From the NCBI GenBank assembly GCA_965603825.1, contig CBFDEM010000044.1:1-64000 (forward strand): DNA of 64,000 nucleotides, given 5' to 3'. The notes beneath the pieces were generated by a model. It had not been told where the DNA came from. It saw nothing but the letters and a program-made list of their open reading frames with translations, and ran no database searches. Positions 1 to 64,000 of the stretch are shown piece by piece. Source of the DNA: Blepharisma stoltei ATCC 30299 (taxonomy: Eukaryota > Protista > Ciliophora). Position numbers and translations under genes: made by a program. Each line of letters opens with the position of its first letter. Positions within the stretch are counted from its first letter, which is position 1.

Positions 1-2935
1 ACCCTAACACCCTAACACACCTAACACCCTAAACACCCTAACACCCTAACACCCAAACACCCCTAACACCCTAACACCTAACACCCTAACACCCTAACAC
101 CCTAACACCTAACACCCTAACACCCTAACACCCTAACACCTACTACACCCTAACACCCAAACACCCAAACACCCTAACACCCTAACACCCTAACACCCTA
201 ACACCCTAACACCCTAACACCCACCCTAACACCCTAACACCCTAACACCCTAACACCCTAACACCTAACACCCTAACACCCTAACACCCTAACCACCCTA
301 ACACCCTAACACCCTAACACCCTAACACCCTAACACCCTAACACCCTAACACCCTAACACCACCCTAACACCCTAACACCCTAACACCCTAACACCCTAA
401 CACCCTAACACCCTAACACCCTAACACCCAACACCCTAACACCCTAACACCCTAACACCCTAACACCCTAACACCCTAACACCCTAACACCCCTAACACC
501 CTAACACCCTAACACCCTAACACCCTAACACCCTAACACCCTAACCCTAACACCCTAACACCCTAACACCCTAACACCCTAACACCCCTAACACCCTAAC
601 ACCCTAACACCCTAACACCCTAACACCCTAACACCCTAACACCCTAACACCCTAACACCCTAACACCCTAACACCCCTAACACCCTAACACCCTAACACC
701 CTAACACCTAACACCCTAACACCCTAACACCCTAACACCCTAACACCCTAACACCCTAACACCCTAACACCCTAACACCCTAACACCCTAACACCCTAAC
801 ACCCTAACACCCTAACACCCTAACACCCTAACACACCTAACACCCTAACACCCTACCCTAACACCCTAACACCCTAACACCCTAACACCCTAACACCCTA
901 ACACCCTAACACCCTAACACCCTAACACCCTAACACCCTAACACCCTAACACCCTAACACCCTAACACCCTAACACCCTAACACCCTAACACCCTAACAC
1001 CCTAACACCCTAACACACCCTAACACCCTAACACCCTAACACCCTAACACCCTAACACCCTAACACCCTAACACCCTAACACCCTAACACCCTAACACCC
1101 TAACACCCTAACACCCTAACACCCTAACACCCTAAACACCCTAACACCCTAACACCCTAACACCCTAACACCCTAACCACCCCTAACACCCTAACACCCT
1201 AACACCCTAACACCCTAACACCCTAACACCCTAACACCCTAACACCCTAACACCCTAACACCCTAACACCCTAACACCCTAACACCCTAACACCCTAACA
1301 CCCTAACACCCTAACACCCTAACACCCTAACACCCTAACACCCTAACACCCTAACACCCTAACACCCTAACACCCTAACACCCTAACACCCTAACACCCT
1401 AACACCCTAACACCCTAACACCCTAACACCCTAACACCCTAACACCCTAACACCCTAACACCCTAACACCCCTAACACCCTAACACCCTAAACACCCTAA
1501 CACCCTAACACCCTAACACCCTAACACCCTAACACCCTAACACCCTAACACCCTAACACCCTAACACCCTAACACCCTAACACCCTAACACCCTAACACC
1601 CTAACACCCTAACACCCTAACACCCTAACACCCTAACACCCTAACACCCTAACACCCTAACACCCTAACACCCTAACACCCTAACACCCTAACACCCTAA
1701 CACCCTAACACCCTAACACCCTAACACCCTAACACCCTAACACCCTAACACCCTAACACCTAACACCCTAACACCCTAACACCCTAACACCCTAACACCC
1801 TAACACCCTAACACCCTAACACCCTAACACCCTAACACCCTAACACCCTAACACCCTAACACCCTAACACCCTAACACCCCTAACACCCTAACACCCTAA
1901 CACCCTAACACCCTAACACCCTAACACCCTAACACCCTAACACCCTAACACCCTAACACCCTAACACCCTAACACCCTAACACCCTAACACCCTAACACC
2001 CTAACACCACCCTAACACCCTAACACCCTAACACCCTAACACCCTAACACCCTAACACCCTAACACCCTAACACCCTAACACCCTAACACCCTAACACCC
2101 TAACACCCTAACACCCTAACACCCTAACACCCTAAACACCCTAACACCCTAACACCCTAACACCCTAACACCCTAACACCCTAACACCCTAACACCCTAA
2201 CACCCTAACACCCTAACACCCTAACACCCTAACACCCTAACACCCTAACACCCTAACCCCTAACACCCTAACACCCTAACACCCTAACACCCTAACACCC
2301 TAACACCCTAACACCCTAACACCCTAACACCCTAACACCCTAACACCCTAACACCCTAACACCCTAACACCCTAACACCCTAACACCCTAACACCCTAAC
2401 ACCCTAACACCCTAACACCCTAACACCCTAACACCCCTAACACCCTAACACCCTAACACCCTAACACCCTAACACCCTAACACCCTAACACCCTAACACC
2501 CTAACACCCTAACACCCTAACACCCTAACACCCTAACACCCTAACACCCTAACACCCTACACCCTAACACCCTAACACCCTAACACCCTAACACCCTAAC
2601 ACCCTAACACCCTAACACCCTAACACCCTAACACCCTAACACCCTAACACCCTAACACCCTAACACCCTAACACCCTAACACCCTAACACCCTAACACCC
2701 TAACACACCCACACACACACACACACCCTAACACCCTAACACCCTAACACCCTAACACCCTAACACCCTAACACCCTAACACCCTAACACCCTAACACCC
2801 TAACACCCTAACACCCTAACACCCTAACACCCTAACACCCTAACACCCTAACACCCTAACACCCTAACACCCTAACACCCTAACACCCTAACACCCTAAC
2901 ACCCTAACACCCTAACACCCTAACACCCTAACACC
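1..2935 (+). repeat. Telomere, (CCCTAACA)n C-strand; left chromosome end
   Basis: Continuous 8-bp repeat from base 1 to ...CCCTAACACC|GAGTT at 2935. CCCTAACA is the heterotrich (Stentor/Blepharisma) telomere unit. Scattered indel variants, more frequent distally. Confidence 0.98.
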
Positions 2936-3090
2936 GAGTTTTATGGTAATGGTGTAATTTTATAATGCCACTGCTTATTAAGATATCACCTGATAAAAAG
3001 AGTGGCCTTACTAATTTATTTAAAGGAGTATCATGAAGCTTAATGCCCTCTGCAAAATAAATGGCACTTTTTCTCTTGCATTTTCTAAAT

Positions 3091-3909
3091 ATAGAAACTG
3101 TCAGAAGAGACAGCTGCCCGCTCGCTGCCAAAATCCTTGAAAAAGTCTTAAGAACCCTTTTTGAAAGAGATATTTCAGCTGTTTATAATATTATGCAACG
3201 AGTGAAATCAGATCTTAACAGGAAAGGCTAGGCTTATTGACCTCATTTTCCATCAAAAAGTTTCATCAGATCCTACAAGAATCCACCTCCAGCAGCCATT
3301 GTTGCCAAACGGAAAGAAGAAAATGACGAAATGGCCAAGCCTATATGAGGAGAAAGGGTTGGATATGTAGTAATTTGTGGTCCTCCTGGCGATACACTGT
3401 CTTCCCAAGTGGTAAGTCCTGAAGACTACTTATTATCACATTAATTATGCATATTATATTGAAAAAAAATAAATGTCATCCTTAATCGATCACTCAGCGC
3501 TGTTGGGATTGATGTTAATGCTTGATACCAGAGATTTCCTCAAAAAAGATGAAATGCAGTGCTGCATACCGGTAAGCCTTTAAAGCCTATTGGTAGAAAT
3601 TGATCCACTAGACTTGATAAATATTACCAATCAGCACATTGCTTGATATGCAGAACTCAGTCCAGTCTTGATGTATGTGAATCTTGCTCTAGTGACACTA
3701 TGAAAGAAAGACTAGCACTAATGGAGGCTTTCAAAAAGCAAGAAAAAAAGCTGTTGAGCCTTAAAGAGGTTTGTAGATCCTGCACTGGATGTGTAGGGGA
3801 AATTGAATGGATTTCTTTAGACTGCCCAATATATTTGGAAAAATTGAAAGTAAAGAAAGGGATTGAAGTAAAATTTGGTAAAATCCTAAAGAATAATAAG
3901 AGGAATTAA
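3091..3909 (+). pseudogene. REV3: Decayed 3' fragment of DNA polymerase zeta catalytic subunit
   Basis: Motifs IETVRRDSCP, EW(UGA)NQILTGK, PPAAIVA..GERVGYVV..GPPG, INYAYYI, GIDVNAW(UGA)Y and C-terminal CxxC..CxxC / CxxC..SLDCP clusters. About 4 frameshifts, in-frame TAG at 3229 and TAA at 3442, and no 5' part of the gene. Confidence 0.8.
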
Positions 3910-3973
3910 GGAAATTTCTTAATTAAAGTTTAAAACAATTGCATGAATAAATAAATGAAAATTTAAAATACAA

Positions 3974-5992
3974 ATGGAAAACGACCAAAAGTCTGTTGAT
4001 GGAGAAAGCAGTGCTGAAGAAGGTTGCAAGGCTTTTGAAGAAAGTGATTCTGAAGAAGCAGCTCCAAAAAAAAGTAAAAAAAAAGCTAGAAAAATCATAA
4101 TGAACGTGGCGCTGACTAAATACTTAGTAGTGAAGAAAGCAGCCACAAAATACTTTGGATGAAAGCTGACTAAAACTGAATGTGACGAAGATTGAGATGT
4201 ATTCTGGACCGATAGCGCTGTAGAGCCTGACAAGTTGGCGAGAATGAAACTCTATCAAAAAATCAATCACTTTCCAGGCATGTATGCGCTAGCAAGAAAA
4301 AATCATCTTGCAAAGAATCTAAACAGATTGAGAAAATCTCTCCCCAAAGATTTTAAGTTTTTCCCTCGCACGTGGCTGGTGCCAGCAGAGTTTTCTGACT
4401 TAAGGCAGTACTCAAGCCAAAAGAAAAATAAAGTTTTCATCGTAAAGCCAGAAGCAAGTTGCCAAGGAAGAGGAATTTTTCTAACAAAAAAATTTGACGA
4501 CTTTACTTTAGACGATCGGTATGTTGTTCAAGAATACTTAAAGCGTCCCTATCTTATTGATGGGCTTAAGTTCGACCTAAGGATCTATGTGCTTGTGGCT
4601 GGATGTGACCCATTAAAAATTTTCCTTCACAAAGAAGGCCTTGCAAGATTTGCAACGGAGCCTTATATACAGCCAAACAGCAGTAATATGTCAAAACCCT
4701 GCATGCATCTTACGAACTACGCAGTGAATAAAAATAACGAAAACTTTATTTTCAATGAAGACCCAGAAAATGATGATGTGGGACATAAGAGAAGTCTATC
4801 CTCAGTGTTTGCATACCTTGAAGAAAAAGGCCATGACATAAATAAGCTCTGAGCAGATATTAAACAGTTGATAAATAAAACCCTTTGTTCAGTCCAGCCA
4901 TCACTGGCACATACTTATAAAGCTTGTCAGCCAGATGACCCCTACAACGGAATGTGCTTTGAGTTGTTAGGGTTAGATGTAATCCTGGATAAGAAACTGA
5001 AGCCATGGCTGCTAGAAGTTAACCATTCTCCTTCATTTTCAACTGATTCTCCTTTGGATTGGAAAATAAAGTATGAAGTGATCACAGAAGCCCTCACCTT
5101 GCTCAATGTTTCTTACAATAACCGTATTCGGGTTGAAAATAAGCAAAAACAAGATGTCCTGAAAAGATCAACGGGAAAGAAGAATGAAGTCGTTAAAGAA
5201 GACAAGCTCCAAGAAATTGCCAAAGCGCAGCAGCTAAGAGATAAGTGAGAAACAAAACACCTAGGAGGGTATACCAAAATCTTTCCATGCGAAAACATGG
5301 ATAAGTTTAACCATATTCTAGAAGTCGCAAAAGAAATTTATGAAGAATGGACAGGCGCTTCGAAAACTAAAAAGGAAAATATTAAGCATGAACTTCCCTT
5401 GCCGAAGCCTACAACAGATATTAGGGCACATGTGAAATCTGCTAACAGCAAGTCAGTCCGCAGCATATCAATGGCAGTAACAAAGGAGGAAAACAAGAAA
5501 ATCCACACTAAAGCCAATCTTTCAGGAGTTTATGAGAGATTATCTAACAATCAAAGAAAGCTGAAGCCTGAAAACGTCTCTTTCAGTCAGCCGTATCAGC
5601 CATTGATACATTTAGACAGTAACTATACAACGACGCCTTCTTCTGAAGCTGTTCTAGAGCTTTGCATCCAAAATATTCAGATTCAAAAGCCAAAAAACAG
5701 TAGCAAATCTAAGGACTCTTCTCCGAAACATTTAAAGCTAGAAGAGATCCTAAAAGAAAAAAGATCTTTGGAGACAATGAAGCGAAACTGGATGGTAAAA
5801 AACCGATGCCCACTTACAATTCACTCTTTTGTGTCAAAAACCGACGAAGATGTGTCTTTTTCGTAAAATTCATATAGATCGGGGAATTTCTTTATTCCCA
5901 GAAGCATAACATCTTTAGGCGAAACTCGAAAGCCTAGCATTTATTTGCCAAAAAGTGAATATATTAGAAGGATAAAGGCTCTTGGGCTTTAA
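3974..5992 (+). CDS. Tubulin polyglutamylase, TTLL6/TTLL13-like; one 15-nt intron (5863-5877)
   Basis: ORFs 3974, 4235, 4868 and 5297 share a frame and are joined by UGA at 4160, 4193, 4850 and 5246. Motifs QKINHFPGM, FFPRTW, KPEASCQGRGI, KFDLRIY, MHLTNYAVN and LLEVNHSPSF. Splicing extends the frame to TAA at 5990-5992; without it the gene ends at 5866. Confidence 0.9.
5863..5877 (+). other. 15-nt spliceosomal intron GTAAAATTCATATAG
   Basis: GT..TAG, 15 nt, A at position 10. Contains an in-frame TAA; removal adds about 37 codons. Confidence 0.75.
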
Positions 5993-6058
5993 CATTCGTG
6001 TAAATATAAAATCTCCAAATTTATGATTAGATTATTTCAATAAAATGTCTATTAGCTT

Positions 6059-7423
6059 TTATTTTTTCCTTTTCTTTTTCTTCGTAGACTTAGGTCCAAG
6101 GAGTTTTTCAACCTTATCAGTAGCTTCAATTTTTCTTATTGAAGTTGAGTACTCAGCAAGCGCCATAGTCAAATCTCAGTTTTTGCTCCTCTCTATTTCG
6201 CTCATATTTTTTTCAATGTTTTTCAGCTCATCAACTTCATGTTTCAAGCAGTAAATCACCTGGTTGCTATCTTCTTTGCATTTATTTCTATAGATATAAG
6301 GAAAAACTAAGCTTACACACTCAATGATCTTTTTTATTTGTCCATCATTGCCAATCAGATTGATAGAAAGCACTCCTGAGTCACTTATCAAAGAATAAAG
6401 CTTCTGTAAGAAGCTTTGATCTACAAAAATCATTGGAGGTGTGGGCTCACCTGGTAATGCAATGCAGATGTCAAGCAAAATCAAGTCATAAATATTATTG
6501 CTGGCCTCCACAAAATTTAAGGCATCTTGTATAATAATCTGAAGCCTATTGTCATTTGGGACCCCAAAAAACCTTTTACAGACATCAATAAGCTCTCCAT
6601 TCAGATCTACAGCTGTTATTTCAAAATTAGGAAAATGCTTGAGGAAAAATGTAGGGAGCACACATCCTCCTGCTCCCAAAATTAAAATTCTGCTAATTTC
6701 ATTAAGCGCCTTGCTTAAATTAAATGCTAAAGATACTAAAAATGCCCTCTGGCACTCAAAGGTAAGAAAGTCATAATCAGGCTCAATTTTATTTCCCCAT
6801 TTCACTGCGCATGATCCTACAGAGAATAAAGAATTCTCAGAATCCTCAACACATTTGAGACGAATTTCAGACTGGATTAGCTTAGGGTTTGATAAAAAGA
6901 TAAGTTGCCTCTTATAAGTATCTCCATCGCCAATGTCTTCAACAATCATATCATGTATTCTATACACTAATGACTTTTCTCCAGTTTCCTCAGAGGTCAT
7001 GAATGGAATCTCTGAATTTAATCACAGCGGAGGGACAAATTTTAGTGCTGCTTCGGTGAATTGATATTGAAGTGCTCCGATATTCTCTTCGCTAAATAAA
7101 TCTGATAGAGAAATAAGCAGTAGCCTTGAAACTTCAGCCTGAGATAGGATTTCGTCTTGGCCCTCATGTGTTGTGTATTGTCATGAATTTTCTAGTCCTA
7201 ATGGAATAATAAAAGCACCATAGGAATTTTGAGATAGCATTTCGTTGCCAATAGAGTCCATCAATTTCATCTGGCAAATTGGGGAGATTTCTGAGATGGC
7301 TTCATAAATAAACATGTCTAATCTCTGTCCATGTGAAAGGGGAATAAAAGAATTTTGGGAGAGAATTCCTGGAAGACTGATAACTCAGCCATTGGAAAGC
7401 TTAATGATAGCACTATGTTCCAT
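6059..7423 (-). CDS. SAM-dependent methyltransferase of spermidine-synthase-like fold, similar to the METTL13 C-terminal (eEF1A N-terminal methyltransferase) domain
   Basis: ATG at 7423 is in frame with ORF 6176..7000 through UGAs; the frame ends at TAA 6059. Motifs AFIIPLG..SW(UGA)QYTTHEG, RQLIFLSNPKLIQSE, ILILGAGGCVLP, VDL, IQDALNFV and YDLILLD. Confidence 0.8.
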
Positions 7424-7604
7424 TTATTTAAAACATTATTTATTATGCTGTGCAGGAGTCGATATAGCCTTTCTTTAAATTTTATAAGAATTGATTATAT
7501 AAGTCAGTCATTATATAAAATTAGCTTTACTTATAATAAGATCCTTGTCTTAAATATTTAAATTAATACTAGAAAAATAAATGTAAAGGATTTATATTTA
7601 CAGT

Positions 7605-10334
7605 TTATTCTTCCGATGGGGTTGGCGGACTTGTATCTCCAGATATTGAGGATACTGAAATTATAATTGGAGAGCGAAATTTCTTATGCAGAGGAGACCC
7701 TGCAAGCTTCAGCACTCTAGGTTTGCGTGAAATAATTGTTTGTTCAGCAAGATACTTGAACCGTTCCATGTGCTCTGTTGATAGAGTTCTTTTTTTCCCT
7801 TTTTTTGCACATACCCCCGATGAAGGAATTCCAGTAGTTTCCTGAAGTTCCATATAAATTTCAATCCACTTTCCCAAGATCGCATTTAGCCTGTTAACTT
7901 CGGCTTGCTTTCGGGCAAGCTCCTTATTGCAAAGATCTTTGAATTTTTCCAAATAGACTTTCCAGTGATTTTTCTCAAGTTTATAAATTGATAAGTTTTC
8001 TTTCTGGATATTTGCTAGACGAGCAGAAAGTTCTTGATTTTCTTGCATAAGCAGATCATAACTTTTATGAATCTGCTGATGGTAAATTGTTTGGATCTGC
8101 AAATCACTTTCAAGGTTTCTCAGCTTGAACGTGTCAACCTGAATTTCTGTAAACCTGCCGTTGTCTTCACAGTTTGAATCAAAATTCTGCGAATTTTGTC
8201 TCTTAAAAGTGTTCATTTGATGCAGACTTGCTTTAAATGTATTTGCTGGCTTCATTTTTCTAACGAACTTAGGCTTAACAGTTTCATCTCGAGGAGCGCT
8301 TCCAGTTTCTATTTTACTTGACAATTCTACGATTTTAATGTTTGTAATGTGCATTTGGTCTATGCAAGCTTCAAGCTGTTTAACTGAATTTTCTAGATGA
8401 CTTATAAGTTTATTCTTCGAGTTTAGTTTTTCTGCTAATATGTTATATTTACATTGCACATCATAGTATATTCTGAGCAATTCGCAATTTGCTAAGCCAG
8501 ATTGAATCAATTGAGTTTTTAACTGGTAAATTGTAGTCTCATTACTGACTGGGCAACCATCTACTAAGGCTTCTTGCAAAGCTTTAGTGAAATTTTTATC
8601 TGATTTTAATATATCATCAAAAGGAGTTTCTATTGTTTCTTCTACTTCTGATACTAGTGTTTTATAAGGATCATCAATTGAGCTAAGTGCATCATCACTA
8701 GTCCTAGGCGAGATATCTGAATAGTCTGACTCAGTTATAATCTGGCCTGCAGCAATCTTTTTTAGCAGATGATCCATTCTCTGGCTAGATTTCTGCAGAT
8801 AAAATTCGAGCATTTCAATTGTGTTTTTCAGGTTCATATTTTCATCTTTATAATACTGCATTGAGTTCGCTTCATTATTCTGCTTTAGCAAGAGCTTTTG
8901 GTACATCTCATAATGCTGATTTATTTGAATTTCTGCCTGAACTCGCTTTCTTTTTTCATGACTCAGTTCTTCTTCAAGCTCTTTTATTGTTTTCGTAAGG
9001 CTCTTATTTTCTTCTTGCAAGGCACCATAGTCACTGCTGTAGTAGCCTTCTGCAAGATTTGAAAAAGTTGTGCCTTTTTCAACATAGGAAACACATGAAC
9101 TATCGTTTTCTGAGTGCGGTGAAAGAGACATCTCGTCCACATTAGGAGAGGAACAGCTTTGGACAATAAGACAATTTGATTTCATCAATATGTCATTTTC
9201 ATGCTCGTCTAAAAGCTTTTTGTTTTCTTCTTTCAGGCTTTGGATCTTATGTCCAAGTTCCTTAATAATATGATTGTAAGCTGAAGGAGATTTTTTAATG
9301 TTGAGTTTCACATTATTTTTTATATTTTTGACTCTTTGTGCAAACCTAAGAGAGTTGATTGTTACTTCAACATTTCGAGGGTCAGGGTTACAGTTGACGA
9401 TAAGCGTGGTTTTGTAGTTTCCTCCGAGGGATTCTTGAAGAAGCCTTGTCAGTTTAGAGTCCCTATAGGGAATAAAATCTGCTTTGCTTGAAAGAGCATT
9501 AATGACATTCCCCAGACAACTCAATGATAAGTTTATTTTTTTAGCTTCTTCCAGTTTGCTTCCAGTAACTCCTGACTCTTTTACTTTTTCAGTTCCAGCA
9601 AGGTCGATAAAATTCATAATCCCTCGCTTCTCTGTATCATCAGGTAATTTTTGATTTACTTCTAAAACAAAAAGCTGGTGGCTTCTTGAGCTCACTTCGT
9701 TTAGCTTGGTTGAAGCCACAGTTCGCTTACTTTCAGCAAGAGCAATTAAATTCATCAGTTCCTCTTCACAGACCACATAAACTTCTTCACGTCCTTGGAC
9801 AAATACACCTTTCCTTGGGTCCTCTTTTATTTTAAGTCTCACGCCTGAGTTTGAAAGGAGATCTCTTAGGCTTTCTTTATAGATTTCAATGATAGAGCAC
9901 TTCAAGGTATACTCTATTTCACATGTTGATTCTTGGAGCTTGCTAAAAATTAAATTGCTTGCTCTTGGGATAATTCCTTTAGTTTCAGGGTCATAGAGAT
10001 CTAAGCCCATCATAGTGTACGATTTGCCTGACCCTGTTTGCCCATAAGCAAAAACAGTGCCATTATAACCTGTCAAAATATCTTCAATTATGGGTTTACC
10101 GACAACCTCAAATATTTCTTCTTGGGAAGAGGTTGGTGGGAAAACGCGGTCTACTGTAAAAGTTTCAGCATTTTCTGGCGACTTTTTTATTTCTATAGTT
10201 GAGGGATTTGGGTAGGTATAAATGTTATTTTCATCATTTTTGAAGGCATCAATTAGTGGCCTGAACCTTGCAATTGCTTTAATTTCTAAGCCTTTGTCTT
10301 CCCTAGTAGTTTGCGTAGAACTTTTTCTACTCAT
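7605..10334 (-). CDS. Kinesin A: N-terminal kinesin-1-like motor plus coiled coil; intact, 909 aa
   Basis: Uninterrupted ORF with FAYGQTGSGKS, SSRSH, DLAGTE and IPYRDSKLTRLLQESLGGN. Confidence 0.95.
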   Translation of the reverse strand: MSRKSSTQTTREDKGLEIKAIARFRPLIDAFKNDENNIYTYPNPSTIEIKKSPENAETFTVDRVFPPTSSQEEIFEVVGKPIIEDILTGYNGTVFAYGQTGSGKSYTMMGLDLYDPETKGIIPRASNLIFSKLQESTCEIEYTLKCSIIEIYKESLRDLLSNSGVRLKIKEDPRKGVFVQGREEVYVVCEEELMNLIALAESKRTVASTKLNEVSSRSHQLFVLEVNQKLPDDTEKRGIMNFIDLAGTEKVKESGVTGSKLEEAKKINLSLSCLGNVINALSSKADFIPYRDSKLTRLLQESLGGNYKTTLIVNCNPDPRNVEVTINSLRFAQRVKNIKNNVKLNIKKSPSAYNHIIKELGHKIQSLKEENKKLLDEHENDILMKSNCLIVQSCSSPNVDEMSLSPHSENDSSCVSYVEKGTTFSNLAEGYYSSDYGALQEENKSLTKTIKELEEELSHEKRKRVQAEIQINQHYEMYQKLLLKQNNEANSMQYYKDENMNLKNTIEMLEFYLQKSSQRMDHLLKKIAAGQIITESDYSDISPRTSDDALSSIDDPYKTLVSEVEETIETPFDDILKSDKNFTKALQEALVDGCPVSNETTIYQLKTQLIQSGLANCELLRIYYDVQCKYNILAEKLNSKNKLISHLENSVKQLEACIDQMHITNIKIVELSSKIETGSAPRDETVKPKFVRKMKPANTFKASLHQMNTFKRQNSQNFDSNCEDNGRFTEIQVDTFKLRNLESDLQIQTIYHQQIHKSYDLLMQENQELSARLANIQKENLSIYKLEKNHWKVYLEKFKDLCNKELARKQAEVNRLNAILGKWIEIYMELQETTGIPSSGVCAKKGKKRTLSTEHMERFKYLAEQTIISRKPRVLKLAGSPLHKKFRSPIIISVSSISGDTSPPTPSEE

Positions 10335-11201
10335 TTTATAGTTAATTATTAAAAAAATATATTTAACATTTCATATTGGGATTGCTTTTATTTTTTTTAT
10401 TCCAGTAAGTATTATTTTTAAGGCTTTAAATAATTAGCAGCTGGAAATTTCTCTGCCTTAGTTTACCATAAGCTTATCTGATGCCAAAGAGTGTAAAAAA
10501 GATGTATAATAATATTTTATTTATACTTGAGAAAATGTGCAAGATGCTTCTGTATAAGATAATTTATTTAGAACTTTAATTTATTTTGTACTTAAGCTAA
10601 GATAAAAAAACAATTATCTCGCCTTTTAACTATAGATTATTAAGTGGTAGTCAGTTATACAAAATTGTACACTTACACGGTTCCGCATGGTTATCTACAC
10701 ATTTGAACGATTCCATATAAGGAATACTGCTTCATCACGTGGAATAAATTCTCTACATGTAGAACTCGGCAAAAAATATACTCAAAAAAGAATAATAATT
10801 TTAAGACTCTCTCCAAATCTTTACATTTAGCACATGAAAACTTATGAAATGCAAGCCTATACCATTTCATACGGAATACTCAATCTGTCTTTTTTTCTAT
10901 AAAAATATAATAATTATTATAGTTTTTTAAGTCTAGATTCATCAGTAATTGTCAATAATTTAGTATAAGTCAAGATTATACCATCTCAGATAAGAATCCT
11001 TCATTTAAGCCTAAAAAAAGGCACGAATTATAGTCTGGTTTGCTAAAAATTAAAGGCCTGCTCAAAGATATTCGATTTTATCAAAGTCTCAGATACATAT
11101 TTTTCATTTTATGTATCTTAACTGAATCTATTTACCAATTAGCAAAAGCAATGCTATTATTTAAGAGTAAAAATTATATATAAAGTTTTTATATTGACAG
11201 T

Positions 11202-13942
11202 TTATTCATCCGATGGGGATGGTGGACTTGAATCTCCAGGTATAGAAGATACTGAAATGATAGCCGGTGAATGGAATTTCTTATGAAGAGGAGACTGCAC
11301 AAGCTTCAACTCCCTTGGCCTTCTAGAAATAATCGTTTGGTCTGTAATATATTTGATTTGCTCTATATATTGTATCGACAGTGTTCTTCTATTCCCTTTC
11401 TTTCCAGACTCTCCAGATGAAGGAATCCCAGTACTTTCCTGAAGCTCCATATACATTTCAATCCACTTTCCCAAAAGTACATTGAGTCGGTTGATTTCAG
11501 TTTGCTTTCGAGCAAGCTCTTTATTGCAGAGGTCCTTGAATTTCTCCAAATAAACTTTCCAGTGGTTCTTCTCAAGTGTATAGATTGATAAATTTTCTTT
11601 CTGGATATTTATAAGACGATCAGAAAGCTCTTGGTTTTCCTGCTTTAGCAGATAATAGCTTTTATGAATCTGCACTTTGTAGATCGTTTGAATTTGCAAA
11701 TCGCTTTCAAGATTTCTCAGCTTAAATGGATCAACCTTTATTTCTTCTAATGTCCCTTTTTCTTCGCAATTTGAGTCAAAATCCTGAGACTGTTGTCTTT
11801 TCTTACATTCTGGCTGCATACAAAATTTAATAGTGCGCGCTGGCTTCATTCTTCTGACGAACTTTGGTTTGATTGTTTCTTCTCGAGGAACGCTTATAGG
11901 TTCTAATTTGCTTGCCAGGTTTACAATTTTTATATTTGTGAGATGCATTTGGTCTAAGCATGCTTCGAGCTGTTTAACTGAACTTTCTAGGTGACTTATT
12001 AGTTTGTTCTTCGAGGCCAGTTTTTCTGTAAGCATACTATACTTTCACTGGACATCATAGTAGATTCTTAATAATTCGCAGTTTGCTAAGCCGGATTGGA
12101 TCAGCTGAGTTTTTAGTTGATAAATAGTGGTTTCATTACTGATTTGACAGCCATCTACAAGGGCTTCCTGCAAAGCCTTAGTGAAATTGTTATCTGATTT
12201 TAATATATCGTCAAAAGGAGTTTCAACAGCTTCATCTACTTCAGACATAAGTGTTTTATAAGGATTATCAATTGCACTAAAGTTATCATTGCTAGCTTCT
12301 GGCAAGATTTCTCCATAATCCGACTCAGTTATAGTCTGGCCTGCAGCGATTTTATTTAGCAAATGATCCACTCTCTGACTAGATTTATTAAGGTAAAACT
12401 CAAGCATTTCGATGGTGTTCTTAAGATTTTTATTTTCATTCTTAAGATATTCAATTGAGTTTGCCTTATTGTTCTGCTTTAGCAAGAGCCTTTGATACAT
12501 CTCATAGTGTTGGCTGTCTTGAATTTCTGCCTGGATTCGCTTCTTTTTTTCATGATTTAGCTCTTCTTCAAGCTCTTTTATAGTTTTGCTAAGGCTTGTT
12601 TTTTCCTCTTGCAGATTGCCGAAGTCAGTGTTGCATTGCATATATCCTTCCACAAGATTTGAAAAAGTTGCGCCTTTTCCCGGTCAGCAGTGGCTTGAAT
12701 TGTCGCTTTCTGAATAAGGAGAAGTAGGCATCTCGTCAGCCATTAGAGTAGTAAGGTTTTTAACTATGAGACAACTAGATCTCATGAGTAATTCATCTTG
12801 CTCATTAGTCAGCTTTTGGTTTTCCTCACTTAAGTTTTGGACCTTCTGTCGTAACTCATTTATAATCTGAGCATAAGCTGCAGAAGATTTTTTGATATTT
12901 GGCTTCGCTTTGTTTTTTATATTTTTGACTCTTTGTGCAAACTTAAGAGTGCTCATTGCTACTTCAACGTTTTGAGGGTGAGGACTGCAGCTGACGATAA
13001 GTGTTGTTTTGTAGTTTCCCCCGAGGGATTCTTTAAGAAGCCTTGTCAATTTTGAGTCCCTGTAGGGAATAAAATCTGCCTTGCTTGACAAAGCGTTGAT
13101 GACATTGCCGAGACAACTCAGTGATAAATTTATTTTTTTAGCTTCTTCCAGTTTTTCTCCAGTTTTTCTCCAGTAACTCCTGACTCTTTTACTTTTTCGC
13201 TTCCAGCAAGGTCGATAAAGTTCATAACTCCTCGTTTTTCGGTGTCATCCGGCAACTTTTGGTCAACTTCCAAAACAAAAAGCTGATGACTTCTTGAGCT
13301 GACTTGATTTAGCTTGGTTGAAGCCACAGTTCGCTTACTTTCAGCAAGAGCAATTACATTCATTAGTTCCTCTTCACAGACTACATAAACTTCTTTAAGT
13401 CCTTGGACAAATACGCCTTTCCTTGGGCCTTCTTTTATTTTAAGTTTGGCACCGGAGTTCGAAAGCAGATCTCTGAGGCTTTCTTTATAAATTTCTATAA
13501 TAGAACACTTCAAGGAATATTCTATTTCTCTGTTTGACTCTTGCAGCTTGCTGAAAATTAGATTCGTTGCTCTGGGGATAATACCTTTTGTATCAGAGTC
13601 ATAGATGTTTAAGCCCATCATAGTATAAGACTTGCCTGAGCCTGTCTGCCCATAGGCAAAAACGGTGCCATTATAACCTGATAATATGTCTTCAATAATT
13701 GGTTTACCAACAACGTTGAAAATTTCCTCTTGGGAGGTAGTTGGTGGAAAAACACCGTCTAATGTATAAGAATCAGCATTATCAAGCGATTTTTTGACCA
13801 TGACAGTTGAGGGGTTTGGGTAGACATAAAGATCCGTTTCATCGTTTTGGAACGGATCAATCAGTGGCCTAAATCTAGCATATGCTTTAATTCCTATGTT
13901 TTTGTCTTTTCCAATAGCTTGAACATAACCTCTTCGACTCAT
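11202..13942 (-). pseudogene. Kinesin B copy 1, frameshifted by an 11-bp tandem duplication
   Basis: Length is 2741 nt, equal to the intact paralogue (2730) plus 11. TCCAGTTTTTC is repeated at 13147-13168, giving TAA at 13130. The UGAs at 12684 and 12045 are shared with the intact copy. Confidence 0.8.
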
Positions 13943-14419
13943 TTACATATATTAATAAAAAAATGCTTCAAGCAGTTCACATTAGAAATGGCTTCTCTTT
14001 TTAATTACTTAAAAAAAATCTGCTTGAGTCTTTAAACATTTAGCAGTGGAAATGTCTTTGCAGTTATTAGCTTTTTAGTGCTATAATGATGCAGAAAATA
14101 CGAACAAAATATTAATAACATATTTGGAGCACTTTTCGATTAGTTAAAAAATTATATAGTTTATCTTATAATTTAATTAGGTTTGTGCTACTCTAATACT
14201 AAGAAGATAATTTACACATAGGTGCTTTAATTGCAAGAATTAACAATGAAAGCCGTTTCTATAATGCTCTTATTGTGGCAGTAATATTTTAATTTCGAAT
14301 TTTACCGATTTTTATTTTCAGATTAAAGAAGGTTTTAATTTAAGCGCATCCTTATTTCAGGCGGGTAATTTTTATAACTCGAGAATTTTGAAAAGTTCGC
14401 CTCATTTCCAGCCCCAAAG

Positions 14420-14859
14420 CTTTAATATCCAGCTTCAGATGAAGGAGAAATAGGGATCTCGTCATAGTTGGAGAAGAAGAGCTTTGAAACGTGAGAAAAC
14501 TTAATTTAATCAGAATGCAATCATGCTTTTTAAGCAGGCTTTTGCTTTCCTCTTTTAGGCTTTAGATTTTCTCTTCGAGGGCCAGGGTTACAGTTGACGA
14601 ATAAGCGTGGTTTTGTAGTTTCTCCGAGGGATTCTTGAAGAAACCTTGTCAGTTTGGAGTCCCTATAAGAAATATAGTCTATTGTCTACTTTAGTTTCAG
14701 TTTTTCTGACGACTTTTTGATTCGATAATTAAGGGGTTTGGGAGAGTATAATCCGCTACTTCATTTTGGAAAGGATCAATTAGCGGTCTGAACCTCACAT
14801 ATTCTTTGTTTTTAAACCCTTTTCTTCTCTGATAGATTAGTAGAGCCTATGTTACTCAT
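14420..14859 (-). pseudogene. Kinesin C remnant, copy 1
   Basis: Patches matching the kinesin start (ATG at 14859, RFRPLIDPF region) and the RDSKLTR..ESLG..KTTL region, with large deletions and frameshifts. Confidence 0.8.
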
Positions 14860-15310
14860 CTTATAATTAATTAAAAAAAATTTACAAAACTAACATTAGA
14901 AATGTCATTTACTTGCTTTATTCGAGTGAGTTTTAGAGATTTTAAAATTCATTAGGTGAAAAATCTTTATCTGATGCTTACGCAGCCTAGAATACTAAAA
15001 AGTAAAAGACTAAGGAAAAATATTTTAAGACAGTTCTAAAGAATTTTTCTATAAGGGACTAATTTTTAAATAGCTCTTTTACTTTAATACATAGGCATGG
15101 AAGGATAAATCAATAATGATTCTTACTATATATGCCTAAAAGAAGGGTTTTTTATTTATTGAAATTGATTTGAGATATCTTTCAAATTTTTATACTTTGC
15201 TATGAGATAACTCCTGCAGATATAAAAATTGTTCTTTTTATTGATAAAATCATATCAATGCTCTTCTTAAAATACAAAAATGGCATTTGAAGTCTATTAA
15301 ATAACTAGTT

Positions 15311-16006
15311 ATGATAATAACAGTTATCGAAGAGGAAGATTCAGGGTCATCTGACTCCAACCAACAAGAAACACAATTTTCCAATCTGAGGATAGTTCCA
15401 ATGCTGATACAGTAGAAGATCAAGAAAAATTCACCGGAGAAAGTCTAACTCATCAAGACAGCATAAAAAACTTGCATAAGTTCAGGTCTGAAGACTCAAG
15501 GCGAGATTCTATTGGCAAGCCCTCAAAATCCCAGCAGCTTGAGTTTCCATCACTTGTCAAAGGCCTAGATCTTGACTTAAGTCATCATAAGATGATGGAC
15601 CTACAACAAAAATCGAGCCTTCCTCATAAAGACTCAGGATCTCTTCCAAGAGGGAGGGGATGACAAGGAGCGAAATGATGCTAGAAAGGGATTCATATGA
15701 CTGTCTAAGCGATTTTGAGGATCCAGCTGGCAGATCTTTTTATTCATTAGACAAAAGCCTCACAAGCAATATAGGCCAAGGTGGAGCCACTTCATCAAAC
15801 TTCACAAAGAAGCCGTCTATAGAGGCCAATGAAACATTAAATAAGATAATCCAATCAACAGGCAGGATGATCCAAAAAGCATGCTTTTCACAGTCATCGA
15901 AAGACGCCCAGATGATGGAACTACCAATAAGCATAGGTTTTGGTAGAGAATTGGGCTAAAAGAAAATAAAGACAAAGACTCTCAATGGTACGCTTTAGCA
16001 CTCGAT
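15311..16006 (+). pseudogene. Truncated, frameshifted 5' copy of the gene at 24532..25983
   Basis: Near-identical to 24532-25266, with deletions near 15364 and 15655. Cut at the duplication junction. Confidence 0.9.
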
Positions 16007-16535
16007 AAAAAGACAAGCTGCCTCTTATAATTATCTCCATCACCGATGTCTTCAACAATCATATCGTGTATTCTACACACCAATGGCTTTTCTCCAGTTT
16101 CCTCAGAGGTCATGAATGGAATCTCTGAACTTAATCACAGCGGAAGGAAAAATTTTAGTGCAGCTTCGGTGAATTGATATTGAAGTGCTCCGATATTCTC
16201 TTTGTTATATAAATCTGATAGAGAAATAAGCAGTAGTCTTGAAACTTCAGCCTGAGATAGAATTTCGTCTTGCCCTCATGTGTTGTGTATTGTCATGATT
16301 TTTCTGGTCCTAATGGAATAATAAAGACACCATAGGAATTTTGAAATAGCACTTCGTTGTCAATAGAGTCCATCAATTTCATCTGGCAAATTGGGGATCC
16401 TTCTGAGATGGCTTCATAAATAAACATGTCTAATCTCTGTCCAAGTGAAAGGGGAATGCAAGAATTCTGGGAGAGTATTCCTGGAAGACTGATAGCTCAG
16501 CCACTGGAAAGCTTAATGATAGTAGTGTGTTCCAT
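16004..16535 (-). pseudogene. Truncated 5' copy of the methyltransferase gene
   Basis: Matches 6891-7423. ATG at 16535, 1-bp deletion near 16272, cut at the junction. Confidence 0.9.
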
Positions 16536-16712
16536 TTATTTAAAGCATTATTTATCATGCTTTACAGAGATCGTTATAACCTTTCTTTAAATTTATAAGA
16601 ATTGGATATATAAGTCAGTCATTATATAAAATTAACTCTCTTATAATAAGATCCTTGTCTTAAATATTTAAATTATTCTAGAAAATAAATGTAAAGGATT
16701 TATATTTGCTAT

Positions 16713-19406
16713 TTATTCTTCCGATGGGGATGGCGGACTTGTATCTCCAGATATTGAGGATACTGAAATTATAATTGGAGAGCGAAATTATTTATGCAGA
16801 GGAGACCCTGTAAGCTTCAGCAATCTAGGTTTCCTTGAAATAATTGTTTGTTCAGCAAGATATTTGAACTGCTCCATGCACTCTATTTATAGAGTTCTTT
16901 TTTTCCCTTTTTTTGCACATGCCCCGGATAAATGAATTCCAGTAGTTTCCTGAAGTTCCATATAAATTTCAATCCACTTTCCCAAGATCGCATTTAGCCT
17001 GTTAACTTCGGCTTGCTTTCGGGCAAGCTCCTTATTGCAAAGGTCTTTGAATTTTTCCAAATAGACTTTCCAGTGATTCTTTTCAAGTGTATAAATTGAT
17101 AAGTTTTCTTTCTGGATATTTGCTAGACGAGCAGAAAGTTCTTGATTTTCTTGCATAAGCAGATCATAACTTTTATGAATCTGCTGATGATAAATTGTTT
17201 GGATCTGCAAATCACTTTCAAGGTTTCTCAGCTTGAACGTGTCAACCTGAATTTCTGTAAACCTGCCGTTATTTTCACAGTTTGAATCAAAATTCTGCGA
17301 ATTTTGTCTCTTAAAAGCGCTCATTTGATGCATACTTGCTTTAAATGTATTTGCTGTCTTAATTTTTCTAACGAACTTAGGCTTAACAGTTTCATCTCGA
17401 GGAGTGCTTCCAGTTTCTATTTTATTTGACAATTCTACGATTTTAATGTTTGTACTATGCATTTGGTCTAAGCAAGCTTCAAGCTGCTTAACTGAGTTTT
17501 CTAAATGACTTATAAGCTTATTCTTCGAGTTTAGTTTTTCTGCTAATATATTATATTTACATTGAGCATCATAGTATATTCTGAGCAATTCACAATTTGC
17601 TAAGCCAGATTGAATTAACTGGGCTTTTAACTGGTAAATTGTACTCTCATTACTGACTTGGCAGCCATCTCCTAAAGCTTCTTGCAAAGCTTTAATAAAA
17701 TTTTCATCTGATTTTAATATATCATCAAAAGGAGTTTCTATTGTTTCTTCTACTTCTGATATAAGTGTTTTATAAGGACCATCAATTGCGCTAAGCGCAT
17801 TATCACTAGTCCTAGGCGAGATATCTAAATAATCTGACTCAGTTATAGTCTGGCCTGGCTAGATTTCTGCAGATAAAACTCAAGCATTTCAATTGTGTTT
17901 TTTCGGTTCATATTTTCCTCTTTAAAATACTGCATTGAGTTCGCTTCATTGTTCTGCTTTAGCAAGAGCTTTTGGTACATCTCATAATGCTGATTTACTT
18001 GAATTTCTGCCTAAACTCGCTTTCTTTTTTCATGACTAAGTTCTTCTTCAAGCTCTTTTATTGCTTTAATGAGGCTCTTATTTTCTTCTTGTGAGGCACT
18101 AAAGTCACTGTAGCAATAGCCTTCTACAAGATTTGAAAAAGTTGTGCCTTTTCCAGAACAGGAAACACATGAGCTATCATTTTCTGAGTGCGGTGAAAGA
18201 GACATCTCGCCCACATTAGGAGAGGAACAGCTTTGGACAATAAGACAATTTGATTTCATCAATATGTCATTTTCATGCTCGTCTAAAAGCTTTTTGTTTT
18301 CTTATTTCAGGCTTTGGATCTTGTGTCGAAGTTCATTAATAATCTGACTATAAGCTGCAGGAGATTTTTTAATGTTGAGTTTCACATTGTTTTTTATATT
18401 TTTGACTCTTTGTGCAAACTTAAGAGTGTTGATTGTTACTTCAACATTTCGAGGGTCAGGGTTACAGTTGACAATAAGTGTGGTTTTGTAGTTTCCTCCG
18501 AGGGATTCTTGAAGAAGCCTTGTCAGTTTAGAGTCCCTATAGGGAATAAAATCTGCTTTGCTTGAAAGAGCATTAATGACATTGCTAAGACAACTCAGTG
18601 ATAAATTTATGTTTTTAGCTTCTTCCAGTTTGTTTCCAGTAACTCCTGACTCTTTTACTTTTTCGCTTCCAGCAAGGTCAATAAAATTCACAATCCCTCG
18701 CTTCTCTGTATCATCAGGTAATTTTTGATTTACTTCTAAAACAAAAAGCTGGTGGCTTCTTGAGCTCACTTCGTTTAGCTTGGTTGAAGCCACAGTTCGC
18801 TTACTTTCCACAAGAGCAATTATATTCATTAGTTCCTCTTCACAGACTACATAAACTTCTTCAAGTCCTTGAACAAATGCGCCTTTCTTTGGGTCCTCTT
18901 TTATCTTAAGCCTGACGCCTGAGTCTGAAAGGAGATCTCTTAGGCTTTCTTTATAGATTTCAATAATTGAGCACTTCAAGGAATACTCTATTTCACAGGT
19001 TGATTCTTGGAGCTTAGTAAAAATTAAATTGCTTACTCTTGGGATAATTCCTTTAGTTTCAGGGTCATAAATATATAAGCCCATCATAGTATATGATTTG
19101 CCTGACCCTGTTTGCCCATAAGTAAAAATAGTGCCATTAGCCTGTCAAAATATCATCAATTATGGGTTTACCGACAACCTCAAATATTTCTTCTTGGGAA
19201 GATGCTGGTGGCAAAACGCGGTCTATTGTAAAAGTTTCAGCATTTTCTGACGATTTTTTGATAGTGATAGTTGAGGGATTTGGGTAGGCATAAATACTAT
19301 TTTCATCATTTTTAAAGGCATCAATTAGTGGCTTAAACCTTGCAATTGCTTTAATTTATAGGCCTTTGTCTTCCCTGATGGTTTGGATAGAACTTCTTCG
19401 ACTCAT
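16713..19406 (-). pseudogene. Kinesin A copy 2 (A'), multiply inactivated
   Basis: Collinear with 7605-10334. TAA at 18302 (GAA in A), TAG at 18011 (CAG in A), TAA at 16887, a ~34-bp deletion near 17856 and indels near 19138-19195. Confidence 0.92.
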
Positions 19407-20145
19407 TTTATAGTTAATTATTAAAAAGATATATTTTATAGTTCATATTGGAAATGCTTTAATTTTTTTATCTCAGTAAGTGTTATATTTAGGACTTTAA
19501 ATAATTAGAAGCTGGAAATTTATCTGCCCTTGTATAGCAAAGCTTATCTGATGCCAAGGAATGAAAAAAAAACTTGCATAAACAGATTTTAAATATATTT
19601 TAGAAAATTATCAAGATGATTATGTATGATATAATTTATTTAATAATTTTAATTTAAGCTAAAATTAAAAAAAATTAATAGGCTTTTAGCTATAGATCAT
19701 TAAGTGATAGTCGGTTATGCAAAATTGAGCATTAAATTAGGATTTTAATAATCTTACCAAATCTTTACATTTAGCCTATGAAAATTTTATAAAATGCAAG
19801 CCTATGCTATTTCATTATGGAATTTTCAATATGTCTTTTTCTTAGTGAACAATATAAAGATGGCTATAAATTTTAAGCCTAGCTCCATCAGTAATTGTGA
19901 ATAATTTAGTATAAGTCAAACTGCATCATCTTAGATAAGAATCTTTTATTTAAGCCTTAAAAATGCACAAATTATAGTGTAGCTTGTAAAAATTAAAGAT
20001 CTGCTTAAAAATATTCGATTTTATCAAAATCTCGATACATATTTCGTTTTATGTATCTTAACTGAATCTATTTACTATTTAGCAAAAGCAAACACTATTA
20101 TCTAAGAGGGAAAAAAATTATATATAAATTTTTTATATTAGCAGT

Positions 20146-22875
20146 TTATTCATCCGATGGGGATGGTGGACTTGAATCTCCAGGTATGGAAGATACTGAA
20201 ATGATAGTCGGCGAATTATATTTCTTATGAAGAGGAGACTGTAAAAGCTTCAACTCCCTTGGTCTTCGAGAAATAATCGTTTGCTCTGTTATATATTTGA
20301 TCTGCTCTATATATTGTATCGACAGTGTTCTTCTATTCCCTTTCTTTGCAGGCTCTCCAGATGAAGGAATCCCAGTGCTTTCTTGAAGTTCCATATACAT
20401 TTCAATCCACTTTCCCAAGAGTACATTAAGTCGGTTGATTTCAGTTTGCTTTCGAGCAAGCTCTTTATTGCAGAGGTCCTTGAATTTCTCCAAATAAACT
20501 TTCCAGTGGTTCTTCTCAAGTGTATAGATTGATAAATTTTCTTTCTGGATATTTATAAGACGATCAGAAAGCTCTTGGTTTTCCTGCTTTAGCAGATCAT
20601 GGCTTTTATGAATCTGCACTTTGTAAATCGTTTGAATTTGCAAATCACTTTCAAGATTTCTCAGCTTAAATGGATCAACCTTTATTTCTTCTAATGTCCC
20701 TTTTTCTTCGCAATTTGAGTCAAAATCCTGAGACTGTTGTCTTTTCTTACATTCTGGCTGCATGCAAAATTTAATAGTGCGCGCTGGCTTCATTCTTCTG
20801 ACGAACTTTGGTTTGATTGTTTCTTCTCGAGGAACGCTTATAGGTTCTAATTTGCTTGCCAGGTTTACAATTTTTATATTTGTGAGATGCATTTGGTCTA
20901 AGCATGCTTCGAGCTGTTTAACTGAACTTTCTAGGTGACTTATTAGTTTGTTCTTCGAGGCCAGTTTTTCTGTAAGCATATTATACTTTCACTGGACATC
21001 ATAGTAGATTCTTAATAATTCGCAGTTTGCTAAGCCGGATTGGATCAGCTGAGTTTTTAGTTGATAAATAGTGGTTTCATTACTGATTTGACAGCCATCT
21101 ACAAGGGCTTCCTGCAAAGCCTTAGTGAATTTGTTATCTGATTTTAATATATCGTCAAAAGGAGTTTCAACAGCTTCATCTACTTCAGATATAAGTGTTT
21201 TATAAGGATTATCAATTGTGCTAAAGTTGTCATTATTAGCTTCTGGTAAGATTTCTCCATAATCCGACTCAGTTATAGTCTGGCCTGCAGCGATTTTACT
21301 TAGTAAATGATCCACTCTCTGACTAGATTTATTAAGGTAAAACTCAAGCATTTCGATGGTGTTCTTAAGATTTTTATTTTCATCCTTAAGATATTCAATT
21401 GAGTTTGCCTCATTGTTCTGCTTAAGCAACAGCCTTTGATACATCTCATAGTGTTGGCTGTCTTGAATTTCTGCCTGGATTCGCTTCTTTTTTTCATGAC
21501 TTAGCTCTTCTTCAAGCTCTTTTATAGTTTTGTTAAGGCTTATTTTTTCCTCTTGCAGATTGCCGAAGTCAGAGTTACATTGCATATACCCTTCCACAAG
21601 ATTTGAAAAAGTCGCTCCTTTTCCTATTCAGCACTGGCTTGAATTGTCGCTTTCTGAATAAGGAGAAGGAGGAATCTCGTCAGCCATTGCGGTAGAGGAG
21701 CTTTGAATTATGAGACAGCTAGATTTCATGAGTAATTCATCTTGCTCATTAATTAGCTTTTGGTTTTCCTCGCTTAAGTTTTGGACCTTCTGTCGTAACT
21801 CATTTATAATCTGAGCATAAGCTGCAGGAGATTTTTTGATATTTGGCTTCGCTTTGTTTTTTATATTTTTGACTCTTTGTGCAAACTTAAGAGTGCTCAT
21901 TGTTACTTCAAAATTTCGAGGGTGAGGACTGCAGTTGACGATAAGTGTGGTTTTGTAGTTTCCTCCGAGGGATTCTTTTAGAAGTCTCGTCAATTTTGAG
22001 TCCCTGTAGGGAATAAAATCTGCCTTACTTGACAGAGCGTTGATGACATTGCCGAGACAACTCAGTGATAAATTGATTTTTTTGGCTTCTTCCAATTTGT
22101 TTCCAGTAACTCCTGACTCTTTTACTTTTTCGCTTCCAGCAAGGTCGATAAAGTTCATAACTCCTCTTTTTTCGGTGTCATCAGGCAACTTTTGGCCAAC
22201 TTCCAAAACAAAAAGCTGATGACTTCTTGAGCTGACTTGATTTAGCTTGGTTGAAGCTACAGTCCTTTTACTTTCAGCAAGAGCAATTACATTCATTAGT
22301 TCCTCTTCACAGACTACATAAACTTCTTCAAGTCCTTGAACAAATACGCCTTTTCTCGGGTCTTCTTTTATTTTAAGTTTGGCACCGGAGTTTGAAAGCA
22401 GATCTCTGAGGCTTTCTTTATAAATTTCTATAATAGAACACTTCAAAGAATATTCTATTTCACTGTTTGACTCTTGCAGCTTGCTAAAAATTAGATTCGT
22501 TGCCCTGGGGATAATTCCTTTTGTATCAGAATCATAGATGTTTAAGCCCATCATTGTATAAGACTTACCTGAGCCTGTTTGCCCATAGGCAAAAACGGTA
22601 CCATTATAGCCTGATAATATGTCTTCTATAATTGGTTTACCAACAACATTGAAAATTTCCTCTTGGGAGGTAGTAGGTGGAAAAACACGGTCCAATGTAT
22701 AAGATTCAGTATTGTCAGGTGACTTTTGGACCATGACAGTTGATGGGTGTGGGAAGGCATAATATTGAGTTTCATCGTTTTGGAACGGATCAATCAGTGG
22801 CCTAAATCTAGCATATGCTTTAATTCCGATGCCTTTGTCTTTTCTAATAGCTTGAACAGAAGCTTTCCTACTCAT
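20146..22875 (-). CDS. Kinesin B' : kinesin-1-like motor plus coiled coil; intact, 909 aa with two UGA-Trp codons
   Basis: ORFs 21628..22875, 20989..21597 and 20146..20979 are in frame and joined by UGA. P-loop, SSRSH and DLAGSE are intact. Confidence 0.92.
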
Positions 22876-23369
22876 TTACGTTTATTAATAAAAAATGCTT
22901 CAACTAGTTCACATTAGAAATGGCTTCTCGTTTAATCACTTAAAAACATCTGCTTGAGTTTTTAAACATTTAGCAATGGAAATGTCTCTGCAAGTATTAG
23001 CTTTTTAGTGCAATAATGATGCAGAAAATACAAACAAAATATTAATAACATATTTTAGATAAATTTGGAACACTTTCGATTGTTTATAAATTATATAGTT
23101 TAACTTATAATTTAATTAGGTTTGTGCTACTCTAATACAAAGAAAGATAATTTACACATAAGTGCTTTAATTATGAATATTAATAATGAAAGCCTTTTTC
23201 TTTAATTCTGTTTCATTTTGATAGAATATTTTAATTTTTAAATTTTACCTATTTTATATACAGATTAATTAAGATTTTAATTTAAGCACATCCTTATTTC
23301 AGCTGGGTAGTTTTATAGCATGAGAAGTTTAAAAAATTCGTCTCATTCCCAGCCCCGAGACTTGAATAT

Positions 23370-24083
23370 CCAGCATCAGATGAATGAGAAATAGGATTTC
23401 GGCACCAGTTGGAGAAGAAGAGCTTTGAAGCGTGAAAAAACTTTTAATCAGAATCCAATAACGCTTTTCAAGCAGACTTGGCTTTCCTCTTTTAGGCTTT
23501 GGATTTTCTCTTGAAGTTCATTGCTAATCTTATTTTAAGCTGCAGGAGATTTTTTGGTATTGGGCTTTACTTTGTGTTTTATATATTTGATTCTTTGTGA
23601 AACACTTAGGAGCGATAATTGTCACTTAAAGATTTTGAGGGTCAGGGTTACAGTTGACAATAAGCGTGATTTTGTAGTTTACTTCGAGGGATTCTTGAAG
23701 AAGCCTTGCCAGTTTGAAGGCCCTATAGGAAATATAGTCTGCTTTCCTTAAAAGAGCATTAATGGTATTGCTGGGACAACTGAACCTATTTGCCCATAAT
23801 CAAAAACAATGCCATTATAGCTCATAAAAATATCTTCAATTATGGATTTCGTAAGAGTTTCAGCATTTTCTGCTGACTTTTTGATTTTGATAGTTAGTGG
23901 GTTTGGAAGAGTTTAAAGATCCGTTACTTCATTTTTTAAAGGATCAATTAGCGGTCTGAGCCTCACATATTTAATTTTTAAGCCCTTTTCTTCTCTGATA
24001 GATTGAGGACACCCAAAAAATGGAAATTTTATACGTGTTGTTCAAATTTAAAAGAGGGAGAGAGTAGAGCCTATGTTACTCAT
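23370..24083 (-). pseudogene. Kinesin C remnant, copy 2
   Basis: Homologous to 14420-14859 but keeps more motor sequence (NGIVFDYGQ, NTINALL and KLARLLQES patches). Many indels. Confidence 0.8.
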
Positions 24084-24531
24084 CTTATATTTAATTTACA
24101 AAAAAAGATTATACAACTAACATTAGAAATGGCATTTAATTGCTTTATTCGAGTGAGCTTTTGGAGATTTTAAAAAATTATTAGGTGAAAAATCTCTGTC
24201 TGATGCTTATGCAGTCTAGAATATTTAAAGTAAAAGACTGAGGATAAATATTTTAAGGCAGTACTAAGGAATTTTACTATAAGGGACCTTTGCTCCTAAT
24301 TTTTAAATAGCTCTTTTACTTTAATACATAGGCATGGAAGGATAAATCAATAATGATTCTTACTATATATGCTTAAAAAGAAGATTTTCTATTTATTGAA
24401 ATTAATTTGAGATATCTTTCAAATTTTTATAACTCCTGCAGATATAAAAATTGTTCTTTTTATTGATAAAATCATATCAATGGTCTTTTTAAAATACAAA
24501 AATGGTATTTGAAATCTATTAATAACTAATC

Positions 24532-25983
24532 ATGATGATGACAGTTATCGAAGAGGAAGATTCAGGGTCATTTGACTCCAACCAAGGTTCCACAAATCTC
24601 AAAGTAGGAACAAGAAACCCAATTTTCCAATCTGAGGATAGTTCCAATGGTGATACAGTAGAAGATCAAGAAAAATTTACCGGAGAAAGTCTAACACATC
24701 AAGACAGTATGAAAAACTGGCATGAGTTCAGGTCTGAAGACTCAAGGCGAGATTCTATTAGCAAACCCTCAAAATCCCAGCAACTTGAGTTTCCATCACT
24801 TGTCAAAGGCCTAGATCTTGACTTAAGTCATCATAAGATGATGGACCTACAACAAAAATCGAGCCTTCCTCGTAAAGACTCAGGATCTCTTCCAAGAGGA
24901 AGTGAAGGAAGCAAAGGAATGACAAGGAGCGAAATGATGCTAGAAAGGGATTCATATGACCGACTAAGCGATTTTGAGGATCCAGCTGGCAGATCTTTTC
25001 ATTCATTAGACGAAAGTCTCACAAGCAATATAGGCCAAGGTGGAGCCGCTTCATCAAACTTCACAAAGAAGCCCTCAATAGAGGCCAATGAAACATTAAA
25101 TAAGATAATCCAATCAACAGGCCAAGAAGACCCAGAAAGCATGCTTTTCACAGTCATCGAAAGACGTCCAGCTGATGGAGCTACCAATAAGCATGGATTT
25201 TGGCAGAGAATCGGGCTAAAAGAAAATAAAGACAAAGACTCTCAATGGTATGCTTTAGCACTCGATGAATGGAACAAGACTGACGCCCAAATCAAACATC
25301 TAAAACGAGAAAACGAGACTCAGCTATATGAAATCAATCAGCTAGATACAAATGTAATGGTAGCTGTCCAAGAAACTAGTGAGCTTGAAGAAAGCTCATT
25401 TCAAATTAAAAAGAAAATAATTGACGAAAAGATGCAATTAGAGATAAAGCTGGAAGCCAAAAATAGTGAAATTGACGAGACACTCAGGGTGCAAGAAGAG
25501 CTCCTGCAGAGACTGCAGGACTGCAAAGACAGTTATACCTTAAGAGACGTTGAGGAAGAAGAAAGGGAAGAACGATGGACTATGAGAATTGAAGACTTGC
25601 GGTCACATTTAATCACAATTATGAACGAAAGAATTGCAGCAGAAAAAGAATGCAATGAAAATCAGGTCTTTTTGGCACAGATGGAAAATGAGAGAGACCA
25701 GCAAGCTGTGCTGAACGAGCAGATTGATATTTCTCTAGACTTATTAGGGGAGTCAATGAAATTTTTTACACAGTCAGATAAGCATTTGAATTTCACAGCT
25801 GAATTCTGTGAAGTCTTACAAAACTTAAGAGACGCTACTTTTGAAGCAATTGAAGCTGAAAAAGAGTTTAAAAAGGATGCACAAACGGACCCCAGAACTA
25901 TCATGCCTTATTCAAGACAATCAGAGTTTTTGCCAGGAGCTTCAACTCGACCTGAAAAAACACGACTCCTTAAATTCAACTAG
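24532..25983 (+). CDS. Hypothetical protein: Ser/Asp-rich N-half and coiled-coil C-half, 483 aa
   Basis: Long uninterrupted ORF ending in TAG; its truncated duplicate has accumulated indels. Confidence 0.8.
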   Translation: MMMTVIEEEDSGSFDSNQGSTNLKVGTRNPIFQSEDSSNGDTVEDQEKFTGESLTHQDSMKNWHEFRSEDSRRDSISKPSKSQQLEFPSLVKGLDLDLSHHKMMDLQQKSSLPRKDSGSLPRGSEGSKGMTRSEMMLERDSYDRLSDFEDPAGRSFHSLDESLTSNIGQGGAASSNFTKKPSIEANETLNKIIQSTGQEDPESMLFTVIERRPADGATNKHGFWQRIGLKENKDKDSQWYALALDEWNKTDAQIKHLKRENETQLYEINQLDTNVMVAVQETSELEESSFQIKKKIIDEKMQLEIKLEAKNSEIDETLRVQEELLQRLQDCKDSYTLRDVEEEEREERWTMRIEDLRSHLITIMNERIAAEKECNENQVFLAQMENERDQQAVLNEQIDISLDLLGESMKFFTQSDKHLNFTAEFCEVLQNLRDATFEAIEAEKEFKKDAQTDPRTIMPYSRQSEFLPGASTRPEKTRLLKFN

Positions 25984-26026
25984 GAATTTTCCTTTGCTAA
26001 ATCTATTAAAATGTTTATAATTTAAA

Positions 26027-26800
26027 ATGGGAGAACGTAAAGTGATCAACAAATATTACCCTCCAGACTTCGACCCGCTGAAGCTCAAAAAGCCCAAAAT
26101 GCCACCTGACAAGCAAATAAAAACCCGTATGATGCTCCCTTTTACTTGCAAGTGCAATATATGTGGCACATACCTACACATCGGCACGAAATTCAATATG
26201 AGAAAAGAAACAGTGACTGACGAGTCCTATTTAGGCATTGAAATCCTCAGATTTTTCTTCAAATGCACCAGATGCACAACTGAGATCACAATGAAGACAG
26301 ACCCAAAGAGCCATGACTATGTGTGTGAGTCCAATGCTTCTCGCCAGTATGACGAGCGAAGAGATCTAGAAGCTGCAGAGTCAGCGCTACAAGAAATGAA
26401 GGTCCAAGAAAACGAAGACCCGATGCGCTTTTTAGAAGCTAGGACTTATGAGTCACGGCGAGAAATGGACATTATGGACGCTTTGGGGGATATTTTGAGC
26501 ATTAATAAGATTCAAGGCAAGGTGGACTATGAAAATGTGATCAGTGAGGTCAGAAGGAAGAGAAAAGAGGAGGAAGAAAAAAAGGCGATGGTTGAAAAGT
26601 ACATGATGACTAGTGATGAAGTTAAATCACAGCTTGTCAAAAGAATTGACGAGGATGAAGCAGATCGAGAGATGTTTAGAAAACACAAAAAAATGGTTGA
26701 TGAAGTGAAGGGTTTGCAGAAAGGAGATAAGGAGAAGAAAAATACAGTCTTTACGAGGTTGAAGCCTAAATTTATTGTAAAAAAACAAGTTTTAAGTTAA
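26027..26800 (+). CDS. YJU2: Spliceosome step-1 factor YJU2/CCDC94
   Basis: MGERKVINKYYPPDFDP, RMMLPF.CxC..C, KFNMRKE and CTRC..ITMKTDP zinc knuckle. Confidence 0.93.
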   Translation: MGERKVINKYYPPDFDPLKLKKPKMPPDKQIKTRMMLPFTCKCNICGTYLHIGTKFNMRKETVTDESYLGIEILRFFFKCTRCTTEITMKTDPKSHDYVCESNASRQYDERRDLEAAESALQEMKVQENEDPMRFLEARTYESRREMDIMDALGDILSINKIQGKVDYENVISEVRRKRKEEEEKKAMVEKYMMTSDEVKSQLVKRIDEDEADREMFRKHKKMVDEVKGLQKGDKEKKNTVFTRLKPKFIVKKQVLS

Positions 26801-27200
26801 AATAAGCGCATATTTAGCTATGGCTGTTTTTCATATCATGTATGATCTCATAACGGTTTAAACTTAATTTAACTATAATTTTGATAATAGTTTCTATTTT
26901 ATAAATAATTTATTTTTAGATAAAGATGGAAAATGGCGAGAATACTACTATCATTCTCAGTGCTTTCTATATTCAAATTACACTTCTGAAATCATCCAAT
27001 TAAAAAATTAAACAAATAAAGCTTTCAACCTTATCTTAGTGCCCTTAATTTAAGCTTAAATTATTTTTAAATTCATTTTATTCAAAGACTTTTTTTGAAT
27101 TTTTAATTTCCGCTAAAAGATTTTGAGAGCGTGAGGCATTAAGATTTGTTTTTATCATATTTATATTACATTATTATTCCCCTCAATGAATGTTAGTCTA

Positions 27201-28466
27201 CTAACTTGGGATGTGTCCCACATTTGTGAACGCCAGTGCCACCAAAGACCCAGAAACAATTCCGTAAAGAAGCCCCATTGACATTAAAGATCCAGCTTTG
27301 GCTTTCATGTACCCTTCTACTTGGGCTGGGCCCAAAATCATTGCACAAGTTGATGTAAACCCGTTTGTGTATGCAAAAATCGCCATGTTCACAAATTTGA
27401 ACCACGCATAGCTGAAGAGCCAAGCAGGGGAAATACTTGGATCATCAGATGCTATCAAAATAAAGGTAATCCAAGTGACAAATCTTGCTAGGACAATGAT
27501 TCACAACATCCTTATGGATAAAATATAGAACCTAGGGGTTGATCTGCCTAAGAAATCGAATATATTGAAAGTTGTGACCATGAGCGTCGAGAAGTATGAA
27601 TAAGGCATTTCTCTACATAAAGGTTACGGGATACTCGTTGCCAGTGCTACGCCAGACAGCATTCCAAAAGTTATGACGTAGCAAAGCCACACTAAAAAGA
27701 GAGGCTGCCAGATTTTTGATAGTAATAGCTTGTTGTCGATTTGTTTGATAGGAGCTACTGGGACTGTGCTGAGCAGTTTTGAGGTCTTGTCGTCAGCTGG
27801 CTGTTCATCTTCTACGTAGCGAAGTTCTTCGTCTTTTCGGTCACCTGCTATTTTGGCTCCTGTTTTAGCTAACGACTCAATCATAAGAGGATTTTTGATT
27901 AAGTGAATTTGAGCAAAAATGCAGATGATCAAGACAGCAGCGGCAATGACAAAGTACACTAAAGTGCTTATAAAGTACCCAGTTCTGTCTTGAGGGAAAG
28001 ATGCTAAGCAGATAAGCCTAAGTAGATCGACAAAGACACCTACAACACCGTTTCCAATCATCACGTAATTAGTGTACTCATCTGGCAAAGTCCCAGCCAT
28101 TGCAAACGCTGTAGTCTGGCATACCACATTGGACATGCCCATAACCAGAATGACAATGCACATGATTGGGAATCCAATTGAGCCGCCCAAAAAGTGTGAG
28201 AACAGCGGCGAAATAACCAGCATGGCTGCGATTATTGCATAGCTTATGGTTATGCGCTTAGTATAACTGAACTTATGTCCGTAAAGAACAATTAAAGGCT
28301 GAATGATGATTGAGGTCCCATTGTTAAGGATTGGGAAGATGAACGATGGATTATCACCTGAAAACTCTGCATTGAAGAAGTCAAATGAGGCAAGGATGAC
28401 ATTTCATGCCATTAGGATGCCAATACCTTGCAAGAGAATTTCTATCTTGAAAAGACCGTCACCCAT
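27201..28466 (-). CDS. Equilibrative nucleoside transporter (SLC29/ENT); one 15-nt intron (27613-27627)
   Basis: GIGILMAW(UGA)NVIL, GNGVVG, FNIFDFLGR and FAYTNGF, with many TM helices. An alternative in-frame ATG lies at 28508. Confidence 0.9.
27613..27627 (-). other. 15-nt spliceosomal intron GTAACCTTTATGTAG
   Basis: GT..TAG, 15 nt, A at position 10. Removes an in-frame TAA from the middle of a conserved ENT ORF. Confidence 0.92.
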
Positions 28467-28703
28467 TTCCTTTTTATTATTCCACACTAAAGAATGTCGC
28501 ATTGCCATTTTGTGCGGATAGTTTTCAATTTCGTATGAGGATACTGAGCATTCTGACTAGCTGCTTTTAAAGAGAAATTAAGTTTCTTCCTTAATAATTT
28601 ACCCTAAGAATCAATTAAAAGCTAATCTTTGCAGAATTAAAGCAATATTTGATAGAAGACTACCAAGCGAAAGAATGAGTGATGGAGGCGCATCAATCTA
28701 GAG

Positions 28704-28713
28704 GTGACGTCAC
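28704..28713. promoter_or_regulatory. CRE-like palindrome GTGACGTCAC in the ENT / iGluR divergent promoter
   Basis: Perfect 10-bp palindrome in intergenic DNA. Function is only inferred. Confidence 0.3.
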
Positions 28714-28841
28714 AAGGCAATTTTAAGGCAAAAGACTTAATGATATGGAGAAATTTGATCGCAGGATATGAGGATCCTTCAAATTTCATACTTTCCATAA
28801 TATTTTTTATATTTATTTTATGACATTAAGTATATAGTCAA

Positions 28842-30170
28842 ATGAACATAATCTGAATCACATTACTTGCATATGCCTACGGGACTTTTATAATCGGGGT
28901 AAGCAATGCTAACCCTTTTGCATCTTGTGGGAACACCTTTTTTGGCTATGAAGTCGATATAGTTAGGGAAGCCTTAACAATAAGTGGATGAACTTATGGG
29001 ACTGACTATGTTTTTGCATGCAGTGATTCAGGCCAAAATGCTACAGTTGGCCGCCAATTAATAAGTTCCAGTGGAATGGGAGATGGCTACACTTATTCTC
29101 TCCCTACTTATAATGGCCAATTGAGTATTTTGATATACCAAGATCGCCATTTCAACACTCTTTCAACGTTAACTGTATTTTCGACATGGCTGTGACTATC
29201 TTTTGTCTTAACTGCAGGAGTGGTAGGCTTGCTAATCTGGTTTATGGAAAGCACAGAGAAATCCAATGTAATTTTGATCACCAAAGAATTTTTAAATAGC
29301 CAATGGATCACTTTTCAAGGTCTTTTCTTTTCAACGACGAGGAGGCTTAGTGCTCGCTCAAACTGGGTCTTGATGTGGACGTTCTGGGGCCTAGTTTATG
29401 CTTTTACAGCGTTATTTATAGCTACTTGTGTTTATCAAGCTATTCTTGTATACAGGCCGATAACATATCCTGAGAAGCTGAACGGTAAGAGATATTTGAC
29501 ATCAACAACCTATTTAAGCTTTACAAGTCATTACTCTGGGTATCATACTGAGCAAGAGATATCGCTAGATGACTATGATCAGCAAATAAAATTGCTAAAA
29601 AATAAAGAAATTGACGCAATTATATTTGAGAGGGAAGTGCTTAAAAAAATAGCAGCCACAAACTGTGATTACCAAGTAGTAGGTGATCCATTCATATCTA
29701 TTCTCTATGCCGTAAAAATTGAGCCTGGGACCGATTCTTCATTAAAAGCAGCACTTGATAATGGGATTACTTTGCTAATGGAAACCGCCAACCTGCAGAC
29801 AATCAAGGAAACCTATACATCAGTGAGCGATCCCTGTGCAATTTCTAATGACCCGAACGCCATAAGCCTCTATTCTTTTGGCGAGCTTTGGATTACAATT
29901 GGGGTTTCAGTCGTTTTTGTGTTCCTGCTGAGAAGTTTTTTAAAGAAAAACGAGCTGTCAAGAGAGAGGAGAAAGCACATTGAAGAGGTCAAAACTTTGA
30001 TGTCGAGGCCTGAGACTAAAATTTTAAGAGTCACTGAAAAACAAGTCAGAGAAAGCGAAATCGAAATGACTAAGCTATTGCACGATATTGAAAAAAGCTT
30101 GAAACGGCAGAACTCCTTACAGTCTCAAATGACTAATATGCTGAGGCATAGGGAAATTCTACTTAAATAA
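28842..30170 (+). CDS. Ionotropic glutamate receptor-like channel without amino-terminal domain, 442 aa
   Basis: ATG at 28842 is in frame through three UGAs. Signal peptide, S1 (PF..GYEVDI, YSLPTY..QLSILI), M1 (FSTWLWL..VGLLIWFME), pore/M3, S2 (IDAIIFE, YQVVGDPF, LDNGITLLME) and M4 (ISLYSFGELW). Confidence 0.75.
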
Positions 30171-30213
30171 AATCTGTATGTTCGAGGGTAATATTTAAAT
30201 TTTTAATAGTAAA

Positions 30214-32133
30214 ATGGATATCCACCTACTTGATGAATTTTCCCAGTTCTGTGTAGAAGTCACTGTAAGATTTTCTTCATTAGCAAGCATTGTGCAGGCA
30301 CTTTTAATAAATAGCCTAAACGCACTTGCTGACTATGTAGAAGTTTGAAGAGATGGAACAAATATTGAAATCAGAGACAATGGATACGGGATTTCACCAA
30401 GCGTGCTTAAAAAAATGAGGGACGAGATGGGCAGCTCAACCCTTAGCAAGCTTAAAAGAATTTCAGATCTAAAAATCATTACCTTTACCCGAGAGTTTGG
30501 GTGCTGAAAAGCAATTTATAGCGAAAATACCGTTGCAAAAGCACATTCAATGAAGAAGCCTGGAACGATTATTAGACTTGAAAACATCTTCAGAGGAATC
30601 CCAGCCAGGGCAAGCCAGTTCATTAATGAGTCTGTGCTGGCTTCTGTGCAAGCTATTGAGCCTTTATTGTATCTTACACAAAGCTTGACTTTGAAATTAT
30701 TTTGCAATCAAAATTTATATTGTGAATATAGAAAGGTAGAGAGTTTAAAAGAAAGATTGAGAAATGTCACAAAAATTTCTAAATTCCAGCATGTGAAATA
30801 TGTTGGGAAGGCAATTGATATTGAAGGTTATATTACAAATTTGGAATATTGTGTGTTCCATGGTAATTATCAATACTTGTATAATGAATTCCAGCCTGTA
30901 TACAGCCAAGAGATTTCTGATAGGATCAATGAGCTTTATAATAAATGCATTGTGGCGAGATTTCCTGAGAACTCAAAAGAGTTTATAATGAAGCAAAATC
31001 CTGCGTATCCGGTTTATGTGCTCTTTATGGCACTTCCTGAAGGAAGCTATTGGATTAATTATCAGCCTTATCGAACAGTTGAGCTTGCCAATTCTTTTGA
31101 AGTTCTAAGAGAAATTACAAATATGCTAAAGGAGCAAATATTCAAAGATACTATTACATCTAAAGTTTGTGAAAAATATCTCGAAAAAACTGTCAAAAAG
31201 AGAAAAAGGGCTGAATTTATAGCTCCCCAATGCTTTTCCTTCAATGGGAAAATCGATGATTTGTCTTTGCTAAGGCTTCTTGATGAAAACAAAGAAAATT
31301 TATCTCCAGAAGATTTTACCTCTCAAAAACTTCCTAATGAAAATGTCTTAATAGAAGCTGAAGAAAGTTTCAAAACAATGAAAAAGCCTATCAAGCCCAC
31401 TATATCAGACTTCACAGACGAGATCCTCAACACAGTGCGAGTTTCTCTTACCCCGCTTCTTCCAAAAAGTTTAAAGCAGTTCCACCCCCCAAAAGAAATT
31501 TCAATCAAAAAGTCTCAAAAGCTTCTATACTCAGACTCCTCTTTTTCAATAAAAAATCTCAAATTTTCAACCATCATCTCACAGGTCGATAAAAAGTTCA
31601 TACTCTGCCTTCTTGACATAAACTCAAGACAAATCATAGCAGCTCTTGACCAACATGCATCTCATGAGCGTATAAAATTAGAAGAAATCGAGAGAAAGCT
31701 GCCTCAACATTTAGAATCTGAAGAATGCATGATTCCTCTACAAGTTTCAAACTATGAGAAATCAGTATTGCTTCAACAAAGCAAAAGACTGGAAAAATGG
31801 AAATTCAAAATAACGGCAATTGGGGATGCGCTAGCTTTAACACAGGTCCCAAAGCTTTTTGGAAAGGTTTTAGGCCAGCCAGAGCTGCTACTAAGTGCTC
31901 ATACCCAATCGTTAATCCCTAATCCAATTTTGACTATCATGAAATCCAAAGCATGCAGAAGCTCAATAAAATTCGGAGACGAAATAACTGTAGAAGAATG
32001 CGAAAAAATCTGCAAAGACTTAGAAAACTGTGCCTTGCCTACACAGTGCGCACACGGCAGACCTACAGTTTACCCTTTAATGGAGCTTCCTCCTTATATC
32101 TCTGAGCTCCCACCTATAAACTTTAGTTTGTAA
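30214..32133 (+). CDS. MLH3: MutL-family endonuclease, MLH3-like, 639 aa
   Basis: ATG at 30214 is in frame through UGAs. Motifs DNGYGI, GTIIRLENIF..IPAR, QVDKKFI, DQHASHERIKLE, SKACRSSIKFGD and PTQCAHGRPT. Confidence 0.82.
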
Positions 32134-32154
32134 TAATAACGCATACTTTTAAAA

Positions 32155-35100
32155 ATGCATTCTCATCAGAAAAAAGCGCTTCTCAGCTGCTCTGGGAATC
32201 ATGCAGCTGCTATTGGGATTTATGGACACCTTTATGTATGAGGCAAAAACACAACTAGCGTCGAAGAAGCCACTCTATCCCTTACACGTGAATCTGCACC
32301 AGCCAAGGTCCAAGAACGTTTTACCTCCCAGCTCGGCTTCAGTGACCGTGAAATAACCTACATAGAATCACCTATCCCGCTTAAGCTAAAACATGACGTT
32401 TACCACATTCTTGCTGACCAAGTCGCCTGTGGGCCCAATTTTACTTGCATTATTGGAAAAGAAAAAGTACCTTTTGACATTTTCAAGACTGAAGAGGAGG
32501 AAGAAGAAGGAAAAGATGAATCCCAAGAAGAAACTGAAGACAAAACAGAAGACCCTTTTGACTATGAAATAGCAGACGATGACTACAAGCCTACAAAGGC
32601 AGCTCTTGACAATTTGAGATCTCCTGAAACAAGCGGATCTCTAGAAGAAATCATAATGGTTGGAAAACATCTGAGGTCTGAAATCACCGGATATTTGAGT
32701 GAACACAAGCTTGAAATAATGACGCTTTTTAAGTCGAGCAGGCTAAAAGAAGTAAGCTTTATTAATATCTTGAAAAATCAGATCAAGACTGTAATCCATG
32801 AAAATAAACTGACCACGTATATTAAGGCTAAAAATATGAGGGTCCCTGGCTCAAAGGTATACTTAAAGCCTATTTATGAGCTAGTTAGAAAGTGCAAGGA
32901 AAGTCAAGGGACTTTGTTTATATTTGGTAATGACGCTGCACCTATGAAGGGAGAACAATATCAAACCCAAAGAATAATAGAACCAACCATGACCTATCAT
33001 TTGGTGCAGCTGCCTATAGGAGTGATTTGTACGAAGGTCAGCTGTGGTGAAAATTTTGTGCTTGTGCTTTCTAATGTCGGAGATGTTTACAGCTGAGGAA
33101 AAGTCAAAATTCCGGCGCTTGGCATTAAAAAGCCTACCAACTTTACTTCAATCACTCCTATGGGGGAGCCGCTGAAGGATATAACTGATATAGCGTGTGG
33201 GAAATCTCATTGTTTAGCTTTAAGACATGGAGGTATTGTGTATAGCTGGGGCGATGGAGAGTTTGGAAAGCTAGGCCAAGGCAATAATGATAGTTTTAGG
33301 AAAGCTGAGCCAATCAATCTTGATAATGATAACGGCCTTTTTATCAGAGCTGGAGACAGAAGCTCTTTATGTGTAGTTGATTCTGACGTTTTTTATGCAT
33401 GGGGAGACTCATCTCAAGGCCAGTTTGGTAAAGAAGGGATCTTTGATAAGCCTGACAAGATCAGAACTCTTTTTCCGATTCATGATGCAGCCATAGGCGA
33501 TAAGTGTATAGTATTTGTGAGCCAGTATGGAGAGTTGCATGTCTATGGTCCGCGCTCCATTGCTAGTGAAGGGGAAACTAATATTTCTGAGAAGCACAGA
33601 CATCTCAGCGAGGTGAGGTTTGAAATGATAACTGCAAAAGATGACGTCTTCTTTGCGCTCACTACAAATGGCTCAATTTATTCTTGGTCTTACAAAATGG
33701 ACATTGACGGTAAGTTCATTGCACCTCCAAACATAGGCAGGCCAGTCTCAAAAAAATACCCAGCAGAAATTCCTTACGAAATTTTATCAGCTTCTCAACA
33801 ATTTGTATCACATGAAGCTAAAGAAACCAAAGAAACTGAAGAAGTTGATGTGATTCAAAAATCGACTAGGATAGTTAGAACAGGCTGTTTAGAAGAAAAT
33901 ACTGTGCTTTTGAGTGACGCTGGGGAAGTTTTTATAACTGGGAGTGGGAAATATGGCCAGCTTGGGATGACTTTAGAAAGCACCCTTGAAGAAGATGAAG
34001 AAACTAAAGGGTATGAAGAAACTGAGCCAGAGCTTAAACAATTTAGTCTTATCCCAAAGCTTTCTAATAGACTGCGCTCAAAAATAGTTTCCATTGTGTG
34101 TGGATATCATCATGTTATAGCAATCAAAAGTGATGGAGTTTTCTTAGCATGAGGACTTAATGCTCAGGGGCAACTTGGACTAGGAAATTTTGCACAGAAG
34201 CATAAAATACCGATGCCTATTGAAGCTTTAAAAGGAAAAAGAGGAGTTTCAGCTGCCGCTGGAGAGTCACATACTCTTGTAATTGTAGAAGAAAACGGTG
34301 AAAAAGCAGTTTATGCCTTTGGGAGTGCAGAAAGTGGTAAACTTGGCCTGGGGAATATAAAAAGCACCACACTTATAGCGACTCCTAGAGAAATTCCTAG
34401 CTTAAAAAACGCAAAGCATGTGTCTTGTGGAGAAATTCACTCTCTAGCGATAGGGTATGATGGAAATATCTATACGTGGGGAGATGGGTATAAAGGCCAA
34501 CTAGGCCATGGGAACAGAGAGTCTTATCTAGAGCCTAAAGTCTTTTCAGGGACAATGGAATGAAATGCTGCTGAGTGCGGAGCATATCATTCAGCAGCAA
34601 TAGATAGACTAGGCAAGGTATGGCACTGAGGAGAAAGCAATTTTACAGATGAAGAAAGTGGACTGATCTACGCTCCTATAAGGTTAAAAGGGCTTGAACA
34701 AGTCCCTTTTTCTGCTTTGGCATGTGGCTATGGATATACAATGGCAGTCACAGAAGCCAGAAGTACCGTTTATGCATGGGGAAAGCAGGTTCATATGAGA
34801 CTTTTCACCTTGAAAAACGATATCCCTGAAGGAGAAAACACTGCCAATCCTATCCCGAATACTATCCCAAACAGAGAAAAAGTCGAGTCAATATCAGCTG
34901 GAAAATTCCATGGGATCATCGCCACCAATGATGGCAGTGTCTATGTCTGGGGATATGCTTACAATGGCCGACTAGGCGACCCTGAGGCAACTTTGACCAA
35001 TAAATGCAAACCTTATGATGGAAAGCCGCTTGATCTAAGCTATATCTTGACAAAGGTCGATGAAGACCAAGACGCCATGAAGACAGAGGACGCCAAACTG

Positions 35101-37644
35101 ACCTTACAAGAGCTGCTTCACAATGAACCTGACGAGCTTAAAGAAACCAGCATCAGAGAGTGCGACAAAGAAAATATCAAGAAATTCACTGACTGCATTG
35201 ACAGATTTTTAGAGCTTTCCCAAATGGACAAAGTCCAAGAAAGCTTTTTCAGCAGGATTAAGCACAAGCTGTTATCAAGAATCCAACAAGAGCCTTTTAA
35301 ATGTGTATTTAATGACAAAGGTGTTGAAAAAAATGAAGAATTAGAAGAAAAGAACTTTTATTACTGCGCCATGATGACTACTTATCAAATGCACGCTTGT
35401 TACTCATTTAAGCTGCTGAATAGGAATATCCCAGATGACCGTAAGCTGAGCTTCATGAATTTGATTTTTACTGATATGGAAGAAGACAGGCGGCTTATTT
35501 ATACTGCAATTTATCTCTGTCAGATGCTTCTCAAAAAGAAGCTGGAAGAGGAAAGCATTAATTACCCTGATTTTCTGAACGATCCTAACTTATTGTATAG
35601 AAAGCTCTTTGTGAAAACAATTTGTGCAAGCAGCCAAGATTATGATGTCATACGAAGCATTGCGCATTCCTGCATCAGCAATATGGTCAATGTTATAAAT
35701 GATGACCCACATGGAATTGACCCAAACCCTATGGTTGGTCTGAAAACTCAGGCCCAAAATTTGATCACGGCTTATGCTATGAACAGGAGCAACGTCGATA
35801 AAAGAATGTCTAAGCTGAAATCTGTGATAGATGCGATTGCAATGAACATTAAAAAGCATTTACAGTCAAACCCAGTTTCTAGCGTCGTCATTTTATTAGT
35901 AAAAGATTTATTAATGCAATGTAAAGCAAGGTTTAAAAAACCTATTCATAAGCTGGAGCCTGGAAAAGAGCTGACAAACCGAACAGTGCATGCTGTGCTT
36001 GGGATGGTTTTTGAGCCAGTCGAATTCGCCATAAAAGACCCCACTTCTTATCTGGTGCCTTTAGAAGCAAGCATGGAAAATCAGCAGAAAAACTTGGACT
36101 CATTAGGAGAAGCTGTCAAAGGCTTTTTCGCTGGAGTTCAGCTTGGAGAACCAGAAGAGAGGTGGTATCGTGAAATAAATGAGCTTAATATCAACAATGA
36201 GTTGTACCTTGTCAATAAAAGAGAAATCGTCAGAGAGATTTTCACACAAAAGGCTGTTTTAGAAGAAGAAGCAGTCTTAGCGCTATTTGAGCACTCGCTG
36301 AATCCTACTGATAAGGTGATCACTATAAATGTGCAAAACCTTGTAAGGCTGCATAATGTGACTCAAAGCAACTTAGAAGCTTTGAGGGTGAATAGTCCCA
36401 GTTATGATCCGCTCTGCATATTAATGAGCGCTCTTAAAAACGTCCCATCCCTAAAATCATTCGGAAAAAACGAAACAGTTAACCTCAGACTTATGACAAG
36501 AGCCCTCAGACAAGACCAGTCACTTGTAAGATGTCCTAACTGTTCAATGCTTGTCCCCAGAGAAATGGCCCCTAACAACTTTAAGCCTGTTATCTCTCTT
36601 TATGATCCAATGCCCCCTAACTCAGGACAGTATATGCTTACTAAAATCATGGGTGAAGGCTACAAGAAAAATGATAAGGTCAAGATATCAGAGTATTTAA
36701 ACGAGTACAGAAATTTATGCGAAAAATACATGAAAGACTTCGACACCATTGAAAAAATCACTTTACTGCTGATTGATGTAGACACAAAAATAGCCTCAAA
36801 AGATGAAGTGGCCGTTATAAGTGACGAAGATGAAAGAGAAGATCTCTGTGTGAAGCTTAGAGAAGAAAACTTAAAAGGGACTGAAGCACAGTGCAAAGAA
36901 GAGTTCAAAAGGAGAAAAGAACACTATATTCAGCAGAAAAAACTGATGAGCATGCTGGACAGGCTGGAAAATGCTTTAAATCAATATTCAGCTACAACCC
37001 TGATCCCTGAAGGTACGAGAAGAAAAGTGCTTTTCAACGTAGAATACGGATGCAGCAACAGAGACCTTGAAAAGTTTTCTGACTCCGTCATATATTCCAT
37101 CTATATGAACAAAATCAGAGACTACACAGTCAAGAAAACCATGTCTATCGAACTTTTTGAAAACCTCAAAGAAGACATGAAAGACAATCTACGAGGCTTC
37201 TGCAAGCGAACTCTCGCTGAGCTAAAACGGAAAAAAATCATCAGTGACTTCATAATCCCTCAAAAATTCAAGCCAAAAGACATTTACCTTACTTTTGAGA
37301 TAGAGGAAGACATAATTACTTTTATCGCGACCTATTCCCCAAGCAAAATCAACTTTTTAGGGAGAAATGACTTTGGGGAGGAACAAATTTTATGCAATGA
37401 AAAATTGACGATACATATGCTGGAACAAATGAGGGAGGAAGTAAAGCAAGCAAAGGAAGAGGGACAAGAAAAAGTAAGAACGATTCCTGAACAAAATAAG
37501 GCCTCGACAGTAAAGTTTGAGTTTTTCACAGATAAGCTGATCAAGCTTATTGGGACCATTGAAGACCAAGTAGCAACATATGTGCAGAATGTGATTATTA
37601 ATGAAGGAGAAGTGGCAGCTCCAGAGACTCATCATAGAGGGTAG
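32155..37644 (+). CDS. RCC1-repeat protein fused to an IQGAP/RasGAP-like C-terminal region, ~1829 aa
   Basis: Four listed ORFs plus the upstream ATG at 32155 share one frame, joined by UGAs mostly at RCC1 'WG' positions (LYV*G, VYS*G, FLA*G, VWH*G). The frame ends at TAG 37644. Confidence 0.85.
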
Positions 37645-37682
37645 AAATTGATAATATAATTGCTTAAATAAATCCCAATTAA

Positions 37683-39164
37683 TTAAGGCAAAGTGTCTTG
37701 GGATGTCTTTATGATGACCGTTTTGCATTCTAAATAGTTCGCAAGCCCTTCTTCTGTGACTTCTCTTCCTACTCCTGACTGTTTGAATCCTCCAAATGGA
37801 GTGTTTTCTGTTGTGTAATCATAACAGTTTACGTAAACGCTCCCTGCGCGGACTCCGTTTACAATTTTAATTGCTTTTTCTAGGCTAGTGGTTTGGACGC
37901 CTGCCCCAAGGCCGTATTTTGTATCATTTGCCCTTTTTATGACTTCGTCTATTGTTTTGAATTTTAAAATAGACATAAATGGACCGAAAATTTCTTCTCG
38001 GGCTATGCTCATATTGTCAGTTACATCAGTAAAAATGATTGGCTCAAGGAAATATCCTTTGCTTCCCCAGCGGTTTCCTCCGATTACAAGTTTTGCTCCT
38101 TCCATTTTGCCTTTGTGGACATATCCCAAAATCTTTTCTAATAAGCTTTCCTCTATTTGTGGACCTGACTGGGTTTCAGGGTCTAGTGGGTCACCAATTT
38201 TTCTTACCTTAGCCAACTCTACAGACTTTTCAAGGAATTTGTCATAAATTCCTTCTTGAACATAGACTCTGCTCCCTGCAATGCAGCATTGTCCGACAGC
38301 ATCAAAAATCCCAGTATGTGCATTTGTAACGGCACAGTCTAAATCTGCATCATCAAGAATTATATTTGGGCTTTTCCCTCCACATTCTAATGAAACTCTT
38401 TTCAGACCATTCATGCCTGCATTTCTTTGGATTTCTAGTCCTACTTCAGTTGAGCCTGTAAATGCAATTTTATCGACCCCAGGATGAAGTGTCAGATCTC
38501 TCCCTACGTCTCCAAATCCTGGTAAAATATTAACTACTCCTTCTGGAAACCCAGCTTCTACTATTAAATCGCCGATTTGTAAAGCAGTTAGTGGGGTCTG
38601 TTCTGCTGGTTTTAGTATCATGGTGCAGCCAGCTGCTAGTGCAGGAGCCATTTTCCAGCACTGCATAAGTAAAGGATAATTTCAAGGGATGATCTGTGCA
38701 CATACCCCGACTGGCTCATATCTTGTATAGCAATTATAAGGGCCTGTAATTGGGATTGTTTTTCCTCTGATATTATTAGCTAAACTTGCGTATTGGCGGT
38801 ATGTGTCTATTGTTAAAGGTAAATCTACATATGTAGTGTCAGTGATTGTTTTGCCTCCGTCAATTGTTTCTAATTTAGCGAGGTTGGCTTGGTTTTTTAT
38901 GATTAAATCAGTGAGTTTATGGATCAATTGGCCGCGCTCTCGGCCGCTCATTCTTCGCCATGGGCCATTATCATATGCGGTTCTTGCTGCTTTTACAGCT
39001 AAATCGACATCTTCTGTGCTTGCTCTTTGGACTTCAGCAATGACTTCTTCAGTTGCAGGGTTTATAGTTTTAAAGGTTTGGCCTGACTTAGAATTAACCC
39101 ACTTGTTGTCAATAAATAGCTGTGTCCTTAGGTGAGAAATTAATTTTCTGCTTGATGAGATCAT
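37683..39164 (-). CDS. Aldehyde dehydrogenase, ALDH1/2 family, copy 1
   Basis: IIP(UGA)NYP joins two ORFs. KPAEQTP, FTGSTEVG, LECGGKSP, GQCCIAGSR and EEIFGP. Confidence 0.95.
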
Positions 39165-39322
39165 TTTATTTCTAAAATTTAATTTTTCCACAAATAATAT
39201 ATTTTGAATTTTTATAATGAATATTAGGTTTTTTAGCTTAAATTTGGGAATAACTATTCCTAAGATAATTTCCTCGTTTATGCTAATTAACGATTAATTA
39301 TTTTAATATCATTAATAAAGCT

Positions 39323-40807
39323 TTATGGAAGGGTGTCAGCAGAATTCTTGATTATTACTGTTTTGCATTCTAAGTATTGGTAAAGTCCATCCTCACCTAG
39401 CTCACGGCCAAACCCAGACTGCTTATATCCACCAAACGGCGTATTTTCAGTCTGATAATCATAACAATTCACATAAACAGTTCCCGCTTTCATTGCATTA
39501 GTCACCTTAAGCGCTTTTTCAATATCCATAGTCTGCACACCAGCCCCAAGACCATATTTTGAGTTATTTGCTCTACTAATCACCTCATTAATATCTTTGA
39601 ACTTCAATATGCTCATAACAGGCCCAAAAATCTCTTCTTTGGCAATCGTCATCTCATCTTTCACATCAGTAAAAATAGTGGGCTCTACGAAATAGCCTTT
39701 ATTTCCCCATCTATTCCCTCCTGTCACAAGTTTGGCTCCTTCACTTTTGCCTTTCTCTATATATCCTAATATTTTTTCCATCTGAGTTTGATCTACTTGC
39801 GGACCATGATGGGTTCTTATATCCATTGGGTCTCCAAGGAGCCTTGCCCTGGCCATATATACAGAATTTTCAATGAACTGATCATAAATCTTCTCATGGA
39901 CATAAACTCTGGTCCCCGCAATACAAGACTGCCCCATATTCCCAAAAACTCCAAAATGGGCACACGCAACTGCGCACTCCATATCACAGTCATCAAAAAT
40001 AATATGTGGGCTTTTCCCTCCACATTCTAAAGAAATCCTTTTCAGCCCTTTTGTCCCTGAGTTTCTCATAACTTCGCATCCGACTTCAGTTGAGCCTGTA
40101 AATGCAACTTTGTCAACCCCAGGGTGTAAGGTTAATGCCCTTCCCACATCTCCATACCCTGGTAGTATATTAATAACGCCTTCAGGGAATCCAGCTTGAA
40201 TAATGAGTTCTCCAAGTTTTAAAGCTGTCAGAGGAGTCTGCTCAGCAGGCTTCAATACAAGTGTGCACCCAGCAGCAAGTGCAGGTGCCATTTTCCAGCA
40301 CTGCATCATCAGAGGATAATTCCACGGGATTATTTGAGCACAGACCCCAACTGGCTCATATCTAGTATAACAAGTATAAGGGCCTGTGATTGGGATTGTT
40401 TTACCTCTGATATTATTTGCCAGTCCTGCGTAGTATTTATAGAAATCAATAGAAAACGGAAGATCGATCGTTGTGACATCTTTAATTGGCTTGCCGGAGT
40501 CAATGATTTCTAAAGTGCTCAGAGGGCTGAAGTTGTCTGCGATTAGATCGCTGAGCTTCAGTATTAAATTTCCACGCTCTTTTCCGCTCATTCTTCTCCA
40601 TGGTCCTTTATCAAATGCAGTTCTGGCTGCTTTTACAGCTATATCGACGTCGGCTTCGTTGGATTGCTGGACTTCAGCAATGACTTCTTCAGTGTAGGGG
40701 TTGATGGTCTTGAAGGTTTGTCTGGATTTGGAATTGACCCATTGGTTGTTGATGAACAGTTGGGTTCTTGCAGAAGATATAACCCTTTTAGGTAGTGATC
40801 TTAGCAT
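39323..40807 (-). CDS. Aldehyde dehydrogenase, ALDH1/2 family, copy 2
   Basis: Complete ORF with IIPWNYP, FTGS, ECGGK and GQSCIAG. Confidence 0.96.
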   Translation of the reverse strand: MLRSLPKRVISSARTQLFINNQWVNSKSRQTFKTINPYTEEVIAEVQQSNEADVDIAVKAARTAFDKGPWRRMSGKERGNLILKLSDLIADNFSPLSTLEIIDSGKPIKDVTTIDLPFSIDFYKYYAGLANNIRGKTIPITGPYTCYTRYEPVGVCAQIIPWNYPLMMQCWKMAPALAAGCTLVLKPAEQTPLTALKLGELIIQAGFPEGVINILPGYGDVGRALTLHPGVDKVAFTGSTEVGCEVMRNSGTKGLKRISLECGGKSPHIIFDDCDMECAVACAHFGVFGNMGQSCIAGTRVYVHEKIYDQFIENSVYMARARLLGDPMDIRTHHGPQVDQTQMEKILGYIEKGKSEGAKLVTGGNRWGNKGYFVEPTIFTDVKDEMTIAKEEIFGPVMSILKFKDINEVISRANNSKYGLGAGVQTMDIEKALKVTNAMKAGTVYVNCYDYQTENTPFGGYKQSGFGRELGEDGLYQYLECKTVIIKNSADTLP

Positions 40808-40926
40808 TAGTAATGAAATAAGAAAAAATGTGGAATTATGTAGGGAACTTGTGAATAATTATATGATTGTATATTAGGGTATATAGGACATAAATTTTGC
40901 TATTAGAATTGGATTTTATCATTAAA

Positions 40927-42426
40927 TTATTTCTGATCTGGATCATCATGTATCATTTCATTTACGTTCTTGAGAAGTACTGTCTTGGCTTCAAGATAGT
41001 TATAAAGTCCTTCTTCTCCCAGCTCACGCCCTACACCTGACTGCTTATACCCTCCAAAGGGTACGTTTTCTATTTCTAAGTCATAGCAGTTGACATATAC
41101 ACTTCCAGTCCTAATTCCATTAGTAACTTTTAGTGCTTTATCAATATCCTGCGTTTGTACTCCAGCCCCCAGCCCATAAGGCGAGTTATTTGCCCTTTCA
41201 ATTACATCATCAATATCCTTAAACTTCAAAATGCTCATCACAGGCCCAAAAATCTCTTCTTTAGCAATCGTCATTTTATCTTTCACATCAATAAATATAG
41301 TAGGCTCCACAAAATAGCCTTTATCTCCCCATCTATTGCCTCCAAGCACCAGCTTGGCTCCTTCACTTTTCCCTTTTTCGATATACCCCAGGATTTTTTC
41401 CATTTGGGCTTTGTCTACTTGTGGTCCATGCTGGGTTTCTGGGTCCATTGGGTCTCCAATTTTTCTAGCTTTGGCGGCTTCAATGGTTTTATCAATAAAC
41501 TTTTTATAGATTTTTGAGTGGACATAAACCCTGCTACCAGCTACACAGTTCTGCCCCATATTCCCAAAAGCTCCAAAATGGGCACAAGATACAGCATTTT
41601 CTAGGTCACAGTCATCAAAAATAATATGTGGGCTTTTCCCTCCACATTCTAATGTAACCCTCTTAAGCCCATTAGTCCCTGCATTTTTTTGAACTTCTAA
41701 GCCTACTTCTGTTGACCCAGTAAAGGCGATTTTATCCACCTCAGGGTGCAAGGTTAGTGCTTTTCCAGCATCTCCGAATCCAGGCAAAATATTGACAACA
41801 CCAGGTGGGAAGCCAGCTTTAATTATAAGTTCTCCTAGTTTTAAGGCTGATAGAGGTGTTTGTTCTGCAGGCTTTAAAATAAGGGTGCATCCAGCAGCTA
41901 GTGCTGGAGCCATTTTCCAAGCTTGCATAAGGATTGGGTAATTCCATGGGATGATCTGGGCACATACCCCAACTGGCTCATATCTTGTATAGCATGTAAA
42001 AGGGCCTGAGATAGGGATTGATTTTCCTTTTATATTATTAGCCAGGCCAGCGTTATACTTATAAGTATCAATTGTAAAAGGCAAGTCACCGTTTCTTATA
42101 TCAGAAATTGGCTTGCCGGAATCCATTACTTCTAAAGCTGCTAGCTCTTCAAAGTTAGCAGATATTAATTTGCTTAAACTGTAGAGGAGTTCTCCTCGTT
42201 CTCTTCCACTCAATCTTGACCATACTCCTTTTTCAAGGGCTTTTCTGGCTGCTTTTACAGCAATATCGACGTCTTCTTCGTTTGCCTGCTGGACTTCAGC
42301 AATAACCTCTTCAGTGGCAGGATTTATGGTCTTGAAGGTCTGTTGTGACTTTGAATTTACCCATTGGTTGTTGATAAATAGCTGGGTCCTAAGAGTTGAA
42401 TTGAGTCTTTTCAGAATTGACACCAT
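40927..42426 (-). CDS. Aldehyde dehydrogenase, ALDH1/2 family, copy 3
   Basis: Complete ORF from the first ATG at 42426, with IIPWNYP and GQNCVAG. Confidence 0.96.
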   Translation of the reverse strand: MVSILKRLNSTLRTQLFINNQWVNSKSQQTFKTINPATEEVIAEVQQANEEDVDIAVKAARKALEKGVWSRLSGRERGELLYSLSKLISANFEELAALEVMDSGKPISDIRNGDLPFTIDTYKYNAGLANNIKGKSIPISGPFTCYTRYEPVGVCAQIIPWNYPILMQAWKMAPALAAGCTLILKPAEQTPLSALKLGELIIKAGFPPGVVNILPGFGDAGKALTLHPEVDKIAFTGSTEVGLEVQKNAGTNGLKRVTLECGGKSPHIIFDDCDLENAVSCAHFGAFGNMGQNCVAGSRVYVHSKIYKKFIDKTIEAAKARKIGDPMDPETQHGPQVDKAQMEKILGYIEKGKSEGAKLVLGGNRWGDKGYFVEPTIFIDVKDKMTIAKEEIFGPVMSILKFKDIDDVIERANNSPYGLGAGVQTQDIDKALKVTNGIRTGSVYVNCYDLEIENVPFGGYKQSGVGRELGEEGLYNYLEAKTVLLKNVNEMIHDDPDQK

Positions 42427-42889
42427 TTTCAAGAATGCTGGCAATATAATATGAATTTGTTGTGGTAATTTCCAATGGTTCTATATTTAATTTAGCTTTT
42501 ATTAACAGTTTGGTATTTCATATATTTAAATAATTCAAAAATGCTATATAGAATAAAATTGGTATTGAGGACAAGCAGCCATTTCTTATGCATTTAATAA
42601 TTAGAAGACAATATAAGTCTGATAAGAAAGGCAAGCTTTTACAATTAACTGATATCGATAACTTTTTTTTCAATAACTTTTTTTAATATTTCACGGTAAA
42701 CTGGCTTTTATCCTTTCTCCCTCTATTTGCCTATAAAACAATAATAATTTCTGTATCAATTAGAAAGCCAAAATTCCTTTAAAAAATCTGCTTTCTCTTA
42801 TAACTATCTTTTTGCATTCAAATTTCTTTCAGTTTCGCTCTGATGAATTAAATTCTGTTTTAAATACATTTTTAATAACAGAGACCCAT

Positions 42890-43618
42890 ATGCACTCAAG
42901 AAGAAATTCCTCAAGAATAATCATTACATCCAATGAAACACATAATGACCCTATTCCTCTTAAAATTAAAGTCCTAGAGCCTTCAAAAAGTACCGTAAAT
43001 TTAAAAGATCCTTTTTTGAGAATGTGCAACTCTAGAAAAGGTACACCCTCCTTAAAACCTATGTGTGCATCCGCAAAGCAGACCCCAGAATCCTCTATCC
43101 TGATCTCATCCCCACCCACAAAGCCCAAAGAGCCCAAATTTTTACGTCGACTTTTCCCCAGCCCAACTCGCAAGCTCCAAAAGCACGCTTCTGAAGCTAT
43201 TTTGCATATCCCTCCGCCTTCACACCGTCCAAACCGTTCAGAACTTCCCAAAAACCCATCATTTTCTAAGCCTTTTTCTATAACCAAAGATACGAAATCG
43301 TCAAAAAATCTTCCACCTTTTTTAAGATGGAATTTTATTCCATGTGAAGGCAAGCAGGAATCCTCAAGAAAGCTGCAGACGCCTATGTTTTCAAGGAGAA
43401 AAAGCGAGTATAAGCCTTATGCAAGTGAAATAATGTCGATGCCACAGAGTCCAAATGCGAGTTTTAGGAGACTGAATAAGCAGCAAAATATGAATGAGGA
43501 GGTAGCGAAGAAGCTGAATTTTTTGATACAAAAAGAAGAAGGATGGGATAAAGAAATTTCGTTCGGGAATATAGAAGTTAACGAAATGAATATGATTTTT
43601 TCAAGAAAAGTGTGGTAA
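42890..43618 (+). CDS. Hypothetical basic Ser/Pro-rich protein
   Basis: First ATG at 42890; ORF of about 242 aa with coding-like GC content. No recognisable domain. Confidence 0.6.
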   Translation: MHSRRNSSRIIITSNETHNDPIPLKIKVLEPSKSTVNLKDPFLRMCNSRKGTPSLKPMCASAKQTPESSILISSPPTKPKEPKFLRRLFPSPTRKLQKHASEAILHIPPPSHRPNRSELPKNPSFSKPFSITKDTKSSKNLPPFLRWNFIPCEGKQESSRKLQTPMFSRRKSEYKPYASEIMSMPQSPNASFRRLNKQQNMNEEVAKKLNFLIQKEEGWDKEISFGNIEVNEMNMIFSRKVW

Positions 43619-43661
43619 TATGTCTAAATTAATTAAGCTTATAAAATCTGCTGCATACTAA

Positions 43662-46600
43662 TTATTTGCCACTGATCAGTCTGTTGATTTTGACTTGCTG
43701 CGAGTCCCTCAGCGTTCTCCAGGCTTCTGCGAAAACTGCTGACTGCCTGCTATTAAGCCTCATCAGTATTTCTTTGATTTTCCCAGTTGTCTCAGCTTCA
43801 ATATACTTGGTTTCCAAAGCGTCGCTTAAAATATGTAGGACTTTGAGCATCCTTTCACCGTTTTCTCCTAATGCAATATTTTCAGAGCTTATCACAAGGT
43901 CAGCTAAAACGTCATTCATATATTTAGCCTCCATTTTGTCGAATTTGATAGGTAGCAGCTCAATAAAGGCAGGGACTACAATTGCCATGTCTAAGTTCAT
44001 ATGCTGGAATTTTATTACCCGTCCCATTGCGGCGACTGCGTTATCTCGGGCATAGCCATGGGATTTTGTATTTTTCTCACAAGCCACTTGTAAAGATTTT
44101 TCTATAGCAGAAATCACAAATGGGACCCAAGGCTTGAATCCCTCTGGGCTTGTATTTGCAGCAAAAATGCCAAGACCATAGCAAGCTGCTTGTCTGACTG
44201 CGTCATTTGTGTCTGTAGCAAATTTCACTAGGACTTCTCCAATTGCGTTTCAATAGTCTTTTATTAAGTTTTGGCCTAAAAATTCAATGATATCGTCAAG
44301 AATAAAAATGACCAATTTATGGTCTTCGTCAAGTGCTTCTTGTGAGAGCAGCTTTGGGAAGGTATTTGTCATTAGATAATTTATGATAGGCAAACTCTTT
44401 TCTTTTTGGGTTTTAAATATCACTCCAAGTACCTCTGATATAGCTGTATGCAAGTTGTCTTCTTCGCCTTTCCGGTATTCGTTATAAGCTTCGTCTTCTT
44501 CTTCGTCGCTGTTTTGTGCCACATTTCTATTTTGGATACTTTTTTGTAGCAGCTTTATCAGTTTTTCTCCCATAGAAGTGACGTCAGTTTGGGTAAGATA
44601 TGGGACTCCAGTGATGTCTATTATTTTTTTGATAGCTTTAAGCTGGTCAGTTTCTGCTTCACAGACGTATTCTTCTTCGACAGCATGCCAGAGAAGCTTT
44701 AAAAAGACTTGGGATAGGTGCATAGTATCCTGGACTGCGTTTTGTTCGCCACTTAAGAACTTTACCTCTATAAGTCCTGCTAGTAAACTGGCAGCTGCTC
44801 CTCTGACTGATTCATTCAAATGGAAATGCATCATAGGGACAGCCACTCTTACCACTGAGTCAATATATTTAGAAAACTGCCCTTTCAAAGTGGTCACAAA
44901 GGACAATAACGTTTGCATTGCCAGCTCTTTGTTTTCGGTAATAGTCGTACTCACTGTCGCTTTTTGTTCGCCTAGCTCTTTGTGAATGTCTACAAAGGAG
45001 TCTGGGTTGGTATAGACGTGGATTTCCATCTGTCTATCTACCATCTGTATAAGTCCAGGGACAACTTCATCTAAATAGCCAGAAAAATCACTTTCCATAA
45101 TTTCACAAATTCTTTGCCAGCCGCTTAGCAAGTACCCGACCAGTTGATCGCTGTTTTCTAGGTCTCCTTCTTGCATATTTTTCATAATGTTTATAATAGG
45201 CTCAGCATGCAGCATGAAAACTTCTTTTTCTACATTTTTGCTCATTGACATGATGCACTCAATGACTCTTCCCCTTAGTGTTTTGTAGTAGTCTTCTTTG
45301 TATTTTTCAAATAAACTTAAAAGATAAGGCATAATTATGATATAATCATCCTTAAAATAGTCTTTGCAGGAGGTTGCAATTGCAGCGATTGCAGTGCAGG
45401 ACTGTTCAACAACAATGGATGGGCAGTTTTGTGACAGAAATGTGATTAGTTTTGGGATAAAAGCGACAGCATAGGATGAAGCAAGAGAAATTCCTGCATC
45501 TCTAATGAACTTACTGATTGCCAGGCAGCAGTGAGCGACAACTCTAGGAGTTGAATCATTTAGACCTTCTACAAGTATTGGGTATATTTTTTCATGGTGA
45601 GATGATTGGAATTCTTGAGGGTAGTCTTGGCTGGCTTCTCCAATTAAATGAAAGACCGCGTATCTTACCTTAGGATTTTGTGATTTCGAAAATATGGTCA
45701 AAAAATGGACAAGCTCAGTAATTTTTTCTGGCTCTGAAATATAATTCAATATCTCGCTCAATGCCATCAGCGCTACATAAGTCATTCTTCAGTCATTTTC
45801 AGCACTTAAAGCTTGCTGTATCAATCCCAGCGTCGGATCCAACAAATACCTATCTCCTACCGCCTCTATAAGCCTAGAAATCAATCTTCTGCCTATTTTG
45901 GCATAGTCCATTTCCAGGTCTCCTTCTTCGTCATCTTTATCCTGAAACCCTTCTTCAGGCACTTTTCACGCCTCATCGATTTCTTGGTCAATCCCAACCA
46001 TCATTTCCATAATCTTCGAAATCGTCTGAACTGCCAGCTGGACATTCTGATGTATTACCTTTGGCATCCTTTCACATACGCATACAATGAATTCCAAGGC
46101 TAAATTTTTGCTTGAAATATCAAGGCCTTGTTTATTACAAAGGTGATGGATCAGCTCAAAACAGTGTAGAATGGACGGTTTAAATATTTTTGGCTCACTG
46201 TCTACAAGTTCTCGGAGGAGCTCTAAAGATTTATTTCCTGTGTATAAGTCTATAGAAAGAATATAGTCAATGGACTTTAGGATGTCAGGGACAAGATCTT
46301 TATAATATAAAGCGGTGGCTGTATCTACTATTGAGAGTAAAGAATTTACTGCTTTTAGGCAGGAGGATCGGGTAGAGATGTCTTCGTCGTTTAAAGCGAC
46401 CTTGAAGACTTGGAAAATCTTGTCGTTGCTATCCATGAATTGGTCAAATAAGTAAGGGAACAGTGTTGCTAATACTTCAAGAGCGGAAACTCTGAGCTGC
46501 CCACTGGCTTCTAAAGATCGGTATATGAAAGGTAGAAGCTCATCCCAAGTGCCATTTTTGCCTTCAGAAATCAAGATATTTGAGCCTAGCAGGCCTACAA

Positions 46601-46943
46601 CTTCACAGATATGCTCTCTGATTTTTCTATTTTCTTCGTTAGAAATTTTGTCAAGCAGCATTTGTTTAGCTAAATTTTGGACTTCTAAAGGTAGTTTATT
46701 TCATATGTCGTGCGTAGTGATTGGGGCGACTAGTTTTTTAAGTAAAATGCTTGACAGAGTTTTGACTGATAAATCAGTATTATTCAGATTATAAACTAAG
46801 CACATAAACAGCTTCCCAGGCTGCTGCTGAAGAGCAGCGTTATATTGAGCTTCACACTGCTTTCGAAATGTGTTATTCGATGCCAGAACTCCTGCTAAAA
46901 GCTGAGAAACCTCCTGGATTTCCGCCTCTGTCACTTGTTCCAT
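43662..46943 (-). CDS. Importin-5 / karyopherin beta-3-like HEAT-repeat protein, ~1093 aa
   Basis: Four ORFs in one frame joined by UGA (DI*NKL, DEA*, END*R, DY*N). Motifs PKVRYA, LRGRVIEC, W.RIC..M..DF..YL..VVP, VRQAACYGLG and ARDNAVAA. Confidence 0.9.
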
Positions 46944-46966
46944 TTTTAGAAATAATAACTACTCAG

Positions 46967-47581
46967 TTAGTTAAGTGAATTAAAGAAATTCGTCCAGTCA
47001 GAAACGCTAGTGAAATTATACGCATCAGGCACCCACACACCGTTTACCAAATATGATGGGACTCCAGGAAGATTTCTTGTTGCGCCATATTTCCATGAAA
47101 CTCTGGTGCTCCAGTTGACTGTTTGGTTACTAAGCGCATTAGTGATACCAGTTATAGGTACTCCTGTTGCAGCGTTGGTGAGCTGAGCAATTTTAGCATT
47201 AGCAGTTTGGAAGTCAAGTGTACCAATGCTTGAAATGAAGGACTGTTGATGGGCAAACCAATAATTCACAAAGTCCATATATTTGGTTCTGTAGTTTTGT
47301 TGGATATATCTTCCAGCTTGAGAGACAGGGAATGAGAAGAGATTGTATGACATTGGGAATTGATGAATGATCAGTTCTAGCCATCCTTTTTGTGAAGACC
47401 AATAACTTAACACAGCTGGAAAGGCTGTAGCTGATCTTGTATCAAGAAAATCGATAAAAACTTCGAGAGTGTAGTTGGAGCGGGAAGGACCTTGAATGAA
47501 TCCATCAGAAGGGCTTGGGACTGGGACTACTTGGATAGCTGCAGCAAGGGAAAGTAAGAAAGCACAAACTATGAGCTTCAT
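46967..47581 (-). CDS. Secreted DsbA/thioredoxin-fold protein lacking the active-site Cys
   Basis: Signal peptide, LEVFIDFL, IIHQFP..Y and WKYG..R..GVPSYLVNG (cis-Pro loop). Confidence 0.7.
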   Translation of the reverse strand: MKLIVCAFLLSLAAAIQVVPVPSPSDGFIQGPSRSNYTLEVFIDFLDTRSATAFPAVLSYWSSQKGWLELIIHQFPMSYNLFSFPVSQAGRYIQQNYRTKYMDFVNYWFAHQQSFISSIGTLDFQTANAKIAQLTNAATGVPITGITNALSNQTVNWSTRVSWKYGATRNLPGVPSYLVNGVWVPDAYNFTSVSDWTNFFNSLN

Positions 47582-48163
47582 ATTTATTTCACCATGTGAA
47601 AGTTTAGAAATGGGAATTTAATACAATTTCGTAAGAGTTTTGTGGAAGAAAGGATAGGAAAATGCATGTGAAAACGATTAGTTTAAGTGTAGATAAGGTT
47701 TGAAGGGATTCAAGAAGGATTAATAGAAAATCATTAATAAATTAAGATAATCAGAGTATCGGCATTTTGTTAATATTTGAAGCATATAAATCTTTTCTTT
47801 TGGCATCCTTGTCTTGCGTTGGGAGGAGGCTTGACTGGCTGGTATTCATTTGGATTGAACCTTTCTTCTTTGTCTCTTCTGCTAAAAGCACAGCCCATAT
47901 TTATTATATTCAAAAAGCAATTGAAATCTCTCACAGATTCTTGCATGTTACACTTGCCAATAATGATAAAATAGCTGCATTTAAATTACCATAAACTTTT
48001 GTGGCAAGCATTTTCTTGAAAAATTCTTTATATATAATCAATTTCGTAAAATAATAATCTAAATAGGTAAAATATAATGATTTCCCTAATTGGCAAGGAT
48101 TTTTATAATCTCTAAATAAAATTCTGGAAAATAGCTCTTCTCTCAATAATAATTAATTTTATT

Positions 48164-49603
48164 ATGGCAAGTGAAGGGTCAGAAGAAATAGTAAAATTAA
48201 TCCAAAAAGTAGATCAAGCAGGACAATCTCACATACTGCATTACTTAGGAGAATTGGATCGAGAAAAAAAAGAAACCTTATTAGAAGAAATAAAAAGCGT
48301 TGATTTCGGGCTAGTTAGCGAACTCTACAAAACTCATCATGTCGAAGGAGTCAAACAAGCTGAAGAAATCATAATCGAGCCATACCCAAATATCCTAGAC
48401 ATCAGCACTCTATCAAAACAACACCTAAAGAACCTTCACAAAGATGGACTCAAACTGATTGCAGAAGGCAAAGTAGCCGTTTTAATGTTCGCTGGAGGCC
48501 AAGCTACACGTCTCGGAGTTTCTTACCCTAAAGGAATGTATGATATCGGACTACTATCTCACAAATCTCTATTCCAAATTTATTCAGAAAGGCTTATCTC
48601 TCTTCAAACTCTTGCATCAGAATCTTTATCATCCCCAGCCCCACCCATTCCTTGGCTAATTATGACAAACCAAGAGTCCTTGCTGCTTATCCAAAGCTAT
48701 TTCCGCTCAAATGCTTATTTTGGCCTAGACCAGTCCCAGCTTTTTTTCTTCCCCCAAGAAATGCTCCCAGCTATTGATTTTGATGGAAAAATCCTCCTCT
48801 CCCAAAAAAACAAACTCAGCTTGTCCCCTAATGGCAACGGTGGGGTATACGAAAGTTTAGAAAAATCAGGCGGCTTATTGTGGCTCGAAAACAAAAGAAT
48901 TAAATTTTTGCACATTTGTGGAGTTGACAATGCTTTGCTTAAAATTTGTGACCCAAAGTTCATTGGGTATGCAGAAGACCAAGATGTAGATGTGGTAAGT
49001 AAAGTTGTGGCAAAAAAAAGCTATAATGAAGCATGTGGAGTTTTGGCGATGAAAAATTCAAAGCTTTGTGTGGTAGAATATAGCGAGCTTAGTGAAGAAA
49101 TGGCCAAATCAGTTGATGAAGAAGGCAAACTGAGGTATTTTGGCGGAAATATTTTGAATCATATTATGAAAGTTTCTTTTATTAGGAGAATTGTGAGTAA
49201 CCATTTATCTGAATTAAGGTCAAAATACCATGTGGCTAGAAAAAAGGTACCGCATATTGAAAATGGGCAGGTAGTCACTCCGAATGTCCCAAATGCGCTT
49301 AAATTTGAGCTATTTTATTTTGACGTGCTAGAATTAGCAGAATCTTCGGCTGCACTATGCTGTGATAGAGACAGCGAATTTTCTCCTGTAAAAAATGCAA
49401 GCGGTCCTGATAGTCCTGAATCAGCAAGAACATTGATAAATAATTTACACTTAAAATGGGTGGAAAAAGCAGGAGGGATTTTACCACAAGGAATTCCTGA
49501 TGGAATTGTATGCGAAATTTCTCCTTTGGTCTCTTATGATGGTGAAAATTTGAAATTCTTGGAAAATAAAAAAATTTCTCTTCCGTTTTACCTTTATTAC
49601 TAA
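48164..49603 (+). CDS. UAP1: UDP-N-acetylglucosamine pyrophosphorylase
   Basis: AGGQATRLG..PKG, SPNGNGG, VDN, VVEYSE, KFELFYFD and EFSPVKN. Confidence 0.95.
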   Translation: MASEGSEEIVKLIQKVDQAGQSHILHYLGELDREKKETLLEEIKSVDFGLVSELYKTHHVEGVKQAEEIIIEPYPNILDISTLSKQHLKNLHKDGLKLIAEGKVAVLMFAGGQATRLGVSYPKGMYDIGLLSHKSLFQIYSERLISLQTLASESLSSPAPPIPWLIMTNQESLLLIQSYFRSNAYFGLDQSQLFFFPQEMLPAIDFDGKILLSQKNKLSLSPNGNGGVYESLEKSGGLLWLENKRIKFLHICGVDNALLKICDPKFIGYAEDQDVDVVSKVVAKKSYNEACGVLAMKNSKLCVVEYSELSEEMAKSVDEEGKLRYFGGNILNHIMKVSFIRRIVSNHLSELRSKYHVARKKVPHIENGQVVTPNVPNALKFELFYFDVLELAESSAALCCDRDSEFSPVKNASGPDSPESARTLINNLHLKWVEKAGGILPQGIPDGIVCEISPLVSYDGENLKFLENKKISLPFYLYY

Positions 49604-49679
49604 CTAAAACATTCTTTATACCATTCATAGAATTAAGTTTTATAGACATATTCAGCTGAATTTAATAATAAGATTAGCC

Positions 49680-52160
49680 TTAATATAGTTCTCTTGACTT
49701 GGGCCAATCTTCAGCTGGCTTCCCTTTTTCTTCGATGTATCTCTTTATAGAAAGAGATGGCCCATCTTCGTGTATATCGGTAAGCGCTTTTTCTAAAAAT
49801 TCTTTAGCTTCTTCCCATTGCCCGGAAATATAGTCTACATAAGCATGCCTAAACGAGTCAAAGAAATGCTGTGGAATATCTTGTTGCAGTCCTGTGATAT
49901 CAGAATCCAAAGTAAACATATAATCCACACCTTTATGCTGGAAATTCTCAACATTGACTGCATCAAGCTTGGCTAACTTAATTAATTTCCCAATATAATG
50001 AGTATCTGGGGCTGGGAGCTCTTTTTCCGTGATATCAAAAGTATACAACCCAAATGTATTTGGTAAATAATTTACATAAACAGTGTCAATCCTTCTGCAG
50101 CAGTTTTTGGCTTTGACTGACAAGTAGCCATAGAAGTCTTCACTCATAAGAACAGAGCAGCCATATTCTTTTCTAGCTTCTACTAAGTTGTACCCAACTG
50201 AGATGTGAGGGGATAAATAAGCTGGGTCAATTTTGAAGTCAGAGCCAATCACCCCTTCTATAGCCCAGCCTATGTGGATTCCAATGGTTAAGTCTGGGGA
50301 AAAAGTAGGCCCAAATCGAGAAATAATTCTGGGGTGAACTTTATATGCCTGGATTTCTGCAGATCTCCTGATTTCAGCTATAGTCTTTATAGTAGAAACT
50401 AAAGCACGATTAGCGAGATCAGTGCGCTGCATAGCAGGATTGGATAAATCGTCTTCATCAGTGTCCTTTTCACTAACTTCTGGAAGCTTCCAGACCAGCA
50501 AAAATGACCCTTGAATGTTTTTAGATACTAATCCGCCCCATTCTTTGCAGCATGTATGTATAACATTGCTAAGTTTATTTATAAAAATATGGGACTCCTC
50601 CTGCAAACATTCAGAAACCAACGTAAAATTTTCTACTTTTATTACCTGAATTACCAGTGATACTTTATTTCCAGGCCTCATCAAATTAAGCTCCCCTTCC
50701 CCACTGGTAATATTTTTGCTTAAAATATCAGCACCATCTTCCCCAAAAGACAGCTGCAATAGTGCACTTATTTTTGCAACGGTTTCTTCTAGCATATATG
50801 TTGACTCTTCTTTCCTTATATCAGAATCTTCAGTTTTTTCTTCTTTTTCGATCCTTTTCAAAGGATCGTCAGCCAAAGTTTTGATAATTAAAACCATTCT
50901 CGTAATAGGCCCAATCAGGATTTTTTGTGTATCTGCAGTAAACATGACCGCAGCTACAGTCAAAATCAGCCCTACAAAAAGGGTCGTAAAAATGTTCATC
51001 AAAGCGTCGTTTTCGCTTTGGGTTTTTATATCAAATCTAGCATAAGCTTGCAGGTTCTCACACCCTGAAACTGTTTTGTCTTTGCATTCATCAGGAGTAT
51101 ATACAGCCAGCAGCATTTCGACATCTCTTAGGTTGCATTCAGAGCCGACAGTCTTTCCTGAGCAGTTTTCATCCTGTGTTCATGCAATGCCCGAAAGATC
51201 GCTTTTTTTAATAGACCTGATTTCATGGATTTCTCCATTTTGAAAATAATCTGGCAAATACATCCATAAGAGAGGGTATTGGGCGCTTTTCCCATCAGTT
51301 TCTATTGTGCATAATGTATAGCGATATACAAGCTCATATCAGCCAAAACTTGTCTCCCAATTAATATTATTAGGATCGTCACAGAGAAATTGGTCAGTAT
51401 TAGTGCAGGAACTCCAGCCCATTCAAAAGAGCTGCTGGAGGCCATATTTTGGAGCGTTATCAGTTTCTAAAACTTGCATAATAGGGATAAAAATGACCAT
51501 CAGCAGCACCACAATGATCACTCTTCTCGTCGTTGTGTCCGAAAGAATCTTCCCTAGTCTTGTAGGGTCCATTTCTCTATTCATCGCGGCTTGTTTTGCA
51601 GTTTTTGCTAACTTCTGAGCTTGTTTCAGCCTCATTTCTTGTTCTTCTGTATCTCTTTTGGTCACATATTTATAAAGTTTCACTATTCTGACCAACCTAA
51701 TAAGCCTAAACGACTTCAACACCTTTTTCGCAATATTTTGCCCTGACTGACTTTCCCCAGTCGAAGTGTTCACAGTGACATCAGCTGAATAAGGCAGCCC
51801 TCCAAATAGAACCGTGATGTAGTTAAAAAAGAAAGGGATGTCTGGGATAAGCGAAATAGCAGCAATTATGTCCAATCAGAAGAAAAATGAATACTTATAG
51901 TCGTCGACGGCTATGCTGTTTAGGAAGATATCGAGTATGAACAAGCCAAGCATGATGACGTAAGAGACGTAGAAAGCGGTATCTGCGTCTTTGTCTGTGG
52001 TTAGAAGCCGTATATCATCTCCAAACAGGGCTCAAAGGGTAGCACTTGTCATGAGCAAAGTTACGAGTTTTCCATCCAGGATGTCTCGAAGACGCTGCCT
52101 TATCTTTGTGTCTTCGTCTTCAGGTCTGCCTGATCTCGGTTTTTTAGCAGAAGTACTCAT
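49680..52160 (-). CDS. Voltage-sensor / class III nucleotide cyclase fusion (alveolate channel-AC type), catalytically degenerate, ~826 aa
   Basis: One frame from ATG 52160 through UGAs. Motifs W(UGA)ALFGDDIR, FFFW(UGA)LDII, S4 KSFRLIRLVRIVKLYK, GKILSD.TTRRVII, G.H.GWAIEG.IGS.FKID..YLSP and a C-terminal TPR-like ..DGPS..W. Confidence 0.88.
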
Positions 52161-52208
52161 TTTTTGAATTATATGGTTACATTTATGCTTAATTTAAGAA
52201 GTTTCTTT

Positions 52209-52874
52209 TTATTTTATAATGTTTCTTTTTCTCATCTCAACAGTGAAAAAATTTGTGAAAAGAGCGCCTATAATTCCACCCAAGGAAGGAGCAATAATGA
52301 AAATCCAAGTATTTTCAAAATGCGTCCCATGCTTGATGTAATAATATATATTAACTCCTAATCCAATTGCAGGATTAAAACACCCATTCGTTATATGCCC
52401 TACTGTAGAGATACTTCCAAAAACAGTCAGCACAATAGCAGCATTAAAAACCACTTTATCTATATGCCACATTTTTCCCATCATCACTGCGTTTGCACAG
52501 ATAAGCATTGTAAAAATCAGCTCAGCCCAAAAAGCCTGGGCAATTGAGTAGTCGTCTAAGGCATCGAAAAACATGTTGTGATGGACAATTCCCCATGCGC
52601 ATAGAGCGGAAAATAAAGCCGCTATAAATTGGGTTACAATGTATAAGAGTGCATCAGTCACATCTATTTTTGAGACTTTTTTATTTAAATATTTGTCATA
52701 GAGAAGAGCAATTGTTACAGCTGGGTTGAAATGAGCACCTGAACACAATCCAGAAATACCTTGGCCACATCAGATAGCACCACATACAGCAAAAGGTTCG
52801 CCACCACTTACACCTGAAGTAAAAACTATTAAAAAGACTCCTGCGAACTCAGCACAAAGGCGTCTGAAAAGCAT
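52209..52874 (-). CDS. Aquaporin / MIP channel
   Basis: ATG at 52874, AEFAG, one UGA, SGAHFNPAVT and GCFNPAIG. Confidence 0.92.
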
Positions 52875-54972
52875 GGGCTAGTTAATTATGGATTTTTAAT
52901 ATTAAATGAGTATAAAATATAATACTTATTTTAAGCTAACTATTTAAATGCTATTTGCAATTTGTTTGCTATATGCAAATGCCTTTATTATTCACAAACA
53001 ATTTTAAAGTCTGACAATTGCATTTCCTCTTACTAAGCTTAATAATAAAAATGGTGGAAAAAGTTGTGGGAAAATACAGTTAAACATATCCGAGAGTTTA
53101 TCGGGATAATGTAAAAATAAGAGAGATTGACTTCTTTTGAAGTGGTAGGCTTAATTTAGAATATATTATTTTATAAAGTCTCTTTTATTCATCTCTGCAT
53201 TGAAAAATTCGTGAAAGAGCTCCTATAATTCCATATAAAATTCTATTCCTCCTAGAATCATTTCGTCCTACTATTCCGTATTGGTGGATAAAGGAACTCA
53301 TAATAAATATTGCGGAGGAAGAAACCATTTCATGCATAGGCATTTTCTTCTTATTCCTCTTCAATCGAAAGAAAATCAAATCTTATATATAATTTTCAAG
53401 TTTCTATGATTTTACTAAACTCCTGCATTAGGAAATTATTAAAATCAGGTGATCCGTAATTAATCCACTATTTATTGAGAGAATGAGAATAAAAAAATTA
53501 AAATGTTCAACAGACCCTATGCTCAGCTAATTATAATTCAATGAGCAGCCAGCTCATAGTCAGCTACTAAAAGTAAAAAACAGCATCTCAGAAATAAATG
53601 ATAAAAAATGCTTATCAAGCTATTAAATATAGAAAACAGATTGATAAATTATTTAAGCAACAGAAAGTATAAATCAGAAGTTTGAGCGCCCCTTTTTAAA
53701 AAAAATGAAGGATATCAATACTAAAATCCAAAATTTGAGCTTTTTTTAGAGAGCGAGCAGATTTCTTTTCTCTAGTTATTTATTTTCACGTGAATTTTTA
53801 ATTCTGCAGCATCTGGAACTGGTTGATAATTTTATGCACCTAATATAGCCCAATTGAAGCTCCATCTCTTGCAATTGGTTCGGGCCAAGAATATCACGAG
53901 CTGACAAATGTCAATTATGAGTACTTTTCAAATCGTGGAGTTGGCTTGATAAGTTTTAATGCCAAAATGAAAAATTAATTTTTATTTGAAATATGAAATT
54001 TATTGACAATTTAATCAATTAGAGGCAAATTTAAAAGAATAGAGAGATCAAAAGCATAGATTAACTTAAGATTATATTATTTTGAATTTTTGATTTCATA
54101 AGTTAATATATAGAATTTGAAATGAAACGCAAAATTTGCCATTATCAGCAAAGCGAATTTTTCAATATGGATGCAAAAAATTGTTCAAGCTCTAATAAAT
54201 AGCTTTGGCTCCTTTTGAACCTCTTAGCTGATTTTTTATGAGAAATATTACTCATAGTTTATTATTTATAGACTCTCTTATTTTTTAAAATTAAACAGCT
54301 CCATTCTCAACCCTTAAACAACTTTATTAATAAATTTAGTAAATATTCTCCATAATAATTCATTAAAAATAAAACTTATAGCCTCAAAAGTGCGTACAAC
54401 TTCCTTAATTTACCTCTAAGTAAAGAGTTATTATTATAAAGAAGCTAATAAAAATATTCCATAAATAATCGTATACGAACTAACTCTGAAAGGAGAGAAA
54501 AAAGTAATATTCGGCTTGCTTAATAATTTTTACCTTGGGATATACTTTTTCTTTTTCTTATCTACCGACATAAATATTAGGATATTCAAATTCTGATATT
54601 TATTAAAGAAGCTGTTTTCTAAGTTTTTTGTCAATTTTTATTAATTTTAAATCCTTCAAAAATTCTGATTATTTATTTATATTTACCAGTAAAAATTTCT
54701 TTGATTATCGTTTGAATTCCTCATTTTCTTTCAAAAATCCTTTAAATAAAAATTTTTGTGAACAAATTAAAATTATGAATTCTGAGGCAAATTCTAGAAT
54801 ATTTCAATCATTCCTATCATTCTTAGGATATCGTTTATCAGATTTACTTAACTTTCCTCCACTGGACCATATTCGAATAATGAAAATGGATGGTATACAT
54901 TTGATTTAAAATGCCACAGACATCTATTTCTAACTACCAAATATTCACCGAATAGCCATTACATTATAATAA

Positions 54973-55500
54973 ATGAAATCAGGAAGCCAAAATAACAACC
55001 AACCAAGACACCGTAAAACCCAAAGGCTTATTGAGCCACTTTACCAAGCATCCTACCGAGAAGTAATGCATGATCTCAAACTGCTTAATGATTTATCTCC
55101 AAAAAAGCCAGTTATCCCGACTGAAACAATTCTTCCCCTAAAGCGGCCGAGACCTGAAAGACCCGTCGAAACCATCGAGGAGACCCAAGCCCTTGAAATG
55201 CTCGTTTCTTTAATAGAGAAAACTGAGGTCAAAATTCCTAAGGCCCAATCTCCAAGAATAGAAAAAACAACAGTGAAAAGTCCTAAGGCCCAAACTCCTA
55301 AGTCGGTGAATGTACAACCAACAGGAGCGTATCAGCAAGCCCAGATGATGAAGTTAGGCATGTTTTGGAGCCAATACATGATGATGATGCAGTGGCAAAA
55401 TTATTATGCTAACTTGAATTACTATGGAGGCCCAGTAAAAAAGTTTCAAACAGAAATCAAGCAGAACGTTTACACTGATGTGTCTGCTGGAAATTTGTAA
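54973..55500 (+). CDS. Hypothetical protein, 175 aa, with a Gln/Met/Tyr-rich segment near the C-terminus
   Basis: GC-elevated ATG..TAA ORF within AT-rich flanks. Confidence 0.65.
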   Translation: MKSGSQNNNQPRHRKTQRLIEPLYQASYREVMHDLKLLNDLSPKKPVIPTETILPLKRPRPERPVETIEETQALEMLVSLIEKTEVKIPKAQSPRIEKTTVKSPKAQTPKSVNVQPTGAYQQAQMMKLGMFWSQYMMMMQWQNYYANLNYYGGPVKKFQTEIKQNVYTDVSAGNL

Positions 55501-56020
55501 TAACTTATGACAAAATTAATTTTTATAAATTTTGGCTTTTATGGACAGAATGCTATGGTTGATAAGCAATAAATGATGAGGTAGTTTATAAGGATTATGA
55601 TATCTTTTAAGGTAGGTTTTCTGCTCATTTTGCATGATTAGTTTTTGTTTGTCAGATCAGGTATGAGAAAAAAATTAAACCAATTTTTCAATTTTCCTTG
55701 GAGATTTGTGATGATGAATTTTAAACAATTTTTTTTATTTTGAGTTTGTGAAGCTTTAGAAAGCTTAGCATAAAGATTTATTAATTATTAGTTTTTTGAA
55801 ATTTCCATATTCTTCTTAGCCAATTTTCTGCCTTATATTTCCCCACAAACTATCACTTATCCTTCTATACTTATCTTCTTCCCTTTACTCCTAATCTAAA
55901 TTCTTCCCAAATCCATCACATTAATTAATCATTCTGTATTAAATAATCACGAAACTGCTATTAACTGACCCTTAGGTTTTGTTAGATAGAATTTAACTTT
56001 GCCATTATCCTGGCGAATAA

Positions 56021-57013
56021 ATGGTATCAATTTGGCTCTTGATTTCTCTAATTGGAGTATCATATGCAGCATCCCCAATGTGCTATGCAGTCTCTATTGA
56101 AGGCGGCGGAAGCCATGGAGCATTTGAAGCTGGTGCTCTCTGAACTCTTGCCTACAACTCGACCCAAAATGTCCAATGGAATGTTGTAACAGGAATTTCC
56201 ACTGGAGCTTTAAACGCTGGAGGTTGCGCTCAATTTGCCCAAGGACAAGAAAAAGCAATGTCTGATTTTCTAATAAATACTTGGCTCACACTTAATGGCT
56301 CTGCTAGTGTTTTTGTGGAATGGGATGGTGGACTTGTTGAAGGCCTTTTGTTCCAACGTGGGGTTTATGATAACAAGCCACTTGTTAAGACTTTAAACTC
56401 AAAATTCATATATGGGGTTCATAGAAACATTACAATAGGCTCCACAAACTTAGACACTGGGCTTTTTGGGCAATTTAATGAAACTCTTGGGCCTCAAGGT
56501 CTCTTAACCGCTATTACTTGTTCTGCATGTCCTCCTTGGTACTTCCCTCCAACTAACTTTTTGGGCAGCACTTGGGTTGATGGAGGCGTCGTGATAAATC
56601 TCGATGTGTTTGCAGCTGTAAACAGATGCCTTGACGTTGTTTCTGACCAATCACAAATTGTTGTTGACTTAATTTATGATAGCACTAACTATACAATCCC
56701 AGCAGAAACTAATATGACTACTTTTGACGTGTTTAGACGAGTAAAAGAAATTAAAGACTATGATGGACAAATGTGGTTCTATTATAACGCAATTACGGCT
56801 TGGCCTAAGGTGAATTATAGATACGTCATTTTCCCTAGCCAAGCAATGCCTGGAGGTCCTGGAGTTCCACTTGACTTTAACCAAACAGTACTCGTAAATG
56901 AAGTAGCGCTTGGAAAGAGTGATACCCTTAACGTACTCAATAGCAAAGTTGATGGAAAAACGATTTTAATGCAAAGATATCACGAAAACAAGAGTAAAGT
57001 CATTTACCCTTAA
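56021..57013 (+). CDS. Secreted patatin-like phospholipase
   Basis: ATG at 56021, signal peptide, EGGGSHG oxyanion motif, one UGA, GISTG nucleophile and DGG. Confidence 0.9.
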
Positions 57014-57100
57014 TTTATTATTCTTCCGTAGCTAAAACAGACCTATTTTTAATCAAATTAAATGCATTTTCAGCTTAAAATCCTAAAATTTATATAAAGA

Positions 57101-58591
57101 TTAATCATTTATTAAATAATCAATCATTCCAATCACTTCCAAACTCTCAGCCTTTAATTTGTATTCCTCCGCAGCCGCTTCTCTCAACTCTTCCAGTTCT
57201 TTTTTCACTTCAGGGTTTATCAAAGAAACAGCAGAATACATATCCACAACAATATTAGCCAGCGGAATGACCACATGAGAGTATTTGGGATTATTCACTT
57301 TTTCAGCCACCCAAGCAATAATCTTTGCGATATCTTGTGGCTCCCTCTGCTTTAGCGCTGCAATTAGCCCATCTCTTTGTTCTAATTCCTGAATAATCGT
57401 TATAATTAGCTCAGGTCTGTCTAACTCAAAAGCCAAATCTATCACTTCTGAATATCTGAATTTCTTTAGCAGGACGTCATACTCCTTTAGCTTCTTTTTT
57501 ATTTGCCCTTCAATTTGTATTTCATTGCCGTCTGGCTTGCTATAAACTCCTCTATTAAAATACTTATAATCCTTTACTGTCTCTGTTGGGGCTGTTTTTC
57601 TGTATTCTTCCCATTTTTCTAAATAAATCTGGTCAGTTTCTTCGATTTTCTTTTTTCGCTTTGGTTTTGCATTTTTGTGCTGCCTTACAGAAAGTTTTCC
57701 ATCAGCCATCCCAACAACTAGATGGGAATTTTCATTGGTTACTTTGGCAGATAAGACTGGGCTGGGGTATTTTATTGTATGTCCTACTGTAAAATCCTTC
57801 AAATTGTGGATTTTGACAGAGCCGTCTAAGCTGGATGTAATTAGTCTTGTATTGTGTGAATCTGTTGAGATTGAGGTAATATTTTTACTATGTGTGCTAT
57901 AAGTGTGTAGTAATTTGTTTTGGTTTAAGTCCCAGACTTTATAGTTTGTATGGCCAGCTGTGATTAAAAAGTCATTAATGCCAAGCACTGCAGAAACAGG
58001 GGCATTGTGGTTGAATTCTTTGACCATCCCGATGCGCTTGTCCCATAGCTTGATTATGCCGTCCATGCCACCACTGATAGCTAGCTCCCCTACGGTTCCT
58101 ATAGCTCTGACATAATCATTGTGGCCTTGCCAGGCTTCTAATTCTTTGTTTTGGGATAAATCCCATAATCTTACATTCCCATCGTCACAGCCTGTAATAA
58201 AGTTTCCATCACCCCAAAAAGTCATCGCATAAGCAGGCTTTGGATGCTTATAATTCCTCAATAAGGTTTTTGTATTTACCTGAAAAATTGAGACTTTACC
58301 TTCAATATCTCCTGCAGTGAAAAGTTCACCATCGTTTCTAAAGCACCCACCCAGAGCCAAAGTGCGGAACCTCGATATTGAAAATTCATGAGAATTTTGG
58401 TAATTAAAAAATCTGACTGAATTAGATGATGTGCATGTGTAAAAATCTGAAGAGCTTGCTACATTTACAATAGCAGCGTGGTCCTGGCGAAGCAGAACAT
58501 TACGAAACGACTTCCAATACTTTTGTTCTGCAGTTTCTGAGGTAGGCTTTTTAGGAAATTTTATAAGCTCTAAAGGCTGGTAGTTTGCCAT
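57101..58591 (-). CDS. UTP15: U3 snoRNA-associated WD40 protein UTP15
   Basis: EQKYWKSF, FRNDG.L..AGD, HNDYVRA, WD repeats and a C-terminal LKEYD.LLKKFRY..EL..R.GL..AL domain. Confidence 0.9.
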   Translation of the reverse strand: MANYQPLELIKFPKKPTSETAEQKYWKSFRNVLLRQDHAAIVNVASSSDFYTCTSSNSVRFFNYQNSHEFSISRFRTLALGGCFRNDGELFTAGDIEGKVSIFQVNTKTLLRNYKHPKPAYAMTFWGDGNFITGCDDGNVRLWDLSQNKELEAWQGHNDYVRAIGTVGELAISGGMDGIIKLWDKRIGMVKEFNHNAPVSAVLGINDFLITAGHTNYKVWDLNQNKLLHTYSTHSKNITSISTDSHNTRLITSSLDGSVKIHNLKDFTVGHTIKYPSPVLSAKVTNENSHLVVGMADGKLSVRQHKNAKPKRKKKIEETDQIYLEKWEEYRKTAPTETVKDYKYFNRGVYSKPDGNEIQIEGQIKKKLKEYDVLLKKFRYSEVIDLAFELDRPELIITIIQELEQRDGLIAALKQREPQDIAKIIAWVAEKVNNPKYSHVVIPLANIVVDMYSAVSLINPEVKKELEELREAAAEEYKLKAESLEVIGMIDYLIND

Positions 58592-58668
58592 ATTAGCAAT
58601 TAAATGATTTCAGGGTTCAAGCACTGAAAGGGGATAATAATTAAATTTTATAACAAAATAAGGCTATA

Positions 58669-58676
58669 TGACGTCA
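58669..58676. promoter_or_regulatory. CRE-like palindrome TGACGTCA in the UTP15 / hypothetical-gene divergent promoter
   Basis: Same 8-mer in a second, very AT-rich divergent spacer. Confidence 0.3.
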
Positions 58677-58858
58677 ATAAATGTGAGAACATAATTAATA
58701 ATTTTTACTATAATTCCAAATATGATCTAAAAAAATTTTCCTCAATATGATTATAAAAAAATTATTACTTGCTTTGTTAACAAAAGTCGACTTTAAATTC
58801 TATGGTAATTAAATTAATGGTTCCATATTAAAACTAGTTAGTATTTAATAGAGAAGTC

Positions 58859-59563
58859 ATGTGTATTTTTACACAAAAGCCTGAGTTTTGCGAACACCCT
58901 GAGTGTAAGCAATTTTACGCTGTTTTTGCTGCAAGTCGCTTCCATTTCCCAACTGGTGAGGTGGTGCCTGGGATTTCAGAAATACTGGAATATCAAAACA
59001 CTGTCCTCAGTTCGTTATATAGCAATAACCTCCAGCTGGAACTGCTATTCGATAAGGTACTGAACGAGGCCAAAATTTTAAACTCCTATCTCTCGAATCC
59101 CCGGCATTCAGACTTGATCATCCCTGAATCGTGCAACCCAAGCCAAGCTTTTTCAATGCTGAGTTGAGATCTGGACTACCACTTGGCGCTTGAGTCTCAG
59201 TTGCCAGAAAATATTTATAAAGAGAGAGGATTCGCTATTTCAGTTTCCCTTCGAAATAGAAAGGACGAAATCTGTTTTTTGCCCACCCATTCAAGGTATA
59301 AGGTTTTTCTGTTCACAATGGACCAGCAGCCTCGGCAATTGACACTCAATATCTCTGGTAAACGAATTATCAGAGGAACAGTAGAAGCAGAAATGCAGGA
59401 CACTGGCATCGTAAATATGACGAATATTGTGATAAACGAGGTCAGTTCACACTACGCGAAAGAATCATTTTGTTTGGTTATAATGAGCACCAGCAGTTCT
59501 CAGGTCAAGCCGCTGCTAATTAAGGACCTCGCTGTGAAGGCTCGTAAAATGCTAAAAGAATAA
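58859..59563 (+). CDS. Hypothetical protein, 234 aa, with a possible beta-sandwich DNA-binding-like C-terminal domain
   Basis: Two ORFs in frame joined by UGA at 59165. Confidence 0.7.
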
Positions 59564-60313
59564 GTATGAAATATAGTAACATAATAGGGTCAGTAATTTC
59601 AAATATCAGTATCGAGGCCTATATATTTTGTTCAACTGAAATAAGTAATAGAGATAAAATGGATTAAATTAAATTCAAAATTTTTTTAAAATTTCTGACT
59701 AAATAAATTTTGAGAAAATCTAAACCTAATTAGGCTTTAATTTTGTATTCTGATGGGAGGAAATAATTAGGTTGCGGGTGAGCTGAATGCATAATGCCTA
59801 ATAAATGAGGAAGCATGGGAAAAAGAACCAGGAAAAAAATCCTTTTATGGTGTCAATGACTGACAAGAAAATCTGACGGATTTTTAAAGGAGTAGGTTTA
59901 AGGGCAATTGACTAGCAAATTTAGGAATTCAGGATAGCAGACACTTTTAGTAGATTTTGAATATTATGATTTGAGATCAAAATTTGCTTCAATAAAGAAT
60001 ATAGGAACTAGAGCTCTATAAAAAAAGATCTATAGGGCATTACGCAAAGGTATTAAGAAAGAATCATGCTGCCAGCAAAAATTCGGAGTTTAAATCATAT
60101 AAATATTAAACAAAAAATAGCTAAGATAATTTTGAAACTTAAAATTCTAGAAGGCATTGAGGCATAATATATTCCAGATGGGAAAAAATTAATTGAACTA
60201 TTATTGTCTTTATGATGCAATCCTAAACAGTAATAAAGTTTTTGATGTAATCTACTCTGTCTATTGTTGAAATTCAGCAGAAAATTGGGAATTCAATATG
60301 TTCTTGATATAAA

Positions 60314-63300
60314 ATGGCAGAAGAAGAAAATATTTCAGCATTGGAAACTTATATTCTTTCCTCAGATAAGCAGTCAGCTATAAAATCTTTTCCACCAACT
60401 TCTTCGTTTGGGCTATTTTTGAAAGCTAATCTTTTACTCAAAGAAGGCCAATCCAGCAGTTCAGAATACGAGGAAACATTAAAAGAGCTTAGAAAATCAG
60501 ATAAAAACCTTTATCTTACAATGACCACTAGACAAGATATAAAAGATCTTGATTTTATAGAAACAAAAGAAAAAATCAACGAAAAGATTGATGAAATCAG
60601 TTCAAAATTGATGGGATTTCAGTTTGATTATCCAGTTCCGATATCATCTGATATTAAAGAAAAGAAAGAATTTAATGCTCATTTGACCGAAAATTTATTT
60701 TCAGAAATTTTTGACAGCTCGATTTTATCTCATGCAATGCTCTCTGATTTAACTTCTCAAGGTAAATTGAAAATAAATACTGCGAAATTGAATCAGGAAT
60801 TATTCAAAGAATTATTAATTGACTGAAATTATTTATATGTTTTGCAAGGTGTTCCAGAAAAAATAGATGAATTGATAAAAGAAGACAATTTTCATTTCGT
60901 TCAATGCTTTACATGCATGAGCCTTCAGCAAATGGAAGATTTATTGAAAATAAATAAAAATATTATCAATAGCTCAGGGTTCGTTAAAGCATTTTTATAT
61001 AAAAAATACTTTTATAAGCTACAGAGTGATAATCTGGAAAATTATGAAATTTATAGTAGAGTCTGGGAAGAAATTAAAGATTTTCCTGAAAAATTAAATT
61101 CGCTAAAAACGGTCATACTTTTGTCTTTGCTGAATTTAGGGGTAAAATTTGGAATTTATGATGAAAATTTATTTAAAAAATATTTAGGGCTCCATAAGAA
61201 TGGTCAGATTTATAGCTCAAATAACGAAAATATAGATAAAAAAATAAGCAAATATGCAGATTTTGGTTATGATGATTGGAAAAATGATCAAGAATTGGTA
61301 GAAGAATATCTAGAGGAAATATTGAAGCAGAAAGAGAATGCTAATAAATATAAATCGTTTTTTGAAGAAAAATTTCTTAGAAGAACATTTGCAAAAATAA
61401 AAATTCAAACTGGAGTACCTCCATCAGAATTTGAAGACATCATTACTCAAAATGATCTAGCCTCTATTTCCTCTGAAATTGTGCTTGAGACATGTAAAGA
61501 CAATCCCACTTCTTTCCACAGAGATGAGCTTGTTAGATTCTCTATAAAAACTAAAAATATCCCAAAACTCCTCGTTAAAGTCCTCGAAATAAATACAAAA
61601 TTTTACTATCTTAAGCATAATTCCAAAATCCCTAATGATATTTGTTCAGAAGGCCTCATTGCAAAATACGAAAAAAATTATGAGTATTCAGAATCTCCAT
61701 TAATAAAAGCTAAGAGAATTTTAGAATTCCCAGAACTTAAAAATAAAATTGGATTATTTGTTATTGAACTAATAGGAAATGGAAGACATTCTAGAGCTAT
61801 TATAAGAAAAGGATCATTAAAATATGCATGAAAAATCACAGCCTCTGGGCAGCTCGTTATGATTTTAGATGAAGAAAATAAAATATGCAAGAATAATGGA
61901 GCAGGAGTTTATTTAGATGAAAGATTTTATTCTTGTGAAAATAAAGATGGGTGCGCGCTGTTGCCGTTCGCTAATGAAGAAAATATAAAAAATATTATTT
62001 TAACTGATGGAATCATTGCAGAACTCGTTGAAGGATTTTCACATTATACTGAATCTTATGAGTTAAAATCAGCTTTTTTCGTCCATGAAGAGCAATTATT
62101 AGTAGGAAATAAAGCCAAAATTTCAATTAAGCCAAACCTTTATGTAAATGGAGTAAAAACGTTCCTATCTTTATTAACTGACTGCAAAGCTGTTATAGAA
62201 ACAGTAGACTATGAAGGAATTTCTTCATCTAAAACTTATTCAGATTTTTCGCTTTTAGATGAGAATTCAATTATTAGCTTACAAATTCAAGTTCCACCAA
62301 GGTTAAAAAACGTTATGATATCTTTTACAGGGGAGGTAGAAAATTTAACAAAAAATAAAAAAATTCCTCTTGAATCAAATTTTTCAATTGATGTGAATAC
62401 TTACTTGGGCAATGATGCAATATATGGTGCTTATTTAAATCTTGGGAGTAATGGGTACCTAATAGAAATCAAAGGAAATAATGGAGAGCCCTGCTCAGAT
62501 GTGCAAGTTGAAGTAATTTTAGAGCATGATGATTGGCTTAGTACCAGATCAGAAATACTTAAAACTGATGAAATGGGGAAAATATATTTAGGAAAGCTGA
62601 CTGATATTACTAATTTATCTGCTAAGGTGAAGTTTCCAGAAAATGAACAAAATTTTAGCTGATATCTTGGTTTTTTTAAAAAAGCAATCCAATATCCAAG
62701 CATAATAAATTTATGTGAGGGGGATGAATTTGGAATTCCTGTGGATTTTACTATAGTTAACAGTAAAGAGATAACTTTGGTATTGGCTCATGATTCAACA
62801 ATAATTGATATTTTTAATCACAATTTGCAACTTGATTACGAAAATTCAGTAATTTGGCTTAAGAACATGACAGAAGGGACTTACGAATTGAAAATAAATT
62901 CATATACAATTAGTGTCCATGTGAGCCAGGGGATACATTGGGATAACAATCAATTTATTTTGTCAGAAAATTTAGTTATTCCGACTTATAACCAATATAA
63001 AACTTTAAAAATTAGCTCAACCTCTTTTGAAGAAAATAAGCTGAAAATAAAACTTGGAGGAGACACTGAAAATGCTTCAATTCATGCTCTTTTTTTCAAT
63101 TATTTATCAGAAAGTTTAATTCAACAATTAACTCAATTTATCTCTTTATATGAATTGCCATCTAGGCATTATCAAAATTTTTCTCAAGAAAAATCATACT
63201 ATATGCAAAGCAGAAAATTAGACGAAGAATATCAATATATCCTTGAGAGAAAATATCAGCCAAGATTTGTAGGGAATACTTTGCAAAAGCCACAATTGTT

Positions 63301-64000
63301 ATGTAAAAGAAATTTTATAGAAGATACTGTGACAGAAACTCAAAGAGCTGAAAAAGGCGAAAAGCTAAAGCATGCAAAACTTGGTACCTATATGCATAAC
63401 TCAAAAAGGAATTTAAATTCATGTGCATGTTCAGGAGGTAATTATGATAATTTTGGTCAAAATCTTGATTTTCTTGAGCATCCTGCTATTTGGGTATTTG
63501 ATGTTGATATCAATGAGGGTACAGCAGAAATCTTACTTGATAACTTTAACTATAGCCAAATTTGTGTTATTGCTACAAATGGAGAAGGGCTCTCATATGA
63601 AGTTTGCAGTGTCCCTAATCCTACCATTGGACTGAAAGATATGAGGCTGCAACAGTCTCTTGATTCTTCTAAGTGCATTTCAGAAAAAATTCAAAGCAAA
63701 GCAGTTTTAATTGGTGAGTCATTTAAAATCAATGACATCAATAGTACGAGCTATGAGATTATAGACTCCATAGAGAAACTATATAGGATTCAAAAAGAGC
63801 TTATTAAGCTGAATAAAAGCTTAATCAGCTATGAGAGCTGGGATTTTCTAGGAAAATGGGAAAGTTTATCATATGAAAAAAAGCTTGAAGTTTATGACAA
63901 ATTTGTTTCTCATGAGCTTAATATATTTATATATAAAAAGGACCCGAACTTTTTTAAAGAAATAATTGAACCTCATCTTAAATGCAAAATGGAAAAAGAT
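60314..64000 (+). CDS. Large uncharacterised protein (>1228 aa), 3' end outside the window
   Basis: One frame joined by UGA at 60824, 61829 and 62660. It appears open to base 64000 (spot-checked). Confidence 0.85.

What the first reader, a model, noticed from the sequence alone, without database searches (positions are those of the whole stretch)
49680..52160. Voltage-sensor pseudo-cyclase: intact S4, all four catalytic residues lost
Seen: an intact ~826-codon gene with the layout of alveolate channel-adenylyl cyclases (S1-S4, TM helices, class III cyclase domain, TPR-like tail) and a fully charged S4 (KVLKSFRLIRLVRIVKLYK, ~51670-51727). Known: class III cyclases need two metal-binding Asp (family FCDIRNF and KNIGDAF) and the transition-state Asn/Arg (SPNVN.ASRLE). 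Here these read VIKVENF, KNIQGSF and SPHISVGYNLVE, while the purine-selecting Lys (SKNI) and Asp (FKID) remain. Inference: it can supply neither catalytic half, yet shows no decay. It could be a voltage-sensing regulatory or dominant-negative subunit of active channel-cyclases, or a nucleotide-binding sensor. An extracellular Cys-rich insert (~51040-51420) suggests ligand input as well.
Basis: partly seen in the sequence, partly recalled or inferred. Interest (0 to 1): 0.8.

Follow-up and report, generated by a model that had tools for sequence, protein, structure and literature searches.

The report
Ancient catalytically dead voltage-sensor cyclase
This ciliate gene makes an intact, transcribed and strongly conserved membrane protein built like a voltage-sensing cAMP-making enzyme but stripped of its catalytic residues, so it probably works as a sensor or regulator, and it belongs to an old subfamily found across alveolates for which I found no description.

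Summary
Real. The genome is Blepharisma stoltei (UGA=Trp). 52160-49680 (-) is an intact, intronless, transcribed 826-aa ORF: S1-S4, TM5, ~155-aa disulphide-type ectodomain, TM6, HAMP-like helices, class IIIb cyclase fold, TPR-like tail. Both metal Asp and the transition-state Asn/Arg are replaced (K508, G551, S654, N658). No decay: pN/pS 0.11 in the cyclase domain, like active pairs. It is not a one-off: four such genes in this genome, 33 of 33 heterotrich sequences dead, relatives in other ciliates, chromerids, a colpodellid, Perkinsus and Besnoitia; 1 of 74 ectodomain-bearing sequences keeps all catalytic residues, and non-ciliate members often keep one half-site. Most likely a non-catalytic sensor subunit signalling by protein contact; a dominant-negative heterodimer is the main rival. 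No paper found. The scan noted paralogues before on other DNA (s1-638801, s1-624686). Mechanism untested.

The parts
49680..52160 (-). Intact intronless CDS, 826 aa, UGA=Trp (five TGA codons at aa 43, 95, 246, 274, 327)
   Evidence: contigs of four RNA-like runs lie within 49651-52157 with no joints, two of them as one piece
51807..52079 (-). S1-S3 helices of the voltage-sensor domain, acidic counter-charges of S1, S2 and S3 kept
   Evidence: alignment; helices in the model of the twin paralogue; Ion_trans weak here (E 0.08), E 1e-4 in subfamily members
51666..51737 (-). S4: K146 K149 R152 R155 R158 K161 K164; six of the seven invariant in subclade A, K146 variable
51477..51554 (-). TM5
   Evidence: model helix 198-227 of the twin; alignment
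51006..51470 (-). Ectodomain, ~155 aa, six conserved Cys (252, 260, 333, 342, 359, 367); alpha/beta fold, only weakly Cache/PDC-like
   Evidence: model pLDDT 91; best PDB Z 4.0, many Cache/PDC domains among the top 50; no Foldseek hit; resembles ectodomains of other family members, TM 0.54-0.57
50925..51005 (-). TM6
50751..50924 (-). HAMP-like two-helix unit
   Evidence: profile hits Af1503 HAMP chains at E 0.27-1.3, 4 of 7 hits; Pfam HAMP in 5 of 50 members, best E 0.057; HAMP reported for Toxoplasma ACalpha (PMC11922314)
50676..50750 (-). Linker before the cyclase domain (position of the cyclase transducer element, inferred); holds the family GXG motif, here S471-F-G
   Evidence: Ser in 17/17 subclade A, Gly in 23/25 canonical; most conserved segment of subclade A (0.93)
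50025..50675 (-). Pseudo-cyclase domain, class IIIb fold: K508 (Asp1), K547 (purine Lys, kept), G551 (Asp2), A647 (purine Ser/Thr), S654 (Asn), N658 (Arg), N697 (phosphate Lys)
   Evidence: Foldseek to OaPAC E 6e-9, CyaB 2e-7, CyaC 2e-6; register; no Pfam Guanylate_cyc hit
49896..49985 (-). Subfamily-specific conserved tail motif (aa 726-755), shared by heterotrich subclade A and spirotrich-type members, absent from canonical paralogues
49683..49895 (-). TPR-like helical tail
   Evidence: TPR E 0.07-0.18 in close orthologues, 7e-5 in a subfamily member; helices in model

Best explanation
A catalytically dead, receptor-like member of the alveolate voltage-sensor/HAMP/adenylyl-cyclase family. 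Shown: intact, transcribed, conserved; complete sensor and transducer chain; no catalytic half-site. Inferred: it dimerises like other HAMP/class III proteins (with itself or with the sister pseudo-cyclase subclade B), takes input from the disulphide-rich ectodomain and from membrane potential through S4, passes it down TM6-HAMP-linker, and outputs by a shape change of the pseudo-cyclase and tail that is read by a partner protein, most plausibly a component of the cAMP system (active paralogue, phosphodiesterase or scaffold). Ligand, partner and location are unknown.
For: Six of seven canonical residues lost and the catalytic columns drift freely in 33 heterotrich sequences, while the domain stays under selection. 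What is conserved instead are signalling and contact elements: S4 (0.91), S4-S5 linker (0.84), pre-cyclase linker (0.93), the dimerisation-arm motif, an insertion after the beta-2/3 hairpin, and a 30-residue tail motif nearly identical between heterotrichs and spirotrich-type ciliates but absent from active paralogues. The ectodomain folds confidently and keeps six Cys across alveolates. All four ectodomain-bearing genes of this genome are dead, and both duplicate pairs were kept.
Against: No interaction, localisation, ligand or electrophysiology data. The Cache/PDC resemblance is at background level (Z 4.0). The HAMP-linker region of the monomer model is low confidence (pLDDT under 50). Conserved tail residues could be structural. 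The kept dimerisation arm fits a heterodimer with active cyclases equally well.
Confidence: 0.5

Rival explanations
1. Dominant-negative brake: it heterodimerises with active voltage-sensor cyclases. Because each class III active site takes the two Asp from one subunit and Lys/Thr/Asn/Arg from the other, a partner with neither half cripples both sites; its sensors may tune how much active enzyme is sequestered.
For: Nine paralogues with the full canonical set exist in the genome. The dimerisation-arm motif is the same as in canonical members. Half-site members (Asp-only or Asn/Arg-only) are common in the whole family, which suggests that mixed dimers are normal.
Against: Subfamily-specific conservation of linker, insertion and tail is not explained by simple poisoning; helix alpha-4 and the beta-2/3 hairpin, both in the interface (general knowledge of class III structures), have diverged from canonical paralogues.
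Confidence: 0.25
2. Nucleotide-binding sensor: the dimer still binds ATP or another nucleotide without metal, the Asp1-to-Lys/Arg swap supplying the positive charge.
For: Asp1 is Lys or Arg in 13/17 of subclade A and in all 7 aligned spirotrich-type sequences; the purine Lys is kept in 15/17 and 7/8; Asp2 is Gly in 17/17 of subclade A.
Against: Purine Ser/Thr, Asn, Arg and phosphate Lys columns are variable; in subclade B the purine Lys is kept in only 6/16.
Confidence: 0.12
3. Membrane-only role: ion or proton flux through the voltage-sensor domain, or assembly and trafficking of other membrane proteins, with the cytosolic part kept as a dimerisation scaffold.
For: S1-S4 and TM5 are the best conserved parts in both subclades. 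UGO of Toxoplasma is a precedent for a non-catalytic membrane cofactor of a cyclase (PMC6532924).
Against: No pore loop between TM5 and TM6, GXG motif lost; cyclase domain and tail are as constrained as the membrane part.
Confidence: 0.09
4. Residual or non-canonical cyclase activity.
For: Single losses of the purine Lys or the Arg only reduce activity in bPAC (PMC8522238). UniRef names the twin and the Stentor orthologues as guanylate cyclase domain proteins, an automatic label.
Against: Both metal ligands plus four other residues are gone; the bPAC K197A/D201A double mutant is inactive (PMC8522238); the substitutes are not conserved among orthologues.
Confidence: 0.03
5. Decaying pseudogene or misalignment.
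For: None beyond the missing residues.
Against: Open frame, transcripts in four runs, pN/pS 0.11-0.17 in the cyclase domain, orthologues in Stentor and other heterotrichs, register anchored on solved structures.
Confidence: 0.01

Closest known systems
Alveolate ion-channel/adenylyl cyclases (Paramecium AC1-4, Plasmodium ACalpha, Toxoplasma ACalpha1-3; Weber et al. 2004 as cited in PMC3283738, PMC5746546, PMC10587447, PMC11922314)
   Same: Same order of domains: S1-S4, two further TM helices, HAMP, class III domain, TPR tail; 31-37% identity to canonical paralogues over the C-terminal 499 aa; nested in the family tree.
   Different: Six of seven catalytic residues lost; GXG motif changed to SFG; S4 with fewer Arg; ectodomain enlarged to ~155 aa with six Cys; own tail motif.
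Class IIIb bacterial adenylyl cyclases (OaPAC, bPAC, P. aeruginosa CyaB, Spirulina CyaC)
   Same: Best structural matches of the cytosolic domain.
   Different: These are active homodimers with Asp, Lys, Asp, Thr, Asn, Arg, Lys; the query keeps only the first Lys.
C1/C2 half-site cyclases (mammalian membrane ACs, soluble guanylyl cyclase; from general knowledge)
   Same: Division of catalytic residues between subunits; non-ciliate members of this subfamily show Asp-only (Vitrella CEL96628.1, Alphamonas, Besnoitia XP_029218900.1) or Asn/Arg-only (Chromera Cvel_14802) patterns.
   Different: The heterotrich proteins keep neither half.
Toxoplasma UGO and Plasmodium GEP1 (PMC6532924, PMC9916804)
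   Same: Non-catalytic membrane proteins needed for the traffic or activity of an alveolate cyclase.
   Different: Different architecture, partner is the P4-ATPase-guanylyl cyclase, no voltage sensor; analogy only, no homology tested.
Cache/PDC extracellular sensor domains
   Same: Position between two TM helices ahead of a HAMP; long first helix, central sheet; roughly twenty of the top 50 structural rows are such domains.
   Different: Best Z only 4.0 with rmsd about 5, level with unrelated ribosomal proteins; no sequence match; disulphide-rich.

Membership tests
Alveolate channel-adenylyl cyclase (ACalpha type) | N-terminal S1-S4 voltage-sensor-like domain with basic S4 | tested here: met
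   seven basic i+3 positions, 3 Arg
Alveolate channel-adenylyl cyclase (ACalpha type) | Six TM helices followed by HAMP, class III fold and TPR tail | tested here: met
   HAMP and TPR signals are weak
Alveolate channel-adenylyl cyclase (ACalpha type) | GXG motif after TM6 (PMC3283738) | tested here: not met
   S471-F-G; Ser in 17/17 subclade A, Gly in 23/25 canonical
Alveolate channel-adenylyl cyclase (ACalpha type) | All canonical residues for cAMP synthesis (PMC5746546) | tested here: not met
   K508, G551, A647, S654, N658, N697; only K547 kept
Alveolate channel-adenylyl cyclase (ACalpha type) | Measured cyclase activity and K+ conductance | not testable with these tools
   needs assay
Active class IIIb adenylyl cyclase | Class III fold | tested here: met
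   Foldseek E 6e-9 to OaPAC, TM by target 0.79 to CyaC, on the 85% identical twin
Active class IIIb adenylyl cyclase | Two metal-binding Asp | tested here: not met
   K508, G551
Active class IIIb adenylyl cyclase | Transition-state Asn and Arg | tested here: not met
   S654, N658
Active class IIIb adenylyl cyclase | Adenine-selecting Lys plus Thr/Ser | tested here: not met
   Lys kept (K547), Ser replaced by Ala647
Voltage-gated K+ channel | Re-entrant pore loop with GYG/GFG filter between S5 and S6 | tested here: not met
   the S5-S6 segment is a folded 155-aa ectodomain
Cache/PDC sensor domain | PAS-like fold at significant structural or profile similarity | tested here: inconclusive
   Z up to 4.0, no Foldseek or Pfam hit, atlas TM 0.43 to sCache_4
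HAMP domain | Two amphipathic helices after a TM helix with conserved Pro and Glu | tested here: inconclusive
   register matches Af1503 HAMP at E 0.27; Pfam best E 0.057

The most novel reading that the evidence does not exclude
Alveolates have an ancient receptor subfamily in which a voltage sensor and a new disulphide-rich ligand-binding ectodomain drive a cyclase-fold switch: split into complementary half-enzymes that must heterodimerise in myzozoans (including a coccidian ACalpha), and turned into a wholly non-enzymatic voltage-and-ligand coincidence detector in ciliates, signalling through a conserved tail surface.
Probability: 0.25. Interest if true: 0.8.

Novelty: new variant of a known kind. 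Interest (0 to 1): 0.58.

Why it matters
How alveolate channel-cyclases sense their input, and whether they conduct ions at all, rests on few experiments (PMC3283738, PMC5746546). A subfamily that has kept the voltage sensor, ectodomain and transducer across ciliate classes while discarding catalysis separates sensing from cAMP synthesis and can be tested by RNAi in Stentor (SteCoe_36024, SteCoe_9391). It also shows that database labels overcount active cyclases (8 of 20 family genes here lack both half-sites) and suggests that one coccidian ACalpha may be only a half-enzyme, which bears on reading the mild single-knockout phenotypes in Toxoplasma.

Tried and rejected
Standard-code ORF listing broke the gene into pieces; code 4 restores it. 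Pfam and PDB sequence searches with the C-terminal 499 aa found nothing. A first mixture-model tree did not finish; FastTree and a quick LG+G4 tree were used, so deep nodes (82-97 SH-aLRT) are provisional. dS is saturated in all pairs, so pN/pS is quoted; it overstates dN/dS. The Asp1 and phosphate-Lys columns were off by one or two and corrected. Paper searches for pseudocyclase terms, for voltage-sensing or channel adenylyl cyclase terms and for the Stentor and Vitrella accessions gave nothing relevant; Weber 2004 was seen only as cited by others and one Toxoplasma paper sought by DOI was not held, so an earlier remark on degenerate members cannot be excluded. Left out: tools take no protein read through TGA by reference, so the gene was searched in pieces and both models were built on the twin paralogue (CAG9328635.1, 85% identical); a profile-profile comparison with a HAMP chain was skipped because that chain had no reference; no dimer model was possible. 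The large protein search was used once, because the ectodomain stayed unassigned after the family scans. Considered and rejected: misalignment, pseudogene, shift to guanylyl cyclase (no Glu at the purine Lys column, no metal ligands), functional link to the neighbours (UDPGP-family gene, aquaporin, patatin: syntenic in another UGA=Trp species, but not seen around the Stentor orthologue).

Full report
Source and gene. The window starts with a CCCTAACA telomere and reads with UGA as Trp. The closest paralogue in the same assembly is identical to Blepharisma stoltei CAG9328635.1, so the genome is B. stoltei. The stretch 52160-49680 on the minus strand is one open frame of 826 codons with five TGA codons and a TAA stop. 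Contigs from four RNA-like runs of one study lie on the gene and stop at its ends (one piece 49669-52156 in one run, 49651-52157 in another, split pieces in two), show no joints, and leave the intergenic stretch 52938-53500 empty; the neighbour carries a poly(A) end. The gene is therefore transcribed and intronless. The runs are only guessed to be RNA, and contig depth cannot rank expression.

Anatomy. A model of the twin paralogue (mean pLDDT 71.5) shows four helices S1-S4, TM5, an alpha/beta ectodomain, TM6 running into two helices, the cyclase fold and a helical tail. Foldseek matches the cytosolic part to class IIIb cyclases: OaPAC E 6e-9, CyaB 2e-7, CyaC 2e-6. The helices after TM6 match Af1503 HAMP weakly but in register; HAMP and TPR are already described for Toxoplasma ACalpha (PMC11922314). 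There is no pore loop between TM5 and TM6, and the GXG motif once proposed as a K+ filter (PMC3283738) lies in the cytosolic linker of the model and reads SFG here.

Catalytic residues. A canonical relative aligns to bPAC and CyaB without ambiguity at the catalytic motifs, and the family alignment carries the register to the query. Asp1 is K508, Asp2 is G551, Asn is S654, Arg is N658; these four columns are invariant in 25 canonical sequences. It aligns two places before bPAC T267, which is the base-recognition residue (PMC8522238); that column is Ser or Thr in 25/25 canonical sequences and Ala647 here. The phosphate-binding Lys is N697. Only the purine Lys, K547, remains. From established class III chemistry, each active site takes the two Asp from one subunit and Lys, Thr, Asn, Arg from the other, so this protein can supply neither half.

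Voltage sensor. S4 is basic at seven i+3 positions, six of them invariant in 15 full-length orthologues, and the acidic residues of S1-S3 are kept. It has 3 Arg where canonical Blepharisma paralogues have 5-7, so the sensor looks intact but lighter at its outer end; a shifted voltage response is an inference.

Selection. Against its twin (85% identical, syntenic duplicate) synonymous sites are saturated (pS 0.74) while pN is 0.089; pN/pS in the cyclase domain is 0.106, inside the 0.07-0.12 range of four pairs of canonical or near-canonical paralogues. A syntenic orthologue from another UGA=Trp species (823 aa, 78% identical) has the same substitutions at all four catalytic columns and pN/pS 0.17. 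A different dead pair in this genome (L018/L019) is looser (0.31), which shows that the test can tell the difference.

Family. The genome holds at least 20 voltage-sensor cyclases: nine with the full set, three with Asp2 changed to Glu or Gln, eight lacking both half-sites, the latter scattered over about four places in the tree. Exactly four genes carry the Cys-rich ectodomain, and all four are dead. They belong to a heterotrich clade (support 98-99) with two subclades; subclade A includes Stentor SteCoe_36024 and SteCoe_9391 and B. japonicum, subclade B includes Climacostomum. None of 33 sequences keeps Asp1, Asp2 or the Arg, and one keeps the Asn. Sister to them are ciliate genes on C4A4-telomere chromosomes with TAA/TAG as sense codons, with Asp1 as Lys or Arg, Asp2 mostly kept, Asn as Gln and Arg kept. 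Further out are Vitrella CEL96628.1, Alphamonas, Chromera Cvel_14802, Perkinsus chesapeaki and Besnoitia XP_029218900.1. Of 74 ectodomain-positive sequences with a complete cyclase domain (redundant, and biased towards query-like hits), 59 have neither half-site, 8 only the two Asp, 6 only Asn/Arg, and 1, a coccidian protein with a shorter ectodomain, has all. Half-site members are also frequent outside the subfamily.

Ectodomain. It models well (pLDDT 91), keeps six Cys, and wherever the hit protein was long enough to judge it sat in this architecture (192 hits among 1.8 billion representatives, most of them fragments). Structure search gives only background-level scores (best Z 4.0), though many of the top rows are Cache/PDC sensor domains; the atlas links it to the shorter ectodomains of other family members. 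A ligand-binding role is plausible from its position before TM6-HAMP but is not shown.

How it most likely works. What stays conserved is the chain from sensor to cytosol (S4 0.91, S4-S5 linker 0.84, TM5 0.90, pre-cyclase linker 0.93 in subclade A), the dimerisation arm, and a 30-residue tail motif shared with the spirotrich-type genes but absent from active paralogues, while the catalytic columns drift. That pattern fits a dimeric sensor whose output is a protein contact (0.5). A dominant-negative heterodimer with active paralogues is the main rival (0.25) and may coexist with it. Metal-free nucleotide binding through the Asp-to-Lys swap (0.12), a membrane-only role (0.09), residual catalysis (0.03) and decay (0.01) are less likely. 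None of the mechanistic steps was tested.

Novelty. The parent family is known, and pseudo-enzymes in expanded families are common. I found no paper describing non-catalytic channel-cyclases or this ectodomain subfamily, with the caveat that key subscription papers were not held. Databases label these proteins as cyclases. It fails the membership test for an active channel-adenylyl cyclase but descends from that family: a new variant of a known kind. First readers of this scan flagged two other dead paralogues on other contigs. Interest 0.58: a solid, old, testable pseudo-enzyme subfamily with an uncharacterised ectodomain, mechanism open.

Noticed in passing
G000:C31 21301-29825 (L017, L009), C14 (L018), C11 (L019), C55 (L020): Four more voltage-sensor cyclases lacking both half-sites, outside this subfamily; L017 lies in tandem with a canonical gene; L018-L020 lack the TPR tail.
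   Followed up: partly
P0241 (Besnoitia XP_029218900.1); P0204 (Chromera Cvel_14802); P0138 (Vitrella CEL96628.1): Myzozoan members keep complementary half-sites (Asp-only or Asn/Arg-only); a coccidian ACalpha appears to be a half-enzyme.
   Followed up: partly
P0171, P0174, P0177: Proteins of 1250-1290 aa that join a cyclic-nucleotide phosphodiesterase domain (PF00233) to this voltage-sensor cyclase; two of them have a dead cyclase domain.
   Followed up: no
G000: About 78 strong PF00211 domains, mostly in pairs 1.5 kb apart, apart from this family. A 2026 paper (PMC13466520) says B. stoltei has one P4-ATPase-guanylyl cyclase gene; whether these pairs are such fusions was not checked.
   Followed up: no
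all family members: The precomputed Pfam label PF26726 (Helical_RasGEFs) hits nearly every voltage-sensor cyclase, active or not; the name looks misleading for these proteins.
   Followed up: no
window 52209-52874 (-), 48164-49603 (+), 56021-57013 (+), 43662-46943 (-): Neighbours: aquaporin (MIP), UDPGP-family pyrophosphorylase ending 77 bases from this gene's stop, patatin, importin-beta-like; patatin, UDPGP and importin lie in the same order in L036.
   Followed up: partly
window 37683-42426 (-); 7605-22875 (-); 28842-30170 (+): Three tandem aldehyde-dehydrogenase-like ORFs, repeated kinesin-like ORFs, and a 442-aa secreted or membrane receptor-like ORF; named from the look of the sequence only.
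   Followed up: no
L029 1192-3695 (G000:C46 near 371-374 kb): Reverse-transcriptase-like ORFs next to the twin paralogue, at the break in synteny with the window; named from the look of the sequence only.
   Followed up: no
L030, L031: Both subclade B genes lie between an ARL3-like small GTPase gene and an EB1-like gene, so they are syntenic duplicates; the neighbours are named from the look of the sequence only.
   Followed up: no
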